This document shows positions 1-64,000 of a stretch of 64,000 nt of DNA, in pieces. Positions within the stretch are counted from its first letter, which is position 1. Every line of letters begins with the position of its first letter. The notes under the pieces are model-generated. The model worked only from the letters and a program-made list of their open reading frames with translations, was not told the DNA's origin and did not search any database. Origin of the DNA: Patescibacteria group bacterium (GTDB lineage: Bacteria; Patescibacteriota; Minisyncoccia; Phycocordibacterales; UBA2100); the NCBI GenBank assembly GCA_038064835.1, contig JBBTSD010000001.1:28422-92421 (forward strand), given 5' to 3'. The position numbers were made by a program, and so were the translations under genes.

Positions 1-3000
1 TCAGCTGCGTTTAATGCAGAACTCTCGCCAGCTTTGGTAAAGATGGGGCAAATAGGAGAAGTGGCACAGGATGCCGTCGCGAGAATAAACGGGCAGGTTC
101 GTGCAGAAATCGACGCCGCAATAGCAACGGCAGGCGCGCGCGCAGAAGGTGCGTTTACTGAGATTCAGCGATCTACAGCAGAGCGGGTGGCAACTGTCAT
201 TTCTCGCGATCAAATGCTTCTCGAGACCCGTATTCGCGAAATCCAAGCAGAACGCAACGCGTGGACTGAGCGATTTACTTGGGTGCAGCGTAATTTTCCG
301 CGTTCACCTCTCGTTGCCGAGCCGTTAGTAACTACAGGAAGCGCAGATAATCCGAGAACAATCAACTACGATACCTACATGCGCGAGACCCAGCGCGAGC
401 TCGATCGTTTAAATGCGGCACTTCAGCTTCGTACGGCGCAGTACAGTACTGTTGCGCGGCTGACAGGGACACCACTCGGAGATGATATAGCTCTCGGTAT
501 AGTTGTTGCGCCAACAACACCTGAAGGGCTTGCCCAGCAGCGCCTTTTAAACCAAGGAATACTTGCAGATTATGCGTTACAGCAAAGAGCCATTCTCGGG
601 GAAGCACGAATCGCTCGACTTTCCGATGCACAGCTCTTAGGTCAGAGCCCTGTGATTGCATCTGAACGGGCTTTTGTTCGCGAGGCGTCGGCTCTGACTG
701 CAGGCAGGCTCGGAGAACTTGCGGGGACAATACCCATGACTCAGGCTACCCAATACGAGATTGGGAAAAATGCAGGTACTATTCGAGACCCTGGGGTTAT
801 CGAATACTTGAGAGATCAAAATGCTTGGTACACTTTTGCAGGGGCAGTGGCACGGGGTTTGAACGAGTCCCTGGGTGACAAGGGACTTCCACCACTGTTT
901 GGAGGGGGAGAGCTTCTCGCTCGCGTGGGGCGAGGGATAACGGGCGACATGCTCAAGGTGGCTCGGTACCCCGTTGGTTCTGCAGAATTATTTCAAACGC
1001 CTGGGCAGATCAGCGGAGGTGTCCTGAGGGCAGGTGGCTCCCTTGCGCTCATGGCGACACCGCTTGGGCTTCCGGGTGCTGAAGCGCGGGCAATTTCAGC
1101 AGTGGCCGCCGCAACTGAAGCCCGGGCAATTGCGGTAGCGGCGCGTGCCGCTACCGTAATAAACACACCAGCCGCGCGCGAGCTCGCGGCTGTTGCTACT
1201 CGCGCCGAGAATGTTGCTGCACAAGCTCTTGCAAGGGCGGGATTGACTACTGCTGGAGGTGTTGTCGTGAGGGCTGACGGCACAATTGCAGCTCGCGTAA
1301 TAGCACCCACTGCCGCTGAGGCTCGTGTAGGTGTTACCGCACCGCGGGTTGTGCGCGCACCTGCTGGTTCAGGTGCCTTAGCCGCTGATACAGGTGTGGT
1401 TGCGCCGGCCGCTCGGGTATCCGCACCTGCACCCGCACGCGTACTTGGTCGTCCAGCCGCCGAATCGCCTGTTGGAGCAGCGACAAGAATCCGTGTTGCT
1501 GAAGCGATAGGTTCCCCACCGCTTCGCGCAGAGACTCGGGTGATAGGGAGAGGGCCACTTCAGGCTGGACAGGCTCCTGCCGTAGCGCGACCAGTTCGGG
1601 TTGTTGAAACACCGCGGCCGAGCCCGGCACCGTCCCAGCGCTTTGCCCAAAACACAACAGCTCGCGAAATTGCTGTCAATCGATCAGTAGCGCCGGTCTC
1701 GGTAAATCGACCTGTCGGTACAACGCAAAGTCCGGTAAGTGCAGCTGTGCCACGCAACATAACGCCGGTTCGTACAGTTTCAAATCCTGGCTCCGTCACT
1801 CCCCGTGCAGTTCCTTCTACAGCTGGTCCGGCCCGTAGCCTGGTTACGCCCCGTAGTCCGGTCGTGTTGGGCAAACCACCGATAACCCGCGGATTTACAC
1901 CTGGTAATCCACAAGTAGCTGGTCGCGCTCGTCCTGCTGATTTTGTGTCTGCCCCAAGGCAAGCACCGCGCGTGGCAGGGCGTCAACAGCAACAGGCACA
2001 GGCGAACGCTTCAAGGGGTGGAGCTTCGGCCAATGCCAACTCTCGCTCACTCACTCCTGATCAGCGATGGGCGCAGACTTTGGAAAAGGCCGAAGTTTTG
2101 GCCGGGAGCAGGAGCGCGCCAGCAGGAGAAAGAGCTGCGGCGGCAAATGCTGCGCAACGAATGCGCGCCGCAGGACCACCATCAGGTGGTCCTGTTCCAC
2201 CACGGGTGAGTGCCCCAAGGACTGCAACAACACCTGCCCCTCGCCCACCTGTTTCAGGATCTCCTGTAAGAAATCCTAGTCAGACAACGGGAGGACCTCT
2301 TGCAACAGTACCTGCTACTCGTCCTGCAACCGCTCCAAGGAGTACTCCAGGATCTACTGCACAAGGTGCAAGGAATCTTGCCCCGCGACCTGTGTCCGGA
2401 GGACAAGGGAGATCGCTTGTTCCTGTTTCGGCCCGGCGTGATGTGCCAAAAACCGCGAGTCCTGCACCACGCGGTACTCCAGGGTCACAACAAATAGACA
2501 CGGCATTAAAGACCCAAGTTCCCATTTTTGGTGGCGCGCGGTCGTCTCCGGCTTCTGCACCTCGTCCTGGCTCACCGCCGACCGTGCGTGAACTCGTTGC
2601 AACTCGAGCAATGGTGCGCGCCGGCGTTGCTTCGGCTCAGGCAGCAGCAATGGCAACACATGCACAATCAATCGAACAGGCATTTGGATATTCAAGTCCG
2701 CAGGCGACATTGGCACGCGCCAACGCAACTGACGCTGCTCGCAACTCCGTTATAGCAGACACTATTGCAAGTAACTTGGCAAACAGAACTGGTCTTGCCA
2801 TGGTCAATATAGATGGTTTCGCGACTGTCGTTCGTGCTGGTGCCGTACCCGAAGCATTTGGATATATGAATGGTACTCGACTGGTGCAAAGCCTTCCATT
2901 TGTTGAAATAGGTGCAACTGCACCTAGTGTTGCTGTGGCACGACCTGGCGCTTCTTTGGCACCTCGTCCTGTGGCCTCAGTCCGACCATCAGCTCCAGCT

Positions 3001-6000
3001 CCGCGAGTTGCTGGTGTCGAGACGATCCCAAGGGGTACGGCGCTGGTTCCTGTATCCGCACGACGCGACTTGCCAGGAGCAGGAGGGCCGACGCCATATT
3101 CAATTCCGGGGCCACGACAAATTCAAGTAGCGCTTGGTAGTCAGGTTGTTCCTCGGTATGGAACGGTAAGCGCCCTCCCTGTAAGCGCAGTTCGTACCGG
3201 TTCGCCACCTACACCTACAGAAATGCTTGCAGTGTCTGAAATTACCCGTGCAGAATTGTTTGCCGCTCGCACGGCTGCAGCAAGTGCCCGTGCATCTGCA
3301 GTTGCAGGTGCTCCAAGAACCACTATTCAGGCGGTACAAGCAGCAAACGCAGTGGTGTCGCGCGCACTTGATGTTGAACGGGTTGTAGTCGCGGCTGCGA
3401 ATCGTGCTGCTTCAGCAGCTGGTCTTGCTTCGGTAACAATCGATGGTACTCAATTTATTGTGCGCACAGGATCGGTACCAGAAGTTGTCGGCTATATGCG
3501 AGGTACTGTGTTCGTGCAAAGTCTGCCGTTTGCTGATCTGAACGCGGGTGCAAGCGTGGCGGTAACGCGACCGGTTATATCATCAGCTCCAAGAACGACT
3601 TCTGCTGCGTCTGCTCAAACTCCCCCTGTCGGCTCAACTCCTACGCCTACCCCGGGACCTAGTAGGGTCTTTACCGCAGACGGTCGTTTTATAGGGGCTC
3701 CCACTAGAGTTGTTGAACGGCCATCTCCACTATTGACAGATATCTCACAACTCCCTGTTTTTGAGGCCAATATCCCGCGCAACCGTTCTCTCGCAGTCAT
3801 TCCGCCTGCTGGTGCAACGGGGGTGTATCCGACTGCGGCGCGAGGATCTTTCGCTCCTGCTGCAGCGCCATCCACGGCTGCGCCACCTCGACCCACGATT
3901 ACTCCAATAACATCTGCACAAGGACAGGCAATTCTAAACTACAATCGTCCTGTCCAATCAATTGAAACAATTTCTCGAGCACTCGGGCGACTGCCACAGG
4001 GGGGGCTTGCGGCAAACTTAGTTGCAGATATAAATCTTGCCCAACTACAATTAAGTGCTTTGGGGATTCTTGTGCCTGGTGGTGGGGTCATGATCCGGCA
4101 GGATGATGGTGTAATGATTGCACGGTATAGCCCCTCTGCTGGTGCATATGTACTCACCCCTGCAGCATTTGGGAGCGATGCTCCCATGCCTCCCGAACCA
4201 GCCCCAAGAGTACATACGCTTTTCTTGGGAGGCGCCCGACCGGGTGCCCCGGTGGACTTACTAGGCATTCCTACACCACCCGAAGTAATACAAGAGGTTC
4301 GTGCACGCGCTGCAGTGCGTGCCGCAATTCAGGGCGGCACCGTTCCGCGCGAAATGATACCACCGCTAGTGGCGCTTCTGGGTGCACCAACTGGATCGTT
4401 TGAGAGGGATCTTGAGGCATTTTTCATTGCCTCTGCACCATCACCAACATACACCGGCACTGCAATTATTCGCCGGTCGCCTGCGCGAGCTCGTGCTGCT
4501 GCAAGGGTAAATGCGCGCAGTGCCGCACTTGCTCGGGGCTTAGCGCCAACAGCCCCTCGCTCAGGGCTGTCTATCGACGACTTGGGAGCTGGGCTCAACA
4601 GCCTGGGTGTTTCGGCTGGTGCTTTTACCACCAACTTTGTTTCAAACACTGTTCTCAGTCGAAGTGGCCAAGATATTCCTGAATCAATAACGGGAAACAA
4701 TGTACAAAATGCGCTTTGGGGCGGGAGCCCGGCCATCTTGGAAAACCAGGGAATGCAGACTGTTTCGTTGGGAGGAGGTATTGCGGATGCCGTAGTCACG
4801 GGTGTGAATTCTGAAAAGAAAAAAACCGAGTGCCTGTCCTCTTGTTTTTCTGTGGTTGGGACTGGAGTCGCACTTGACGGCTCGGGAGGAATTTCCTTTG
4901 TTTCGCATTCTGCCCCCCCAACTCTTGTGGAAAAGAATGCAGTGGCACAAAAAGCTCTGGGAAATCATATCGGTAACGCAATCAAAGACCTGCTTGTCCG
5001 ATCGGTGCCGGGAACAGCGCGGATTGAGATTTTTGGAGGAGGATTCCAGACACTTCCTGGTAGGGAAACTCCTGAGCCTGGGTCGCTTGCTGTGTATGAA
5101 GAAGGAAAAAATTTCCTCGAGGAGACGGCCGTTCAGGCGATTCGACAAGCTCGCGCATTAAATCCTGATATCCCACTTGTGGCTATTTCTAGGCCATTAG
5201 GACCCTCCTATCCTGGAATATCAGCAGAGTCACCCCTTACGGCTGTATTTGTAGATACCCCTCGTCTTACAACGACTGTGTTTGCACCCGAATCCTTGAT
5301 AGCGGAAGGAAGAGGGGTCGCACCAGCTGGTGCAACTACACCAAACTCCCGCCAAACGCTCCCTATGGCGCGTAGTAACATTGGTGCCGAATTTCCGCAA
5401 AATACTGGCGCACTTGTGCAAGTAATCGCCACTCGTGCAGCTGCACTGCAGGGTCAAAATCCATCTCCCACCCCGCCACAACGCATTCTATTAGTGGAAG
5501 ATGACGCACGCGCAGTGAGAGGCTTCCTAGATGCATTCGAAAAATTGTTCCCCGAGCTTCCAGTGGTCAACAAAGGACGCTTCTCCGAGACACCCTCTGC
5601 AGCAGACCTGCAAGCTCCCGGTATCTTGGTCGTCACCTCAGCAGAAAAAGCCCAACTTGCACTCACGGCACCAAGGGCTCTTTCGGTTGGGCTGGTGCTT
5701 CTCGACAATAACTTGCTTGACGGACGACTTGGATACGACATGGTCTACCCGCTCATTAAAGGAAGCCAACCAAACGCTGTCGTTCTTAGTACTTCAGGGG
5801 AAGGCCGGCTTGAACAACCAGGTGTTGGGCATGTCGACAAAGGCATTGGATTCAATGCAAAAAAGCTTTCAGAGGCCTTGGCACAAGCGGGGGTACTACC
5901 CACTGCAAGTGGCATCTCACAAGCCCAACGAGGCGCAGGTGTACTCACTGGCTACCGTGAAAATCCAGTTACCGCAATTCTCCACGCGCGTGCGGCAGGA

Positions 6001-9000
6001 GCTAATCCGTTCGCACCCGCATGGGCACAGCCACAAGTTGGACGAAGTGTTCTTGCACGGCGGGGACAGGGGGTGACTGACAGAGCCGACATTCCTCGAC
6101 GAGGTAGTGGTCGGTGGGGGCCTGTGGCTTCCAATATCCCTGCGGTACTTGGTACGGCTCAAGCACGCGGCGCACTGAATACCCTTGGGCAGATAACTCG
6201 TGGTCCTGGTACATCTCCAGTTTCTTCTGTCGGAGCCGGACAGCAACCATCTTTACCAAGCCAGCGTGATCCGCGTTTGGCTGCACTTGCAACGCGGGTC
6301 CGTGCAATGAATACGATTGTAGTTGTAAACGCGCGTCCAATTCCTGGACGGACAACTGTCGTTCTGGATGCAATAGCCACTTTGCTCGAAGAGGTTTGTG
6401 GGCAAGTCCCTAACTGTCGCAACCTGGAACTTTTCCACGCATTGAGTGGGAGTACACCCGATCCGACACGAATCGTCGCGTTTGACACGCCTGATGGTGC
6501 CCTGCTTGCGGCAGCGCAAAAATTCGCGCAAACATTTCTGACAGATGCTGAAAATCCGCTATCTTCCGCGAGTCTCCGTGTAACCCTCCCCATGGCACGG
6601 AATATTGGTACTGGATTTCCTCAAAACACAGATGTGCTTATCCAAGCAATTGCCGTTCGTGCCGCTGCATTGCAAGCGCGAAACCCAGTCATTTCTGCCA
6701 CCACTCGCATACAACTTTCTACGGCACCTCGTCCAGGACCAGAGAATCCCATTACCGGAAAACCAGATCCAAACCAGGTAGTGACCAATGAAGGTACATT
6801 CTTTGAAATACAAAATTCGCAACTTACTAATGTTGCAGTGGCAGCTATCTTGGACGGTATCGTTGCGGTCGCACCGCCTGTCGTCGTGGACGCAGTTGGT
6901 GTACGAGGTGTATTTGGTGGGAAGCGGTACTTCTCGCCAGTGCTTATCTCTGCAAATGCGCGACCAGTGTCACCTGAAGCTATCCGTGCAGACCTCGCGG
7001 TGCTAGAAGTTTTTGGTGATACCGACCACAGGTTTGATGCGCGAGTAAATCCTCCGCTTGTTTCGAACATCGGTCTTACCTCGGACGGCAGAATGTATGT
7101 GTTTGATTTTGGATATGCACAGCATTTGATGATGGCAAATCCGCTTGATGCGCGCTCGATTGATGCGCAAATGGCGCAGATGACACCAGGAACACAGGCA
7201 CTGTTCGTAAGCAAACTTAACCAACTTGAGGCACGAGTGAGTGGTGCCTCGGGTCTTGCTTTTCTCTCAGGCGTTCTTGGGAATTCTCGCGGGAGTTGGA
7301 AAACAGCTTTTAATTTTATGAGTGATGCGCCGCGCATAGGTAACCCTGCCGCATATTTCCGCGACAACCTGCTTGACCGTATTCGGCAGACGCGCACTGT
7401 AGCTATCGCAATTAATCCCGCTCTCGCAAATCTAGGCACGAGAGGGATTGCAAGAGTCGCTCTTCCTATGGTACGGCCATCACAACTTCTCACCGAAGCA
7501 GAAGCGCTTGCGCTTTTGTCGGGTCCGCCCACCCTTTCGGCGATTGGGGTTTCAGCTAATTTGATAGAGGGCGCCACCGCGTTGATTCGTATCGCTCAAC
7601 AAAATGGTGGCAGACTCCAAAATCCTTTGGCGCAAGCGTGGTACGAAGCTGATATGGAGGCAAGACAGGCGCGAAGATTTTTCCAGAGTGTTCTTAACGA
7701 ACAAAACTTGGCGCGCGGAGCCGTCTCCTTGCTCGCAGGGAACAATGCCCCTCCTGAGCAAATGAGGCAGGCGGTAGCATATGCGACATGGATTGAGAAT
7801 TTTGTACAAGCTGTTGCGACAAACGATTTCCCGAATGATGTGGCAGACACACTCCTGAGAGAGCTACAAAAAGGTGAGCGAACAGTGCCGGTCACTGGTT
7901 CTGTTGCTGGCATGCTTGCGCAAAACACTGCCGCACGCGCCGCTCGACAGAATCTCCCTGCTCTCGAAAATCGATGGATCGAGCTTCAGCGGGCGCATGT
8001 CTCGGCGTCATATTTTATTGCAAATAGTGGCCCCAACCTCGATCCGGGAACAGGAGTTCGCGATGTCAGTTTCCAGAGATCGCAAGAGCTTGTGCGACTA
8101 GCTGTGGAAAGCGAAATGCGACAGCTCGCAACTCAAATTGTTCCCTTACGGCAAACCGCGGCACTTCTCACGCCGTCCGACACATCTTTTATCGGAACCC
8201 TTGCCCGAGCACTGAACCCACAAACCCCACGCCGTGGCCCAGGTGTACTCACTGGCTACCGCGAAAACCCAGTGCTCGCGGCACGGCATGCACGAGCCGC
8301 TGGTGCTGATCCATTCGCACCTGCATGGGCACAGCCACAAGTTGGACGAGGCGGTATTGCTCGGCGCGGGCAGGGAGTGACTCCGATTTCGCCTGCTCAG
8401 ACCCCTCCGATTTCCACCGAGGCAACACTTGTACGGATAGAGAAGATGGTTGTAGATGCACTAAAAAGTATCCGCGAGCAGGCAAAAGGTAACGAGGATG
8501 TACCAAAGAGGCTCATTCCCCATATCCAGCGTCTTACTAGTGGGCAAGGTGTCCAAAATTCAATCGCATCAGCTGTGTTGAATTCAGTTCCGTTCGCCGA
8601 GCTCCCTACACTTACTCAGGCACAGGTATCCGCAATCGCTCTCAATCAGGTGGCCCGCAGAATGGGTCCAGGGCCGCTTTCGCAGATTTTTGCAAAAGGA
8701 TTTGGAGTACTTGAGAAAAGTATCGGTGCCCCTGCTGGGTCGACACTCGCCGGAGTGAGGGTCATCCCCGCAATGCCTGGGATTCTCAGTCCTGTTGTGG
8801 CTCAGTCTGTCGTCCCAAAGAAAGTCTCGAAGCGTGCCATCAACAAGATCGTTAGGCAGGTTAGAACATTTGCTGACGAACCAGTCCGTCAAGAAACTCC
8901 AGCCCAGACTCTGACTCGTTTGCTCGATCGCGTTGGTGCACCACTTGTAGTTAACGAGGCACCACAACAAGGAGTACCTGCTGGTTCTATTGTGGCGCGG

Positions 9001-12000
9001 CCTGAATTTACCGGTACTTATGCGCACACTGTCGCTGAAGGCGCACGCGATTCATCGCAACACTTGCTGTCACTGCCTACTATTATCGACTCATTTCCCG
9101 CGCACCAACTTCGTCGTGCTCTCCGTAGCGCACTGCAAGAAGCCGCCGCACGAGTGGCCCCAACAGATCCGGCCAAAGCCGTGGCACTGCAAAGTGTCTA
9201 CCGCTATTTCGAAGGGAATGCCGCACGCGTGAATGTGTTCAACATCCTTTCAAGTGATTTAAGTGAACTTGCTGGGATTCTCGCGACGAGCGAAGGGACG
9301 GTAAAAAACGCCGTGGGGATGATGGTAGAGCGACGCCCGCGCATCGGAGATGCCGAGTACGATGGGCTCCCACCTACGCAGAAAAAGCAAGTCGTAGATC
9401 AATGGAAAGAGATTGCGCGGTTGTATCTCGAGCTTGTCGGCTCGACTGCGAACGACCAACAGGTAATCGCCGCACTGGGTCGCATGCCCACGAACGACGA
9501 GCTGAAAGCAATGCTTGCCGCTAATCCAGTACAACAAACAGCCACCACTTTTGCGACGGCCGGTCGTACGACTATGGGCCGACACACACGAGCAGTGGGA
9601 GAAGAAGTAGGTGCTCTCAATCTTGCGGGTGGACGAAGTACGACTCGTCCTGGCCAAGCTCGGCGCGGTCCTGGCGGGCCGGTAATTGTGAGCGCACCCG
9701 CGCCACAGGCGGCAGGCGCCGTTTTGACTGGGACACAACCAGTCGCCACTCCATACACGCTGGGGGCGATGACAAACGAAAGCAAAACCAAGCTTGTCTA
9801 CTATATTGAAAATGCCGCGGGTGATGTCATGGGAGCCATGAGTCTTGTCATGGTAAATGCAGATGTGCCTCATGTCATTCTCAGCTCGCTGAGCGTACTC
9901 CCTGCCTATCAAGGTCTCAAACTCGGACGAACATTTTTGCAGGAAGTAAAGAACAGATTGGTAAACGCTGGAATCCCCGTGCTGTTGGTTAATGGAATTG
10001 ACTCGGAGTCACCAGCGTTTCTAATGTACAACCGTTCTGGATGGGTAGATGCGGGTGTGGGAGACCCCATTCAAATGTGGATGGTGAATGATCCAAGGGG
10101 CCTGCTTACCCAAGCAGACCGCACTGCCATAGCGCAAGCTGCAAAACAGGGGGAAAAAGGGGTGAACACGACACAAACCTTTGCGCTCGCTCCTGACGGG
10201 GCAGTCTCGATTGTTGATGTGCCTCCACCTACATCAGTGACCGGCGTGGCACCAGCTGACCCAATTGCACGGCCTCTGGTTGCTATCCAGTCGCGTGCAC
10301 CTCCTGCCGCGATTGTGCCGGATACTGTGGTTTCAGATACGACAACCGCACCGGTTGTTATGGGTTCCCTCGGATTTCCTATCATGCCATCGGATGGGAC
10401 AGTTGCCGGTGTTCTTGAGGGGACTTTTAGAAAACTTGAAACAGAGATGGGGGGTATACCCACCTTGCGGTCGTCCCGCCAGTTTGCCGCGCGGACTGCG
10501 CTCGGTCTCTTCGTTAGGAATATTGCAAACGGACTCGCTAATGCACCGAAAGACGAATTACATGGAGCAGTGATAGCGATTGCTTTTCAATTCCGTGATC
10601 GTACGCTAGGAAATTACCCATCAAATTTGTCTGCAAAAGAAATCATTGCAGAAATGAGCACTGCCTTGAACGAGAAGAACCCACAAAAGTTTGCCTCACT
10701 CAGCGCATGGTCACTCTCCCAGATTTCTTTTGCCCTGGACTCAGTTGAAACATTCGACCAGGGTAGAAAGTTGGTTAATGGCTGGCGCGCCAAAGCCCCA
10801 GACACTCCTGAAGGAAACAAAGAGTTGTTTAAAGAGATCTTCAAATTTGATGCAACGGGCGATGTATTTGTGGTGGCTGGGCCGCAAATGCTCCATGTAT
10901 TTCCAACTGTTCGTGCTGATGTCGATCGTGCGGTCGGGCTTACTGGTGTTGGCGCAGCAGTATTAGCACAGCCACTTGTTCCTGCAGAACTCGGGGGTCG
11001 TGTTGTTATGTACGCTCCTACCGAAGATGTGCTTGCGAATTACCCAGAAATAGCAAGACATGAAGCCGAGCACATTGCGCAATTCATTGCAAATACATCT
11101 GCAGTTTCAAATGCTCGGCATATTTCCTTTCAGCGATTGCTTGCGAAAGCTACCGAGAAACCATCTGAAGCGGTCGCTCGTACACCCCTCCAGTCTTTTG
11201 TGCATTTATTTGCGAATGAGGGGAATTCAAATCAGGAGGGTTTGATTGCAATTCGGGCGAGAGGATATGCGAATGCGTTTATATCTGGTGCACTTTTCCA
11301 GGTGTCCATGGAGCTCTTGTCGTATTTTGTAGCAGATCGCCTGTCGGGTGCCGAACTTGCTGAGCGGGTCAATCGACCATTATACCAAGATCCGATGAAA
11401 GAACTGGCAAAGAAAGAGGCAGAACGGATTACGGGTATCTTGGAACTCAATATCATAAAAGCAACACTTCGTCCGTTTACTCTAGGCACCTTCCTTGGTG
11501 CTCCTGTCGTGCAGGCCACTCCATTCTCGCTGGGAGACAGTTTGAATCCAAACAGGATAAGAGGAAGAGTTGTAATTCCCGATTACACATTCCTTGTCGA
11601 CGAAGGTGTGCGGGTACTTTCCACTCTTACGGCACAGGGGGTTGATCGAGAGGTTATAAACGCACTGCTATCCGGTCTTCCGGTACACCGGTGGAATAGA
11701 GCGGTATCAGCGTTTTTTGCAGAACAGTCGTTCTTTGTGTTTGAAGCAACACCTCGCGACCTTGCTTCCGGACAAGATCTGACAGCAATCCATACGCCAG
11801 CACCGCGTGCAATTAACGGCGGTGCTGTGCCGGCGGCAAGTGTTGCGATCTCCACAACAAAAGAGCTTGCAGACAAACCAATCGATCTCCCGTCAGCAGA
11901 TGCACGGGGGGCTGAATATGCATCAGCACCAGAAGCAACACCCTCCGGATTACAAAGATCATTACCACCCGTGCTTTCATTCGGTCCGCTGAATCTGACA

Positions 12001-15000
12001 GCGCCGGTTTCTGCACCGGTCTCTGGGCTGTTTGGTGATGAGGGACTTGAGTCGGTTTCTACGAGAGGCGTGCTGCTGGAATCTTTATCCGGTTCAGCGC
12101 AGATTGCCCGACAGGCTGCGACAACCCTCCGAGACACTGCCCGTGCATGGGTTGCGTTCCGTCGTCGTGGTGGCCAAGTGAATGATGTGACCAGACAACA
12201 GCTCGCAGGGTCATTCGAGACTATGCCCATTGGTGCTACTTCTGGCACAGCACCAGCGCTCCATGTTGTCCTGGTTTCAGGAGTCAAGTCAAGTCGGCAA
12301 AATTTGTTTGATGGTGCACAGATTATGTACGACACTTTGGCCCAATTGGACTCGAATGTTGCGGTCAGCGTGGCGTATGGTGATTACACGCATGTGGACA
12401 CTGCTCGACAGGCATTTGGTGTGGAGCATTTGATCGGCGAAGCGTCACGCATTCTTAGCAGTGATCCAAACGCAAAGCTTGTTTTCCTTGGGCACTCGTG
12501 GGGCGGTGACTTGTCGGCACTCGCAGTTGGTGTTTTGGAAAGAAACCCACAATTTGTCGGCAGGATTGGACTAGTGCAATACGCAAGTCCAGATCCACGC
12601 AACCTTCGGCCGTTTTTGCGAGCGATTGGTGTGGGCGGTGCGTTGAAACGGCTTGGTTATACGGGTGATGTGCGACTCGAAAGCCCTGTCTTTGTTCTGA
12701 ATGCCGGACGCGACCGTCTGATTCGCATTGATTCATCTGGTGTACAAGGACCAGAAGGAGTTGTTTCTCCACGGCTTGTGCCACAAGCTACTCACACACA
12801 GTGTTTCGGTCCCGAATGTGCGGGTATTGTGGCACAAGCAATTGCGGAAACAGCACGGGCTCTTGATAGGCCTCTGGCCGGCGAATCAGCGCTTGCGTCT
12901 TTGGGTAAACCGGTTACGGTGCATCTTTCGCCAAGCGGCAACAGGGCACGATTCCCCAGAGTTTCTCAGACTGCCCGCAGAGAAGTGTCTGTTCTCTTGC
13001 TCCGACTGGTTCTTGGTGGCGCCGATGTTCCAGGGGCAAACACTGCTTATAGTGGCGGACGACGCCCTCAGATTTCTCCGCGCCTTCGTGGCGAAACATT
13101 ACCACCCGTGACTACCGTTGTTGATGCAACACCAGCACCGACTGGCGTTGTCAGTGGTTTTGGTCCAAGCATGAATTTTCTATCAGGCCCACTTGGCCGA
13201 AATCGCGGCCCGGTGTTTGCACCACCTGACGCGCGAAGTGCAGCTGCAGATGGTATTCCTGTTGCCCAGCTTGAGGCTGAACAGGTCGCGCGTTTCGATG
13301 ATGAAATCGACCGTGCGCTCGATATTATTCGTGCCGACAGCACAGTTGGGTCCTCGGAGTGGGATCGCGTCGCGGCACTTTTGGCAAGTGATGATTTTGT
13401 TGGGAAAGTCCAGGCGGCCGTCGTGGAATCAGGCGACACGAATGGTATTCGACCGGCCATTGCGAAAGAGCTGTACGCATGGGGAGAAAAGTCAGGTTCT
13501 CGTGAGGCTACAAACCTGGTCAGACGAGTTGCGCTGCAGATTCAGTCCAGTTTTGATGCGTCAATCCTTGCAGCAGATCAGAAAGCAATAGACGCACGGC
13601 TTGCAAATTTTCAAACGCAATTGATAAAGGCTGCACGCGATGGCGCCACCGCACGAGTCCTCCGCACTATGACACTCAGATTCGTACAGCAATACAGTGG
13701 TGGATTAGAGTCGCCCGATGTACGGATGATACGGAATACTCTTGTAGAGGCCCTTGCTAGCACGCGCGTACGCTCAAGGAAGGTGACGGAAAGGTTGCTC
13801 GCTCCCATCAGCCCACTCCCACCAGCGACCACACCCCCTTCCAACAGGGAAAAACTCACAAAGATTCGTGTCGCGACAACTCCCTCGGGGCTTTTCCGGG
13901 CTGTGCGCTCGGCGCTCGAGTCAGAAGTTTTTACAAATAGTCGAGTTTTGGGGGTAGTCAAGAAGATTGATCTTGGTTCCATCGCAGAAGGGGGAGTGGC
14001 GGGCACAGCTGAGATTCTGGCGGAAGCATTGACGACAGCATTGGAACCACAGGGCAGGGCACCTGCGCGGGCAAGATACATACAACGCGTTACACCGATT
14101 ATCGCCGCGCTCCAAACTCATACGAAAACAGACATTACATCTGCATTTGTGCGCGCAGCCAATGCTCCGCGAGTTGCTGCAACCCCCCGCACCACCCGCC
14201 AACCGCTCACCCGCGCGGCACTACAAGCGGCTCGCGCTCGCGCAGGATCACTGCAGTCCGCAACCATGAATACGATGGCACAAGCGGCGCGGGCAGTGGG
14301 TGTGGCGTTGGTGCTTGCGGGCGCACCCCAATCTGCGGTGGCACAAGAAGCACCAAAAGCAGGGGTCTCTGTGCCATCGTTGGTACAAGCAGGGATAGAT
14401 GCACGGTTGTTCAGGGGAAACGATGCGCAGATGGTTGAACGCGCACGAAAGGCCATTGTGGGGAACGGGACAATAATTGGCGCGATTAATGTACGCCCGG
14501 GTGTGCCACTGGTATATCTCATCGGAGAGATTCATGACTCGCTGATTTCTAAAAAAGCTGAGGAAATCGTGGACCAAATCCTTCCGTTTGCTCGGAACAT
14601 CGGTCATGAGGGGATTTCTTCTGAAGAAATTCCAGCAGCCGTCGGAGGACTTCACTTTGGTGTCGAAGATCTATCGCTCTACAGACAAGGCTCGTTTCTT
14701 AGCCAAATGTGGTTTTTTCTTAACGCACGCATGGGGAGAGTTGTGAACGCAAGTTATCAAGATGCACAGACGGCCGAGGAGTTTGTCGACCGACTCACCA
14801 CAGATTTCTGGGAGAGTGAGTTTGGCTCTATTTACAAGAAAAAATATGAGGAAAATACAGTCGATGCCCGACTGGTTGAGACGCGCAGAGACGCGCGGGA
14901 CCTTTTGGTTAAAATAGTTCAGAGCTTATGGAATACACATGGTCCAACCAATGTTGATTTAAGGGACGAACTGGATGCAGTAAATGGGCAGATACGACTT

Positions 15001-18000
15001 TCCGTGATTAATCAGCGCTGGGCTGAGAACATAGAAAAGGCCCTTGCTATCCTGCCGGGGGGTAGTGCGGTGATTGCAGTGGGTGCAAGGCACCTGATCG
15101 ATATCCCCATGACACCATCACGACTTCCCGAGTATCGCGCCTTAATCGGGCAGTCGATTCAAGGGGCCTTGGCCGCGCGTGGTATAGGAGTCGTAATCAT
15201 ACTGCCGAATAATTATACCAATGTCAGTGGTATTTCTCGCATAAAGGCCGCGATTGCTTTCGTCGAGATGTCTGCGGTAATGCGCAGTACTGCTCCGATC
15301 TTAGCAGTGCCACCCACCCCCAAGTTAGTGCAACCCCCAACAGAAGCCGTGAGACCGTCTCGTACCAAGGTGTATGAGAGGCCTGGCAGGTTCTCCCCGG
15401 GCAATGGGTTGTTACCAAGGGATAAGGCGCCTACTCGACCAAATCGCCCCACCCGCCAGCCCCTCACCCGCGCGGCATTAAGGGCATCGCGAGAACGATT
15501 GGGTGGCGTCCCTGGCGTTACGACTCGTTTGTCGAATCGGTTTGCAAAAGTTGTAGCAATTGCGTGGAGGATTGGACACGGACATGCGCTCGAAAAGCAT
15601 GGGCCGACCATCGGAACTATTGATCCTGTAGTTCTTTCCCGCATTGTTGCCCGAACGATGCTTGCTGGCATCACAATTTCACGCTCGCCACGAGCAACTG
15701 TGTATGTGGATGCGGAATCACGCATTATCGTTATTCGCGACAGGAATTCTCGGAGCAGTGTGGGTGTGGCAGATGCAGGGACAGTGTATCGGCTTCCGAC
15801 AGGAAGCGGCGACCCCGTTGCATACGCAACAGAAAAGGCCGAAGAGATTTTCAAGAATGATGTTGCGCGAGCAATTGTCGCGGAACATGGTGCAGAGATG
15901 ATTGCTTCGGGGCAGTGGCCAGTAACCAATCCTTCAAGCTTGCGCAACTACATCACAGCGTCAATGACGCAGGGTGTTGAGCAGATGACCCCCTCAGGCG
16001 CTAGGGTATTCGTTGACTCAAAACGCAACACCATCGTACGCGTGAGCCCGGGCGCTTCCGTTGTTGCGACGGCACAAAAATTCGCAAATAGAGAGGCTCT
16101 ACAAGAAGGACTTGCACAAATTATGGGGGGCATGCAAGTGACGCCGAGCCCAACAGTTGCCATAGTTCGTTCACAACCACTGGCACCAGGTGTGGTAGAA
16201 GGCCCACGCTCTTCTGTGCGGCTTGAAAACGCGGCATTTGGTCGTCTTGCGCAAGGACTCTCCGTTACTGAGCGAACGAGTCTGAAACAGGTATTCGATA
16301 CACTGCTTGCGACGAATGACTCGTTCCGTGCACAAATACATGCTTTTGGGCAACCGGATGTCACCGCGGTACAACGGGACGCACTGCGCCCAGCATTGCT
16401 CGCGCAAATTTCTGCCGGAAATCAGGTGTCGGCTACTGCCGCTCAACGGCAAAGCAACCCTAGAGGCCTTGTTGCACGCATTGTAGACGCATTCCGCTAC
16501 GCGCTCAGCGGAATGCGGAGTGGGAATACGAGCACCACCAACATGTTCGGTGCGGCCCTCCTTGAAAAGTTCTTCACCAACTTCTCTGCGCGCATGGTGC
16601 AAACCCGCAATGTGGTGCAGTCTGAGCAGCAGACAACCTCACTTACTTTATCAGCGGTGCAACCGATTCCTGGAACGGGTGCTCTGCGGCGATTTGGTGC
16701 GGCAGGTGTCGAAGTGGCCAAGATCTTTTTCGGTATCACCCCGCGTCCGACAAGCGGCTCGGTTTTTGCCACAGATTCTTTCGGTGCAAATGTGCCGGAA
16801 GAAATCCCTAGCGAAGTGATTGATAATCTGCCTGAACTTAATCAGACCAGTCCAGCCATTGCTTCAAGAGTCATTTTGCCACCCGAGGTTTTGAACGATG
16901 GTGGGATTGATTCCTATCCCGTTAGCCGAGAAACGCTTGTCGATACTATTGGTGGTCGTTTTCATCCGCTTGATACAAAACCGACATCCCAAGCGGCACA
17001 GTTTGTCACCGCCGCACTCTTTAAAGGATTTTTGAATGTCTCTTCTGTTGTTAAAATCGGCGACCGATTCTATTCATACGAGGCCCCTGGAACAATGGCA
17101 CATCCCACTGCAGGTTACCCTGCTTTTGATGCAACAAAGAAAGCCTCTCTCGAGGCCGACCTCGAGATTCTGAGGCTGGTTATGCATGATCTTGATCATA
17201 AAGCACCCAATCTCCACAATGTTGCTTTGTTGGAAGACGGGAATTATATGATTTTTGATTTCGAATTCTCGCATGATGGGTTCTGGCGTGGTTGGAGACT
17301 TTCGATTGAAACCGACGACCGTATTGTACAAAGAATCATGCTGACGAAGCTTCAGCGACTTCAGAGTTTCTATCAATCCGATGAAGGAGTGGCTCTCATG
17401 AAATCTGTGTTTGCTCGCGCTGGTGTTCCTCTGGAGGAGATATTTGAAAACCCGGCTAGCCAAGGAGAAAAAGATGCAAGCACCGCGGCATTTCATGCAA
17501 GGTTTATGGAACGGATTGCTATCGGTATTTCAGACCTTAGAGAGAAACTTGGTCCGGCTGATTTGTCAGTAGCTAATCGTGCTCTTGACAACTTGGTAGC
17601 AACCGCACCTCGTCCCGCTTCCGTGGATGCACCTGCCCCAGCCCAAGAGAACGACCTTCTCGATCGAATTGATACTACAGAGAATCTAATCAGTGCCCTT
17701 CAGGTGATAGTTCGGCAAGGACAATTAAATACTGCTGATGTTGGAAGAATCGCTGAGGTGTCGGTCGCGCTCGACAATGCCGCTACTGCGATGAGGAACG
17801 GAAATATGGCAGTGGCTGGAACTGAAGTGTCTGTAGCGGAAGCACTCATAAACGACCTGGCTGTCAGCAAACCAGCTCTCGTCGCGCAGGCTCGCGCAGC
17901 ACAACCAGGGCGCCCACTGCCGGCAGGTGCGGGTGTGCCGGAAGGAACCCCGCTCACTAAAGCTGAAATACTAGGCAACTTGTGGTACGAAGAAAATCAT

Positions 18001-21000
18001 TCAGTAAATAATCCAGACAGTCATAACTACAGAGCATCAGTCTTTTTGAACGGGAAACTTTATTCAGTGTTCTTTCTGTATAATATGAGTACAGATCTGG
18101 ATGGAGAGAGGGTTTTACATATCGAACTAATCAGGAGTAGCGGGCAACCAGGTGTCTTCCAATCACTGCTTGCATTTGTCGCTGATCGAATTATCGCCGA
18201 AGGAGCCACTAAAGTTGACTGGTTTACGACGGCGAGCGAGACCACCCCCAATACTCATTTTGATGTAACGCGATTGAACGCGCTTTATTCGCGCATAGCG
18301 CGTTTTCCTGGATCAACAAAAAAGCCAAGATCTCGGAATACTTACTCTGGCTTTGACTACAGCGTGCCAGCCCGTGCATTTATTGGATTCCTAAGGAATG
18401 TAGGAATTTCGCCTCGAGGTACAATAATCACTCCCGAAGAAGCTAAAAATATATTAATCGATTCAATGGGTCGAGGAAGTCCTACTTCAGTGGAAGTAAT
18501 TGTACCTGAACAAGTTCAAGCTACTCCTCAGCCCGCGATACCACCTGCACCCCAGGCTGATGCACCTGCCCCGGTCCAAGAGGACAGAGGTGCTCAGGGT
18601 GTCGCCTCTCGGTTCGTCGCTACTCCCAAACTAATCGATGAGCGCAATCGTCTTGCCGCCGCGTCCCGAGGGTTCGTTGGGCGCGTTTTGGAACGCGCTC
18701 GTGGAGAGTTGGTGCCGATTGAAGTGGGGCGAGTGAGCATTGGGGCCGCAGGAAATACGCGCATTTCCGGCATCACTGGCTATAGAGTAAACGACCGCGG
18801 TGAATCTTTCTTGCCAACTGCAGTAGGAGGAAGCTATATCCAAATACGCACGCCACGCGTGGGCCTGATGCGCGCACTCGCAGAGGAGCTTGGTGTTGCC
18901 GCTCCGGCGACGCCAAACCTGGCACCGATTGGTTTTGCAGGGCCAGTACCAGATGACCGCGCGCGCTCAGCGCCTGCGCAAGCTCAAGATGCGCCTGGTA
19001 GCCAAGCAGATACGATAGATGAGACACCTATTTCTGACGACAACAGTCTGCCACGCATATTTGAACGGGAAATCGCGGCAAGAGAGCAAGAGATTCGTGA
19101 ACGGGAATTGGCGATACCTGCAGAAGCTCCCACACCTTCATTGCCTGCGCCTCGTACCAGCGCCGAAATCCGTGCTGCCGCGCGTGTAGCATTACCCACA
19201 CCACCAGCTGCACCAGTACTTCCTGCGCCAGTTCGTCCTCTACCGGCTCCATTTCGCCCCGCTCTGCGCACCACAGCTTTGCCATCACCACTGCCAGCAG
19301 TACTTCCACCACCACTCCCGCCGGTGGCCACCCCACTCGCACCAGATCGCGCACTGCCTCCACCGCTGACGCCTGAGCAGATACAGGCAAGCTTTGCCGC
19401 ACCAAGTTCACCGCTCATTGAGCCAGCTGCGCTCGATGTGATTTCTGCGTGGGCCGCTGCTCGAGAGGATGCAGACACAGAGATTGCGAGGACACAAGAG
19501 GAACCAGTGGTGCTTCGACCAGGTGTTGAGATCCTGACAACTGACCCAACGCGGTCGTTGCAAGTGCGAATAGGAAGCGCAGAAGTTCCATTCAGATGGA
19601 ATGGATCACCAGAAATACGATTTGCCGGAGATGTGCGTCCACAAGCGGTACCGCTCGAAGGACGCGCATTCCCACTGCAGGACTATGTGCAAGCAATCGT
19701 TAACAACGAACCGGGTGTAAGTGGTGATGTGACAGCATATCCGATTTCCCGTCAAAATAATGTGAGTAGTGTAGGTACTCGAGGAATCGTGGTCGCTACG
19801 CCAAATCCAAAATTGGTGGGCAAGAGGTTGGTTATAACAGGTATCGGTGTTGTGCGATTGTTGCCACGCGCAGATGGAAGAGGAGCCGAGTTTGTTATTG
19901 AAGCACCAGATCCAACGCGAACATACGCAGGAGTGCATGGGTTCCCAAGTGGGGAATCTGTGGATGCTGCTGGAAATATTTCCTCGGTGTTTGATACATC
20001 GCCATTCGGCGCGTATACCCCATACGAATTGGACGCAAAAATTAGATTTACACAAGCTTTTTCTCCAAGGTACGGGATTGAAGTGGTGGCCGCTGGTATG
20101 TACGAAGGAACACAGATGGGGTGGTTTGCATACACGCTTCCCGACACAGTTCTTTCTCCGGAGGAGACCATGGTGGCCGATGTCGCGCTTCCTGGTCCCG
20201 CAGGGAGGATTTACGGTGCTGCTCTGGGATCACTATTTGCAGAAATTCGACGCTGGCATGATATGGGGATCGTCCATGGTTCGCTACACCCAGGAAATTG
20301 GTATGTCGACAGTCGGACGGGTAGGCCGACGGCTCTTCTCACTGATCTTGGAGCGGCATCATTGTTAAGCGATCCGCATGCCGAAGAACAAGTTGCGGGG
20401 CGGGTGCCGGCACCTGAAATAACAGCTCGCCTTGATTCCCTAGGAAAAATGACTCCTGCAGAAAAGAAAAAATTCCTTGATATTTCAACTGCCCTGTACC
20501 GCAATACCGCCTTTGTTTTTGGGCCCAGGACTCATGGTCTTCTTGCAGAGCAGACTGCACAGGGGTTGCAATTAGAGTCTTCCCTCCCTATCCCTATTCG
20601 TGGCCTTTCTGGTGCACAAGTGTTATACATGCTCGACTTGGCGGCGCGCGCCATGCACAGTTACCTAAAGGAACCAGCCACAGCACAATCTCTAGATGTC
20701 GTGCGAGGGTACTTAGTAAATAGGCACCAACAGCTTGCGGTCGCAGCTGCGAATCGCCTGGGTATTTACCAAGGATCAAATATTTCGGAACTTGTTCACT
20801 TGGTTGGACTCACGGGTGTTCCGTTTACCACAGCAACTTTCGAACTTGTCGAGGAGATTAGTCTTGATTTGGCCCGCGGGCAAGGCACCTATGTTTCCTT
20901 GGTCACACCGACGGTTGAATCGGTGACGCTGGAAGATGTTTCTGTTTGGGCATCAACACGAGAGTCTGCAGACGCAGAGCTTACGCGTGTACAGGATGAA

Positions 21001-24000
21001 GCTGTGGCGCTTTCAGGACTTGCACAGGCACTGCGACAAAATGTGGCGACTATGCGCGCGGCGGAAGCAGGAATGGATCCGGCTGGAATTCCTGCATGGC
21101 AAATAGCGCAACGACACTACGAGTCAGCTGCAGAAGTGCTTGATAATGCTGTGGCCATGGGTATGTCAGGTGGGTCTGCACTGAGCGAAGCGCAGGCGCT
21201 CATGACGCTTGCAGGCGATGCGGAAAAAACAGCAACAGTCGCAACTGCGCGCAGTGAGGCGAATGTTCGTGCTCGCGATATGCAAGGATTTGCACGACGC
21301 ACGCTCGCGCGTATGACTGGCACAGGAAATCTTGATGCTGCGATCAAGTTTGTAACTGCCCGACAACGAGCACTTGGGGCCGAGCAAGCATTTCTTGCGG
21401 GACGCACTGCGGATGGCAATCGGCTCGCAAACCAAGCTGAGGACTTGTGGGTAGACGCTTCGATAATCGACAAGATAGGGAATCTACAGAAGCTTATTGC
21501 AGAAGTGAATACGCTTGCGCGCGGAACGCCGGAGGCCGATGATATTGAAAACTTGCTTTTGGATATTGCTCGTGAAGGTGCGAACAGGGTCAATGTGTGG
21601 GTGGATGGAGCGACCAGTGTCTCGCCTGCAGAGTGGTTTGATAATGCGATTCGTACTGTTGAGCCGCTCCACACTCGGTTGTTGCGCGATCGCATGACTC
21701 AGTTCGAAGCGAATGTGAACACGGCGGTTACTGGCGAGATTCCAGGGCTTGTTGCCGCAAACGACAACCGACCTGAGATAGAATTGTTGCGTGAGCAAGC
21801 TGCGGGTCTTGCTGGATTAATGCGAGGTGAAGCAGACCGCATACAGCAAATGATCAACGAAGGCGGCGTGCATCCTGATGAATTCGCGCTGTGGGAAACT
21901 GCGCGCGTTACTTTTGGTCGCGCCGCTGACACTTTTGCGCAAGAAGTAGATGCCACCGATGTTGCTGCAATGTCTGCGATTGGCCGCGAAGCGCTTGAAT
22001 TGGCACAAACGGCGTCTGGATTTGAACAAACAGCCCGCGATGCAGAGCGGACTCGCACACAACCCGCGCCACAAAAAAGGCTTGCCGAGAGAATCCTTGA
22101 TGCAGTTGCGGCCGCCGGTGGCGTACCTGAATCTGTGGCAGATACTGCCGCACCAACAGAAGTGCGAGAACGGCTAATAGACAGGATTGCTCGTTCCCGA
22201 GCAGGAATTCAGGTACGCAATGTATACCGTGGCGCACAACAAGGTGTTGAAGAATCTGATCCGCAAACAATCGTGGAGGATGCTGCAGGCTCGGGCAATT
22301 CGTTGGGAACGTCACGACCAAATGCAGAGCCAAGTCTCGGAGAAATTATCGCAGCTATTAGCGCGGACGCATCTGGTGTTGGCAGAAGCACAACAGAAGG
22401 ACAAAATCCAACATCTTCGTTCACGGACACTCTGGACGCTGACGATGCGGTGGCCGCACGAGATGCGGTGGCCACCGCATTGAGAAATAGTAACAACTTG
22501 GATGCGGCCGACCGAACCCCTGATGTTGTCGAGCGGGAAGAGCTGAATGAAATAGCTTTTGACGCGTACACGAACGCGCGCGACTTGTACTCTCAAGCGC
22601 GCACAGCAACAGCTGAATCTGATGTGGCGCAATTGCGTGGTTTTGCACAAGATGCCATGAATCGTGGCGATCTTGCGGCACAAGGTGCGAATAGCAACAG
22701 TCCAAATGAACGAGCGCGTATTCGCACAGTCCTCGATACACAAGTAGGTGGTGGTGCAGGTGGACCACCTCCCCCTCCAACGGGAGGTAATGGAGGAGGA
22801 GGAGGTAATGGCGGATCTTCTGGCGCGTCGAATGATGACCTTCCTACATTTATAACTAGAAAGAGTGGTAATGGAGGAAGTGCCTCAAATCCCATAAACG
22901 CAGGTGGCGGGTCTGGGGGCACTGATGACGGAAGAGTTAGAAGAATGACACAAATACTGCTCAATTTGTTGCGAGCGATTTTCAACTCGGAGGAGCAGGA
23001 ACAGCCAAAACCACTCCCACCTCTTCCACCCGCAGGGGATTCCGCAAGACGAGACCGTGTGGTGCCACCCGCTATACCCCCGAAGGGACCTTCTGATGCT
23101 GTACGGCGAGATTTTGAAGATTTGGCACGCAGATTCAGTCCGCCACCAGCGCCGCCTCCTATGCCACCTTCGCCTGACATACGCCCCGGCGACTTCTACC
23201 CAAGATACAACTTGGACGGCACAATCAAAGAAGTTGTTCCGCGAGATGGCAGTGCACCGCGTGGTCCGGATACTCCTGAATACGATGCGGTTATCGCAGA
23301 TATGAGGCGTCGCGGGGAAGATGCACGCGTTCCCGACGGGGCACCTCCCGCCATGCCACCGGCACCTCCCGCCCCAGTTATGCCGCCTCCAGTTGCGCGT
23401 CCCGCACCTGTCGCGCCACCCCCAGCCACGGCACGACCGGCGGCAGATCCAGCTGCACCACCGCCTGCTCGTCGCCGGACTACCGCAGATCCAACACCCG
23501 CAGCGCGCCCTGCTGGCGCAACAACCCCACGCGGAGGTGCCACTCCAGGCACTAGTCCGGCAGGCGGTCCCGGCTCTATTCTCCCTCAGATAAGTAGTCT
23601 CTTCGACCAACTTATGAAGCTCTTTGGAAAGACCCCTCCGGCAGGCGCAGGTGGACTAGGTGGCTCACCACTTAATGGGCTTGGCCAACCCGCGGTGCCA
23701 ACAAATCCTTGTGCGCGGTATCCAGGGACGACACTCGTAAACAACCGATGTACTTGTGCGACGGGGTATGGGTGGAACGGCACGCGGTGCGCCACAAAGA
23801 ATGGCACTCCGGCACCAACTCCGGGGAAACCTGGTCCACAGGCCGATCTCGGCTGTTCGCCTGAAGAAGCGCGGGAAGGCGAAGCAATTGTGTTTGCCTG
23901 GAGTTGTCAGAATTCTGATACTGTTTCCGCTGTTGGATTTAATCCTGAGGGATTCATGGTTGATTCCAAAGAAGGAAAGATGCCAAAGCCGCCAGAAGGA

Positions 24001-24363
24001 AAGACCAAGGCAGAGTTCTCGGTGACTTGCACCCAGGGATCGGGAGCCACCAAGCGAGAAGCAAAGGCAACCTGCTCGATTCGTATTCGTAATGCAAATG
24101 TGCCAAAGGTGTCGCTCACCTTGTCGCCGCGCGAGCCGGCCGAAGGTGAGCGAGTAACAGCGAATTGGTTTGCGGCAAATGATTTACAATCATGCGAGCT
24201 TACGAGTCCTCAAGAAATTAGTTTGAAACAAATCGGTATTACTGGTTCCTATCTGACACCTCCTGTGCTTATTGCTCGCCCAGTGGTGCTTAACTTCAAA
24301 TGCGCTCCCAAAAATGTAGGTTCACCGTATACCCAGCAAGTGGTGGTAAGGGTAAAGGAGTAG
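1..24363 (+). CDS. Giant multidomain protein, 5'-partial: the reading frame is open from nt 1, upstream of the TTG at 34 used by the ORF track, so there are at least 8,109 aa in the window. It has low-complexity Ala/Pro/Arg/Ser N-terminal regions plus GNAT-like, DUF4157-like, alpha/beta-hydrolase, TraB/GumN-like and two kinase-like modules, then Pro-rich and Cys-rich C-terminal segments.
   Basis: A single uninterrupted frame-1 ORF runs from the window edge to TAG at 24361-24363; a 24-kb open frame cannot arise by chance. There is no stop between nt 1 and 34. Recognisable motifs are listed as separate features. Confidence 0.85.
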   Translation, partial: SAAFNAELSPALVKMGQIGEVAQDAVARINGQVRAEIDAAIATAGARAEGAFTEIQRSTAERVATVISRDQMLLETRIREIQAERNAWTERFTWVQRNFPRSPLVAEPLVTTGSADNPRTINYDTYMRETQRELDRLNAALQLRTAQYSTVARLTGTPLGDDIALGIVVAPTTPEGLAQQRLLNQGILADYALQQRAILGEARIARLSDAQLLGQSPVIASERAFVREASALTAGRLGELAGTIPMTQATQYEIGKNAGTIRDPGVIEYLRDQNAWYTFAGAVARGLNESLGDKGLPPLFGGGELLARVGRGITGDMLKVARYPVGSAELFQTPGQISGGVLRAGGSLALMATPLGLPGAEARAISAVAAATEARAIAVAARAATVINTPAARELAAVATRAENVAAQALARAGLTTAGGVVVRADGTIAARVIAPTAAEARVGVTAPRVVRAPAGSGALAADTGVVAPAARVSAPAPARVLGRPAAESPVGAATRIRVAEAIGSPPLRAETRVIGRGPLQAGQAPAVARPVRVVETPRPSPAPSQRFAQNTTAREIAVNRSVAPVSVNRPVGTTQSPVSAAVPRNITPVRTVSNPGSVTPRAVPSTAGPARSLVTPRSPVVLGKPPITRGFTPGNPQVAGRARPADFVSAPRQAPRVAGRQQQQAQANASRGGASANANSRSLTPDQRWAQTLEKAEVLAGSRSAPAGERAAAANAAQRMRAAGPPSGGPVPPRVSAPRTATTPAPRPPVSGSPVRNPSQTTGGPLATVPATRPATAPRSTPGSTAQGARNLAPRPVSGGQGRSLVPVSARRDVPKTASPAPRGTPGSQQIDTALKTQVPIFGGARSSPASAPRPGSPPTVRELVATRAMVRAGVASAQAAAMATHAQSIEQAFGYSSPQATLARANATDAARNSVIADTIASNLANRTGLAMVNIDGFATVVRAGAVPEAFGYMNGTRLVQSLPFVEIGATAPSVAVARPGASLAPRPVASVRPSAPAPRVAGVETIPRGTALVPVSARRDLPGAGGPTPYSIPGPRQIQVALGSQVVPRYGTVSALPVSAVRTGSPPTPTEMLAVSEITRAELFAARTAAASARASAVAGAPRTTIQAVQAANAVVSRALDVERVVVAAANRAASAAGLASVTIDGTQFIVRTGSVPEVVGYMRGTVFVQSLPFADLNAGASVAVTRPVISSAPRTTSAASAQTPPVGSTPTPTPGPSRVFTADGRFIGAPTRVVERPSPLLTDISQLPVFEANIPRNRSLAVIPPAGATGVYPTAARGSFAPAAAPSTAAPPRPTITPITSAQGQAILNYNRPVQSIETISRALGRLPQGGLAANLVADINLAQLQLSALGILVPGGGVMIRQDDGVMIARYSPSAGAYVLTPAAFGSDAPMPPEPAPRVHTLFLGGARPGAPVDLLGIPTPPEVIQEVRARAAVRAAIQGGTVPREMIPPLVALLGAPTGSFERDLEAFFIASAPSPTYTGTAIIRRSPARARAAARVNARSAALARGLAPTAPRSGLSIDDLGAGLNSLGVSAGAFTTNFVSNTVLSRSGQDIPESITGNNVQNALWGGSPAILENQGMQTVSLGGGIADAVVTGVNSEKKKTECLSSCFSVVGTGVALDGSGGISFVSHSAPPTLVEKNAVAQKALGNHIGNAIKDLLVRSVPGTARIEIFGGGFQTLPGRETPEPGSLAVYEEGKNFLEETAVQAIRQARALNPDIPLVAISRPLGPSYPGISAESPLTAVFVDTPRLTTTVFAPESLIAEGRGVAPAGATTPNSRQTLPMARSNIGAEFPQNTGALVQVIATRAAALQGQNPSPTPPQRILLVEDDARAVRGFLDAFEKLFPELPVVNKGRFSETPSAADLQAPGILVVTSAEKAQLALTAPRALSVGLVLLDNNLLDGRLGYDMVYPLIKGSQPNAVVLSTSGEGRLEQPGVGHVDKGIGFNAKKLSEALAQAGVLPTASGISQAQRGAGVLTGYRENPVTAILHARAAGANPFAPAWAQPQVGRSVLARRGQGVTDRADIPRRGSGRWGPVASNIPAVLGTAQARGALNTLGQITRGPGTSPVSSVGAGQQPSLPSQRDPRLAALATRVRAMNTIVVVNARPIPGRTTVVLDAIATLLEEVCGQVPNCRNLELFHALSGSTPDPTRIVAFDTPDGALLAAAQKFAQTFLTDAENPLSSASLRVTLPMARNIGTGFPQNTDVLIQAIAVRAAALQARNPVISATTRIQLSTAPRPGPENPITGKPDPNQVVTNEGTFFEIQNSQLTNVAVAAILDGIVAVAPPVVVDAVGVRGVFGGKRYFSPVLISANARPVSPEAIRADLAVLEVFGDTDHRFDARVNPPLVSNIGLTSDGRMYVFDFGYAQHLMMANPLDARSIDAQMAQMTPGTQALFVSKLNQLEARVSGASGLAFLSGVLGNSRGSWKTAFNFMSDAPRIGNPAAYFRDNLLDRIRQTRTVAIAINPALANLGTRGIARVALPMVRPSQLLTEAEALALLSGPPTLSAIGVSANLIEGATALIRIAQQNGGRLQNPLAQAWYEADMEARQARRFFQSVLNEQNLARGAVSLLAGNNAPPEQMRQAVAYATWIENFVQAVATNDFPNDVADTLLRELQKGERTVPVTGSVAGMLAQNTAARAARQNLPALENRWIELQRAHVSASYFIANSGPNLDPGTGVRDVSFQRSQELVRLAVESEMRQLATQIVPLRQTAALLTPSDTSFIGTLARALNPQTPRRGPGVLTGYRENPVLAARHARAAGADPFAPAWAQPQVGRGGIARRGQGVTPISPAQTPPISTEATLVRIEKMVVDALKSIREQAKGNEDVPKRLIPHIQRLTSGQGVQNSIASAVLNSVPFAELPTLTQAQVSAIALNQVARRMGPGPLSQIFAKGFGVLEKSIGAPAGSTLAGVRVIPAMPGILSPVVAQSVVPKKVSKRAINKIVRQVRTFADEPVRQETPAQTLTRLLDRVGAPLVVNEAPQQGVPAGSIVARPEFTGTYAHTVAEGARDSSQHLLSLPTIIDSFPAHQLRRALRSALQEAAARVAPTDPAKAVALQSVYRYFEGNAARVNVFNILSSDLSELAGILATSEGTVKNAVGMMVERRPRIGDAEYDGLPPTQKKQVVDQWKEIARLYLELVGSTANDQQVIAALGRMPTNDELKAMLAANPVQQTATTFATAGRTTMGRHTRAVGEEVGALNLAGGRSTTRPGQARRGPGGPVIVSAPAPQAAGAVLTGTQPVATPYTLGAMTNESKTKLVYYIENAAGDVMGAMSLVMVNADVPHVILSSLSVLPAYQGLKLGRTFLQEVKNRLVNAGIPVLLVNGIDSESPAFLMYNRSGWVDAGVGDPIQMWMVNDPRGLLTQADRTAIAQAAKQGEKGVNTTQTFALAPDGAVSIVDVPPPTSVTGVAPADPIARPLVAIQSRAPPAAIVPDTVVSDTTTAPVVMGSLGFPIMPSDGTVAGVLEGTFRKLETEMGGIPTLRSSRQFAARTALGLFVRNIANGLANAPKDELHGAVIAIAFQFRDRTLGNYPSNLSAKEIIAEMSTALNEKNPQKFASLSAWSLSQISFALDSVETFDQGRKLVNGWRAKAPDTPEGNKELFKEIFKFDATGDVFVVAGPQMLHVFPTVRADVDRAVGLTGVGAAVLAQPLVPAELGGRVVMYAPTEDVLANYPEIARHEAEHIAQFIANTSAVSNARHISFQRLLAKATEKPSEAVARTPLQSFVHLFANEGNSNQEGLIAIRARGYANAFISGALFQVSMELLSYFVADRLSGAELAERVNRPLYQDPMKELAKKEAERITGILELNIIKATLRPFTLGTFLGAPVVQATPFSLGDSLNPNRIRGRVVIPDYTFLVDEGVRVLSTLTAQGVDREVINALLSGLPVHRWNRAVSAFFAEQSFFVFEATPRDLASGQDLTAIHTPAPRAINGGAVPAASVAISTTKELADKPIDLPSADARGAEYASAPEATPSGLQRSLPPVLSFGPLNLTAPVSAPVSGLFGDEGLESVSTRGVLLESLSGSAQIARQAATTLRDTARAWVAFRRRGGQVNDVTRQQLAGSFETMPIGATSGTAPALHVVLVSGVKSSRQNLFDGAQIMYDTLAQLDSNVAVSVAYGDYTHVDTARQAFGVEHLIGEASRILSSDPNAKLVFLGHSWGGDLSALAVGVLERNPQFVGRIGLVQYASPDPRNLRPFLRAIGVGGALKRLGYTGDVRLESPVFVLNAGRDRLIRIDSSGVQGPEGVVSPRLVPQATHTQCFGPECAGIVAQAIAETARALDRPLAGESALASLGKPVTVHLSPSGNRARFPRVSQTARREVSVLLLRLVLGGADVPGANTAYSGGRRPQISPRLRGETLPPVTTVVDATPAPTGVVSGFGPSMNFLSGPLGRNRGPVFAPPDARSAAADGIPVAQLEAEQVARFDDEIDRALDIIRADSTVGSSEWDRVAALLASDDFVGKVQAAVVESGDTNGIRPAIAKELYAWGEKSGSREATNLVRRVALQIQSSFDASILAADQKAIDARLANFQTQLIKAARDGATARVLRTMTLRFVQQYSGGLESPDVRMIRNTLVEALASTRVRSRKVTERLLAPISPLPPATTPPSNREKLTKIRVATTPSGLFRAVRSALESEVFTNSRVLGVVKKIDLGSIAEGGVAGTAEILAEALTTALEPQGRAPARARYIQRVTPIIAALQTHTKTDITSAFVRAANAPRVAATPRTTRQPLTRAALQAARARAGSLQSATMNTMAQAARAVGVALVLAGAPQSAVAQEAPKAGVSVPSLVQAGIDARLFRGNDAQMVERARKAIVGNGTIIGAINVRPGVPLVYLIGEIHDSLISKKAEEIVDQILPFARNIGHEGISSEEIPAAVGGLHFGVEDLSLYRQGSFLSQMWFFLNARMGRVVNASYQDAQTAEEFVDRLTTDFWESEFGSIYKKKYEENTVDARLVETRRDARDLLVKIVQSLWNTHGPTNVDLRDELDAVNGQIRLSVINQRWAENIEKALAILPGGSAVIAVGARHLIDIPMTPSRLPEYRALIGQSIQGALAARGIGVVIILPNNYTNVSGISRIKAAIAFVEMSAVMRSTAPILAVPPTPKLVQPPTEAVRPSRTKVYERPGRFSPGNGLLPRDKAPTRPNRPTRQPLTRAALRASRERLGGVPGVTTRLSNRFAKVVAIAWRIGHGHALEKHGPTIGTIDPVVLSRIVARTMLAGITISRSPRATVYVDAESRIIVIRDRNSRSSVGVADAGTVYRLPTGSGDPVAYATEKAEEIFKNDVARAIVAEHGAEMIASGQWPVTNPSSLRNYITASMTQGVEQMTPSGARVFVDSKRNTIVRVSPGASVVATAQKFANREALQEGLAQIMGGMQVTPSPTVAIVRSQPLAPGVVEGPRSSVRLENAAFGRLAQGLSVTERTSLKQVFDTLLATNDSFRAQIHAFGQPDVTAVQRDALRPALLAQISAGNQVSATAAQRQSNPRGLVARIVDAFRYALSGMRSGNTSTTNMFGAALLEKFFTNFSARMVQTRNVVQSEQQTTSLTLSAVQPIPGTGALRRFGAAGVEVAKIFFGITPRPTSGSVFATDSFGANVPEEIPSEVIDNLPELNQTSPAIASRVILPPEVLNDGGIDSYPVSRETLVDTIGGRFHPLDTKPTSQAAQFVTAALFKGFLNVSSVVKIGDRFYSYEAPGTMAHPTAGYPAFDATKKASLEADLEILRLVMHDLDHKAPNLHNVALLEDGNYMIFDFEFSHDGFWRGWRLSIETDDRIVQRIMLTKLQRLQSFYQSDEGVALMKSVFARAGVPLEEIFENPASQGEKDASTAAFHARFMERIAIGISDLREKLGPADLSVANRALDNLVATAPRPASVDAPAPAQENDLLDRIDTTENLISALQVIVRQGQLNTADVGRIAEVSVALDNAATAMRNGNMAVAGTEVSVAEALINDLAVSKPALVAQARAAQPGRPLPAGAGVPEGTPLTKAEILGNLWYEENHSVNNPDSHNYRASVFLNGKLYSVFFLYNMSTDLDGERVLHIELIRSSGQPGVFQSLLAFVADRIIAEGATKVDWFTTASETTPNTHFDVTRLNALYSRIARFPGSTKKPRSRNTYSGFDYSVPARAFIGFLRNVGISPRGTIITPEEAKNILIDSMGRGSPTSVEVIVPEQVQATPQPAIPPAPQADAPAPVQEDRGAQGVASRFVATPKLIDERNRLAAASRGFVGRVLERARGELVPIEVGRVSIGAAGNTRISGITGYRVNDRGESFLPTAVGGSYIQIRTPRVGLMRALAEELGVAAPATPNLAPIGFAGPVPDDRARSAPAQAQDAPGSQADTIDETPISDDNSLPRIFEREIAAREQEIRERELAIPAEAPTPSLPAPRTSAEIRAAARVALPTPPAAPVLPAPVRPLPAPFRPALRTTALPSPLPAVLPPPLPPVATPLAPDRALPPPLTPEQIQASFAAPSSPLIEPAALDVISAWAAAREDADTEIARTQEEPVVLRPGVEILTTDPTRSLQVRIGSAEVPFRWNGSPEIRFAGDVRPQAVPLEGRAFPLQDYVQAIVNNEPGVSGDVTAYPISRQNNVSSVGTRGIVVATPNPKLVGKRLVITGIGVVRLLPRADGRGAEFVIEAPDPTRTYAGVHGFPSGESVDAAGNISSVFDTSPFGAYTPYELDAKIRFTQAFSPRYGIEVVAAGMYEGTQMGWFAYTLPDTVLSPEETMVADVALPGPAGRIYGAALGSLFAEIRRWHDMGIVHGSLHPGNWYVDSRTGRPTALLTDLGAASLLSDPHAEEQVAGRVPAPEITARLDSLGKMTPAEKKKFLDISTALYRNTAFVFGPRTHGLLAEQTAQGLQLESSLPIPIRGLSGAQVLYMLDLAARAMHSYLKEPATAQSLDVVRGYLVNRHQQLAVAAANRLGIYQGSNISELVHLVGLTGVPFTTATFELVEEISLDLARGQGTYVSLVTPTVESVTLEDVSVWASTRESADAELTRVQDEAVALSGLAQALRQNVATMRAAEAGMDPAGIPAWQIAQRHYESAAEVLDNAVAMGMSGGSALSEAQALMTLAGDAEKTATVATARSEANVRARDMQGFARRTLARMTGTGNLDAAIKFVTARQRALGAEQAFLAGRTADGNRLANQAEDLWVDASIIDKIGNLQKLIAEVNTLARGTPEADDIENLLLDIAREGANRVNVWVDGATSVSPAEWFDNAIRTVEPLHTRLLRDRMTQFEANVNTAVTGEIPGLVAANDNRPEIELLREQAAGLAGLMRGEADRIQQMINEGGVHPDEFALWETARVTFGRAADTFAQEVDATDVAAMSAIGREALELAQTASGFEQTARDAERTRTQPAPQKRLAERILDAVAAAGGVPESVADTAAPTEVRERLIDRIARSRAGIQVRNVYRGAQQGVEESDPQTIVEDAAGSGNSLGTSRPNAEPSLGEIIAAISADASGVGRSTTEGQNPTSSFTDTLDADDAVAARDAVATALRNSNNLDAADRTPDVVEREELNEIAFDAYTNARDLYSQARTATAESDVAQLRGFAQDAMNRGDLAAQGANSNSPNERARIRTVLDTQVGGGAGGPPPPPTGGNGGGGGNGGSSGASNDDLPTFITRKSGNGGSASNPINAGGGSGGTDDGRVRRMTQILLNLLRAIFNSEEQEQPKPLPPLPPAGDSARRDRVVPPAIPPKGPSDAVRRDFEDLARRFSPPPAPPPMPPSPDIRPGDFYPRYNLDGTIKEVVPRDGSAPRGPDTPEYDAVIADMRRRGEDARVPDGAPPAMPPAPPAPVMPPPVARPAPVAPPPATARPAADPAAPPPARRRTTADPTPAARPAGATTPRGGATPGTSPAGGPGSILPQISSLFDQLMKLFGKTPPAGAGGLGGSPLNGLGQPAVPTNPCARYPGTTLVNNRCTCATGYGWNGTRCATKNGTPAPTPGKPGPQADLGCSPEEAREGEAIVFAWSCQNSDTVSAVGFNPEGFMVDSKEGKMPKPPEGKTKAEFSVTCTQGSGATKREAKATCSIRIRNANVPKVSLTLSPREPAEGERVTANWFAANDLQSCELTSPQEISLKQIGITGSYLTPPVLIARPVVLNFKCAPKNVGSPYTQQVVVRVKE
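2410..3650 (+). repeat. In-frame tandem duplication of a ~620-nt module inside the giant ORF (units ~2410-3030 and ~3035-3650)
   Basis: Protein segments LVPVSARRD(V/L)P...(I/Q)(D/Q)(T/V)AL and NIDG/TIDG...VP E(A/V)(F/V)GYM(N/R)GT...VQSLPF...A(P/S)VAV(A/T)RP each occur twice in the same order. Confidence 0.55.
5936..6078 (+). repeat. Copy 1 of a ~143-nt near-identical intragenic repeat encoding GVLTGYRENPV...HARAAGA(N/D)PFAPAWAQPQVGR...ARRGQGVT
   Basis: Compared by eye with copy 2 at 8240-8382; roughly 85% nt identity and the same reading frame. Confidence 0.7.
8240..8382 (+). repeat. Copy 2 of the ~143-nt intragenic repeat (see 5936-6078)
   Basis: Same encoded peptide as copy 1, with few substitutions. 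A second shorter repeat pair, LPMAR(S)NIG.(E/G)FPQNT..L(V/I)Q.IA.RAAALQ..NP, lies at ~5358-5462 and ~6586-6687. Confidence 0.7.
9780..10050 (+). other. GNAT (N-acetyltransferase)-like module within the giant ORF
   Basis: LVYYIENAAGDVMGAMSL...LSVLPAYQGLKLGRTFLQEV...LLVN resembles the GNAT acetyl-CoA-binding motif A (Q/R-x-x-G-x-G/A). A second, weaker GNAT-like stretch lies at ~18050-18300. Confidence 0.45.
11059..11082 (+). other. HExxHxxQ motif (ARHEAEHIAQ), DUF4157-like putative zinc-metallopeptidase signature
   Basis: A HEAEHIAQ motif sits inside the giant ORF. DUF4157 domains, often at toxin or effector N-termini, are characterised by HExxHxxQ. Recognised from memory only. Confidence 0.3.
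12400..12620 (+). other. Alpha/beta-hydrolase (esterase/lipase-like) module with a GHSWGG nucleophile elbow
   Basis: KLVFLGHSWGGDLSALAVG matches the G-x-S-x-G serine hydrolase motif. Confidence 0.55.
14440..15130 (+). other. TraB/GumN-like module within the giant ORF
   Basis: An N-terminal VYLIGEIHDS and a C-terminal AVIAVGARHLIDIP resemble the two conserved blocks of the TraB/PrgY/GumN family. It is flanked by near-identical TRQPLTRAAL linker motifs at ~14194-14226 and ~15451-15483. Confidence 0.4.
17100..17300 (+). other. Protein-kinase-like (APH/Kdo-kinase-like) catalytic-loop motifs
   Basis: LVMHDLDHKAPNLHNVAL...NYMIFDFEFS resembles the H-x-D-L-x-x-x-N catalytic loop plus DFG/DFE motifs of the eukaryotic-like kinase (ELK) / aminoglycoside-phosphotransferase fold. 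Confidence 0.35.
20200..20360 (+). other. Second protein-kinase-like module, with Ser in place of the catalytic Asp (IVHGSLHPGNW ... LTDLG)
   Basis: GIVHGSLHPGNWYVD resembles HGDLHPGNI of RIO/Kdo/APH/ABC1 kinases, with the catalytic D replaced by S. It is followed by LLTDLG, which resembles the DFG motif. Confidence 0.45.
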
Positions 24364-24379
24364 AAGCGTCTTTGTTCAC

Positions 24380-24397
24380 AGGGCTCTCTACAGCCCT
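24380..24397. terminator. Weak hairpin (AGGGCT-ctctac-AGCCCT) 17 nt after the giant ORF stop
   Basis: A 6-bp inverted repeat; the U-tract is poor. Confidence 0.25.
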
Positions 24398-24444
24398 TGG
24401 AATTGTGAGATACTGATGGTAATTAGAAATTTAGTCATATTTTC

Positions 24445-26271
24445 ATGTCTCTTAAAAAAGTTGTTCTCACAGCATTTGTAGCATTGATGGTAGTAGTGCC
24501 TGCGGCAACACATGCACTTACATTGGACGAGCTACAGATACAGATTCGCGACTTGCTTGCGTTTGTAAGCAGACTTCAGGCACAGCTCGACCAGCTTCGT
24601 GGAAGTACTATTGCTCCACCAAATCCTGGCGGTCCACCGCCATCGTGTCGTGTGTGGTACGACGGATGTAATACTTGTACACGGGGCAACCCTGGTGGCA
24701 ACATGGCATGCACTGAATTAATCTGTATGCAGGCATTGGATCTTGCAGAGCGGCGCTCTTATTGCAGAGAGTACTTTGATGGTGGTGTTGTGATGCCGCC
24801 GCGCCCGCCGATTTGCAGACGCCTGCTTGATGCGGTAGGGGATCTTCCCGCTGCCGAAATTCAAGAGTTTCTCAGAGACGAGGGGATATTCAATGGCGAG
24901 CCAACAGGATTTTTTGGGGGTGTTACACAGGCGGCGCTTGGTCAGTGGCAAGAAGTAAACGGCATAGTCAATCAAGGACAGAATGGATGGGGCAATTATG
25001 GACCACGCACACGCGATGCTATTCGCAGGCGCTGTGAGGGTGGTGGCCCAAACCAAGGAGCGCTTCGCGCAAAGCCGATGCGCGGACTGGCGCCACTTCT
25101 GGTCACCTTTATGCCGGGGGTACGGGTTGCAGGTCCGACGATTGCTGATGCGCCGAGTTACAAAATAAACTTTGGTGATGGGAGTCCAGAACAAACGCTG
25201 GCATGTCCACTATCACCGCCAAGTGATACATCACTACGAGACGGCTTTTGCCAGCCGGAAGTGACACATACCTACGGAACTGCTGGAACATATACTGCGT
25301 CTCTCGTTCAATTTGGTGGCTACACGATGGGGCCACCCCACACGATTACCAAAGGTCAGGTTACGATTACGGTCGTAGGTGGCCCAGATATATGCCCTGC
25401 CGTCGAGTACCAACGGCCTATTTGTAGGGACGGGGAAATACCAACACCTGGACAACATCTTTCCGGACAATGTCCTGGTCCATGGATTTGCAAGCCAAAG
25501 GAAGACTCACAATGCAAGATGTGGGGAAGTGGATGCTCGGAATGTACTCGTGAATATCCGGGAGGCCCCGCAACATGTACGCCCACAGATGGATGCTATT
25601 CTGGGTATCAGTGCAAGAAATATTTCGATGGTGTAAATGGCAACAAACCACCAACAATCTCAAGTTTCTCTGGTCCCACGACACTCCAAAATGGAGAGTC
25701 GGGAACTTGGACGATTAATGCATCAGATCCAGAGAATGGAACATTGAGCTACGATGTAAAGTGGGGAGACGAAGTGTGGCGCAACGATGTCAATACGGCA
25801 GTTGCGCTTGCACAACCAGTCTTTACGCAAGCAACAACACTTTCACATGCATACAGTCAGCCAGGCACATACACAGTGAGTGTCATTGTACGAGATATTG
25901 CGGGGAATGTGGCACGCGCGAGTTCTACGGTGCAGGTAAGGAGCGGAGCAATTTCTCCGGCGTGTCCTGGTGCAGTGCCAAGTTCATACTGCAGTGGCTC
26001 ATGGGAACAAGTGGGTCTCGGTGTGCCCGAAGGAATTGGTGTTTGTACTGTTGGTTGGATGTGCCGTCCGACGATTTGTACGGGTGAGTACGCACCAGCC
26101 TGTGGTCGGCCTGATGGATGTGTAAATACTTGCACTGGATCTGGTCCCTGTACGAATATATGCCAAATACCCCCGCCGCAGACCTATGCAAACAAATGTG
26201 TACTTCGCTCCGCACAAGCAACCTTCCTTCATGAAGGTGCATGCAGACCAGACTCAGGAAATTGGTACTAA
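24445..26271 (+). CDS. Secreted protein: signal peptide, coiled coil, Pro-rich linker, Cys-rich region, peptidoglycan-binding-like domain, two PKD-like domains
   Basis: N-terminal MSLKKVVLTAFVALMVVVPAATHA signal; PGBD-like FLRDEGIF..GVTQAALGQWQEVNGI; PKD-like FGDGSPEQT...HTYGTAGTYTASL and WGDEVW...HAYSQPGTYTVSVIVRDIAGN. Confidence 0.7.
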   Translation: MSLKKVVLTAFVALMVVVPAATHALTLDELQIQIRDLLAFVSRLQAQLDQLRGSTIAPPNPGGPPPSCRVWYDGCNTCTRGNPGGNMACTELICMQALDLAERRSYCREYFDGGVVMPPRPPICRRLLDAVGDLPAAEIQEFLRDEGIFNGEPTGFFGGVTQAALGQWQEVNGIVNQGQNGWGNYGPRTRDAIRRRCEGGGPNQGALRAKPMRGLAPLLVTFMPGVRVAGPTIADAPSYKINFGDGSPEQTLACPLSPPSDTSLRDGFCQPEVTHTYGTAGTYTASLVQFGGYTMGPPHTITKGQVTITVVGGPDICPAVEYQRPICRDGEIPTPGQHLSGQCPGPWICKPKEDSQCKMWGSGCSECTREYPGGPATCTPTDGCYSGYQCKKYFDGVNGNKPPTISSFSGPTTLQNGESGTWTINASDPENGTLSYDVKWGDEVWRNDVNTAVALAQPVFTQATTLSHAYSQPGTYTVSVIVRDIAGNVARASSTVQVRSGAISPACPGAVPSSYCSGSWEQVGLGVPEGIGVCTVGWMCRPTICTGEYAPACGRPDGCVNTCTGSGPCTNICQIPPPQTYANKCVLRSAQATFLHEGACRPDSGNWY

Positions 26272-26297
26272 TACCATCTCCAAAAGTACAGATAAAC

Positions 26298-26325
26298 AAA
26301 ACCCCATGTAGGGGGTTTTGTTTTT
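26298..26325. terminator. Bidirectional rho-independent terminator (AAAACCCC-atgta-GGGGTTTT followed by a T-run) between convergent genes
   Basis: A perfect 8-bp GC-cored stem with flanking A-run and T-run sits between the stop of the 24445 gene and the stop of the HIT gene. Confidence 0.65.
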
Positions 26326-26695
26326 AGAGTGCCGCGCGGATTTTTCTTGCATTCGCAGGAAGGTCTTCCTTGGCACCTGAAACCAAGTGCGGAGCAGGAT
26401 AGAGCCAGATGTGCGCATGAGGAACTTCATTCCCCATAATTCTTGCATACACCTCGTCCGTAGAGAAAGCCTTTTGTATCGCGTGGACAATCTTTTGTGT
26501 GGTTGCGAAGTAGCTATCTCCATTTGGCACATCCCACACCCAGCGATAGTGATCTTTTGGGATAACAAGGGTGTGTCCAGGGGAAATGGGGCGAATATCA
26601 AGAAATGCGAGGAAAGTATCATCCTCAAAAACTTTCTCTGCAGGAATTTCGTTACGAATAATTTTACAAAAGACGCAGGGTGAAGAAGTTTCCAT
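26324..26695 (-). CDS. HIT (histidine triad) family nucleotide hydrolase
   Basis: CVFCKI...[17 protein letters not shown]...HAHIWLYP (H-x-H-x-H-x-x histidine triad). Confidence 0.85.
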
Positions 26696-26835
26696 CGGAA
26701 TAGTGTACTACCTAAAATGGTCCTCAGATAAAGAATCTATCACGCACCTTCAGACGCAAGAATACTTTCCACATGGTGGCATTTGATGAAAAATGCCGGT
26801 GCTATACTGAAAGAGCATTTTTAATTATATTTTCT

Positions 26836-29028
26836 ATGAAAAAAATAGGTTTTTTTGGAGTACTGGCGCTCGCTGTGTGGATTCCCATGAGCACACACGC
26901 CGCAACGACGACCAATGTTTCTATCACCGATTTTCAATTCACACCTGCGGCAATCACCATTGTCGCTGGAGACACAGTGGTGTGGAAGAACAACGGGTCG
27001 ATGCGGCACATTGTGAACGCGGTTGATAACTCATATACGAGTGATCTTATTTCTGTGGGTGCAAGTTATCAGCGCACTTTTATAAACTCAGGGACCTACC
27101 CTTATTTTTCTTTGGTTCATGGTACTCGCACGGGTGGTGGTATGGCAGGCACCATCACCGTGACTCCCGCACCACCGCCGCCCCCTGTTTTTGTTCCTCC
27201 GCCCCCGCCACCCATTCCAGGGACACCACTAAGCCCGGGAGGGAATCTGGGAGACCTGCTTGCACAGGTTGTGAGCCTTAGCTCCTTCGTTCAGCAGTTG
27301 CAAGCACAACTTGCGAAATTGACAGGGGGCATACCGACAATTCCGCGGCCAGTCGAAACAAAAATGTGCCCCGCGGTTTTCCGGACAATTCTGCTAGGTT
27401 CGCGCGGGCAGGATGTGAAACAGCTTCAGGAATTTCTCCATGAACGGGGTTATTATACCGCGTTCGGATTTAGTGACCTGTTTGGTGCGGAAACAGAAAG
27501 TGCCCTCAAAGAGTTCCAGTGTCGGCTTGGCATAGTCTGTAGCGGAAGTCCCCGCACCACTGGGTATGGAGCGCTCGGGCCAACCACTCGGGAAGCGATT
27601 CGTGGTATGGCATGTGCTGGAGGTACGGTGTCGCCCCCAGGAAGCTTCAACTCATGCGCACTTGCAGGGGTGACAATTCCACACCAAGGTTCACGCCTTT
27701 TCTATTCTCAGCCGCAAGCTGTGTCGTGTCAGGCGGTGTCGCAACTTCGGATTTGCAACCATGGGGTGATGTCGGGCGGACAAAACTTTGCTTACAGCAC
27801 CTGCGGGCAAATACCAAGTGTTCCTGTGACGCCACCTGGCCCTATCACGCCACCACCTCCTGTAGGGACACCGAAGTGCACCTTCCTCTCGTACACTTTT
27901 GCAGAAGGTGAGAGCAAGACTTTCTTCTCGCGCGCAAATGCGCCATTTGGTGATTCGTGCGACAACTATGCGCAAGTTCGTTCGTGCAGAAACGGCGTGC
28001 TTACCGGCAGTCATGAATACTTCATATCTCAATGTCGTACACTCTCGACATCTTCGTGTACGGTAAATGGCGCGACGGTTCTGAATGGACAAACAAAAAC
28101 CTTCTTTGATCGGACGAGTGTAAGCGCCGGATCCTCGTGTAGTGCTTACTCACAAAGTCGTACTTGCACCAATGGAGAGATGTCGGGTGACAATGGCTAC
28201 ATGTATCAAAACTGTACCGACGGTGCCACCTGTACTGTGGGCGTGACGACGCTCGCCAGTCACGAGACGCGCACTTTCTATTCGCTCGGGACAGTGCCGA
28301 CAGGATCCAATTGCGGGAATTACTCACAGAGTCGTACATGTGTCAACGGGGTTGTATCAGGAGATGGGGTGTTTAACTTCCTCACATGCAGTGCACAGGT
28401 TGAGGGAAGCTGTACTCTCGACAACACCGTGGTACTAACAACGCAGTCGCGCACATTCTATCTACAAGACTTCGTGCTTCCTGGAGAACAGTGCTCTGCG
28501 TATGCACAGAGCCGTAAATGCACCAACGGGTCGTTTGACGGAAATGCTGCATACAACAAAGCTAATTGTACAAACGCAACCACAGGATCGTGTACAGTCG
28601 GTGGGTATGTGGTGAACAATGGCGCAACCCAAACCTTTTACACCGTGGCAGACGCTCCTGCTGGACATCTATGCTCTGAATACTCACAGAGTCGCTCATG
28701 TAGTAATGGCGCTGTTACTGGCACAACAAACTATGACAAGCCATCATGTGTCGATACCGACTCCTGCACGGTGAATTCGATTACTATCGGTCACAACGCA
28801 ACATCCACACTGTACTCTGCACAGACGGTCTCGTTTGGGTCGTTGTGTTCCGCGGTGGCACAAGAGAGACATTGCGTTAACGGCTCGCTCTCGGGCGGTG
28901 CATCATATATCTATTCCGGATGTGCGGTATCTCCACCGACTTCATCCGTGGCCTTCCCGCAATTGGCCAGTGTATTTACCGCAATTGATTCACTAGTGGG
29001 TGCTCTTGAGAGACTGCTCACAAAGTAA
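26836..29028 (+). CDS. Secreted multidomain protein: signal peptide, cupredoxin-like domain (Cu-ligand Cys replaced by Ser), Pro-rich linker, coiled coil, peptidoglycan-binding-like domain, ~8 tandem ~58-aa Cys-containing repeats
   Basis: The ORF is open from 26773; the likely ATG is at 26836 (MKKIGFFGVLALAVWIPMSTHA). DFQFTPAAITIVAGDTVVWKNNGSMRHIVN...GTYPYFSLVHGTRTGGGMAGTITV aligns with the plastocyanin/pseudoazurin pattern, with S where the Cys ligand should be. PGBD-like LLGSRGQDVKQLQEFLHERGYY...ALKEFQ. Repeats of the form CT..(x)..T(F/L)(F/Y)...G..C..Y(S/A)Q(S/V)R.C.NG..(S/T)G...Y....C. Confidence 0.7.
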   Translation: MKKIGFFGVLALAVWIPMSTHAATTTNVSITDFQFTPAAITIVAGDTVVWKNNGSMRHIVNAVDNSYTSDLISVGASYQRTFINSGTYPYFSLVHGTRTGGGMAGTITVTPAPPPPPVFVPPPPPPIPGTPLSPGGNLGDLLAQVVSLSSFVQQLQAQLAKLTGGIPTIPRPVETKMCPAVFRTILLGSRGQDVKQLQEFLHERGYYTAFGFSDLFGAETESALKEFQCRLGIVCSGSPRTTGYGALGPTTREAIRGMACAGGTVSPPGSFNSCALAGVTIPHQGSRLFYSQPQAVSCQAVSQLRICNHGVMSGGQNFAYSTCGQIPSVPVTPPGPITPPPPVGTPKCTFLSYTFAEGESKTFFSRANAPFGDSCDNYAQVRSCRNGVLTGSHEYFISQCRTLSTSSCTVNGATVLNGQTKTFFDRTSVSAGSSCSAYSQSRTCTNGEMSGDNGYMYQNCTDGATCTVGVTTLASHETRTFYSLGTVPTGSNCGNYSQSRTCVNGVVSGDGVFNFLTCSAQVEGSCTLDNTVVLTTQSRTFYLQDFVLPGEQCSAYAQSRKCTNGSFDGNAAYNKANCTNATTGSCTVGGYVVNNGATQTFYTVADAPAGHLCSEYSQSRSCSNGAVTGTTNYDKPSCVDTDSCTVNSITIGHNATSTLYSAQTVSFGSLCSAVAQERHCVNGSLSGGASYIYSGCAVSPPTSSVAFPQLASVFTAIDSLVGALERLLTK
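27650..28930 (+). repeat. Coding tandem repeat array: ~7-8 copies of a ~174-nt (~58-aa) Cys-containing module within the 26836 gene
   Basis: Repeated protein units, e.g. CTVNGATVLNGQTKTFFDRTSVSAGSSCSAYSQSRTCTNGEMSGDNGYMYQNC and CTVGVTTLASHETRTFYSLGTVPTGSNCGNYSQSRTCVNGVVSGDGVFNFLTC. Confidence 0.65.
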
Positions 29029-29031
29029 TAC

Positions 29032-30528
29032 ATGTACAGCGGTATCTCTGTTCGTCCGCGCGTGCTCGCCTCGGCTGTTCGCCTGGCAGTTCTCGTGGTC
29101 GTGCTCTGCACTGTTGGTTTTTACGGACAAGAAACGCTTGCGCCGTATGCGGACAGAGCGTTAGGTATCGAATACGATCAAATGCTCGCCGATGCCTCAG
29201 AGAGCGAGTTTCGGTATGTTCTCAAAAAAAGAGAGATACGCGTGATAGCCGAGGCGCGACTCAAGGCACTGATGGAAGAGTATAAGAACGATGTACCACT
29301 GCGCACCATCGAAAGACAGTCAGCATTGTTTCATGCCGTTGAGAATGAACGCCTGATCGCCGCTGATCTGAGTGTGATGCAGTTGTATCTCTATGAAGGA
29401 GGGAAAATTGTTGAAACCGTCCCTATCGCATCAAAAGGAAAACGCGGATCTCGTTGGGAAACACCGACAGGATTCTATCAGGTGCAAACAAAAGAGCAGG
29501 ATCATTTTTCGTCTATTGGTGAAGTGCACATGCCATATAGCATGCAATTTTTTGGGAACTTTTTTATCCATGGGTGGCCATATTATCCGAGTGGTACGCC
29601 AGTCGACTCAGAGTTCTCAGGAGGATGTGTGCGCCTTTCAACAAAGGATGCCGAAAAAGTGTATGCCTTTGCAGAGAAAAACACTGCGGTATTTGTGTAC
29701 GATGATCCACCCCTGCATCAGGGAGGGGTCTCATTATCGCGCCACAGTGGTTCCCCCGATGCTATCACAGCTCGGTCATTTATCGTCGCCGATGTGGACT
29801 CGGGGAGCGTCTTCCTTGAAAGAAACGCCGGGACGCCACGCACGATGGCATCAATTACAAAGCTTATGACTGCCCTCGTAGCAAACGAAAGCATCCACTA
29901 CACCAAGACGCTGCAAATTACGCGTGACGACCGTACAGGCGAGGGCGACTACGGCACACTCTCGAGCAACGACACGCTGACGGTTGGCGATGCATTCTAC
30001 CCGCTTCTGATGGAATCAAACAATGCGGTCGCTCATGCGCTTGCACGGCATTACGGGACAAATTCGTTTCTGACCTGGATGAACGACAAGGCGCGCGCGC
30101 TCGGAATGGTGCATACACAGTTTGCAGACCCATCGGGCATCTCGGCGCAAAACAAGGCAACTGCAGAAGATATTTTTCGCCTGGCACGGTACCTGCTCGA
30201 GCATCAATCCTTCATTCTTGGCGTGACTCGTCTTAAAGCAGCAATAGCAACCGACCAAAAGACCGGCGAAAAGCTTTCATTTAGGAACCTCAATCATTTT
30301 TCTGGAGACGAGCATTTTATAGGAGGGAAGACAGGATACACAACCGCCGCGAAAGAAACTATGGTTTCAATTTTCGAAGTTCCTGTAGGAACAAAGACAG
30401 CACGAGTCGCTATCGTGGTTCTCGGCTCTGAGGATCGGGAGCAAGACACAAAGAAGCTTCTTTCTTGGTTTACCAAATCCGCTGAAGAGGCAGAGAGCGG
30501 GTCTGTTATCGAAATGCGCACAATTTAA
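29032..30528 (+). CDS. Bifunctional cell-wall enzyme: N-terminal TM anchor + L,D-transpeptidase (YkuD) domain fused to a D,D-carboxypeptidase (PBP5/DacA-like, S11) domain
   Basis: YkuD catalytic motif FFIHGWPY...SGGCVRLS. S11/PBP motifs: S-x-x-K (ASITK), S-x-N (ESNNAVA), K-T-G (GKTGYT). Confidence 0.75.
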   Translation: MYSGISVRPRVLASAVRLAVLVVVLCTVGFYGQETLAPYADRALGIEYDQMLADASESEFRYVLKKREIRVIAEARLKALMEEYKNDVPLRTIERQSALFHAVENERLIAADLSVMQLYLYEGGKIVETVPIASKGKRGSRWETPTGFYQVQTKEQDHFSSIGEVHMPYSMQFFGNFFIHGWPYYPSGTPVDSEFSGGCVRLSTKDAEKVYAFAEKNTAVFVYDDPPLHQGGVSLSRHSGSPDAITARSFIVADVDSGSVFLERNAGTPRTMASITKLMTALVANESIHYTKTLQITRDDRTGEGDYGTLSSNDTLTVGDAFYPLLMESNNAVAHALARHYGTNSFLTWMNDKARALGMVHTQFADPSGISAQNKATAEDIFRLARYLLEHQSFILGVTRLKAAIATDQKTGEKLSFRNLNHFSGDEHFIGGKTGYTTAAKETMVSIFEVPVGTKTARVAIVVLGSEDREQDTKKLLSWFTKSAEEAESGSVIEMRTI

Positions 30529-30584
30529 AAAGGGACCCACACAGCGTGTAGGCCTCGAGAGGGTCTGGATGGTACAATCCTCAG

Positions 30585-32261
30585 GTGACTGTCTTTGCTG
30601 ATATTGTCGATACGCTCTTACTACAACGAGGGGTGTCTGATGCAGATAAAGACTCTTTCCTTAACCCCGATTTTGTTCGGGACACGCACGATCCATTTCT
30701 TCTTGAGGGTATGCACAAGGCAGTTGATCGTATTCTTGTGGCGCTTGGCGCAGGAGAGCGCATTGCGGTGTATGCCGATTTTGATTGCGATGGGATTCCT
30801 GGAGCCGTGGTTATGCATGATTTTTTTAAGAAAGTCGGGCATACCGCATTCGAAGTGTATATTCCACACCGACATACTTACGGGCACGGTTTTCACAAAG
30901 CGGCGATAGATGATTTAAAAGAACGGGGAGTCTCACTTATTATCACTATTGATGTTGGTGTCACTGCTGTTGAAACTGCCGCATACGCCAAGGAAAAAGG
31001 TATCGATGTCATTATCACTGATCATCACGAGCCGCCCGATATACTGCCTGAAGCAGTCGCGGTGATAAATCCGAAGCTCGGCACATACCCGTTCCGTGAC
31101 CTGTGTGGTGCGGCTGTTGGTTTCAAGGTGGTTCAAGCGGTTCTTGCTGAAGGGGGGAAGCAAGGTGTTGCTGCATGTGTCGCAGTGCCGGAGGGATGGG
31201 AGAAATGGCTTCTGGATATGGTGGGTATTGCCACGGTGGCAGACATGGTCCCCCTCGTTGGAGAGAACAGAGCACTCGCGCGGTTTGGGCTTTTTGTATT
31301 GCGCAAGTCGCCACGACTCGGCATCCATGCGTTGTGTCGCAAGGCGCGACTCGATCAACGACGCATTACCGAAGATGACATAGGATTTTCATTTGCACCG
31401 CGTATCAATGCATCATCACGCATGGATTGTCCAGAGCTCGCATTCCAGTTGCTTGCGACAAGCGACCCTGCTGAAGCTGAGAATCTTGCCGCGCAACTCG
31501 AAAAACTAAACGCGCAGAGAAAGGGTGTGGTGGCGAGTCTTGTTAAGGAAGTGCGAAAAATTGCTCTCGAACGGTATCCGACAGGCGATGTGGTGATTTT
31601 GGGAAATCCTGAATGGAAGCCCGCACTACTCGGTCTTGCTGCAAATTCAGTTGTCGAAGATCGTGGGGGGATTGTGTGTTTATGGGGGCGAGATGGCAGT
31701 GGTGCACTCAAAGGGTCGTGTCGTTCAGATGGCAGTATCAATGTTGTTGAAATGTTCAAAGTGGCGCAAGGTGCGGGTACACTCGAAGAAAGTGGTGGGC
31801 ATGCCTGCGCGGGTGGTTTTTCAATGTCGTCCGAACAAGTACATCGCGTGTCCGAGCTTTTGGGTAGCGCCGCTGAGCAGGTGCGCGGGAACGCGATTCC
31901 TGTTGATCCGCAATTCGATGCCGAAATCACTGTTGGAGATATATCTGCAAAACTTCTGGACGCGCTCGCGCTTCTTGCGCCGTTTGGAATCGCAAACCCC
32001 AAGCCAGTTTTCCGTACCACGGCAGATATCCGTGCAGTCAAAGTGTTTGGCAAAGAGGGGAATCACACAGAAGTTATGGTCGGCCTTGAAAATGTGACCG
32101 TGCGCGCGTTCGAGTTTTTTAAGACACCTGATAATTTCACTGTTCCCCCGCGAGTGGGCGAGCGACAACATATCCTCGTGACAGTGGAAAAGGATTCTTT
32201 TCGGGGTCCCCGCGCGGTGGCTTTGCGGATTGTCGATGTGTTACCCTTCGTCTCTCACTGA
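30585..32261 (+). CDS. recJ: Single-stranded-DNA-specific exonuclease RecJ (DHH/DHHA1)
   Basis: DHH family motifs (VYADFDCDG, ITDHHEP); typical length and order. Confidence 0.85.
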   Translation: MTVFADIVDTLLLQRGVSDADKDSFLNPDFVRDTHDPFLLEGMHKAVDRILVALGAGERIAVYADFDCDGIPGAVVMHDFFKKVGHTAFEVYIPHRHTYGHGFHKAAIDDLKERGVSLIITIDVGVTAVETAAYAKEKGIDVIITDHHEPPDILPEAVAVINPKLGTYPFRDLCGAAVGFKVVQAVLAEGGKQGVAACVAVPEGWEKWLLDMVGIATVADMVPLVGENRALARFGLFVLRKSPRLGIHALCRKARLDQRRITEDDIGFSFAPRINASSRMDCPELAFQLLATSDPAEAENLAAQLEKLNAQRKGVVASLVKEVRKIALERYPTGDVVILGNPEWKPALLGLAANSVVEDRGGIVCLWGRDGSGALKGSCRSDGSINVVEMFKVAQGAGTLEESGGHACAGGFSMSSEQVHRVSELLGSAAEQVRGNAIPVDPQFDAEITVGDISAKLLDALALLAPFGIANPKPVFRTTADIRAVKVFGKEGNHTEVMVGLENVTVRAFEFFKTPDNFTVPPRVGERQHILVTVEKDSFRGPRAVALRIVDVLPFVSH

Positions 32262-32268
32262 CACACCT

Positions 32269-32673
32269 ATGAGTATCATTCTATATACCGATGGGGGTTC
32301 GCGAAACAATCCGGGCATTTCCGGTATAGGTGCAGTGGTGTATGACGGCGCGAAGAAAGTCGGAGAAATTTCACACTACCTGGGTGTCCGCACCAATAAC
32401 TGGGCAGAATATGAAGCGGTAATTTTAGGACTCGAAGAGGTTAGGCGGCAGGGATTCTCAGGCAAGGATGTCGAAGTGCGCCTCGACAGCAAACTTGTTG
32501 CCGAACAACTTTCCCGAAACTGGAAAATAAAAGAAGAGTCACTGCGTTTGCAGGCCGAACGAGCATGGCTCCTTTTTCCACTGTTCAAATCCGTACGCTT
32601 CACCTACATTCCGCGAGAGAAAAATAAAGAGGCAGATGCGCTTGCGAATCTCGCCATGGACCGCGGCCATTAA
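32269..32673 (+). CDS. rnhA: Ribonuclease HI
   Basis: MSIILYTDGGSRNNPGISGIGAVVY...NNWAEYEAVILGLEE...REKNKEADALAN; the likely ATG is at 32269 within the ORF that opens at 32230. Confidence 0.85.
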   Translation: MSIILYTDGGSRNNPGISGIGAVVYDGAKKVGEISHYLGVRTNNWAEYEAVILGLEEVRRQGFSGKDVEVRLDSKLVAEQLSRNWKIKEESLRLQAERAWLLFPLFKSVRFTYIPREKNKEADALANLAMDRGH

Positions 32674-32706
32674 CCCATGTTGGACTTACGAAGTCCAACA
32701 TGGGTT
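32672..32706. terminator. Perfect 16-bp palindromic hairpin (AACCCATGTTGGACTT-acg-AAGTCCAACATGGGTT) exactly between two convergent stop codons
   Basis: Seen directly; it is flanked by the rnhA stop at 32671-32673 and the minus-strand stop at 32713-32715. Its core is shared with a second palindrome at ~38682-38704. Confidence 0.6.
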
Positions 32707-32712
32707 AATTCT

Positions 32713-33276
32713 TTATATACCCCCTTGCCAGTCAAGGATCGCTTGCAGTGGGTACAGCAACATCACCACATTGAGGGCAAGGTTGTCGCGGATGACAAAC
32801 CCCGTCCAAAGCTCAAAGGCGATTGCGAGTGCGACAGTAATCATGATGGGGAATCGCCACGCGATGATGAATCCAAAAACCATCCAGAGTGTGTCAAAGA
32901 CTGAATTGATAACACTGTCGCCAAAGTAGTCGAGTGAGATGGTCACTTCGCGGTACCGGTTGATAATAAAGTCGGTGTTTTCAAAAAGTTCCCACCCTGC
33001 TTCGGCAACAATCGCAAGTGCCAGACGCGCCCCCCAATGCATCTTGGGGAAGATTAGTTTTGATAGCCAATAGAATGCAAATCCATGAATGATGTGTGAA
33101 AAAGTATACCAATCAGCAATATGCTGTGAATTTTCCGAGCTTATAGTGATACCATGCCAGAATTTTACATAGCCACACTCGCAGATGGGGACCTGACCCA
33201 TAAACCACAAAAGAATCCCCTGACCGATAACCAGAATGACGGAAACCGCAGGCCAAAAATAGGGTGGTGACTGCAT
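32713..33276 (-). CDS. Small polytopic membrane protein of unknown function (possibly DUF2585/UPF0314-like)
   Basis: A 187-aa hydrophobic ORF with ~5 predicted TM helices; the family assignment is from memory only. Confidence 0.55.
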   Translation of the reverse strand: MQSPPYFWPAVSVILVIGQGILLWFMGQVPICECGYVKFWHGITISSENSQHIADWYTFSHIIHGFAFYWLSKLIFPKMHWGARLALAIVAEAGWELFENTDFIINRYREVTISLDYFGDSVINSVFDTLWMVFGFIIAWRFPIMITVALAIAFELWTGFVIRDNLALNVVMLLYPLQAILDWQGGI

Positions 33277-33316
33277 GGTTGCAGTATAGCGGGAAAAATA
33301 AGGGCGGGCTTAAAAC

Positions 33317-33344
33317 TTGCAAAATACTCTGAATATGCTATAAT
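33317..33344 (+). promoter_or_regulatory. Sigma70-like promoter (TTGCAA-16 nt-TATAAT) upstream of the SPFH gene
   Basis: Near-consensus -35/-10 hexamers with a 16-nt spacer ~60 nt upstream of the ATG at 33405, followed by a short 5'UTR hairpin and an AGGA RBS. Confidence 0.4.
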
Positions 33345-33404
33345 AAAAGAAGCTCTGCGGATGTCCAAAACCGCGGCTGCTTTCCGGAAACGAAAGGAAA
33401 ACGA

Positions 33405-34274
33405 ATGAACAGGGCGACTCTTTTGATGGGGTGGACGACTATCAGCGTCATCTACTTCATTGGCAGCTTCGTGATTGTGGGTGGACCCTTCATCCCGCTC
33501 ATGGTCTATGCAGGTCTCATGGTCGTGTTCTATGCGGGTTGTTGGATCAACACCATTAACGAATGGGAGCGACGGCCGGTCATGCTCTTCGGCCGCTACA
33601 TATACACGGCCGGTCCAGGGCTGACTTTCATCGAGCCATTGTTCTTCACAACGCTCGATGATGTGCCGGTTCAGGATCTGGTTATCGATGTCCCCGTGCC
33701 GAATGTCCAGACAAAGGACAATGTAAGCATCGGCATCTCTGGTGTTCTGACTTATCGCATCGATCCTACCAAGGTTCGTGACGCGGTGGTGCAGGTGCGC
33801 CATGTGGCCTCGGCCATACAAGAGCGTGCGCTTACGACGCTCACTGACACGGCGGCCGGGACCGACATTGACCACCTGCTCGCTGATCGCAAGAAGTTCT
33901 GCCTCGATATCGCAGAAGCCCTCCGCGACCGTGTGAGCACCTGGGGCGTGGAAATCCGCGCCTTCGAGATCAAGGGTTTCAAAATCAACGACAAGGATGT
34001 CGAGCAGTCAATTGCGATGAAGGCGCGCGCCGAGAAGGAAGGTGCCGCCGAACTGATGCGCGCACAGTACCAGCAACGAGTGGCAGTTGCGCTCGATGAG
34101 GCGGCGCGCAGCTATGGCGAGGCCGGTCGCTGGCTCAAGGGTATGGAGGTGCTGGTCGAGCTTTCGCGCTCGGCACAGAATCACACCATCATGATCCCGA
34201 GCGACTTGCAGAACGCTCTCGCCGCGGCAACGGCAGTCGCGCTGGCCAAGCCGACCGACCAGGCGGCGAAGTAA
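33405..34274 (+). CDS. SPFH/band-7 (stomatin/prohibitin-like) membrane protein
   Basis: N-terminal TM helices followed by a band-7 domain (ERRPVMLFGRYIYTAGPGLTFIEPLF...VQTKDNVSIGISGVLTYRI...), then a coiled-coil tail. Confidence 0.8.
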   Translation: MNRATLLMGWTTISVIYFIGSFVIVGGPFIPLMVYAGLMVVFYAGCWINTINEWERRPVMLFGRYIYTAGPGLTFIEPLFFTTLDDVPVQDLVIDVPVPNVQTKDNVSIGISGVLTYRIDPTKVRDAVVQVRHVASAIQERALTTLTDTAAGTDIDHLLADRKKFCLDIAEALRDRVSTWGVEIRAFEIKGFKINDKDVEQSIAMKARAEKEGAAELMRAQYQQRVAVALDEAARSYGEAGRWLKGMEVLVELSRSAQNHTIMIPSDLQNALAAATAVALAKPTDQAAK

Positions 34275-34378
34275 CAGGGTTCAGAATCAGTAGTGGCAGG
34301 CGGTCTTCGGACCGCCTGCTTTTGTTTGACCACTCGTCACTTTCTTGCTATTCCTCAAGAGAGAAGAGGAGGACTTCC

Positions 34379-35077
34379 ATGAAAGTGTATCGCCTTCCGC
34401 GATGCTCTATTACCGATGTCGACACGGGGCTTCGTGCCGAACAAATATGGCGAGGCACCGCACGGGAACGCGCCACGCTCGAAGACTTCGTGTCGATTTA
34501 CGAGCCCAACGAGGCGTTCTCAACCAGTATGCTGGGGAAAGACCGCGACATGGTCTCGGTTCGCGCAAAGACAAAAGAAGAGTTCGAGGAATATATCGAA
34601 AGAAAAAATGTGCCACTAATTACCATGCATCGAGGTGGCGGCATGATGTGGCATGGGCCAGGGCAGATCAATCTTTCCCCCTTGGTCGATTTACGAAGGT
34701 TGGGCATCTCGATTACTGAATATAGTGAACTTTTGGAAGAAGTGTGCGTACGGACCGTGCAGGTCTTTGGAGTGCGCGGAGTTCGTCACCATTTTCACAA
34801 AGGTTCACAGGGCGCTTGGGTTTCAGTGGGTGGAGTTCTGAAAAAGATTGCTTTTTTTGGGTGGAAGGACAATCGGGGTATTGCGATTCATGGGTGCACC
34901 ATCAATGTCTCGCCAAACCTTCTCCCGTTTTCGTATATTAATCCTTGTAACTTGCGCGGAGTGGAAGCGACATCCCTGCAAGAAGTTCTGGGCTTTGCAC
35001 CGCCACTCTACGAAGTCGCATGTGTTCTTGAGAAAGTGTTTGTGAGCCTTATACAGCAAAAAGCGCATGTCGACTGA
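34379..35077 (+). CDS. lipB: Octanoyltransferase LipB (lipoyl(octanoyl) transferase)
   Basis: LipB signature RGGGMMWHGPGQ and KIAFFGWK...GIAIHGCTINV; it lies beside the E2/E1 genes. The likely ATG is at 34379 inside the ORF that opens at 34322. Confidence 0.75.
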   Translation: MKVYRLPRCSITDVDTGLRAEQIWRGTARERATLEDFVSIYEPNEAFSTSMLGKDRDMVSVRAKTKEEFEEYIERKNVPLITMHRGGGMMWHGPGQINLSPLVDLRRLGISITEYSELLEEVCVRTVQVFGVRGVRHHFHKGSQGAWVSVGGVLKKIAFFGWKDNRGIAIHGCTINVSPNLLPFSYINPCNLRGVEATSLQEVLGFAPPLYEVACVLEKVFVSLIQQKAHVD

Positions 35078-35086
35078 CATGCGCTT
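35061..35086. terminator. Bidirectional hairpin terminator (AAGCGCATGTC-gact-GACATGCGCTT) between convergent lipB and E2 genes
   Basis: An 11-bp perfect stem overlapping the lipB stop, with a T-rich tail. Confidence 0.5.
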
Positions 35087-35099
35087 TCGTCCTATCAAT

Positions 35100-36377
35100 T
35101 CACTTCAACAAAGGAATTCTCTCGGGGTGCATGAGTAGATAATGCTGAAGCACACGGAGAAACGAGATTGGCTCGCGGCCGTTCATGACCCGGTGGTCGA
35201 ATCTAAACGCAACCCGCATACGCCTCTCGTCACCACTCGCACGCACTGCACCGAATGCAATGCCGCTCGCGATGCGCGAAATCAAGAGCGGGTGGGGATC
35301 TTCGCCGCCCAAGTATTCTTCTCCTCGCCACGACACTGGCGCACCGACATTGTTGATAATGAATGTTGGATCACTCATGTCTTCGACAGTCAGTCGTCCG
35401 GTTGATCCGGCAGCACTTACCAAGCGTTCTGTTTCGCGAATCACCTCAAGGAAGCGCAAGGTCTCTGCACAACGAATGGTTGGCGTCGCCAAGCCCGAGA
35501 AAATGCCACCAGCTTTTTCTGAGGGCATCGATATCGCGAGACCGATGTGCACATTTTTGTAGAGGCGGATTTCCTTGTGTGCTCCCTCCTCGTACCAGCG
35601 TGCATTCAATGCGCGGAATTCATTTTGTGAGAGGAGCCAGGCACACGACGCGATAAAGAAGTGTTCGAGTCGCAATTTCAGACCATATGTTTTTTGCACA
35701 TGTCCCTTCAGATCCTCGCGGAGCTTCAAGAGTGCACGCACATCAACATCTACCGAATCTCCAGCAAGTGGCATGAGCTGCGCTTTGCGCATCTCTTCTG
35801 CAGTTGTTCGCTGTAGTATCGTTGGTGACACTGGCATATATGCCGACGGAGGCATATTGGGTGTCGTGGTGTTTGTAGATTTCTCATCACGAAGATCAGC
35901 TTCCCTGAGGATACTGGTCCCGGTGATTTTCACTGTCGATAAATCGACGCCCATTTCACGAGCCAAGCGTCGTGTACGCGGCGAGGCACGCACCGGACCG
36001 CCGTCAGGTTTTGGCGGAGGTCCGATAATGGGAGTGTCCGCCGTAGTTTCAACCAACTCGATTTCTGCAAGCCGGAGTGGCTCTTTGCGCAAATCAACAG
36101 AAACTATAGTGCCTGCGGGCACAAGTATTTTGATGATGCGTGCATTGATTTCAGGGCCAACGGCCTCGATATCTTTTTCACCTTTCTGCGCGAGCAAGCT
36201 TAGTATGTTCCCGCCACGCACTGTCCCTGTATCGGGGTCGACAGTGCCGGGAACTACATCGCCTTCTTGGACAAACCAGGCACGGATTTCGATGTCGAAC
36301 GGATCCGGCGGTAGGTCATTGTAGAAGCCGAGGCGGTTTTTCTGTGCCTCGGTAATCTCGAGGATTCCTCGTGCCAT
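35100..36377 (-). CDS. Dihydrolipoamide acyltransferase (E2) of a 2-oxoacid dehydrogenase complex
   Basis: Lipoyl-like N-domain, peripheral subunit-binding domain (SPRTRRLAREMGVDLSTVKITGTSIL), and catalytic domain with the DHRVMNG motif. Confidence 0.8.
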   Translation of the reverse strand: MARGILEITEAQKNRLGFYNDLPPDPFDIEIRAWFVQEGDVVPGTVDPDTGTVRGGNILSLLAQKGEKDIEAVGPEINARIIKILVPAGTIVSVDLRKEPLRLAEIELVETTADTPIIGPPPKPDGGPVRASPRTRRLAREMGVDLSTVKITGTSILREADLRDEKSTNTTTPNMPPSAYMPVSPTILQRTTAEEMRKAQLMPLAGDSVDVDVRALLKLREDLKGHVQKTYGLKLRLEHFFIASCAWLLSQNEFRALNARWYEEGAHKEIRLYKNVHIGLAISMPSEKAGGIFSGLATPTIRCAETLRFLEVIRETERLVSAAGSTGRLTVEDMSDPTFIINNVGAPVSWRGEEYLGGEDPHPLLISRIASGIAFGAVRASGDERRMRVAFRFDHRVMNGREPISFLRVLQHYLLMHPERIPLLK

Positions 36378-38639
36378 TTACGCCTCCTGTGTCAGTGTTT
36401 TAATGGCGTCCACTACCATGTGCTCGTTTGGCAAACGGTAGTTCTCAAGCACCAGATGCGCAGGAATGGGTGAATTCAGTGCGGCAATACGCTTGATGCG
36501 TCCGCGAAGTTCGTAGAATGCTTCATCTTCAGCAATTGATGCAGAAATTTCTGCACCGAATCCCATAAACCGCGAGTCTTCGTGGAGAACAACCAAGCGA
36601 CCGGTCTTTCGCACTGATGCGAGGACGGTTTCTTTGTCCCACGGATTCAGAATACGCAGATCGATAACCTCCACGCTGATATCGTTTTGTGTTGCGAGTG
36701 TTTCTGCACTCGAAAGTGCCAGCTGGAGCATCTTGGGTCCGTATGTTACGAGGGTTACATCTTCTCCTTCGCGCCGCACAATGGCGGTGAATGGAGTGAA
36801 GTATTCGCCTTCGGGTACCGTACCTGCGACCCCGTAGAAACTCATTTCTTCCAAGAAGGCAACCATGTCTGGATCTCGAACGGCGCTTTTCAGAAGACCT
36901 TTCGCATCTTCGGGAGTTGCTGGTACCACTACTTTGATGCCGAGCGCTTTTAAGAGCCAAGTTTCCACCCAGTTCTCGTGATAGTGGTTTGACTGTGGTG
37001 CATAGCCCACGGGGCCACGCATCACGCCAGGAATACCCACACGATTCATGAAGGGTCGCGTTGCCGCGATGGTGAGCAAGGGGCTTGGGCCAGCGAGGAA
37101 AAAGTTCCAAAACTGGTATTCGCCAATCACTCGTCCACCAACAAGTCCCGCGCCGACAACAAATCCGCCAATCGCCGCTTCGTCAAGTGGTGTGTTATGG
37201 AGACGTCCCCGCCACTCCGTGAGGAGGGGGGCGGTCACTTCAAACACACCACCACCAGGGAAACCGACATCCTCGCCAATCATGTGGAGGAGTGGGTCAT
37301 GCGCGAATTCTTCGCGCAATGCCGATTGCAAGGCTTCTTTGAATGTCATACGACGGGTTGGCCCATGCGCAGGGTGTGCCTGCGCAAGCGCCGCGACCGT
37401 TGTGTTTGCGGGTTCCATCAATGTGGAACGATAGTTCTCGGGTGTTGGTTCCGGATCGAGCAACGCCTTTTGGTGGGCGTCCTCAACGCGTCTCTTCACA
37501 GTGTCGCGCAGTTCGGCATAGGCGTTTGCGCCAACATAACCGAGCTCTTCACATGCCATGCGCGTTTTGAAGAGCGGATCGCTTTCGCGTCCCATCCATA
37601 TCCCCAAAAATGCAGGATCGTACAAGTGCTTCAGATAGTCGGTGCGCTCGGTGCGATTGTGGCCGCTCCGGCGAAAGGTGACAGCGTTTATGAGCGCAGG
37701 ATGGTTTGCGTGTCGTGCAAAATCCAATAAGAACCAGGTGCCCAGATACATCTCGAATGCGTTGTCACCATCGAGTGTGAGCATGGGCATTTCATACGCG
37801 ACTGCTCGGTTTGAGAGGTCGATACCTCCGTACTCTTCGCGGGGTGGTGTACGGAGTGAAATTTGGTTGTTGTGAATCGCAAACACGACAGGTAGTTGCC
37901 ATGACTTGGCAAACTGCATACCGGCATGCGCCAGTCCGTTGGTCGACGCACCATCACCAATGATCGCCACACCAGCGATGCGTTTGTCTGGCGCAAGTGG
38001 TGTTCTCTCGTGATGCTCCTCGAAACGATTACGATACCAGGTTGCGCCGTTAATGAGTACAGCGGCCATTGCCATATCAGAGGCGAGGAAGCCAAGATCG
38101 TTTCGTTTCAAATCTCCAAAGTGAAGATTCGGATCGTAGCCTCCGGTCGGGCTTGTTGCGCGCATGAGATGCATGGTCCACAAATCGTAGACAGGCATCC
38201 CCCGTGCAAGCGCTGCAGATGCATTGCGATGATCGCGAGCAAGTATGTCGCCCGCACGCATTGCGTGTCCGATACCACTACCCACGGCTTCTTGCCCAAA
38301 GTTGTCGAGCAATGCCCCTTTGAATTCGCCAGCACGATAGCTAGCAAGAACGCTCTCGTTGAAGAGTCGATTCTCAAGCACGGTCGTCAAAAGTGCACGA
38401 CCGAGATTTTCATCGCACAAAGCTATGTGTGCATGCAACCGTTCAAGGCTCTCTTTGAGCAGTGTGAGATACTCGGGGCGGTCCTTCCATGAGCGGTAGC
38501 GATTTTTCGCAACACTGACAAACTCGGCCATCTGGCATTCGAATGTGTGCGCTATTTTCTCTAGCATGACTCTTGTCCTTTGTTGACAATGTTCAGCTTC
38601 TGCATCATTTCTACTCGCTTCCAAAATATGCGCAAGCAA
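36378..38639 (-). CDS. Fused E1 alpha+beta subunit of a pyruvate/2-oxoacid dehydrogenase (TPP-dependent)
   Basis: The alpha part has the TPP motif GDGASTNG; the beta/transketolase-like C-terminal part is (MIGEDVGFPGGGVFEVT...). It is 753 aa and lies immediately upstream of E2 in the same operon. Confidence 0.8.
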   Translation of the reverse strand: MLAHILEASRNDAEAEHCQQRTRVMLEKIAHTFECQMAEFVSVAKNRYRSWKDRPEYLTLLKESLERLHAHIALCDENLGRALLTTVLENRLFNESVLASYRAGEFKGALLDNFGQEAVGSGIGHAMRAGDILARDHRNASAALARGMPVYDLWTMHLMRATSPTGGYDPNLHFGDLKRNDLGFLASDMAMAAVLINGATWYRNRFEEHHERTPLAPDKRIAGVAIIGDGASTNGLAHAGMQFAKSWQLPVVFAIHNNQISLRTPPREEYGGIDLSNRAVAYEMPMLTLDGDNAFEMYLGTWFLLDFARHANHPALINAVTFRRSGHNRTERTDYLKHLYDPAFLGIWMGRESDPLFKTRMACEELGYVGANAYAELRDTVKRRVEDAHQKALLDPEPTPENYRSTLMEPANTTVAALAQAHPAHGPTRRMTFKEALQSALREEFAHDPLLHMIGEDVGFPGGGVFEVTAPLLTEWRGRLHNTPLDEAAIGGFVVGAGLVGGRVIGEYQFWNFFLAGPSPLLTIAATRPFMNRVGIPGVMRGPVGYAPQSNHYHENWVETWLLKALGIKVVVPATPEDAKGLLKSAVRDPDMVAFLEEMSFYGVAGTVPEGEYFTPFTAIVRREGEDVTLVTYGPKMLQLALSSAETLATQNDISVEVIDLRILNPWDKETVLASVRKTGRLVVLHEDSRFMGFGAEISASIAEDEAFYELRGRIKRIAALNSPIPAHLVLENYRLPNEHMVVDAIKTLTQEA

Positions 38640-38670
38640 AAGGAGATTGGACAGTCAGTGCGCTCACTCA

Positions 38671-38709
38671 CCCCTGTAAGATGTTCGACTTCGTAAGTCG
38701 AACACGGGG
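38671..38709. promoter_or_regulatory. Palindromic element (CCCCTGT-aag-A-TGTTCGACTT-cgt-AAGTCGAACA-CGGGG) in the divergent E1/flotillin intergenic region
   Basis: A 10-bp perfect inner stem with an outer CCCC/GGGG extension; its core is related to the hairpin at 32672-32706. Confidence 0.4.
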
Positions 38710-38840
38710 ACAATTCTGTGCAATTACACAGTAGGGAAAAAGTGCACGAACGACCCATTGACAAATAACAAAAATGTCCTAGTATCAAATAAGCTCCGCA
38801 CAGGTGCGGATGCTCTCTGAGAAAGAGAAGGGAAAGAAGA

Positions 38841-40202
38841 ATGACCTCCATTTTGACTACTGGCGCCATGGTGCTGGTACCGCTTGCCATCGTGGCAGCG
38901 ATACTGCTCATTGCGATGATGTTCCGCACGGTGGTCGAGACCAATCGGGTCCACATCGTGCAATCACGAAAACAGACCATTTCCTATGGAACTGGTCAAG
39001 CGGCCGGGAATGTGTACTACAACTGGCCGAGCAAGTTTCCGGTCATCGGCATCACGCGCATTATCTTGCCCGTGAGCAACTTTGATCTGCCACTTCATCA
39101 GTACAAGGCATACGACAAAGACCGCGTGCCGTTCGAGCTCGATGTCGTCGCGTTCTTCCGCATCAAGGATACGAATCATGCGGCCGAACGCGTTTCGAAC
39201 TTCGATGATCTCAAGCATCAGCTTCTGGCAATCGTCCAGGGCGCGGTGCGAAAGATTCTCGCTTCGCACGACATCAACCAGATCATGGTGGATCGTGCAA
39301 CTTTCGGCCAGCAGTTCACGGTCGAAGTGGCAACCGAACTTGCTAATTGGGGCGTCGAGCCAGTAAAGAACATGGAGCTGATGGATATCCGCGATGCGGA
39401 CGGCTCCGCTGTCATTGCCAACATCATGGCAATGAAGGCGTCTCACATTGAAATGTCGTCCCGGACTGAAGTCGCTCGCAACAAGCAAGAAGCCGAGACC
39501 GCCGAGATCAATGCTCGGCAGGTTGTCGAGGTTCGCCGGCAACACGCCGAACAGGCGGTTGGCGAGCGGACAGCAGAAAAAGACAAGGCAGTTGGCATCG
39601 CAACGCAAAAGGCGGCGCAGGAAGTGAAGGTCGAAGAGGCCGCTACTCGCGAAAAGGAAATGATTGTCATCCGCGTCCAGCAGGTCAGGCAAGCTGAGAT
39701 CACCCGAGATCAGCAAGTTGTGGCGGCCGAGCAGGACCGACAGACGCGCGTCATCATGGCCGAGGGCAACCTCGAAGCCACTAAGCGGCATGCCGAAGGT
39801 GTTCGCCTCGAAGGCGAGGCCAAGGGCGCTGCCGAACAGGCCATGCAGATGGCTCCGGTCAATGCGCAGATCGCGCTTGCCGAGAAAATCGCCGAGTTGG
39901 AAGGCTATCAGCAGTATCTGACGGCAATCAAGGCTATCGAGGCGCATGTTGCCGTCGGTAGCAAGCAGGCCGAAGCGTTGAAAGCGGCTGATATCAAGGT
40001 CATCGCCAACACAGGGAAGCCCACCGAAGGTGTGAGCAGTGTCATGGACCTGTTCACCTCGAAGGGAGGCACCGATGTTGCCGCGATGGTTGAGGCAGTG
40101 GCACAGAGCCCCTTGGGCAAGGCGGCATTGGAGAAGCTGGGCATCGTTGCTCAGACCCCCGAGAAGCGCGCGTCTACCGGCAACGGTCAGGCGCACAGCT
40201 AA
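38841..40202 (+). CDS. Flotillin-like SPFH protein (YqiK/FloT family)
   Basis: N-terminal TM, band-7 domain, long Ala/Glu-rich coiled-coil region (AEQAVGERTAEKDKAVGIATQKAAQEVKVEEA...). Confidence 0.75.
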   Translation: MTSILTTGAMVLVPLAIVAAILLIAMMFRTVVETNRVHIVQSRKQTISYGTGQAAGNVYYNWPSKFPVIGITRIILPVSNFDLPLHQYKAYDKDRVPFELDVVAFFRIKDTNHAAERVSNFDDLKHQLLAIVQGAVRKILASHDINQIMVDRATFGQQFTVEVATELANWGVEPVKNMELMDIRDADGSAVIANIMAMKASHIEMSSRTEVARNKQEAETAEINARQVVEVRRQHAEQAVGERTAEKDKAVGIATQKAAQEVKVEEAATREKEMIVIRVQQVRQAEITRDQQVVAAEQDRQTRVIMAEGNLEATKRHAEGVRLEGEAKGAAEQAMQMAPVNAQIALAEKIAELEGYQQYLTAIKAIEAHVAVGSKQAEALKAADIKVIANTGKPTEGVSSVMDLFTSKGGTDVAAMVEAVAQSPLGKAALEKLGIVAQTPEKRASTGNGQAHS

Positions 40203-40278
40203 TCTTTGAGAACAGTTTTTGAAGCGGGCGCCACAAGCGCCCGCTTTTCTTTTTTCGCACAGTGCGTATCATGTCTTT

Positions 40279-40611
40279 ATGGAAAACACACAAGCACCAA
40301 TCGAAAAAAAGCAGGGAGCACTTGGAGGATTCATGCAGTTTATTCGCGAGCAAGGAGTGGTAGGACTCGCCGTAGGTTTTATTTTAGGAGGCGCTGTTTC
40401 AAAAGTCGTGTCTTCCCTCGTGCAAGACATTATCAATCCGTTGCTGGGTATGGTGCTTGGTTCGACTGAAAGTCTCGCCGGAATGGCAATCGGACCCGTA
40501 AAACTCGGTGCATTCGTCGGTGTGATGATTGACTTCGTGATTGTCGCGGCCGTTATCTATTTCGTCTTCAAACAACTCGGTTTTGACAAGATGGACAAGA
40601 AAAAAGCCTAA
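40279..40611 (+). CDS. mscL: Large-conductance mechanosensitive channel MscL
   Basis: FMQFIREQGVVGLAVGFILGGAVSKVVSSLVQDIINPLLG...; the likely ATG is at 40279 within the ORF that opens at 40219. Confidence 0.85.
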   Translation: MENTQAPIEKKQGALGGFMQFIREQGVVGLAVGFILGGAVSKVVSSLVQDIINPLLGMVLGSTESLAGMAIGPVKLGAFVGVMIDFVIVAAVIYFVFKQLGFDKMDKKKA

Positions 40612-41255
40612 TGAAACGATCTCGCATCGCTTGCATTATCTTTGATTTAGACCGGTGTATTTTTGACACCAGTTCCATGGGGCCAGAGGTGCTGGAGCCG
40701 ATACGAAAAGTAATCCGAGAGTCAAATCTTTCAGACACATGTAAAACCCAAGCGCAGGATTTATTACTCACCACCTCGCTCACTGATCTTGCTTGTGCTT
40801 GCGAGATTCCTGAATCAGTCGTTTCACAGATGCGCGCCGCGTATCGTTCCATGACGGTTCCGGCGCAAGCTCGTTCGTATGGAGATGAACAAGTGATAGC
40901 CCAACTGCCAGGTGAGAAAATTTTGGTGACCACTGGATTCGAACGGTTCCAGCGAGAAAAGATTGCACATACAGGTGTCACACGATTGTTCAGCATGATT
41001 GTCATTGACGCAGTGGACGATGTATCGATTCGGAAAGGAAAAGAAAAAATTTTCAGCAATCTGGCGCACGAACGAGCGCTTCCCATGGAAGCGATATGTG
41101 TGGTGGGTGATAGTCCTGATTCGGAGTTGGGTGCAGGAAAACGCTTGGGGATGGTCACGGTGCAGACACTTCGCCCAGGCGTTGTGCCGTGGGACGGTGC
41201 TGATTACCGCATCCAGAATCTGAGAGAATTGACGACAATTATTGAGGGTGCGTAA
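40611..41255 (+). CDS. HAD-superfamily hydrolase
   Basis: N-terminal IIFDLDRCIFDT (motif I-like) and C-terminal VVGDSPDSELGAGKRLGM (motif IV-like). Confidence 0.55.
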   Translation: MKRSRIACIIFDLDRCIFDTSSMGPEVLEPIRKVIRESNLSDTCKTQAQDLLLTTSLTDLACACEIPESVVSQMRAAYRSMTVPAQARSYGDEQVIAQLPGEKILVTTGFERFQREKIAHTGVTRLFSMIVIDAVDDVSIRKGKEKIFSNLAHERALPMEAICVVGDSPDSELGAGKRLGMVTVQTLRPGVVPWDGADYRIQNLRELTTIIEGA

Positions 41256-41288
41256 GATGTCCATCGAGCGTGTCTTTGGTAGGCTCTG

Positions 41289-42761
41289 TTGATGTTTGTT
41301 GGCGCGCTACTTGGTTTTGTGGTGGGGATTGGTCTTGGCGAGATTACTCCGGCCGGCTTTGCAGGGGCAACCGCACTCATGGCAATGGGTGCTTTTTTAG
41401 CATGGATACCAGTCATGTGGCGTGTGCGTATCATCTGTGTTGGATTCTGTATCGGGTGTGCGTTCGGAATCATGCGTACCTCGCTCGTCAGTCCCTCTGC
41501 CGATGTAACTCTAGACTCTTTTGTAAGTGAACGAATTGTGATAACGGGACGCGTTGTCGATGAGCCGGACAAGCGGGACCAGGCAACACTGATTACTGTC
41601 TTGCCAACGATAGTGCGTGTGGGGGATCAGGAGTTGAATGTTGAATCTGGAGTGCGTGTGTTGGCAAAACTACCGCGCGACAGCGAAGTGTTCTACGCTG
41701 ACACTGTGACTGTGCGCGGCCGATTGGCATTACCAAAAGCGTTTGAAACTGATGGGGGTAGATTTTTTGACTATCCAGGATATTTACAGACACGAGGGAT
41801 CGGGTATGTGCTTGAGTGGGCACAACTTGTAGAAGTGAATGATGGTGGATTTACTGCGCGCGGATTTCTTTTTTCAGCAAAGCGGTGGTATGTGGAGGGG
41901 TTGGGCGCAGCTCTTCCCGAACCGTATGCGTCGCTTGCAGGGGGTATTACAGTGGGCGACAAGCGATCTGTTGGCGAAGATCTATCAGAAGTATTTCGTG
42001 CCACCGGCCTCTCACACATCATCGTGCTTTCAGGGTACAACATCACTGTCGTAGTCACGGCACTCTTGTCCGCACTCGCATCACTTTCAATTCGAAATCG
42101 CTCGGTGGTTGGTGTCTTGGTCATTCTCGCATTCATTATGATGACGGGAGCGAGTGCGAGTGGTGTGCGCGCCGGCATCATGGCGTCAGTAGTGCTTTTG
42201 GCGGGGATATTGCATCGCCGATATGCCGCCTCGCGCGCGTTGCTGTGCGCCACTACAGTGATGCTTGTGTGGAACCCGCTTCTGCTACTTCATGACCCCG
42301 GTTTCCAATTGAGCATTGTAGCAACGGTCGGTGTCATATGGGGCACGCCTCTCGCAGAAAAATTACTGCGATGGACTACTGTGCGGTGGGGTATGCGCGA
42401 AATTCTTGCAAGCACGATTGCGGCACAGGTAGTCGTGTTGCCACTACTCTTGTACCAAAACGGTTTGTTTTCAGTCCTGTCGTTTCCGGCGAATGCCCTG
42501 GTGCTCCCTTTTGTGCCTGTGGCAATGGCCGCATCGTTTGTGGCTGGTATTGTGGCGGCAGTGAGCGCGCCATTAGGAATCATTGTTGGATTGCCAGCAT
42601 ATCTACTACTTTTGTACATGGTACACATTGCTGAAACACTCGCCTCGTTTTCGTTTGCGACGGTAACCTTTCCATCTTTCAGCATAGCAGTACTCTTTTG
42701 TGTATATAGTGTGATGGCAGGGGCTTTTCTATGGCATGAGAAAAACCGCACGGAGTGTTAG
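41289..42761 (+). CDS. comEC: ComEC/Rec2 N-terminal and transmembrane competence-domain part (no beta-lactamase domain in this ORF)
   Basis: DUF4131-like N-terminus and competence domain (DKRSVGEDLSEVFRATGLSHIIVLSGYNITVV), polytopic. Confidence 0.7.
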   Translation: MMFVGALLGFVVGIGLGEITPAGFAGATALMAMGAFLAWIPVMWRVRIICVGFCIGCAFGIMRTSLVSPSADVTLDSFVSERIVITGRVVDEPDKRDQATLITVLPTIVRVGDQELNVESGVRVLAKLPRDSEVFYADTVTVRGRLALPKAFETDGGRFFDYPGYLQTRGIGYVLEWAQLVEVNDGGFTARGFLFSAKRWYVEGLGAALPEPYASLAGGITVGDKRSVGEDLSEVFRATGLSHIIVLSGYNITVVVTALLSALASLSIRNRSVVGVLVILAFIMMTGASASGVRAGIMASVVLLAGILHRRYAASRALLCATTVMLVWNPLLLLHDPGFQLSIVATVGVIWGTPLAEKLLRWTTVRWGMREILASTIAAQVVVLPLLLYQNGLFSVLSFPANALVLPFVPVAMAASFVAGIVAAVSAPLGIIVGLPAYLLLLYMVHIAETLASFSFATVTFPSFSIAVLFCVYSVMAGAFLWHEKNRTEC

Positions 42762-43357
42762 TGTCCGATAGCTGAAAAACGCTCTTCTATCTTTTTCCAA
42801 TTAAGATTTTTTAAGAATGCGTCGATATGCTTTGCTTTTTCGGCTGGCACATGGTCCACCATGTAGGCATGTTCCCACATGTCCATGGCAAGGAGCACTT
42901 TCACATCAGCAAGCGTACCGAGCTCATGGTCTACTGTCCACCATATGTGGGGTGTTTTTCCTTTTTCATCCCATGCAAGTGTGCACCAACCACTTCCGCG
43001 ACTCATGCCAACTTTTTTAAAGTGCGCAATAAACGCATCCCACGATCCATATTTTTCCGTAAGTGCTATACCTAGTGTCGATTCGCGCGGCTCTGGTGTC
43101 GCGGCACCTTCAAATTGTGGAAAGTAAAACTCGTGCATGCGCATACCGTTGAATTCAAAACCAAGGCGCCGCCTGCATGACTCGATGGCAAATGCGTACT
43201 TCTCCGCGTCTTGCTTGGTGAGGTCGGAAATTTGTTCCCGAAGGATATTGATGTGCTTTACATAGCCCTGATAGAGACCAAGGTGCACATCAATCTGTTT
43301 TTGCGAGATGCCATCGAGTGCAGGAATCGCAAAAGGTATTGCTTCGTAGGTATGCAT
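42758..43357 (-). CDS. Fe/Mn superoxide dismutase
   Basis: Full-length match to the Fe/Mn-SOD pattern, including DMWEHAYMVD; its 3' end overlaps the comEC-N stop by 4 nt (convergent). Confidence 0.9.
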   Translation of the reverse strand: MHTYEAIPFAIPALDGISQKQIDVHLGLYQGYVKHINILREQISDLTKQDAEKYAFAIESCRRRLGFEFNGMRMHEFYFPQFEGAATPEPRESTLGIALTEKYGSWDAFIAHFKKVGMSRGSGWCTLAWDEKGKTPHIWWTVDHELGTLADVKVLLAMDMWEHAYMVDHVPAEKAKHIDAFLKNLNWKKIEERFSAIGH

Positions 43358-43404
43358 AGTGTGAATATTAGCTGAATAACAAAAGTGAGTATACCATCAC
43401 GCAC

Positions 43405-44253
43405 ATGAAGAAACGGCTATGGGTATCGTGGGCCTGTGTCGTGTTGGTCGCGCTTATCACCGTGACTATCCTCAGTATCTCTCGTGACAACGGGCGCTAC
43501 TTGCGCGTTTCTTTTCTCGATGTTGGGCAGGGAGATGCGATTTTTATCGAGTCTCCGACAGGATACCAGGTACTGATTGATGGGGGTCGCGACAGATCAG
43601 TGTTGCGCGAGCTTTCGCGCGAGATGCATTGGTATGATCGTTCAATCGACTTGGTGATCGCGACGCATCCCGACAGCGACCATATCAGTGGACTGAACGA
43701 CATACTTGATCGTTATCGTGTTGCCGAGATTTTTGATTCAGGAGTCGTGCATGATGCACCGGCGGCAATCTCGTTTCGAAAAAAATCCCAAGCCGAAGGT
43801 GCGCGAATGAGCGCCCCGTTGCGCGGGCAAGTTGTCGACATTGGTGGTGGCGCATACATCGAAATTTTGTTTCCCGATAGGCCGGTTCCACATCTTGAAA
43901 CAAATACCGCGTCGATTGTTGTACGCGTCGTGTACGGTGCGACTTCGTTTATGCTCACTGGAGATTCGCCACAAGTAATCGAAGAATATCTCGTCTATCT
44001 CGATGGTTCAGCATTACAAAGTACTGTGTTAAAAGCAGGACACCACGGATCACGGACATCGTCGTCACCGCAATTTGTGGCGACAGTCGCGCCTACATAC
44101 GCTGTGTATTCCCGAGGGTGCGACAACAGTTACGGGCATCCACATAAAGAGGTAGTAGCTATTTTTACTCAGATTGGTGTTCAAGTACGCGACACCTGTA
44201 CGGACTCGCGTGTAACATTTATATCCAACGGCTCGACCCTTATAGAACAATAG
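43405..44253 (+). CDS. ComEC-type metallo-beta-lactamase domain protein with its own N-terminal TM anchor
   Basis: VSFLDVGQGDAIFIESP...LVIATHPDSDHISGL...KAGHHGSRTSSS (MBL-fold motifs as in the ComEC C-terminus). Confidence 0.7.
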   Translation: MKKRLWVSWACVVLVALITVTILSISRDNGRYLRVSFLDVGQGDAIFIESPTGYQVLIDGGRDRSVLRELSREMHWYDRSIDLVIATHPDSDHISGLNDILDRYRVAEIFDSGVVHDAPAAISFRKKSQAEGARMSAPLRGQVVDIGGGAYIEILFPDRPVPHLETNTASIVVRVVYGATSFMLTGDSPQVIEEYLVYLDGSALQSTVLKAGHHGSRTSSSPQFVATVAPTYAVYSRGCDNSYGHPHKEVVAIFTQIGVQVRDTCTDSRVTFISNGSTLIEQ

Positions 44254-44325
44254 TTGACGAGATTTGTTGGCAAGAGCATAGTCGATGCAGTATCAAGGCA
44301 TTGAAAAACCAGAGAGGAGAATCAG

Positions 44326-45159
44326 GTGCGATTCATCTTGCGTCTGCTCGAGACCTTGCTTTTCCTAGTGTTTGCAGCAGGCTTCGCGTTTCTCACGCTT
44401 TCGGTGGTACTTCTCACCAACGATCGTGATCGCGAAGAGTCAGAAGACGGCTACGATCACTTTCTTACTGCGAATCTAAGGGTTGATGCGCCCTCATGGA
44501 GGCGATCGAGTCTTATGAAGACGCAAGTTGCCGGCAGCCAGATAGTGGTTCGCTGGCCGGGAAAGCTCGGCGAGGGGGCTACCGTTCGGTACCATTTTGT
44601 GGAAAAAATAACTGAGTTTCGTGGGACAGGGCCTGCAAGCTGTACTCGTATCGAACCCGTTACTCCAGAACGCGTTCGGGGAGTATCTGTTGAAATGTTT
44701 AAGGCAAAAATCGAAGACGCATTCAGACAGTGGTCGGCAGTGTCCGGCCTTGTGTTTACACAAGTTGATAGCCCTCAGGAAGCAGATCTTCTATTGGGCA
44801 TGTCTCCACTTGCGAACGGTTTGTCATATGTGCATCTTGGTGCTGCCGACTTCCTAATTGGCAACTCGCTTTTGGGAGAGCAGACTGTGTATGAGAAAGC
44901 CACGACTTGCTTTAGCTCAAAGATTTTTTGGGGGCATGGTTCGACGACATGGCGTCTCGGGTGGTCGGGGAATCTGGACGCGGTTTCTCTGCATGAGATT
45001 GGGCACACTATCGGACTCTTTCATACGCGACAACGAGACTCCGTGATGTGTGCAGGCAGTCATTGTTCGGAAGGAGTAGTGACTCTAGCAGTGGGAGATA
45101 TTGCTGCAGTTCAATATCTGTATGGCAAACCCAGAAGCGGGCGCACGGCACGCAAGTGA
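44326..45159 (+). CDS. Matrixin/astacin-like zinc metalloprotease (HExxHxxGxxH), membrane-anchored
   Basis: HEIGHTIGLFHTRQRDSVM; N-terminal TM helix; GTG start with a GAGGAG RBS. Confidence 0.6.
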   Translation: MRFILRLLETLLFLVFAAGFAFLTLSVVLLTNDRDREESEDGYDHFLTANLRVDAPSWRRSSLMKTQVAGSQIVVRWPGKLGEGATVRYHFVEKITEFRGTGPASCTRIEPVTPERVRGVSVEMFKAKIEDAFRQWSAVSGLVFTQVDSPQEADLLLGMSPLANGLSYVHLGAADFLIGNSLLGEQTVYEKATTCFSSKIFWGHGSTTWRLGWSGNLDAVSLHEIGHTIGLFHTRQRDSVMCAGSHCSEGVVTLAVGDIAAVQYLYGKPRSGRTARK

Positions 45160-45259
45160 TAGATGAGAAAAACCACGCTCCGGCGTGGTTTTTGTATAGT
45201 TGCTTTTTACGCCATATATGCTATAATGCAATTTGGGCAGGTGCTCGCAGGAGAGAAAA

Positions 45260-45607
45260 GTGACGAAAATCGCATACAGCCTGGTCATCGCTACGCTCGC
45301 GATGTGGGTCCTATTTCTCGTTGCGCCCGCAAAGGCGCAGACAACAGAGTGGCGCTACGAACGGCACTACCATGGGGAAACCTTCGGGAATCCTCATGGG
45401 TATCATGTGCGCCGGTATGGCTACCCGCTCGCGCTCCCGCGCAATTCCGGCTATGGACAATACCAGCGATACCCGACGCATCCGTCCTTCCGGCCCCCGG
45501 CTGAAGCGTGGCGTTCGGTTCCACGGTCCCATCAGCCGCGGCCCCACTGGTATGATCAAGGGCGCCCCTGCTGGCGCACCAGCAAGTACAATAGTTGGTG
45601 CCAGTAA
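45260..45607 (+). CDS. Small secreted His/Tyr/Arg/Pro-rich protein of unknown function
   Basis: Likely GTG start at 45260 after a GGAGAG RBS (the ORF opens at 45233); signal peptide SLVIATLAMWVLFLVAPAKAQ. Confidence 0.4.
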   Translation: MTKIAYSLVIATLAMWVLFLVAPAKAQTTEWRYERHYHGETFGNPHGYHVRRYGYPLALPRNSGYGQYQRYPTHPSFRPPAEAWRSVPRSHQPRPHWYDQGRPCWRTSKYNSWCQ

Positions 45608-45641
45608 GAAGGGGAAATAGAGCACGGTTTCAGAAAAAACA

Positions 45642-45665
45642 AAGGCCGCACTTTCGTGCGGCCTT
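45642..45665. terminator. Bidirectional rho-independent terminator (AAGGCCGCAC-tttc-GTGCGGCCTT) between convergent genes
   Basis: A 10-bp perfect GC-rich stem with an A-run before it and a T-rich tail after it. Confidence 0.6.
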
Positions 45666-45676
45666 CTTCCAATCCC

Positions 45677-46483
45677 TCATCGCGCTCTCCACTCGATCCT
45701 CATTTTAAGAATGCGAGCTACGACTGCTTCAGCTGTGCGCCTTATTTCCGCCTGATGAGCATCGCGGGCAATATAGTGCAGCACAAGTTCCGGATAGATG
45801 CGCATCATCTCATCCGTGTAGTGCTGTATCGCCTTGCCGCGCGCGGTCATTGTAAGAGTTTGTGACGCGCGAATGAGCTTGAGCCGCGCTTGTTTCATTC
45901 GGATAGAGCGCTTGGCATCAAGAATGACTAGTGTCGGCCCCGCTCCGCACACCCAGATACCTCCTGCCTCGACAATGACAGACACCGACATGATATTCGC
46001 TCGATGGAGATATCTTGAGTTGTATTCCGCACAATCGTCTGAACCTGTGGGCCCGACGAGCAATTCCGACGGTTTGGGTAGGGAAAGTGCCGGATATTTG
46101 CCATTATTATTTTCCGCCACATACCGTTTCGTAAAGAAATCGGCCGAATGGCTGTGTAGAGTGAACAGGAAGCGCAGGGCTTCGCTTGGGGCATCTGAAG
46201 GCACGAGCTTGAAGAGTTGAGCGTCGGTGACATCTCGAGGTACAAAGCCTATGCTTCCTTCGGATACAACAACGGCGCAGGCCGAGTTCGTCTGCACGCT
46301 GTTGCATAGCATCGAAGCCGAATATTCAGGTTCTCCGCCACCCGGCAGTGCGCGCGCACGAAGAATAGCAATCACTTCGTGCAACTCTGCCTTGCTAGGG
46401 GAGGTTTTTTCTTCTGCGCGCACCGAACCAAACAGTGCAACACCAAGGGCACACAAGGTAACAAACAGTAGTCCTTTTCTCAT
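45677..46483 (-). CDS. Hypothetical secreted protein (signal peptide)
   Basis: N-terminal MRKGLLFVTLCALGVALFGSVRA; no family recognised. Confidence 0.5.
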   Translation of the reverse strand: MRKGLLFVTLCALGVALFGSVRAEEKTSPSKAELHEVIAILRARALPGGGEPEYSASMLCNSVQTNSACAVVVSEGSIGFVPRDVTDAQLFKLVPSDAPSEALRFLFTLHSHSADFFTKRYVAENNNGKYPALSLPKPSELLVGPTGSDDCAEYNSRYLHRANIMSVSVIVEAGGIWVCGAGPTLVILDAKRSIRMKQARLKLIRASQTLTMTARGKAIQHYTDEMMRIYPELVLHYIARDAHQAEIRRTAEAVVARILKMRIEWRAR

Positions 46484-46625
46484 TTTCCATACTCCACTGC
46501 TTCCGTTATCATGACATATTCTAGTATAATTTCAAGGATTGTGGCGACTTGCTTTTTATTGAATACATGTCATTATTTTTATAGGCGTGACGCAGAGACG
46601 ACATGCCGCATCAGGAGAGAGTGTT

Positions 46626-47066
46626 ATGACAAAAAAGCCTTCCCGCTCGCGGGAAGAGCGCTTCAGTAGAACTAATGTGCCGCCCTCACTCGAAGTAGCG
46701 CATGATCGCTTTGCCGATCTTGGTGAAGACATGCTCCGCATCGACGGTGACTTGGCCGCAGCTTCGACTGATTTGCGTGACCCGACATTCCCTGAACACA
46801 AGAAAGCAGAGCTTCGTGAGTGGCGCACGCGCGCTATCAGGGCACGGAGCTGTATTGGCAGGGAACGCAAGTGGCTCGAAGAGTGGTTGCGGCAACAGGT
46901 GATCGGGTCCAATACTACCGGCCCGAGAGCACATGTCTTTCTTCGACGCGCTCACAAGATCCTTGCGGAACTTGTGCAAGAGGACGCCGTCGAGTTCTTT
47001 CCTGAAGAAATCAGATTTATTCAAGACACAGGCAGGATTCTAGAGATTGCGCGGGCAGTTTCATAG
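46626..47066 (+). CDS. Hypothetical protein
   Basis: The ORF opens at 46587; the first plausible ATG is at 46626; an intrinsic terminator follows it. Confidence 0.4.
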   Translation: MTKKPSRSREERFSRTNVPPSLEVAHDRFADLGEDMLRIDGDLAAASTDLRDPTFPEHKKAELREWRTRAIRARSCIGRERKWLEEWLRQQVIGSNTTGPRAHVFLRRAHKILAELVQEDAVEFFPEEIRFIQDTGRILEIARAVS

Positions 47067-47076
47067 AAATTAAGAG

Positions 47077-47098
47077 CCGGGTTTGTACCCGGTTTTTT
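47077..47098 (+). terminator. Rho-independent terminator (CCGGGT-ttgt-ACCCGG followed by T6)
   Basis: A classic stem-loop plus a run of six T. Confidence 0.65.
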
Positions 47099-47121
47099 CA
47101 TATCCGTGCACGGGAAGACTT

Positions 47122-47364
47122 TTAAATCAGCCCAGCTTTTTTGAGTACTTGGTGCGCGCCGTGTTTGCGAATTGTCTTAATACCCTTTGCTGATACAACA
47201 ACAATGATGCTCTTGCCGAGTTCAGGAATGAAAATCTTCTTTTTCTGGAGGTTTACATGGCGACGACGCTTGCCGGTAGGGTTGAATTGGGTGGCACGCG
47301 TGCGGTTTGAATATCCGCCGCCGACGCGAGAGCGTTTCCCAGTGATTGCGCATTCCTTTGCCAT
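47122..47364 (-). CDS. rpmB: 50S ribosomal protein L28
   Basis: MAKECAITGKRSRVGGGYSNRTRATQFNPTGKRRRHVNLQKKK... is typical bL28. Confidence 0.85.
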   Translation of the reverse strand: MAKECAITGKRSRVGGGYSNRTRATQFNPTGKRRRHVNLQKKKIFIPELGKSIIVVVSAKGIKTIRKHGAHQVLKKAGLI

Positions 47365-47521
47365 AGTGTCGAGTATGGTACCATCACATTATGGATTATG
47401 CAATTGGCGTATCCCTTCGTTGCTTCGTGCGGCGATTTTCTCCACCGTACTAACATAGTACGCTTGCGAAAATCACCTTCTCACGCCTCGGGTTACATCC
47501 AATTCCATAATCCATACCATT

Positions 47522-48157
47522 ATGCAAATCGACATCATATTCAACATTGTCATCATTGTCTTCTCGGTAGTTATTCACGAGGTATCGCACGGCTACATGG
47601 CCAACTTTCTGGGAGATCCAACAGCCCGCCTCCAGGGCAGGCTGACACTCAATCCTATCAGCCACCTAGACCCTTTCGGATCGGTTATATTGCCACTCAT
47701 GCTCTCGCTCTCAAGCTCGCCACTTCTTTTCGGGTGGGCAAAGCCAGTCCCGTATAATCCCTACAATTTGCGGCGCGGGGGACTGTGGTCGGAGGCCTTG
47801 GTTGCTGGCGCTGGCCCTGCGTCAAACCTTGCCATCGCACTGATGTTCGCACTTTTCATTCGCATCGGTTCGAACATGGGTGTTTCTGAAAGCGTGCTCG
47901 CGCTGTCACTCATGGTGGTGGGTATCAATGTCATGTTGGCGCTGTTTAATCTCGTGCCGATTCCACCACTCGATGGCTCAAAAATTCTGTCGGCAATTTT
48001 GCCAAGAGGTATGGCGCAACGCTGGGAGGTGGTGCGTGTCCAGTTAGAGCAGAACCTGCTATTTGGGTTTGGGGCCGTCATTCTTTTTGTCATGTTGCTC
48101 GGTCCCTTGCTCGGAGGTACCGTGAGAAGTGTCGCGTATTTCCTTGCCGGTATATAA
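47522..48157 (+). CDS. Site-2 protease family (peptidase M50) membrane metalloprotease
   Basis: HEVSHGYMANFLGD ... NLVPIPPLDGSKIL (HExxH and LDG motifs) in a polytopic protein. Confidence 0.75.
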   Translation: MQIDIIFNIVIIVFSVVIHEVSHGYMANFLGDPTARLQGRLTLNPISHLDPFGSVILPLMLSLSSSPLLFGWAKPVPYNPYNLRRGGLWSEALVAGAGPASNLAIALMFALFIRIGSNMGVSESVLALSLMVVGINVMLALFNLVPIPPLDGSKILSAILPRGMAQRWEVVRVQLEQNLLFGFGAVILFVMLLGPLLGGTVRSVAYFLAGI

Positions 48158-48320
48158 ACCCAATGAACTCAAGTTTTAAAAAGTTCATTGGTATATAACC
48201 ACGGCGTACCACAAGAGTACTTCAGAAAACATAGTCGCTGTCACTCCTTGTTTTCTTGGTCGTCGGAGAAAATGAAAGAAAATCTTTCGCTTTCTCCTCG
48301 CTTGTGGTTATAGTACCGCG

Positions 48321-48713
48321 ATGGTGCGCGTAAAGATTATAGTTGCTCTGGCACTTGCAGTACTTTTGGGCGGATTCGTACTTCTTTTGTACTTGGCGCA
48401 AAGCAATGTGGCGCACAGCGTTGCTATGACAGATGATATGCAGGTGGCAATCGTACTTACACCAACCGGATATGAACCAAAAGAAGTGCGTGTAAAAAAG
48501 GGAACAACCGTTTTGTTTACCACTACCATCGGACATGCACATTGGCCATCGTCGGATTTGCATCCGTCGCACATGATTTACGCCGAGTTTGATCCGAAAC
48601 GACCACTAAAATCCGACGAGGCTTGGAGCTTTGGTTTTGACAAAGTGGGTACCTGGGGATTTCACGATCATATACGCGCCTATTTCACCGGGGTTATTTA
48701 TGTCGAAGAATAG
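48321..48713 (+). CDS. Membrane-anchored cupredoxin-like fold protein lacking the Cys copper ligand
   Basis: YEPKEVRVKKGTTVLFTTTIGHAHWP...FGFDKVGTWGFHDHIRAYFTGVIYV resembles a cupredoxin beta-sandwich with H/D/H where C/H/M would be. Confidence 0.45.
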   Translation: MVRVKIIVALALAVLLGGFVLLLYLAQSNVAHSVAMTDDMQVAIVLTPTGYEPKEVRVKKGTTVLFTTTIGHAHWPSSDLHPSHMIYAEFDPKRPLKSDEAWSFGFDKVGTWGFHDHIRAYFTGVIYVEE

Positions 48714-49914
48714 AATTCTGTTCTCTGGCGCAGGATGCTTCTTGCTTCTGTGTCTTGGGTGGCTTGTTTGGTCGTTCTTGGTGTCAGTATCGTCAAATAA
48801 TATATCGGCAATCACAGCTTGTGCCCAGGAATTTACCGGTCAATCAGAGCGGATAAATTGCTGGTATCGGTTGATTGAAAAAGAAATCATCAAAGATGGT
48901 GTGCCCGCAGGTATGCATGCCTTCACCTACATATATGACAACTATCCAGACTTTGTTTCAACAGGATGCCATGTGCATGCCCACAAAGTGGGAGACATGG
49001 TTTATTACGGCGTCTACTTGGCCGATCCTCGGCTCGAGGCACTTGAGTATCCCGATTCACTCACTGCGTGCGGCTACGGATTTTTTCACGGGTTTCTTGA
49101 ACACCTAATCCAAGATCATCCGACAACAAAATTTGTCACAGAAACATGTGAGTGGATGAGTGAGCGTCTGGAGGAAAGAATGCCCGCGATACGCACCATT
49201 TGCTATCACGGTTCCGGACATGGTTTTACTCTCGCTCAGGTAGAAAAAGTACCACAGGCGCAGTGGGGCGATCTGATTGCTTTCACTAAAGACCCGCTTG
49301 AAAAATGCGACGCTCTTTCCGTGCCGAGAGAGATTGAGCGAGAGGAGTGTCGCGAAGGCGTGTTCAATGTACTTATCAATTGGGCAGAGGGAGGTGAGTA
49401 TGGGTTTTCGTTTAATCGCGATAACCCGCTTGTGATTTGTGATGCTTTCGAGAAAAAGTGGCGACACGCATGCTATTACGAGTTTTCGCAAAAGCTGGAC
49501 CATATTGCACGAAGAGATGTGATGGAATTATGGCGGGTGGCAAATAAAATCAAAGACAGAGATGAGGCATCTGTCGTATTTCGTGTGGCCATGGCGGGCG
49601 CGGTTCAACAGACTATTGCCGACGGTACTTATATCGGCCTCACAAAGAAGTGTCTTTTGGCCGGCCCTCAAGTGGAGAACATGTGTATTGAAAGTATTGT
49701 GAATGGCCTATTTGAGCACGGTTCTCCGCGGAAAGAGCATGATAAGGCTCTCGCGTTTTGTATGGAAGAGTGGCTGAATGATGCCCAACGCACTCAATGT
49801 TATACGGCGGTTGCGACGCGGCTCTTGCGATTTCATACCAGAGAAGATGCTGATGATGATTGCAGAGACTTTCCCAAAGAGTATCAAAGCATGTGCCTTA
49901 GGGCTCGCCCATAA
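48703..49914 (+). CDS. Membrane-anchored Cys/His-rich hypothetical protein; a paralog lies at 63449-64000
   Basis: ATG at 48703 overlaps the upstream stop by 11 nt; conserved CHVHAHKVG and CGYGFFHG blocks. Confidence 0.5.
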   Translation, partial: SKNRILFSGAGCFLLLCLGWLVWSFLVSVSSNNISAITACAQEFTGQSERINCWYRLIEKEIIKDGVPAGMHAFTYIYDNYPDFVSTGCHVHAHKVGDMVYYGVYLADPRLEALEYPDSLTACGYGFFHGFLEHLIQDHPTTKFVTETCEWMSERLEERMPAIRTICYHGSGHGFTLAQVEKVPQAQWGDLIAFTKDPLEKCDALSVPREIEREECREGVFNVLINWAEGGEYGFSFNRDNPLVICDAFEKKWRHACYYEFSQKLDHIARRDVMELWRVANKIKDRDEASVVFRVAMAGAVQQTIADGTYIGLTKKCLLAGPQVENMCIESIVNGLFEHGSPRKEHDKALAFCMEEWLNDAQRTQCYTAVATRLLRFHTREDADDDCRDFPKEYQSMCLRARP

Positions 49915-50003
49915 TGCGTCGTTGAACAATTGATTCACCCACATTACTTGCATTTATTGCCATGCCATAGTACGCTCTTCGGGCCTGAAAGGGCTTTTTT
50001 TAC

Positions 50004-50414
50004 ATGGCGACAATCAATCAACTCATAAAGAAAAACCGAAAGGACCCGGTGCGGCGTTCGCAGGTCATGGCACTCGGGCGCGGTTTTAATCGTCTCAAGA
50101 ATCGTCCGTCGTTCTACCCGTCTCCATTCAAGCGTGGTGTGTGCACCAAAGTAACCACCAAGACTCCTCGTAAGCCAAACTCTGCTATCCGCAAGATTGC
50201 GCGTGTGCGTTTGACAAACGGTATGGAAATCACCGCGTATATTCCTGGTGAAAAGCACACCCTGCAAGAGCACTCAGTGGTGTTGGTCCGCTCAGGTCGT
50301 GTTAAGGATGTTGGCTTGCGTTACACGGTTGTGCGTGGCAAGTTTGACGCCGCAGGTGTCGACGGGCGTCGTCGTGGCCGATCTCGCTATGGGGCCAAGA
50401 AGCCAAAGAAATAA
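50004..50414 (+). CDS. rpsL: 30S ribosomal protein S12
   Basis: [10 protein letters not shown]...[73 protein letters not shown]. Confidence 0.95.
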
Positions 50415-50438
50415 GGAAGTAAGGAATAAAAATAATAT

Positions 50439-50900
50439 ATGCGCCGACCATTTAAAAAGAAGCATCGAGCTACTCCCGACCCTGTTTACGGTTCTCTACT
50501 CGTTTCCAAGCTCACCAACTATGTAATGGAGCGCGGCAAGAAAGACACTGCTCGTCGCGTTGTATACGCTATGCTCGAAGATCTCAAGAAAGAAGGTGAC
50601 CCCATTACTATCCTCGAGACGGCTATCAAGAATGTTGAGCCGGCAATGGAGGTGCGATCTCGTCGTGTGGGAGGAGCAAACTACCAAGTGCCTACCCCAG
50701 TGCGTCCTGAACGCCAGCTGGCCCTCTCTCTTCGCTGGATTATCGGCGCCGCTCGCGCAAAGAAAGGGACTCCTCTCGCACAAAAACTTTCCACAGAAAT
50801 TCTCGCGGCTCACAAAGGAACCGGAGAAGCGGTCGGCAAGCGCGACAACATGCACAAGATGGCCGAGGCCAACAAGGCATTTGCACACTTTGCGTGGTAA
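50439..50900 (+). CDS. rpsG: 30S ribosomal protein S7
   Basis: Full-length uS7 match (…ANYQVPTPVRPERQLALSLRWIIGAARAKKG…). Confidence 0.95.
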   Translation: MRRPFKKKHRATPDPVYGSLLVSKLTNYVMERGKKDTARRVVYAMLEDLKKEGDPITILETAIKNVEPAMEVRSRRVGGANYQVPTPVRPERQLALSLRWIIGAARAKKGTPLAQKLSTEILAAHKGTGEAVGKRDNMHKMAEANKAFAHFAW

Positions 50901-50927
50901 TACCATCGCCACTAGTCGAACGCTTTA

Positions 50928-50951
50928 GACACCTTCTTTTTCTTTGGTGTC
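50928..50951. terminator. Hairpin (GACACC-ttctttttcttt-GGTGTC) between the rpsG stop and the converging SagB-like gene
   Basis: A 6-bp stem with a large pyrimidine loop; weak. Confidence 0.3.
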
Positions 50952-50962
50952 GACGGTAATGC

Positions 50963-51679
50963 TCACAATTGGGTGATTTCCTTTTGTCGGGCCGCCAGCG
51001 CTCCGTACACCACCAGCTCTTCTTGGGGATCAATATCAAGCACTTTTTCAATTGCCTGGTGGTCGAGGCCTCCGAACGGGCGCAGGCGCACTCCGAGCGC
51101 TGTAGCAACGAGCGCCATGTTTTGCATGATATGACCCGCTTCAAGGAGGGCGAGCGGATACGCGAAGTCGTGGTACTTGCGCGAAGATTTTTCAAGGGAG
51201 GCAGTTAGAAGTAGTACATTCGCTCCTTGCAAAGACTCTGTTCGCGAGACATATGTCTCGACTTTTTCTTGTGTGGACAACGCCCACAGATGCTCGAGAG
51301 CATGCACATCAGGCCGGTAGTGAAAAACTGCACGCTGGAGTGTCTCGACGGAAAATGCGAGTAGATATGCTTCAATAGGATAGTACCCACCCCCAGAGGG
51401 ATATGGACGGCGTTTTCGTTCCGTGAGCTTCATCGCTCCGCCGAGCAGGTGTGAGATGTCCGAAAAAGAGAGTGGTGCGCACGCGGAGGGCATATCAGAG
51501 TTTCTCAATTCGAGCGCTCTGAAGAGGGATACTTCTGGATCAGAGAGGTGGTCCATTGGTACGAGCTCCATGCGCTCGTATCTCTTTGCCAGGCGTGTCT
51601 CGTGCAGATGTGCTGTTCCATGTGTAAAACGGCTGTCTTGAAAGTGTTGATGTATTTCCCGGTAAAGATTGTGAGGCAT
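50963..51679 (-). CDS. SagB-type (McbC-like) FMN-dependent dehydrogenase of the nitroreductase superfamily
   Basis: KRRPYPSGGGYYPIEAYL is the hallmark motif of SagB-type dehydrogenases. The likely start is at 51679 (MPHNLYRE...), 7 nt downstream of the YcaO stop; the ORF track extends it to 51796. Confidence 0.75.
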   Translation of the reverse strand: MPHNLYREIHQHFQDSRFTHGTAHLHETRLAKRYERMELVPMDHLSDPEVSLFRALELRNSDMPSACAPLSFSDISHLLGGAMKLTERKRRPYPSGGGYYPIEAYLLAFSVETLQRAVFHYRPDVHALEHLWALSTQEKVETYVSRTESLQGANVLLLTASLEKSSRKYHDFAYPLALLEAGHIMQNMALVATALGVRLRPFGGLDHQAIEKVLDIDPQEELVVYGALAARQKEITQL

Positions 51680-51686
51680 GACAGAG

Positions 51687-53216
51687 TTATGCAAACGGAT
51701 GGGGCTCCTCGGCGAAAGGAGTTTCTCGTGGAGTGTATCCGAAAAGTTTTGGAATTTCAGTGAGACGCGCACCACCAAGACAGGGAAAACGCTCATTGAT
51801 ATGCAAAGGTTGTAACTCGGGAATCACGACGAATTCCACATGCCATGGTGTCGGATTTTTCGGGGAGATGCCGAGCGGGACAGAGGCGCATCCATACCCA
51901 CGCTCTGTGCACCACCCTACGATTCTATCCAGATGTTCGTCTTTGGTGTCGTGTTCCCACATGGCTTGTACGGGCTTTTCCAGCACTCCATTGGTGAGAA
52001 ATGCGAGGCGCGCCGCGCGTTTTGTATCCGTCCAATAAACCGCGCGCTCGAAATGCTTGATGCGATGTGGCACGATTGCATCTACGCTGTAGAGGTGCCG
52101 CCACGAAGAGCGAATATTTTTTCGAATACGAAGTGCCTCGCGTATCGCATGTGCGGCCGCTTCCGACAAGCGCGCATGTACGCCAAGCCCGAGTACGACA
52201 GGAACCCCGCCAGGAGCATCATCTCGGATGACAGCGCAGACAACATGCGCAGGTGCATCCGTAGGGAGCTTGATAATATCCGCACGCAGACGATAGCGCT
52301 CCATCCGTTGCAGTAACAGCGAGAGCTCATCGGACTTGTGTGCCAAATAATCGAGCGCGATGCGTGGGCAGGTGAGCTGATTAAGCCACATGATCATAAA
52401 CGCATCGCGCTCGATTATCTCGAGCGCACCATTAAGAAGTGCAAATTCCCGTGTTGGTCCGGTAGCGAGCCCTGTAGTAATTCTGGGTCGTAGCATCGGC
52501 TCTCGTTTTTCCTGGAGATACTTTCCACTTGAAGTGATTTGTGCGGGAATATACATACGTGCGTTTGTTTTAAGGCAACGACCTCTAACCCATGCAAATG
52601 CTGAATCATGCGGTACTGCGGTGGAGCGCTGTGCTCGTTGCGCCCTAGAAAAACCCGCAAAAGAGGAAATGGGGAGGTGTCGCTTCTTGGCCATATCTTG
52701 TTCTGTGCTCCAGCACAGGCCCTGCATGTGTTCGGTGTCATAGCGCCACAGGTGTCTCTCCAGACATTCGGCAAGGGCGGAAGCCAGCGCCTGCGGGTCA
52801 GATGTCGCTGAAGACCCGCCGGCCGCCTCGTCCTTCGCGAATTGCGCGCTCCATGCGTGCATGTGTGGCTCGTCAGGCATGTGGCCGGTTTGTCGAATAC
52901 CGAGAAGTATTCCAGCATCTTGAAGATTACGCACAATAGGGCGAAGCGGCAGCATGTCGCTCTGAGAAAGACGAGTGGCGTCGCGTACCAGCTCGGCTCC
53001 AAACGAAGCCTCAACAGACTCCGCAAATGCCGCCCGTGCTTTTTCGAACACATTTCCCGAACGATACTCTGTAACGACTCGAGATACAGAGCGAAGTGTC
53101 ATGAGGGGAGTATACCAATGGGCAGATATCGTCGAGCATTGACATATCTCCGTAGCGGTTGTGTTCCGCCGGTTGTGGACACGATACCCTGATACCATGA
53201 CGCCATCTTCCGCCAT
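51687..53216 (-). CDS. YcaO-domain protein (standalone cyclodehydratase-type YcaO with a C-terminal PxPxP-like tail)
   Basis: YcaO motifs ALAECLERHLW and TTGLATGPTREFALLNGALEIIERDAFMIMW; the C-terminus is ...EEPHPFA. Confidence 0.8.
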   Translation of the reverse strand: MAEDGVMVSGYRVHNRRNTTATEICQCSTISAHWYTPLMTLRSVSRVVTEYRSGNVFEKARAAFAESVEASFGAELVRDATRLSQSDMLPLRPIVRNLQDAGILLGIRQTGHMPDEPHMHAWSAQFAKDEAAGGSSATSDPQALASALAECLERHLWRYDTEHMQGLCWSTEQDMAKKRHLPISSFAGFSRAQRAQRSTAVPHDSAFAWVRGRCLKTNARMYIPAQITSSGKYLQEKREPMLRPRITTGLATGPTREFALLNGALEIIERDAFMIMWLNQLTCPRIALDYLAHKSDELSLLLQRMERYRLRADIIKLPTDAPAHVVCAVIRDDAPGGVPVVLGLGVHARLSEAAAHAIREALRIRKNIRSSWRHLYSVDAIVPHRIKHFERAVYWTDTKRAARLAFLTNGVLEKPVQAMWEHDTKDEHLDRIVGWCTERGYGCASVPLGISPKNPTPWHVEFVVIPELQPLHINERFPCLGGARLTEIPKLFGYTPRETPFAEEPHPFA

Positions 53217-56200
53217 GAACCCTGATTCTCAAAGAACAAAAGCGTACAAGATTTCCGCACACCAAGATTCTTTGGCCGGACGCCCCGGCAAGGACACTGG
53301 CGCGGATACCGACTTGATTACTTCTAAAAACGAATGGACGGTGGCTCTGGCACATGCGCGCGCGGTGATCGAAGCAGAACTCCTCGGGAAAAAGGCACCA
53401 CAGTTTCCTTTCTCAAAGGCGCCACAGTTCCTGAGCCCGGGTACGGCAGGGGTGTGTATATGGGTTGGGGGCTCTCTCCGGGGTTCGCATATAGTCGAAG
53501 GCGCACTTTTGGGGAATGCAGTGAGCGAATCGGCGGCACAAACAGTGCAAGACCCTCGATTCAAACCGATTGCGGAAGCGGATAGTAAAAACATGAGAGT
53601 ACAGGTGAGTCAGATTTCTTCTGTGTGGGTACGCATTGATCCACGCACCGGGACGCTCGCGCACAATAAAGGGTATGCACTCGTGCACGGAGGGAAGACA
53701 GGGTGGTTTCTTCCGGAGGTTTTTAGCATACGGACATTTACCAGTATTTCACAGTTGGCACGAGCGCTGGCACGAGAAAAGTTGCATCTTCCGGAGGAAG
53801 TTGCATTCGGGAAAGATACCGAGTTGTATACATTCGAAGTATACGAGGTGGTGGAGTCTATGTGCGAGTCCGAGCTGTCAGTGGGCGGTGCTCAGACATA
53901 CCCCGTGCATCTCGATGGTCCAATACCTCGCGAAGCTCGCACTGATCGCGAGAGCTCCATCTCTCGGATGGTAGCGTATGCGGTACGCTGTTGTAACGAG
54001 GACGGCAGTATCACCTGTGCGCTATCGGAAGGGATCGCAGACGCTCGCTACGAATGGGGGAGAGCATTTTTTTCAATTGCTGCCATGGCCGAATATGCGC
54101 GCACAGCACCCTCCGCACTAACCAAGGCGGCTCATCGTGCGTATCACTACCATCGGTCACATCTTTTTGGGAAGCGTGGCGCACATCTTCCGGACACAGC
54201 GCTTTTGTATGCATACCTGGGGCACGCGGCGCTTTCCTTCGGTTTTGTAGACGATGCGCGAATGTGTTCCGAATATATTAAGGGGGTGGTCGAACGGGAA
54301 AGATTTTCTCCGATACCGTTCGGTCAAGCGGCGAGTTTCCTAAGCAGAATGATTCTGGTAGGTCTGGATATAAAAGCGCATGCCGCGGCGTACTGCTTGG
54401 CAACTCTTGCGCGCCATTTCGAAGAGGATACAAACAAGTCGACAGCGTCATATGCAGAACTTGCCACGGCAAGTGCCATCTTCTACAAAGCAACACAGAG
54501 TGAATGGGCGCTCGGTCTTGCCCGCATGACAGCGCGGTGGCTCATGAGCGAACAACTTTCTGACGGAGCGTTTAGAGGTTCGCAGTCGAGCACATCTGCA
54601 TATACACGAGGTACGGGGAAGGTAATCGAAGCGCTCGCCGAATACGCCCGTTCGTGCCCGCTTTCAGAAGACGAGCGCGCTCGCGTCGTCACCGCTATGG
54701 GTCGTGGCGAATCGTGGATGATGCGCATGCAGTATTCTGCAGAGAGTAGCTTTGCGCTATCAAAAACCTTTCGAGAGAAAGTGCAGGGGGGATTTCGTCA
54801 CGACTACTTCAGCAAAGATGCATGGCTTGATGCAGTGTGGCACTTCCTGCTTTACAAAGCGCGCCGGGAAAGCAATGACGAAAAGCGAGCACATGGTCAT
54901 CAGACGATAGAATTCTTGCCTCTGCGAAATGCCCCGCGTTTTTTTAAGGAGCACGGCGAAGATTCGCGTCTTCGCACCGACAAGTACGCTGCTCTGGGGT
55001 GGGCGTTCATGAAGAAGCTGGGTGTGGGGTCTGCAATTGAAAAATTATCCACTCGAGAGCTTCTGGATGCGTGGACAATTCTGCGACGAGCGCGCATCAC
55101 AGAGAGTGAGGTTGCGCACACTATGCGGTACATGGCGTTTCCGGACACGCCTGGATTTTTTGCGTGCCACCCAACTCTTTCCTATGAGCCTGGAAGCACC
55201 GACGGGAGGACAAAACAGCGCAGGTATGCTCATGGATTCAGTGAATCGTGGGAGCGCGCACTCGCACAGTCAGTGGGAGAAATGTATGAACGGTACTTTC
55301 TCTCGCTGTATAAGAGCAACGAGTTGCGCCTTGCGTCGGTAAATGAACTAAAGGCTGATCATGTGGCGCATCTCGACCCAGCATATCTGACTCGGCTTTC
55401 CGAATCACAAGTCAAGGCTCTCGGCTCTCGATCGTGGGACGAGAGTGTGCCGTTGCGCTGGGTGGAAGGAGTGCGGGTGAGTTCAGGCAAGAAAGTGCTT
55501 ATTCCTGCGCAACTCGTGTTTTGGAATTACTCGTGTGCGAATGACGAGGCAAGACTCTGCGAGAGCAATTCCAGCGGTCTGGGGGCAGCGGGAAGCTCTG
55601 CGGGGGCGCTTCTTGCCGGGCTACATGAAGTGTTGGAGCGGGATGCTTTTCTTGCGCACTGGCTCACTAAAACACCGCTAGAGCGCATTACTCTTGCGAG
55701 CGTGCCCGGAGAGAAATGTGCGCGCTTTGTCGACCGCGCGCGAAAGCATGGGGTTCGCATGAGTTTGTTTCGAGCAGGAACGACGGGAGGTATTGATGCA
55801 TTCTATGCGCTTCTTGAAGACGAGAGAGGTCGAGGAAATCCGCGTGTGGTGCTTGGCGGTTCCTGCAAATCGAATCCTGTGGCCGCGATTGAACGCGCCC
55901 TCGAGGAAGTGTGGTCAATATATTTCGCTGTGCGCGCAGAAGAGAAAGGCTCGTATGAACTGCTGGCCGAAGATTATGTGCCGTTCAAGAGCCCGCTTGC
56001 CATAGGCAAACGAGTGTCACTCTGGTCTCACCAAGATACCGCTCCTGAAATCTCCTTTCTTCTAAAAGTAAAAGAGCAAGACTTTAGTGTACCCTCGCGT
56101 ACTGGTACCAGGAACGCACATGAAGAGCTCCTCACAACTGTGGAAGACATTGAAAAGCAAGGGGTCGGCTACGAGGTGTTTGCGTACCATGCGGTGCACC

Positions 56201-56385
56201 CACTTCTCGCAGAGGCGGGGATATTTGCGACGCGCGTGATAGTCCCGGCGCTCATACCGCTCTACTATAGTGAACACATGGCACCGACACTGCTTACACA
56301 TCGACTTGCGCAGTGGAGCGCACAACAGGGTTTTGGGGACAAAAAGTGCGCTATTTCCAATGTGTTTCCACACCCGTACCCGTGA
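53161..56385 (+). CDS. 1074-aa fusion: AMMECR1-like N-domain (Cys->Ser in LRGCIG) + ~450-aa alpha-helical region + C-terminal YcaO domain ending PHPYP
   Basis: AMMECR1-like GVCIWVGGSLRGSHIVEGALLGNAVSESAAQTVQDPRFKPIAEAD...RVQVSQISS; YcaO motifs VGEMYERYFL and SSGLGAAGSSAGALLAGLHEVLERDAFLAHW. The true start is probably an internal ATG (~53197 or 53215), because the annotated 5' end overlaps the divergent YcaO gene. Confidence 0.75.
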   Translation: MFRRLWTRYPDTMTPSSAMNPDSQRTKAYKISAHQDSLAGRPGKDTGADTDLITSKNEWTVALAHARAVIEAELLGKKAPQFPFSKAPQFLSPGTAGVCIWVGGSLRGSHIVEGALLGNAVSESAAQTVQDPRFKPIAEADSKNMRVQVSQISSVWVRIDPRTGTLAHNKGYALVHGGKTGWFLPEVFSIRTFTSISQLARALAREKLHLPEEVAFGKDTELYTFEVYEVVESMCESELSVGGAQTYPVHLDGPIPREARTDRESSISRMVAYAVRCCNEDGSITCALSEGIADARYEWGRAFFSIAAMAEYARTAPSALTKAAHRAYHYHRSHLFGKRGAHLPDTALLYAYLGHAALSFGFVDDARMCSEYIKGVVERERFSPIPFGQAASFLSRMILVGLDIKAHAAAYCLATLARHFEEDTNKSTASYAELATASAIFYKATQSEWALGLARMTARWLMSEQLSDGAFRGSQSSTSAYTRGTGKVIEALAEYARSCPLSEDERARVVTAMGRGESWMMRMQYSAESSFALSKTFREKVQGGFRHDYFSKDAWLDAVWHFLLYKARRESNDEKRAHGHQTIEFLPLRNAPRFFKEHGEDSRLRTDKYAALGWAFMKKLGVGSAIEKLSTRELLDAWTILRRARITESEVAHTMRYMAFPDTPGFFACHPTLSYEPGSTDGRTKQRRYAHGFSESWERALAQSVGEMYERYFLSLYKSNELRLASVNELKADHVAHLDPAYLTRLSESQVKALGSRSWDESVPLRWVEGVRVSSGKKVLIPAQLVFWNYSCANDEARLCESNSSGLGAAGSSAGALLAGLHEVLERDAFLAHWLTKTPLERITLASVPGEKCARFVDRARKHGVRMSLFRAGTTGGIDAFYALLEDERGRGNPRVVLGGSCKSNPVAAIERALEEVWSIYFAVRAEEKGSYELLAEDYVPFKSPLAIGKRVSLWSHQDTAPEISFLLKVKEQDFSVPSRTGTRNAHEELLTTVEDIEKQGVGYEVFAYHAVHPLLAEAGIFATRVIVPALIPLYYSEHMAPTLLTHRLAQWSAQQGFGDKKCAISNVFPHPYP

Positions 56386-56470
56386 GACCTTTTCTAAAGT
56401 TCGTACACAACTTGTTGCGCAGATTTCAATTACATAGCGACACGCTGTTTATCCACACAGACAGTCAAGA

Positions 56471-56947
56471 GTGTTCGGAACGCGGTACTATGTGTGCATG
56501 GTTGCGGTCCAAGTATCAAAAGATTTTTTGAGGCGGGCTGGGTATGCGCTTTTGGTAATACTCGGTGTGGGTTTATCGTTAGGCGCCCTCTTGTTCCCTC
56601 GCGCATCCGGCACTTCACACGGGCTGACTGGAAAGGACACAGCCCATGCGGATGTCCCTGGTTGCGGAGGGGGAGGATGCGCTGAATCATGTGGTAGCTC
56701 ATGTGGTAGCTCATGCGACAGTTCATGCGACAGTTCATGCTCGTCATGCACGGCGTGTAGCACGGATGGGGGGTGTGATTCAGGGTGTTCATGTGATTGT
56801 GGTTGTGCTGGTGGGTGTGGAGGGGACTGTTCTGGTGGGTGTAGCGATGGGTGTGGCTCGGCTGATGGGTGTGGCTCGGCTGATGGGTGCGGGTGTGGAT
56901 GCTCCGAAGGTGGTGGAGGAGGTGAGGGCGAAGGAGAGGGCGCTTAG
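56471..56947 (+). CDS. Putative RiPP (TOMM-type) precursor: hydrophobic or signal-like leader + ~95-aa Cys/Ser/Gly/Asp-rich core (25+ Cys)
   Basis: The core is GCGGGGCAESCGSSCGSSCDSSCDSSCSSCTACSTDGGCDSGCSCDCGCAGGCGGDCSGGCSDGCGSADGCGSADGCGCGCSEGGGGGEGEGEGA. The alternative ATG is at 56498 (MVAVQVSKDFLRRAGYALLVILGVGLSLGALLF...). It sits immediately downstream of the YcaO fusion gene. Confidence 0.6.
   Translation: MFGTRYYVCMVAVQVSKDFLRRAGYALLVILGVGLSLGALLFPRASGTSHGLTGKDTAHADVPGCGGGGCAESCGSSCGSSCDSSCDSSCSSCTACSTDGGCDSGCSCDCGCAGGCGGDCSGGCSDGCGSADGCGSADGCGCGCSEGGGGGEGEGEGA
56686..56900 (+). repeat. Short in-frame tandem nucleotide repeats (12-18 nt units) inside the precursor core
   Basis: TCATGTGGTAGC x2, TCATGCGACAGT x2, GATGGGTGTGGCTCGGCT x2 plus a partial copy; these encode SCGS/SCDS/DGCGSA repeats. 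Confidence 0.7.
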
Positions 56948-56982
56948 TTAGCTTACGCCAAAAATTTCACTACACTAAATAT

Positions 56983-58104
56983 ATGCAAGCAGAAAGTTTG
57001 AAATCAATATATCGGGGAGTTTTCATAATCGCTTTTCTCGCAGTTTCTGTGGTCGCCTTCTATGTTCAATACGAGTTAAAAGGACAGAGTGCGATGTCTA
57101 AGGAGGAAATCCGCGGGGCAGAAGAGCTCGCGCTTCGTGGCCAATATGATAAGGCACTTGCGATGGCTCGGAATACAGCCAGTGCCGCCTCGGACCCTCG
57201 CAGTATCTTTGACGCGCGACTCACGGCCATATTTTCTGCTTTTATGGGAGGGGATACTGACGCCAGGCTTGCAGCTGTGCGAGTCGCGAAAGAGCAGTAT
57301 GCGATTGCCGCCGAGCCGCGTGAGCGCTCATACATAATCGGTATGCTCATTGGTTTTATTACAATAGATAGAAACCCAAAAGTGTTCGGAGAGGTATTTT
57401 CAGGAGATATCTTTGGCGCACTTCGCGCAAAAGATGGAGATCCTTTGGTTTCTCTAAAGAATCTTGCAGAGCTTTCTATAGTCGAAAACCCAACATCAGG
57501 AGCATATCTCCAGATAGCGACGCTCGACGCCGCTCGTATTCTAGGCGCCAAAGCTCTCAAGCTTAGCAAGGAAGATCGGCAAGCCCATGCTAAAAACATA
57601 CTCACATTGCTCGAATCCGCGGCGGCTGTTTTTTCCGATGAGCGCACGCATATTCCCCGTACACTCTTCGGCAAGCTTCAGTTCGCGAGTTACTACAGCC
57701 GGACAGGATATCTGTACGGTGCGGTGGCACTAGTTATCCCTGATTATTTCAAGCAATCGGAGGAGGCGTATCAGACGCTCTATGCACTTCGCGCAAAAGA
57801 AGAGGGTGGGAAGCAAGGCCTGATTTCGTCATGGGTTCCTCATGCGTATCTCAATCATGCACTGTATCTTGATTCGGTCGGGGGTGTTTCTAGGCGCGGA
57901 GATATGCAAGAAGTACTCAGCTCGCTGGTTGGTTTAGTGCAAGCCGATCGGGCTGTGCACGAAAAATCCTTCCTGGGTTTCTTGCGCAACGCGAAAGAAA
58001 TGGAAGCGAAGTATGGTTCGTATGACGCCAAGAACCTACGCCACCTTGCGACCTTATCTCCAGAGCTCAAAGATTTCCTAGTCCAAGAAGGGTGGATATT
58101 CTAA
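56983..58104 (+). CDS. Membrane-anchored alpha-helical hypothetical protein; last gene of the inserted island
   Basis: N-terminal TM (VFIIAFLAVSVVAFYV); the remainder is predicted helical; no family recognised. Confidence 0.5.
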   Translation: MQAESLKSIYRGVFIIAFLAVSVVAFYVQYELKGQSAMSKEEIRGAEELALRGQYDKALAMARNTASAASDPRSIFDARLTAIFSAFMGGDTDARLAAVRVAKEQYAIAAEPRERSYIIGMLIGFITIDRNPKVFGEVFSGDIFGALRAKDGDPLVSLKNLAELSIVENPTSGAYLQIATLDAARILGAKALKLSKEDRQAHAKNILTLLESAAAVFSDERTHIPRTLFGKLQFASYYSRTGYLYGAVALVIPDYFKQSEEAYQTLYALRAKEEGGKQGLISSWVPHAYLNHALYLDSVGGVSRRGDMQEVLSSLVGLVQADRAVHEKSFLGFLRNAKEMEAKYGSYDAKNLRHLATLSPELKDFLVQEGWIF

Positions 58105-58126
58105 AAGTATCCTGCGCGATTATTTT

Positions 58127-58154
58127 TTGCAATTACGCTGTAGTCTGTTATAGT
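58127..58154 (+). promoter_or_regulatory. Sigma70-like promoter (TTGCAA-16 nt-TATAGT) upstream of fusA, followed by a small UUCG-loop hairpin + T-run (58160-58185)
   Basis: Hexamers seen directly; it would give fusA its own promoter downstream of the insertion. Confidence 0.3.
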
Positions 58155-58208
58155 TCGGTGGTCGCTTCGGCGGTTTTTATTTTAACTAAGTATCTGTTTT
58201 ATTCCCCT

Positions 58209-60353
58209 ATGAATCGAGATTATCCACTGGAGAGGGTGCGCAACTTCGGCATCATCGCACACATCGACGCGGGCAAGACCACCACCTCTGAGCGTATTCT
58301 CTTTTACACGGGTGAATCTCATAAAATCGGTGAAGTGCACGACGGTAACACCGTGACCGACTGGATGGAACAGGAGCGCGAACGAGGTATCACGATTACC
58401 GCCGCCGCAATCACTTGTTTCTGGAATCCTTCGTACATGGGCACCGACCTCTCATTCAAACATCGTTTCAATATCATCGATACTCCAGGCCACATCGACT
58501 TCACTTCTGAAGTACAACGATCAATGCGCGTCCTCGACGGCGCGATTGTCGTGTTTGACGGTGTTGCTGGTGTAGAGCCACAGACCGAGACCAACTGGCG
58601 CTACGCCGAAGATGCAAAAGTACCCCGTCTTTGTTTCGTGAATAAGCTTGACCGCACAGGCGCATCTTTTGATAAATCGTTTGGCATGATTCGCGAGCGG
58701 CTGTCGAAAAACGCGGTGCGTATGCAAATTCCTATTGGCGAAGAAGATGCGCTTGAAGGCGTCATTAATCTTATAGATATGCAGGCGTTTCGTTTTGAGG
58801 GAGACAAGGGGCGCGTCGTCATTCCTATGCCGGTACCCGAATCTCACAAAGCAGAGGCAGAGAAGTACCGTGCCGAACTCATCGAAGCGATCGTCGAGCA
58901 CGACGAGGTGCTTATGACAGGATACCTTGAGGGGAAGGAACCGACCGTCCCTGTGCTTAAAGCCACGCTCAGGAAGGCAGTTATCGAAAATAAAATCTTC
59001 CCCACCTTCTGTGGTTCCGCACTTAAAAATGTTGGAGTCCAGCTGGTCCTTGATGGTGTTGTGGACTACCTCCCGACACCGCTTGACCTTCCGCCAGCAA
59101 AGGGAATCCATCCTGATACAGGCGAAGTGATCGAACGCAAACCAGCCGACTCTGAGCCATTCTCTGCGCTTATTTTTAAACTCCAGACTGACCCGTTTGT
59201 AGGTCAGCTCTCATTCTTTCGCGTATATTCAGGTCAACTAGAGGTGGGAAGCTATGTCTACAATGCATCAAATGGCACCAAGGAGCGTGTTGGCCGTATG
59301 GTTCGCCTCCAGGCCGACAAACGAGAAGAAATAAAAAAGGTGTTCACTGGTGAAATCGCGGCACTCTTGGGCGCAAAGGATGCCAAGATTGGGCACACCA
59401 TTTGTGATGAAAAGAATCCAATAATTCTCGAAGAGATTAAATTCCGTCAGCCAGTTCTCTCTGCTCGTATTGAGCCAAAGACCAAGGGCGATCAAGAAAA
59501 GATGGGTATGGCATTAGCAAAACTTTCCGACGAAGATCCAACATTCCGTATTCGCAGTGACGAGGAAACAGGCGACACCATCGTGTCCGGTATGGGCGAG
59601 CTCCATCTCGATATCATTGTTGATCGGATGCGTCGCGAGTTTGGCGTTGAGGCAACACTCGGCAAGCCGCAAGTCGCTTACCGCGAGACCATTCAGGGTA
59701 GTGCTGAAGTTGAAAATAAATACATCAAGCAGACCGGAGGTCGCGGGCAGTACGGCCATGTCAAAATTCGCGTCAAACCACTCGAGCCATTGGTGGAAGG
59801 CAAGAAGATTCCTGCAAATACGACTCGTGAAGACCACTTTGAGTTCATTAATACCGTTAAAGGAGGCGCAATTCCTCAGGAATATATTCCTGCTGTCGAG
59901 AAGGGTATTCGTGAAGCGCTTGAGCGCGGAGTCCTTGCGGGTTATCCGGTTGTCGATGTCTCTGTCGAGTTGTTTGACGGGTCGTTTCATGAAGTCGACT
60001 CATCCGAAATTGCCTTCAAGATTGCCGGTTCCATGGCGTTTCAGGAGGCTGCACGACAGGCACGACTTGCGCTCCTTGAGCCAATTATGAAAATCGAAGT
60101 TGTTACCCCGGACAAATTCATGGGCGATGTTACGGGTAATCTCAATGGCAAGCGCGGACAAGTACAATCTATCGACGATCGCTCAGGCGGCCTCAAAGTT
60201 ATTATTGCGCATGTACCGCTCTCTGAAATGTTTGGGTACACCACAGCACTTCGTTCGATGACTGAAGGCCGTGCGACATCCATGATGGAATTCGATCATT
60301 ATGCAACGGTACCAAAGAATGTAGCAGATGAGGTTGTTGCAAGTAGAAAGTAG
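58209..60353 (+). CDS. fusA: Elongation factor G
   Basis: MNRDYPLERVRNFGIIAHIDAGKTTTSERILFYTG...; full-length EF-G. The ORF track opens at 58092; the true ATG is at 58209. Confidence 0.95.
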   Translation: MNRDYPLERVRNFGIIAHIDAGKTTTSERILFYTGESHKIGEVHDGNTVTDWMEQERERGITITAAAITCFWNPSYMGTDLSFKHRFNIIDTPGHIDFTSEVQRSMRVLDGAIVVFDGVAGVEPQTETNWRYAEDAKVPRLCFVNKLDRTGASFDKSFGMIRERLSKNAVRMQIPIGEEDALEGVINLIDMQAFRFEGDKGRVVIPMPVPESHKAEAEKYRAELIEAIVEHDEVLMTGYLEGKEPTVPVLKATLRKAVIENKIFPTFCGSALKNVGVQLVLDGVVDYLPTPLDLPPAKGIHPDTGEVIERKPADSEPFSALIFKLQTDPFVGQLSFFRVYSGQLEVGSYVYNASNGTKERVGRMVRLQADKREEIKKVFTGEIAALLGAKDAKIGHTICDEKNPIILEEIKFRQPVLSARIEPKTKGDQEKMGMALAKLSDEDPTFRIRSDEETGDTIVSGMGELHLDIIVDRMRREFGVEATLGKPQVAYRETIQGSAEVENKYIKQTGGRGQYGHVKIRVKPLEPLVEGKKIPANTTREDHFEFINTVKGGAIPQEYIPAVEKGIREALERGVLAGYPVVDVSVELFDGSFHEVDSSEIAFKIAGSMAFQEAARQARLALLEPIMKIEVVTPDKFMGDVTGNLNGKRGQVQSIDDRSGGLKVIIAHVPLSEMFGYTTALRSMTEGRATSMMEFDHYATVPKNVADEVVASRK

Positions 60354-60370
60354 TAATGTGAAAGAGACAA

Positions 60371-61999
60371 CTACGGTGTTGCCGTGGTGATGCAATGCAG
60401 AGCGTTATTAAAGGTCGGGACATAGGTCCGGCTCGTCTCTTGATCATACAAAATCTTGCCAACAATCCTTTCTGGGAACTGGATGTGACCTAGTTCTTTT
60501 CCTGTTGTAGGGTCGATTTTGTACAAGACACCGTCGTTCGAACCTATAAACAACGAACCCTTGATGAGGGCAGGGCTACTAAAGATTCTCCCGCGTGTCA
60601 AAAATTTCCAATGCAGTTTTTTATGCACGGTGTCGTAGGAGTAGACAAACTTATCGAGTGAGTTGATGAATAGTGTATCGCCAGTCCATAGTGGGGTGGA
60701 GTATATCGCCTCGAGTGTTTCAAATGTATCTGAGATGGCTAGAGTCTTGGTGTCAATAATATGACACTTCTTGTCGAATGCTCCGAAGGCGACTTTCGAT
60801 CCATCAGATTTTTCTGCAAACGATGCACGAATCGGCGCGCCGATAGTATGCTCCTGTAGTTGTTCGCCTGTTTTCGCACGGTACATTCGGACAATCCCAT
60901 CATTAGAGCCACAGAAGAGCAGATTATTTTTTTCAGACACATAGGGAGAGCAGTGGGTAAGACCGGTGTGCTGACCACGCCACCGTTCTTCTCCTGTCTC
61001 TGGGTCAAGTGCTACAACGGCGCCTCGTTTTTTCCAGAGACCAAATTCGAGACCAATGTACAGTAGGTTATTTTTTGTGGAAACGGCAGGAGAAGATCCG
61101 ATCCAGTCAGCATCCATAAATACCCACTTTGTTTTGCCTGTTTTTGCATCGAGTGCGTACAGATTGCCGTCGTACGCACCAAAGTACACGATATCGTTGA
61201 ATACCAGGGGTGAAGAATAGATCATTTTCCCCTTGTCTCCAAAACGGACCGTGTGGGTCCAGAGAGTAGAACCGTTTTGTTTATTGATACAGTAAAATAC
61301 GCCCGAATCAGTACCAAAAAGTAATGTGTCCCCATGCATTACCGGTGTCGACTTGGGGACAACATTTTTGTAATTCACTGAGGTGGGAGAAGTGGTGAAT
61401 GTCCAATGATGGGTAAATGGGAGTGGTTGTAGCTCGCGTACATTTTCAAAATTCCTGACACCCAACGACTCTTGGAAATCGTTGAGTTCGAAAAGGGTGA
61501 CAAGGCGGATGCCATTTTGTGTCAGAAAATCGTAAAACGAAGTATCTCGGAAACGCACAAGGCAAAAAATTGCCTCGACCTGCAATCCCGCCTCCCGCAA
61601 TGTGGCGATCTGCTTCTCTACAGACTTCCCGCTATTCAAAATGTCGTCTACCAGAATGATGGGCTCTTGTGTAGGTGATCCTTCAATGGACTTGTGTAAG
61701 TCGTGTTTCTTCCTGCCTTTGCGTATAAAAAGACCATTTGCCCTAATGTTGCGTGTTTCAGCAGAAAAAACCAGGGTGGTCAAAAGAGGGATGGATGCTG
61801 ATTCAAGGCCGCATACTTGGAGGGTTTGCTTGTCTGGAAACGCCTCGAAAAAAGCCGTCGCATATACATCCATAAATTCCTTCGTCATGCTGACATTTCG
61901 AAAATCAAAAATCCATCGCTCCTCGCCTGTGTCTTGGAACCGTGAAAAAGTCTTTTGCTCAATCAGTTTCTTTAATGCCGCATGTCGTGGAGAGCTCAT
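60371..61999 (-). CDS. Fusion of a type-I phosphoribosyltransferase-like domain and a PQQ-like beta-propeller repeat domain
   Basis: PRPP-binding-like EPIILVDDILNSGKS; the C-terminal half has repeated G.LYALDA.TGK..W / ALDPETGEERW PQQ-type blades. Confidence 0.55.
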   Translation of the reverse strand: MSSPRHAALKKLIEQKTFSRFQDTGEERWIFDFRNVSMTKEFMDVYATAFFEAFPDKQTLQVCGLESASIPLLTTLVFSAETRNIRANGLFIRKGRKKHDLHKSIEGSPTQEPIILVDDILNSGKSVEKQIATLREAGLQVEAIFCLVRFRDTSFYDFLTQNGIRLVTLFELNDFQESLGVRNFENVRELQPLPFTHHWTFTTSPTSVNYKNVVPKSTPVMHGDTLLFGTDSGVFYCINKQNGSTLWTHTVRFGDKGKMIYSSPLVFNDIVYFGAYDGNLYALDAKTGKTKWVFMDADWIGSSPAVSTKNNLLYIGLEFGLWKKRGAVVALDPETGEERWRGQHTGLTHCSPYVSEKNNLLFCGSNDGIVRMYRAKTGEQLQEHTIGAPIRASFAEKSDGSKVAFGAFDKKCHIIDTKTLAISDTFETLEAIYSTPLWTGDTLFINSLDKFVYSYDTVHKKLHWKFLTRGRIFSSPALIKGSLFIGSNDGVLYKIDPTTGKELGHIQFPERIVGKILYDQETSRTYVPTFNNALHCITTATP

Positions 62000-63492
62000 T
62001 GTCTTTTGAAGGTTGCGTACAGCACTGCGCTACAGGCACCCAGGATCGATAGAATCCACAAAAGCCAATATCCCGATACCAGGTTCTCAAGGAGTTTTTC
62101 GTTTTTTATAAGGTCGGGAGAGACTTTTATCTGCGGGCTGATATCGTACGCAAATCCATTTTTAAATATGGGGGTATCAAGGACCTGGGCGTTGTCGGTA
62201 CGAATCCATTCGTTATGTGCAAATGGACGATATTCGAGGACACACACATCCTCAACATCAACAATCCTTTCATATTTCTCACCGTTGATGGAGTGGTCGA
62301 ATGTCCATGAAATTCGCGCAACAGAGTCGTCCCGCATGCATTTTGTTTTCAGGGGGAACCAGTAGCGATAGGGGTCGCAGCGATTATTGGCGACATGATT
62401 TTCTCGAGCAAGGACAATTGGCTCGGTGTTGCCAGTGCTATAGACAGTGGCTTTCGAGAAGCATTGATGGTTTGCTTCAAACATGTACATGCCGTAGTAG
62501 TTTCCCTCAAGTGTTTTTTTCTGATCTCCAGGGATAAGGATCCCCGTGAGTTGCCCCGCCAATAAGAAAAGAAGGAATAGGTACCCGAGTAAAGTATTCC
62601 GCGTTATTCTTTTAATGTGGAAGTGTCCCTGTTGTGAAAACAAGATAAAGAGGGCGGGGATCGAGATTGCGATATAGCGGTAGTTCACAATAATACCCGA
62701 ATAGATGTGGAAGAGGAGGAAATAGGTGAGCGCAGCGGTCTGAAGCAGCCTTCTATTTGAGAGAAGGAACCAGCTACCAACCATTTGCATCACGATCACG
62801 ATATTCGTAAAGAAGGGAAGAATTGCATGATTAAACAAGGGTGCTCCGGTAAAGAGCGAGTTGAAGTAGTTGGCAAAAATCCAGCCACCATCAATTTTTA
62901 TACTTGAGGCCAATACATACAGAAATACAAAAGTGATTTTTGCAAAATACTCTTTTTCGCGCATGAACAGCCATACGAATGCGAGCGCCATGTCGTAATA
63001 ATCAAAATTTCCTGTCAGGCCATAGGTAAAGAAAAATCCGACGATTACTTTCCAGATAAGACAGGAAAGGATGACGACATGAGCAGAAGTCCAATCCTTG
63101 CGGTATGCCGCATAGACACCGTAGCTTAAGGCGAGGAATAGGAGTAGGTAGAATGCGCTCTGACTGTATCCATAGGGAAGTGACTCGAGAAAAAGGTATT
63201 CGCCACAGGATGGAAAATATGGTGGGCAGACATGGAGGCCATTTTGATAAGTAGAGATGCTAATGAAATTCTTTTCAACCCACCCGAAAAAAGTAATGAA
63301 AAAAGAGAGACTTAGAGCATAAAAGAGTAGCTGAAGGACAGGGCTACTTTCAATCTCCTGAATAGCAAAGAACTGGTAATATCTTCTCTTTAAATTGAAC
63401 ACCATGAGTATGATAGTATAGGCAAGTCGTCCCTCAAGCAAAGTGCCTATGCTTAGTCGAAAAGAAGTTGCATTTATACTACTGGTCATCAT
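61996..63492 (-). CDS. Polytopic integral membrane protein (~10 TM) with a C-terminal soluble Cys-containing domain; possibly HTTM/VKGC-like (unverified)
   Basis: A long hydrophobic N-terminal two-thirds; no motif confirmed. The start may be an internal Met (~63408), because the annotated 5' end overlaps the divergent gene. Confidence 0.45.
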   Translation of the reverse strand: MMTSSINATSFRLSIGTLLEGRLAYTIILMVFNLKRRYYQFFAIQEIESSPVLQLLFYALSLSFFITFFGWVEKNFISISTYQNGLHVCPPYFPSCGEYLFLESLPYGYSQSAFYLLLFLALSYGVYAAYRKDWTSAHVVILSCLIWKVIVGFFFTYGLTGNFDYYDMALAFVWLFMREKEYFAKITFVFLYVLASSIKIDGGWIFANYFNSLFTGAPLFNHAILPFFTNIVIVMQMVGSWFLLSNRRLLQTAALTYFLLFHIYSGIIVNYRYIAISIPALFILFSQQGHFHIKRITRNTLLGYLFLLFLLAGQLTGILIPGDQKKTLEGNYYGMYMFEANHQCFSKATVYSTGNTEPIVLARENHVANNRCDPYRYWFPLKTKCMRDDSVARISWTFDHSINGEKYERIVDVEDVCVLEYRPFAHNEWIRTDNAQVLDTPIFKNGFAYDISPQIKVSPDLIKNEKLLENLVSGYWLLWILSILGACSAVLYATFKRQ

Positions 63493-64000
63493 CTCGTCTT
63501 TTGCAGGTCACCAGTATGTCCAAGAGCTACGGACAAAGAACATAGCAGATTTCTACACCATCATCGAAAACCAAGAGAAGATTAAGGATGATGTTCCGAT
63601 CACTCCTGAAGACTTCTCAGCAATTCAACAGTGCGGGAGGGTTGCAAAAAGTAGCGGCGCCAGCATGGAAGAGTGCGCGCGTGATTTTTATGATAAGTAC
63701 ACCATGAAGCACGGTGGAGAGGCGGCATTTGCGCACCTGGCTCGACTCCAAAAGGAGCATCCCGATCTACTGCCAAGTTGCCATTACATCTCCCATGGTA
63801 TTGGGCATGCAGTTTTGCGCCAGAATAATAACGACCCTTACAAAGCTTTTGCTTTTATGCAGTCAGGAGGATATTTCAAGAATGTAGTTACCTGCGGGAA
63901 CGGCTTTTTCCACGGTGTTATCGAAGAAATTGCAAAAAAAATTAAGGACAAAGATCAGCTTGTTGAGGTGTTGGGTTCTGTATGCGCAAATGAGAAGATA
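63449..64000 (+). CDS. 3'-partial gene: membrane-anchored Cys/His-rich protein, paralog of the 48703-49914 gene
   Basis: I translated frame 63449 by hand: MLSRKEVAFILLVIISSFAGHQ...SCHYISHGIGHAV...TCGNGFFHGVIEEI..., which parallels CHVHAHKVG...CGYGFFHGFLEHL. It runs off the window end and is not in the ORF track. Confidence 0.4.
   Translation, partial: MLSRKEVAFILLVIISSFAGHQYVQELRTKNIADFYTIIENQEKIKDDVPITPEDFSAIQQCGRVAKSSGASMEECARDFYDKYTMKHGGEAAFAHLARLQKEHPDLLPSCHYISHGIGHAVLRQNNNDPYKAFAFMQSGGYFKNVVTCGNGFFHGVIEEIAKKIKDKDQLVEVLGSVCANEKI

Follow-up and report, generated by a model that had tools for sequence, protein, structure and literature searches.

The window, by which we mean the whole stretch of 64,000 nucleotides analysed here, derives from an uncultured Patescibacteria (CPR) bacterium, and comparison with related sequences indicates that the small cysteine-rich peptide encoded in it is the product of a real gene and one of a family of small CPR proteins that had not been named before. 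The gene lies among those for YcaO and SagB-type enzymes, and on balance it seems probable that the peptide is a TOMM/LAP-type precursor that would be modified in the cytoplasm, exported by the Sec route and cut after an A-H-A sequence. The genomes of CPR/Patescibacteria are tiny and hold few recognisable biosynthetic genes, and a conserved multi-gene peptide-modification system, here duplicated inside the str operon, is likely to be important for the CPR lifestyle.

In the favoured model, the peptide of 149 residues would be synthesised in the cytoplasm, where ATP-dependent YcaO proteins (a fusion protein, a second copy, or both) would convert Cys and possibly Ser or Thr residues of its tail into azolines, with the segment from the hydrophobic helix to the A-x-A-D motif as the likely recognition sequence. 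A SagB-type flavoprotein would oxidise these azolines to azoles. Since YcaO enzymes need ATP, the modification must precede export. The n-region and the hydrophobic helix would act as a Sec-type signal, so that the anionic tail is translocated with the N-terminus inside and the C-terminus outside; a cut between A51 and D52 after A-H-A, most simply by signal peptidase I, would yield a polyanionic, azole-rich peptide of 98 residues outside the cell. The TPR-like membrane protein encoded just downstream could be its partner in the membrane, whether as chaperone, dock or receptor. We infer these chemical and cell-biological steps, including the heterocyclisation of the tail itself, from the genes and their arrangement. 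RiPP precursors that carry a Sec signal peptide and are modified ahead of export have a precedent in the bufferins (PMC11626156) as well as in the DAG-RiPPs (PMC13056109).

Build of the peptide and its relatives

The open reading frame, taken from its GTG, occupies 56471..56947 (+) and encodes 158 residues, as the preliminary description had it. That description left the start undecided between this GTG and an ATG at 56498. Both codons are present on the forward strand, and the ATG is the likely start because the proteins of relatives begin 3-19 residues ahead of the hydrophobic helix; the precursor gene would then span 56498..56947 (+), with 149 codons and a stop, and the GTG at 56471 stands as an alternative that adds nine residues. 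The product opens with a predicted Sec-type signal or anchor (56498..56596, +), made up of an n-region (residues 1-14, net charge +2) and an h-region (residues 15-33, GYALLVILGVGLSLGALLF). A linker of 15 residues (PRASGTSHGLTGKDT; 56597..56641, +) spaces the helix from the motif A-H-A-D (A49, A51 and D52; 56642..56653, +), which is of the A-x-A-D form invariant in the family alignment (A2) and after whose A51 cleavage is predicted. The remainder, D52 to A149 (56651..56944, +), is the anionic core or tail of 98 residues with 22 Cys and 21 Ser/Thr. Around the gene, promoter and terminator searches gave no signal above shuffled expectation; no Rfam family was found in 50000-64000 and no tRNA within the 64-kb window.

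Relatives were reached through the neighbouring protein of 1074 residues, the YcaO fusion: its homologues were collected, their contigs read, and an alignment-based scan was then run over one genome per species. A first genome scan with the fusion protein as single query had no match; the alignment-based scan returned 24 loci, almost all in Patescibacteria MAGs. A small open reading frame of the same build lies beside YcaO/SagB homologues, on the strand of the enzyme genes, in at least 15 loci from divergent Patescibacteria, and small proteins of this build are encoded in at least 22 related CPR loci. Shared among them are an N-terminus rich in K/R, a hydrophobic helix about 19-20 residues long, a linker of 9-33 residues, the motif [A/V]-x-A-D and a low-complexity tail of G, S, D, E and C that is strongly anionic and almost without basic residues. 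A search with a leader profile recovered 14 database proteins, all named "hypothetical" and without Pfam domains, and when 1.84 billion cluster representatives were searched with a profile, 117 proteins emerged at E <= 1e-3, nearly all of 64-133 residues and aligned from residue 1. The success of the profile depended on relatives derived from synteny, a single-sequence query having been fruitless. Together, the transmembrane helix, [A/V]-x-A-D and the anionic tail provide a mining signature for a precursor family that has neither a Pfam nor an NCBIfam model.

The earlier suggestion that the peptide is a substrate of the flanking YcaO and SagB genes, with the chemistry itself inferred, gains support from the synteny in at least 15 loci and from loci that were reached from the peptide profile alone. 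One of the latter (L041) reads propeller, SagB, YcaO, peptide and TPR-like partner, and marine loci (L037-39) read YcaO, SagB, partner and peptide. The myxobacterial-type locus L025 has no recognisable family peptide. The same genome encodes a second family member, P0020, of 101 residues with the motif TASADVPGG and one Cys, whose gene lies 743 nt past the window end (window 64743..65048 by extrapolation; L034 8001-8306). It is flanked by a gene for 410 residues that starts at window 63449, a TPR-partner paralogue of 424 residues and a gene for 400 residues; further out lie PemK, tuf, rpsJ and another PRTase-propeller gene. In two other members, P0095 and P0123, the tail contains an intein-like domain of the Hint/PT-HINT type (Pfam E 4e-9 and 8e-13), which in P0095 has Cys-rich tail sequence on both sides.

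A charged n-region followed by a hydrophobic helix is present in all 22 + 101 family members analysed. The net charge of the n-region is typically +3 or +4 in the family, against +2 here, and the h-region has a mean Kyte-Doolittle hydropathy of 2.22 over 19 residues, within the family range of 1.7-2.8 over 19-20 residues. Charge, hydrophobic length and the anionic tail together predict the N-in/C-out orientation. The arginine pair ahead of the helix had been read as part of a Sec- or Tat-like signal or a membrane anchor. The Tat consensus is S/T-R-R-x-F-L-K. The n-region reads FLRRAGY, which does not fit that consensus, and relatives are K-rich without RR; a Tat signal is thus rejected in favour of a Sec-type one.

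Among the 116 of the 117 representatives used for motif and Cys statistics, the motif is A-x-A-D in 101 and V-x-A-D in 15; position -1 is Ala in 116 of 116, position +1 is Asp in all, and position -2 is variable. Signal peptidase I is known to favour small residues at -3 and -1, a rule that [A/V]-x-A-D at this boundary fits as far as the sequences go. A typical signal-peptide c-region runs for about 3-9 residues from the h-region to the cleavage site. The helix-to-motif linker, at 15 residues here and 9-33 across the family (median 16), exceeds this, so that another protease, or no cleavage at all, is possible.

This spacing also bears on the leading alternative. The precursor role and the enzymes could be the same and the peptide never cleaved, the helix serving as a permanent signal-anchor and the azole-modified polyanionic tail being displayed at the surface beside the TPR-like partner. 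The long hydrophobic stretch (19-20 residues, hydropathy 1.7-2.8) and the 9-33 residues between helix and A-x-A site would suit such an anchor, as would a conserved TPR-like partner that is itself membrane-anchored. However, invariant residues at -1 (A) and +1 (D), with A or V at -3, exactly at the boundary of leader and tail resemble a processing site and would be needless in a pure anchor, which makes permanent anchoring unlikely, if the least unlikely of the alternatives.

Conservation of the leader against variability of the core, which had been proposed as something to look for in relatives, is what was found in one clade: leaders align gap-free at 76% identity, and tails at 56% identity with about 12 gap columns. 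The linker between helix and motif is well conserved within clades, which makes it the natural candidate for enzyme recognition, a role we put forward from this pattern.

Tail, enzymes and gene neighbourhood

The 98 residues after A-H-A comprise 32 Gly, 22 Cys, 19 Ser, 10 Asp, 6 Ala, 5 Glu, 2 Thr, 1 Val and 1 Pro, so that 85% are G, C, S or D, and there is no Lys, Arg or His. TRF found perfect repeats at 56687-56715 (12 nt x2.4), 56711-56740 (12 nt x2.5) and 56846-56889 (18 nt x2.4), and these three arrays within the tail are the only repeats scoring >=50 in the whole window. The two adjoining 12-nt arrays (56687..56740, +), with the units TCATGTGGTAGC and TCATGCGACAGT, encode SCGS and SCDS, and the 18-nt array (56846..56889, +) encodes DGCGSA. 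Composition and repeat search thus bear out the core of Cys, Ser, Gly and Asp with in-frame 12- and 18-nt repeats that the preliminary description reported, and show that it did not arise by chance. The perfect repeats point to units with Cys having expanded recently, and in frame, in this copy, and a tail of 98 residues with perfect duplications accords with the slippage it proposed; the gene has the same sequence in the assemblies of two sequencing runs, so that no copy-number polymorphism is seen.

The dense core of CGSSC-type repeats is peculiar to the window copy, which is the family's extreme in Cys content: the 116 representatives reach 10 Cys at most, and the copy here has 22. Family tails have a median of 36 residues with 2-3 Cys, often with G-D-C near the end, and typical members have 1-5 Cys. 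Some (L010, L018 and P0020) have 0-1, so that conversion of Cys to thiazole cannot cover the whole family.

Given such a tail, the peptide might instead be an unmodified, secreted, acidic Cys-rich protein of the metallothionein kind, its adjacency to YcaO and SagB being functionally meaningless. With 22 Cys, 15 Asp/Glu and no basic residues it would bind metals unmodified, and neither the peptide nor the TPR-like partner matches a curated family. However, most family members, with their 1-5 Cys, have too few for a metallothionein; the synteny with YcaO, SagB and partners is kept in more than 20 loci of divergent lineages, and two loci found from the peptide alone keep it too. We therefore regard this explanation as quite improbable and return to a precursor acted on by its neighbours.

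Three genes encode the putative modifying enzymes. The fusion of AMMECR1, an (alpha/alpha)6 barrel and YcaO lies at 53161..56385 (+), where the longest open reading frame has 1074 residues (1056 from the public start at 53215) and ends in PHPYP; a second YcaO lies at 51687..53216 (-), with 509 residues in the longest open reading frame and 471 in the public call, and ends in PHPFA; and a SagB-family FMN dehydrogenase of the nitroreductase fold (Pfam PF00881; TIGR03605) lies at 50963..51796 (-). Pfam YcaO matches the fusion with E 5.5e-49 and the second copy with 1e-42. Of the NCBIfam models, TOMM_cyclo_SagD matches both best (E 1e-53 and 1e-55, where the thioamidation model reaches 1e-18), at 180-187 bits and hence under the curated cut-off of 219, and the similarity to solved YcaOs of the azoline or thioamide type is remote (E 1e-5 to 1e-7). 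The dehydrogenase scores 112.9 bits against the curated SagB model TIGR03605 (cut-off 78.4), and such a SagB-type dehydrogenase is kept beside YcaO in most loci. Studies on azoline-forming YcaOs have established PxPxP as their canonical C-terminal motif (PMC12338566). In 19 loci the C-terminus of the system's YcaO is P-H-P-F-P or a near variant of it, 15 of the 19 being exactly PHPFP; in the window, the fusion has the motif (PHPYP) and the second YcaO an imperfect version of it (PHPFA). Several features of a TOMM/LAP cluster are thus present: an adjoining YcaO, PxPxP, a SagB-type dehydrogenase, and a leader followed by a Cys/Ser/Thr-rich core. Searches with Pfam and NCBIfam found no E1-like or Ocin-ThiF-like (RRE) partner in any neighbouring gene, and the position usual for the E1-like partner is taken by the AMMECR1-(alpha/alpha)6 barrel protein; an RRE may be hidden in the N-terminal extensions.

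The same observations leave some room for the YcaOs to perform another backbone chemistry (thioamide or amidine) or to act on another substrate, for instance a nearby ribosomal or translation protein. The YcaOs fall under the TOMM cut-off and weakly match the McrA-thioamidation model, an E1-like partner is lacking, and the genes are embedded here in the rpsL-rpsG-fusA-tuf operon. On the other side stand a bona fide SagB-type dehydrogenase conserved beside YcaO and the C-terminus typical of azoline formers; no TfuA was found, and in other genomes the cluster lies elsewhere, away from ribosomal genes. We give such alternatives little credence, and azole formation on the peptide remains the preferred reading of the enzymes.

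Many loci encode the AMMECR1-barrel protein and YcaO in two neighbouring genes, and the two are fused in the window and in P0002; adjacency elsewhere and fusion here make a Rosetta-stone argument for joint action. In alignments A1/A4 the stand-alone AMMECR1-barrel proteins carry about 100 additional N-terminal residues that the YcaO-fused versions lack, and this region could be a peptide-binding module.

Starting 35 nt past the peptide stop, at 56983..58104 (+), is the gene for the membrane-anchored, all-alpha TPR-like partner of 373 residues. An iterated HMM places its family in 22 loci, where the gene almost always follows that of the peptide directly. In the protein, an N-terminal transmembrane helix is followed by a TPR motif within an all-alpha body, and a conserved PEFKxFLxxLGW motif lies at the C-terminus, with no invariant residues of catalytic appearance. 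Searches of Pfam and NCBIfam gave no hit, and an AF2 single-sequence model (pLDDT 56.5) was too poor for a fold search. A PRTase-like domain fused to a PQQ-type beta-propeller is encoded at 60371..61999 (-) as a conserved neighbour of the AMMECR1-barrel gene; its homologues adjoin that gene in at least 16 loci, and one is also present in L041. A polytopic membrane protein of 498 residues (61996..63492, -) is possibly part of the system: it had no hit in Pfam or PDB, and its homologue of 57% identity in another MAG (L040, 2-475) is encoded directly upstream of the pair of peptide and TPR-like partner.

The RiPP-like genes interrupt the str operon (rpsL, rpsG, fusA, tuf, rpsJ) over window 50004..60353 and in L034, with insertions at both the rpsG-fusA and the fusA-tuf junction. 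Membrane-anchored paralogues of 400-427 residues flank the system (window 48631..49914, +, and 63449..64000, +; L034 9669-10871) and were not found in the other loci. A gene for an M50 (site-2 protease-like) peptidase of 211 residues lies at 47522..48157 (+), 3 kb upstream of rpsL; as a protease for the leader or its transmembrane helix it was left out, not being conserved in other loci. The first 24 kb of the window are filled by a giant open reading frame of at least 8109 residues (34..24363, +).

Relation to known systems

As in the microcin B17 (McbA-BCD), streptolysin S (SagA-BCD) and heterocycloanthracin systems, a small precursor with a Gly/Ser/Cys-rich core stands beside a PxPxP YcaO and a SagB/McbC-type dehydrogenase, and a conserved leader with a variable core is likewise a trait of classical TOMM/LAP precursors. 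The differences are several. The classical leader is soluble, whereas the one here is a Sec-type signal or anchor that carries an [A/V]-x-A|D site; searches detected neither an E1-like/RRE partner nor a dedicated protease or ABC exporter in the system, and its partners are the AMMECR1-(alpha/alpha)6 barrel, the TPR-like membrane protein and the PRTase-propeller. Also, the tails are strongly anionic, and the peptide matched none of the curated bacteriocin precursor models of Pfam and NCBIfam, heterocycloanthracin/sonorensin among them.

It should be noted that "LAP" clusters have been counted in CPR before. Sharrar et al. (2020; PMC7298704) describe a Microgenomates YcaO and nitroreductase with a putative precursor of 84 residues, list from genome mining 110 "LAP" clusters in 93 CPR genomes, 51 Parcubacteria included, and propose that a peptidase removes the leader; later surveys confine themselves to counts of YcaO clusters in CPR. 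The "LAP" clusters so reported are very likely of the same broad kind as the window cluster, and the cluster kind is therefore already known at the antiSMASH level. A signal-type leader, A-x-A-D and AMMECR1-barrel, TPR or propeller partners find no mention in the text of that paper. Our literature search found no report combining YcaO with AMMECR1, and no description of a signal-peptide-type leader for a YcaO RiPP or of this family's cleavage motif and partner proteins. As far as that search goes, what is new here is the signal-type leader, the cleavage motif and the partner set; the CPR LAP clusters as such were known.

The closest parallel in export logic is offered by the bufferins (PMC11626156), where cytoplasmic modification turns Cys residues into heterocycles, the N-terminus of the product is set by the signal peptidase site, and the product acts outside the cytoplasm. 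Unlike here, MNIO/DUF2063 enzymes, which are unrelated to YcaO and SagB, make 5-thiooxazoles in that system, and bufferins fold as small proteins, whereas the tails of the present family are of low complexity. Bufferins are RiPP metallophores; metal binding by the window peptide is a conjecture. In sum, the enzymology is TOMM-like, the leader and export logic bufferin-like, and the partner set new. Should the model hold, Sec-routed RiPP maturation would extend from MNIO systems (bufferins and DAG-RiPPs) to YcaO chemistry.

More broadly, and tentatively, Patescibacteria might harbour a widespread undescribed class of YcaO-dependent RiPPs in which a Sec signal-anchor with [A/V]-x-A|D replaces the leader, protease and transporter, and the AMMECR1-barrel replaces the E1-like partner, though we hold the case for such a class to be short of even. 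The products would then be polyanionic azole peptides, either secreted or kept at the surface, with a TPR membrane protein dedicated to them, and they might act in metal handling or in host interaction of episymbionts. If this is true, the AMMECR1 domain gains its first biochemical context, as a YcaO partner, and AMMECR1 and the PRTase-propeller protein are linked to a testable pathway.

Reading frame of the peptide gene

Four of the six frames stay open across the tail region, so that openness alone is uninformative on the coding frame and the relatives decide. Public gene calls place the gene in the other forward frame (window 56652..56951), as a V/H/A-rich "hypothetical protein" of 99-101 residues, a call seen in three assemblies (GCA_964361175.1 and two Logan assemblies). 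It is through this wrong-frame annotation that protein databases lack the Cys-frame peptide, which explains why exact look-ups of its product from either start had no match, why a homology search with the peptide as a single sequence was empty, and why Pfam and NCBIfam gave no match above threshold. In Pfam there was no hit at all, and in NCBIfam the single match was TIGR04117 (E 0.0042, 17.2 bits), whose Cys-Xaa-Xaa-Xaa repeat radical SAM targets also have Cys-rich repeats; membership was rejected, the score being far under the cut-off of 50 bits with no radical SAM gene nearby, and the likeness is compositional only.

The leader and the A-x-A-D motif, conserved in relatives, are continuous with the Cys frame alone, and because this build recurs in relatives the Cys frame is the conserved coding frame. 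The preliminary description had stated that loss of this frame in related genomes, or conservation of an antisense one, would count against it: the frame is conserved, and the antisense His-rich frames do exist but fail as the true coding frame on comparison with relatives. That the product is really the V/H/A-rich protein or an antisense His-rich one is therefore exceedingly improbable, for although gene callers chose the other forward frame in three assemblies and four of six frames are open across the repeats, homologues of the alternative frames are lacking, the conserved leader continues into the Cys frame only, and the Cys-frame architecture recurs in 117 clusters.

The gene is a concrete case of a real gene lost from public annotation where a low-complexity repeat is open in several frames. 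Two contigs that carry the closest homologue of the fusion YcaO end inside the G/E-repeat tail of a homologous peptide (L004, 13222-13446, and L005, 7964-8188), which suggests that such repeats break short-read assemblies.
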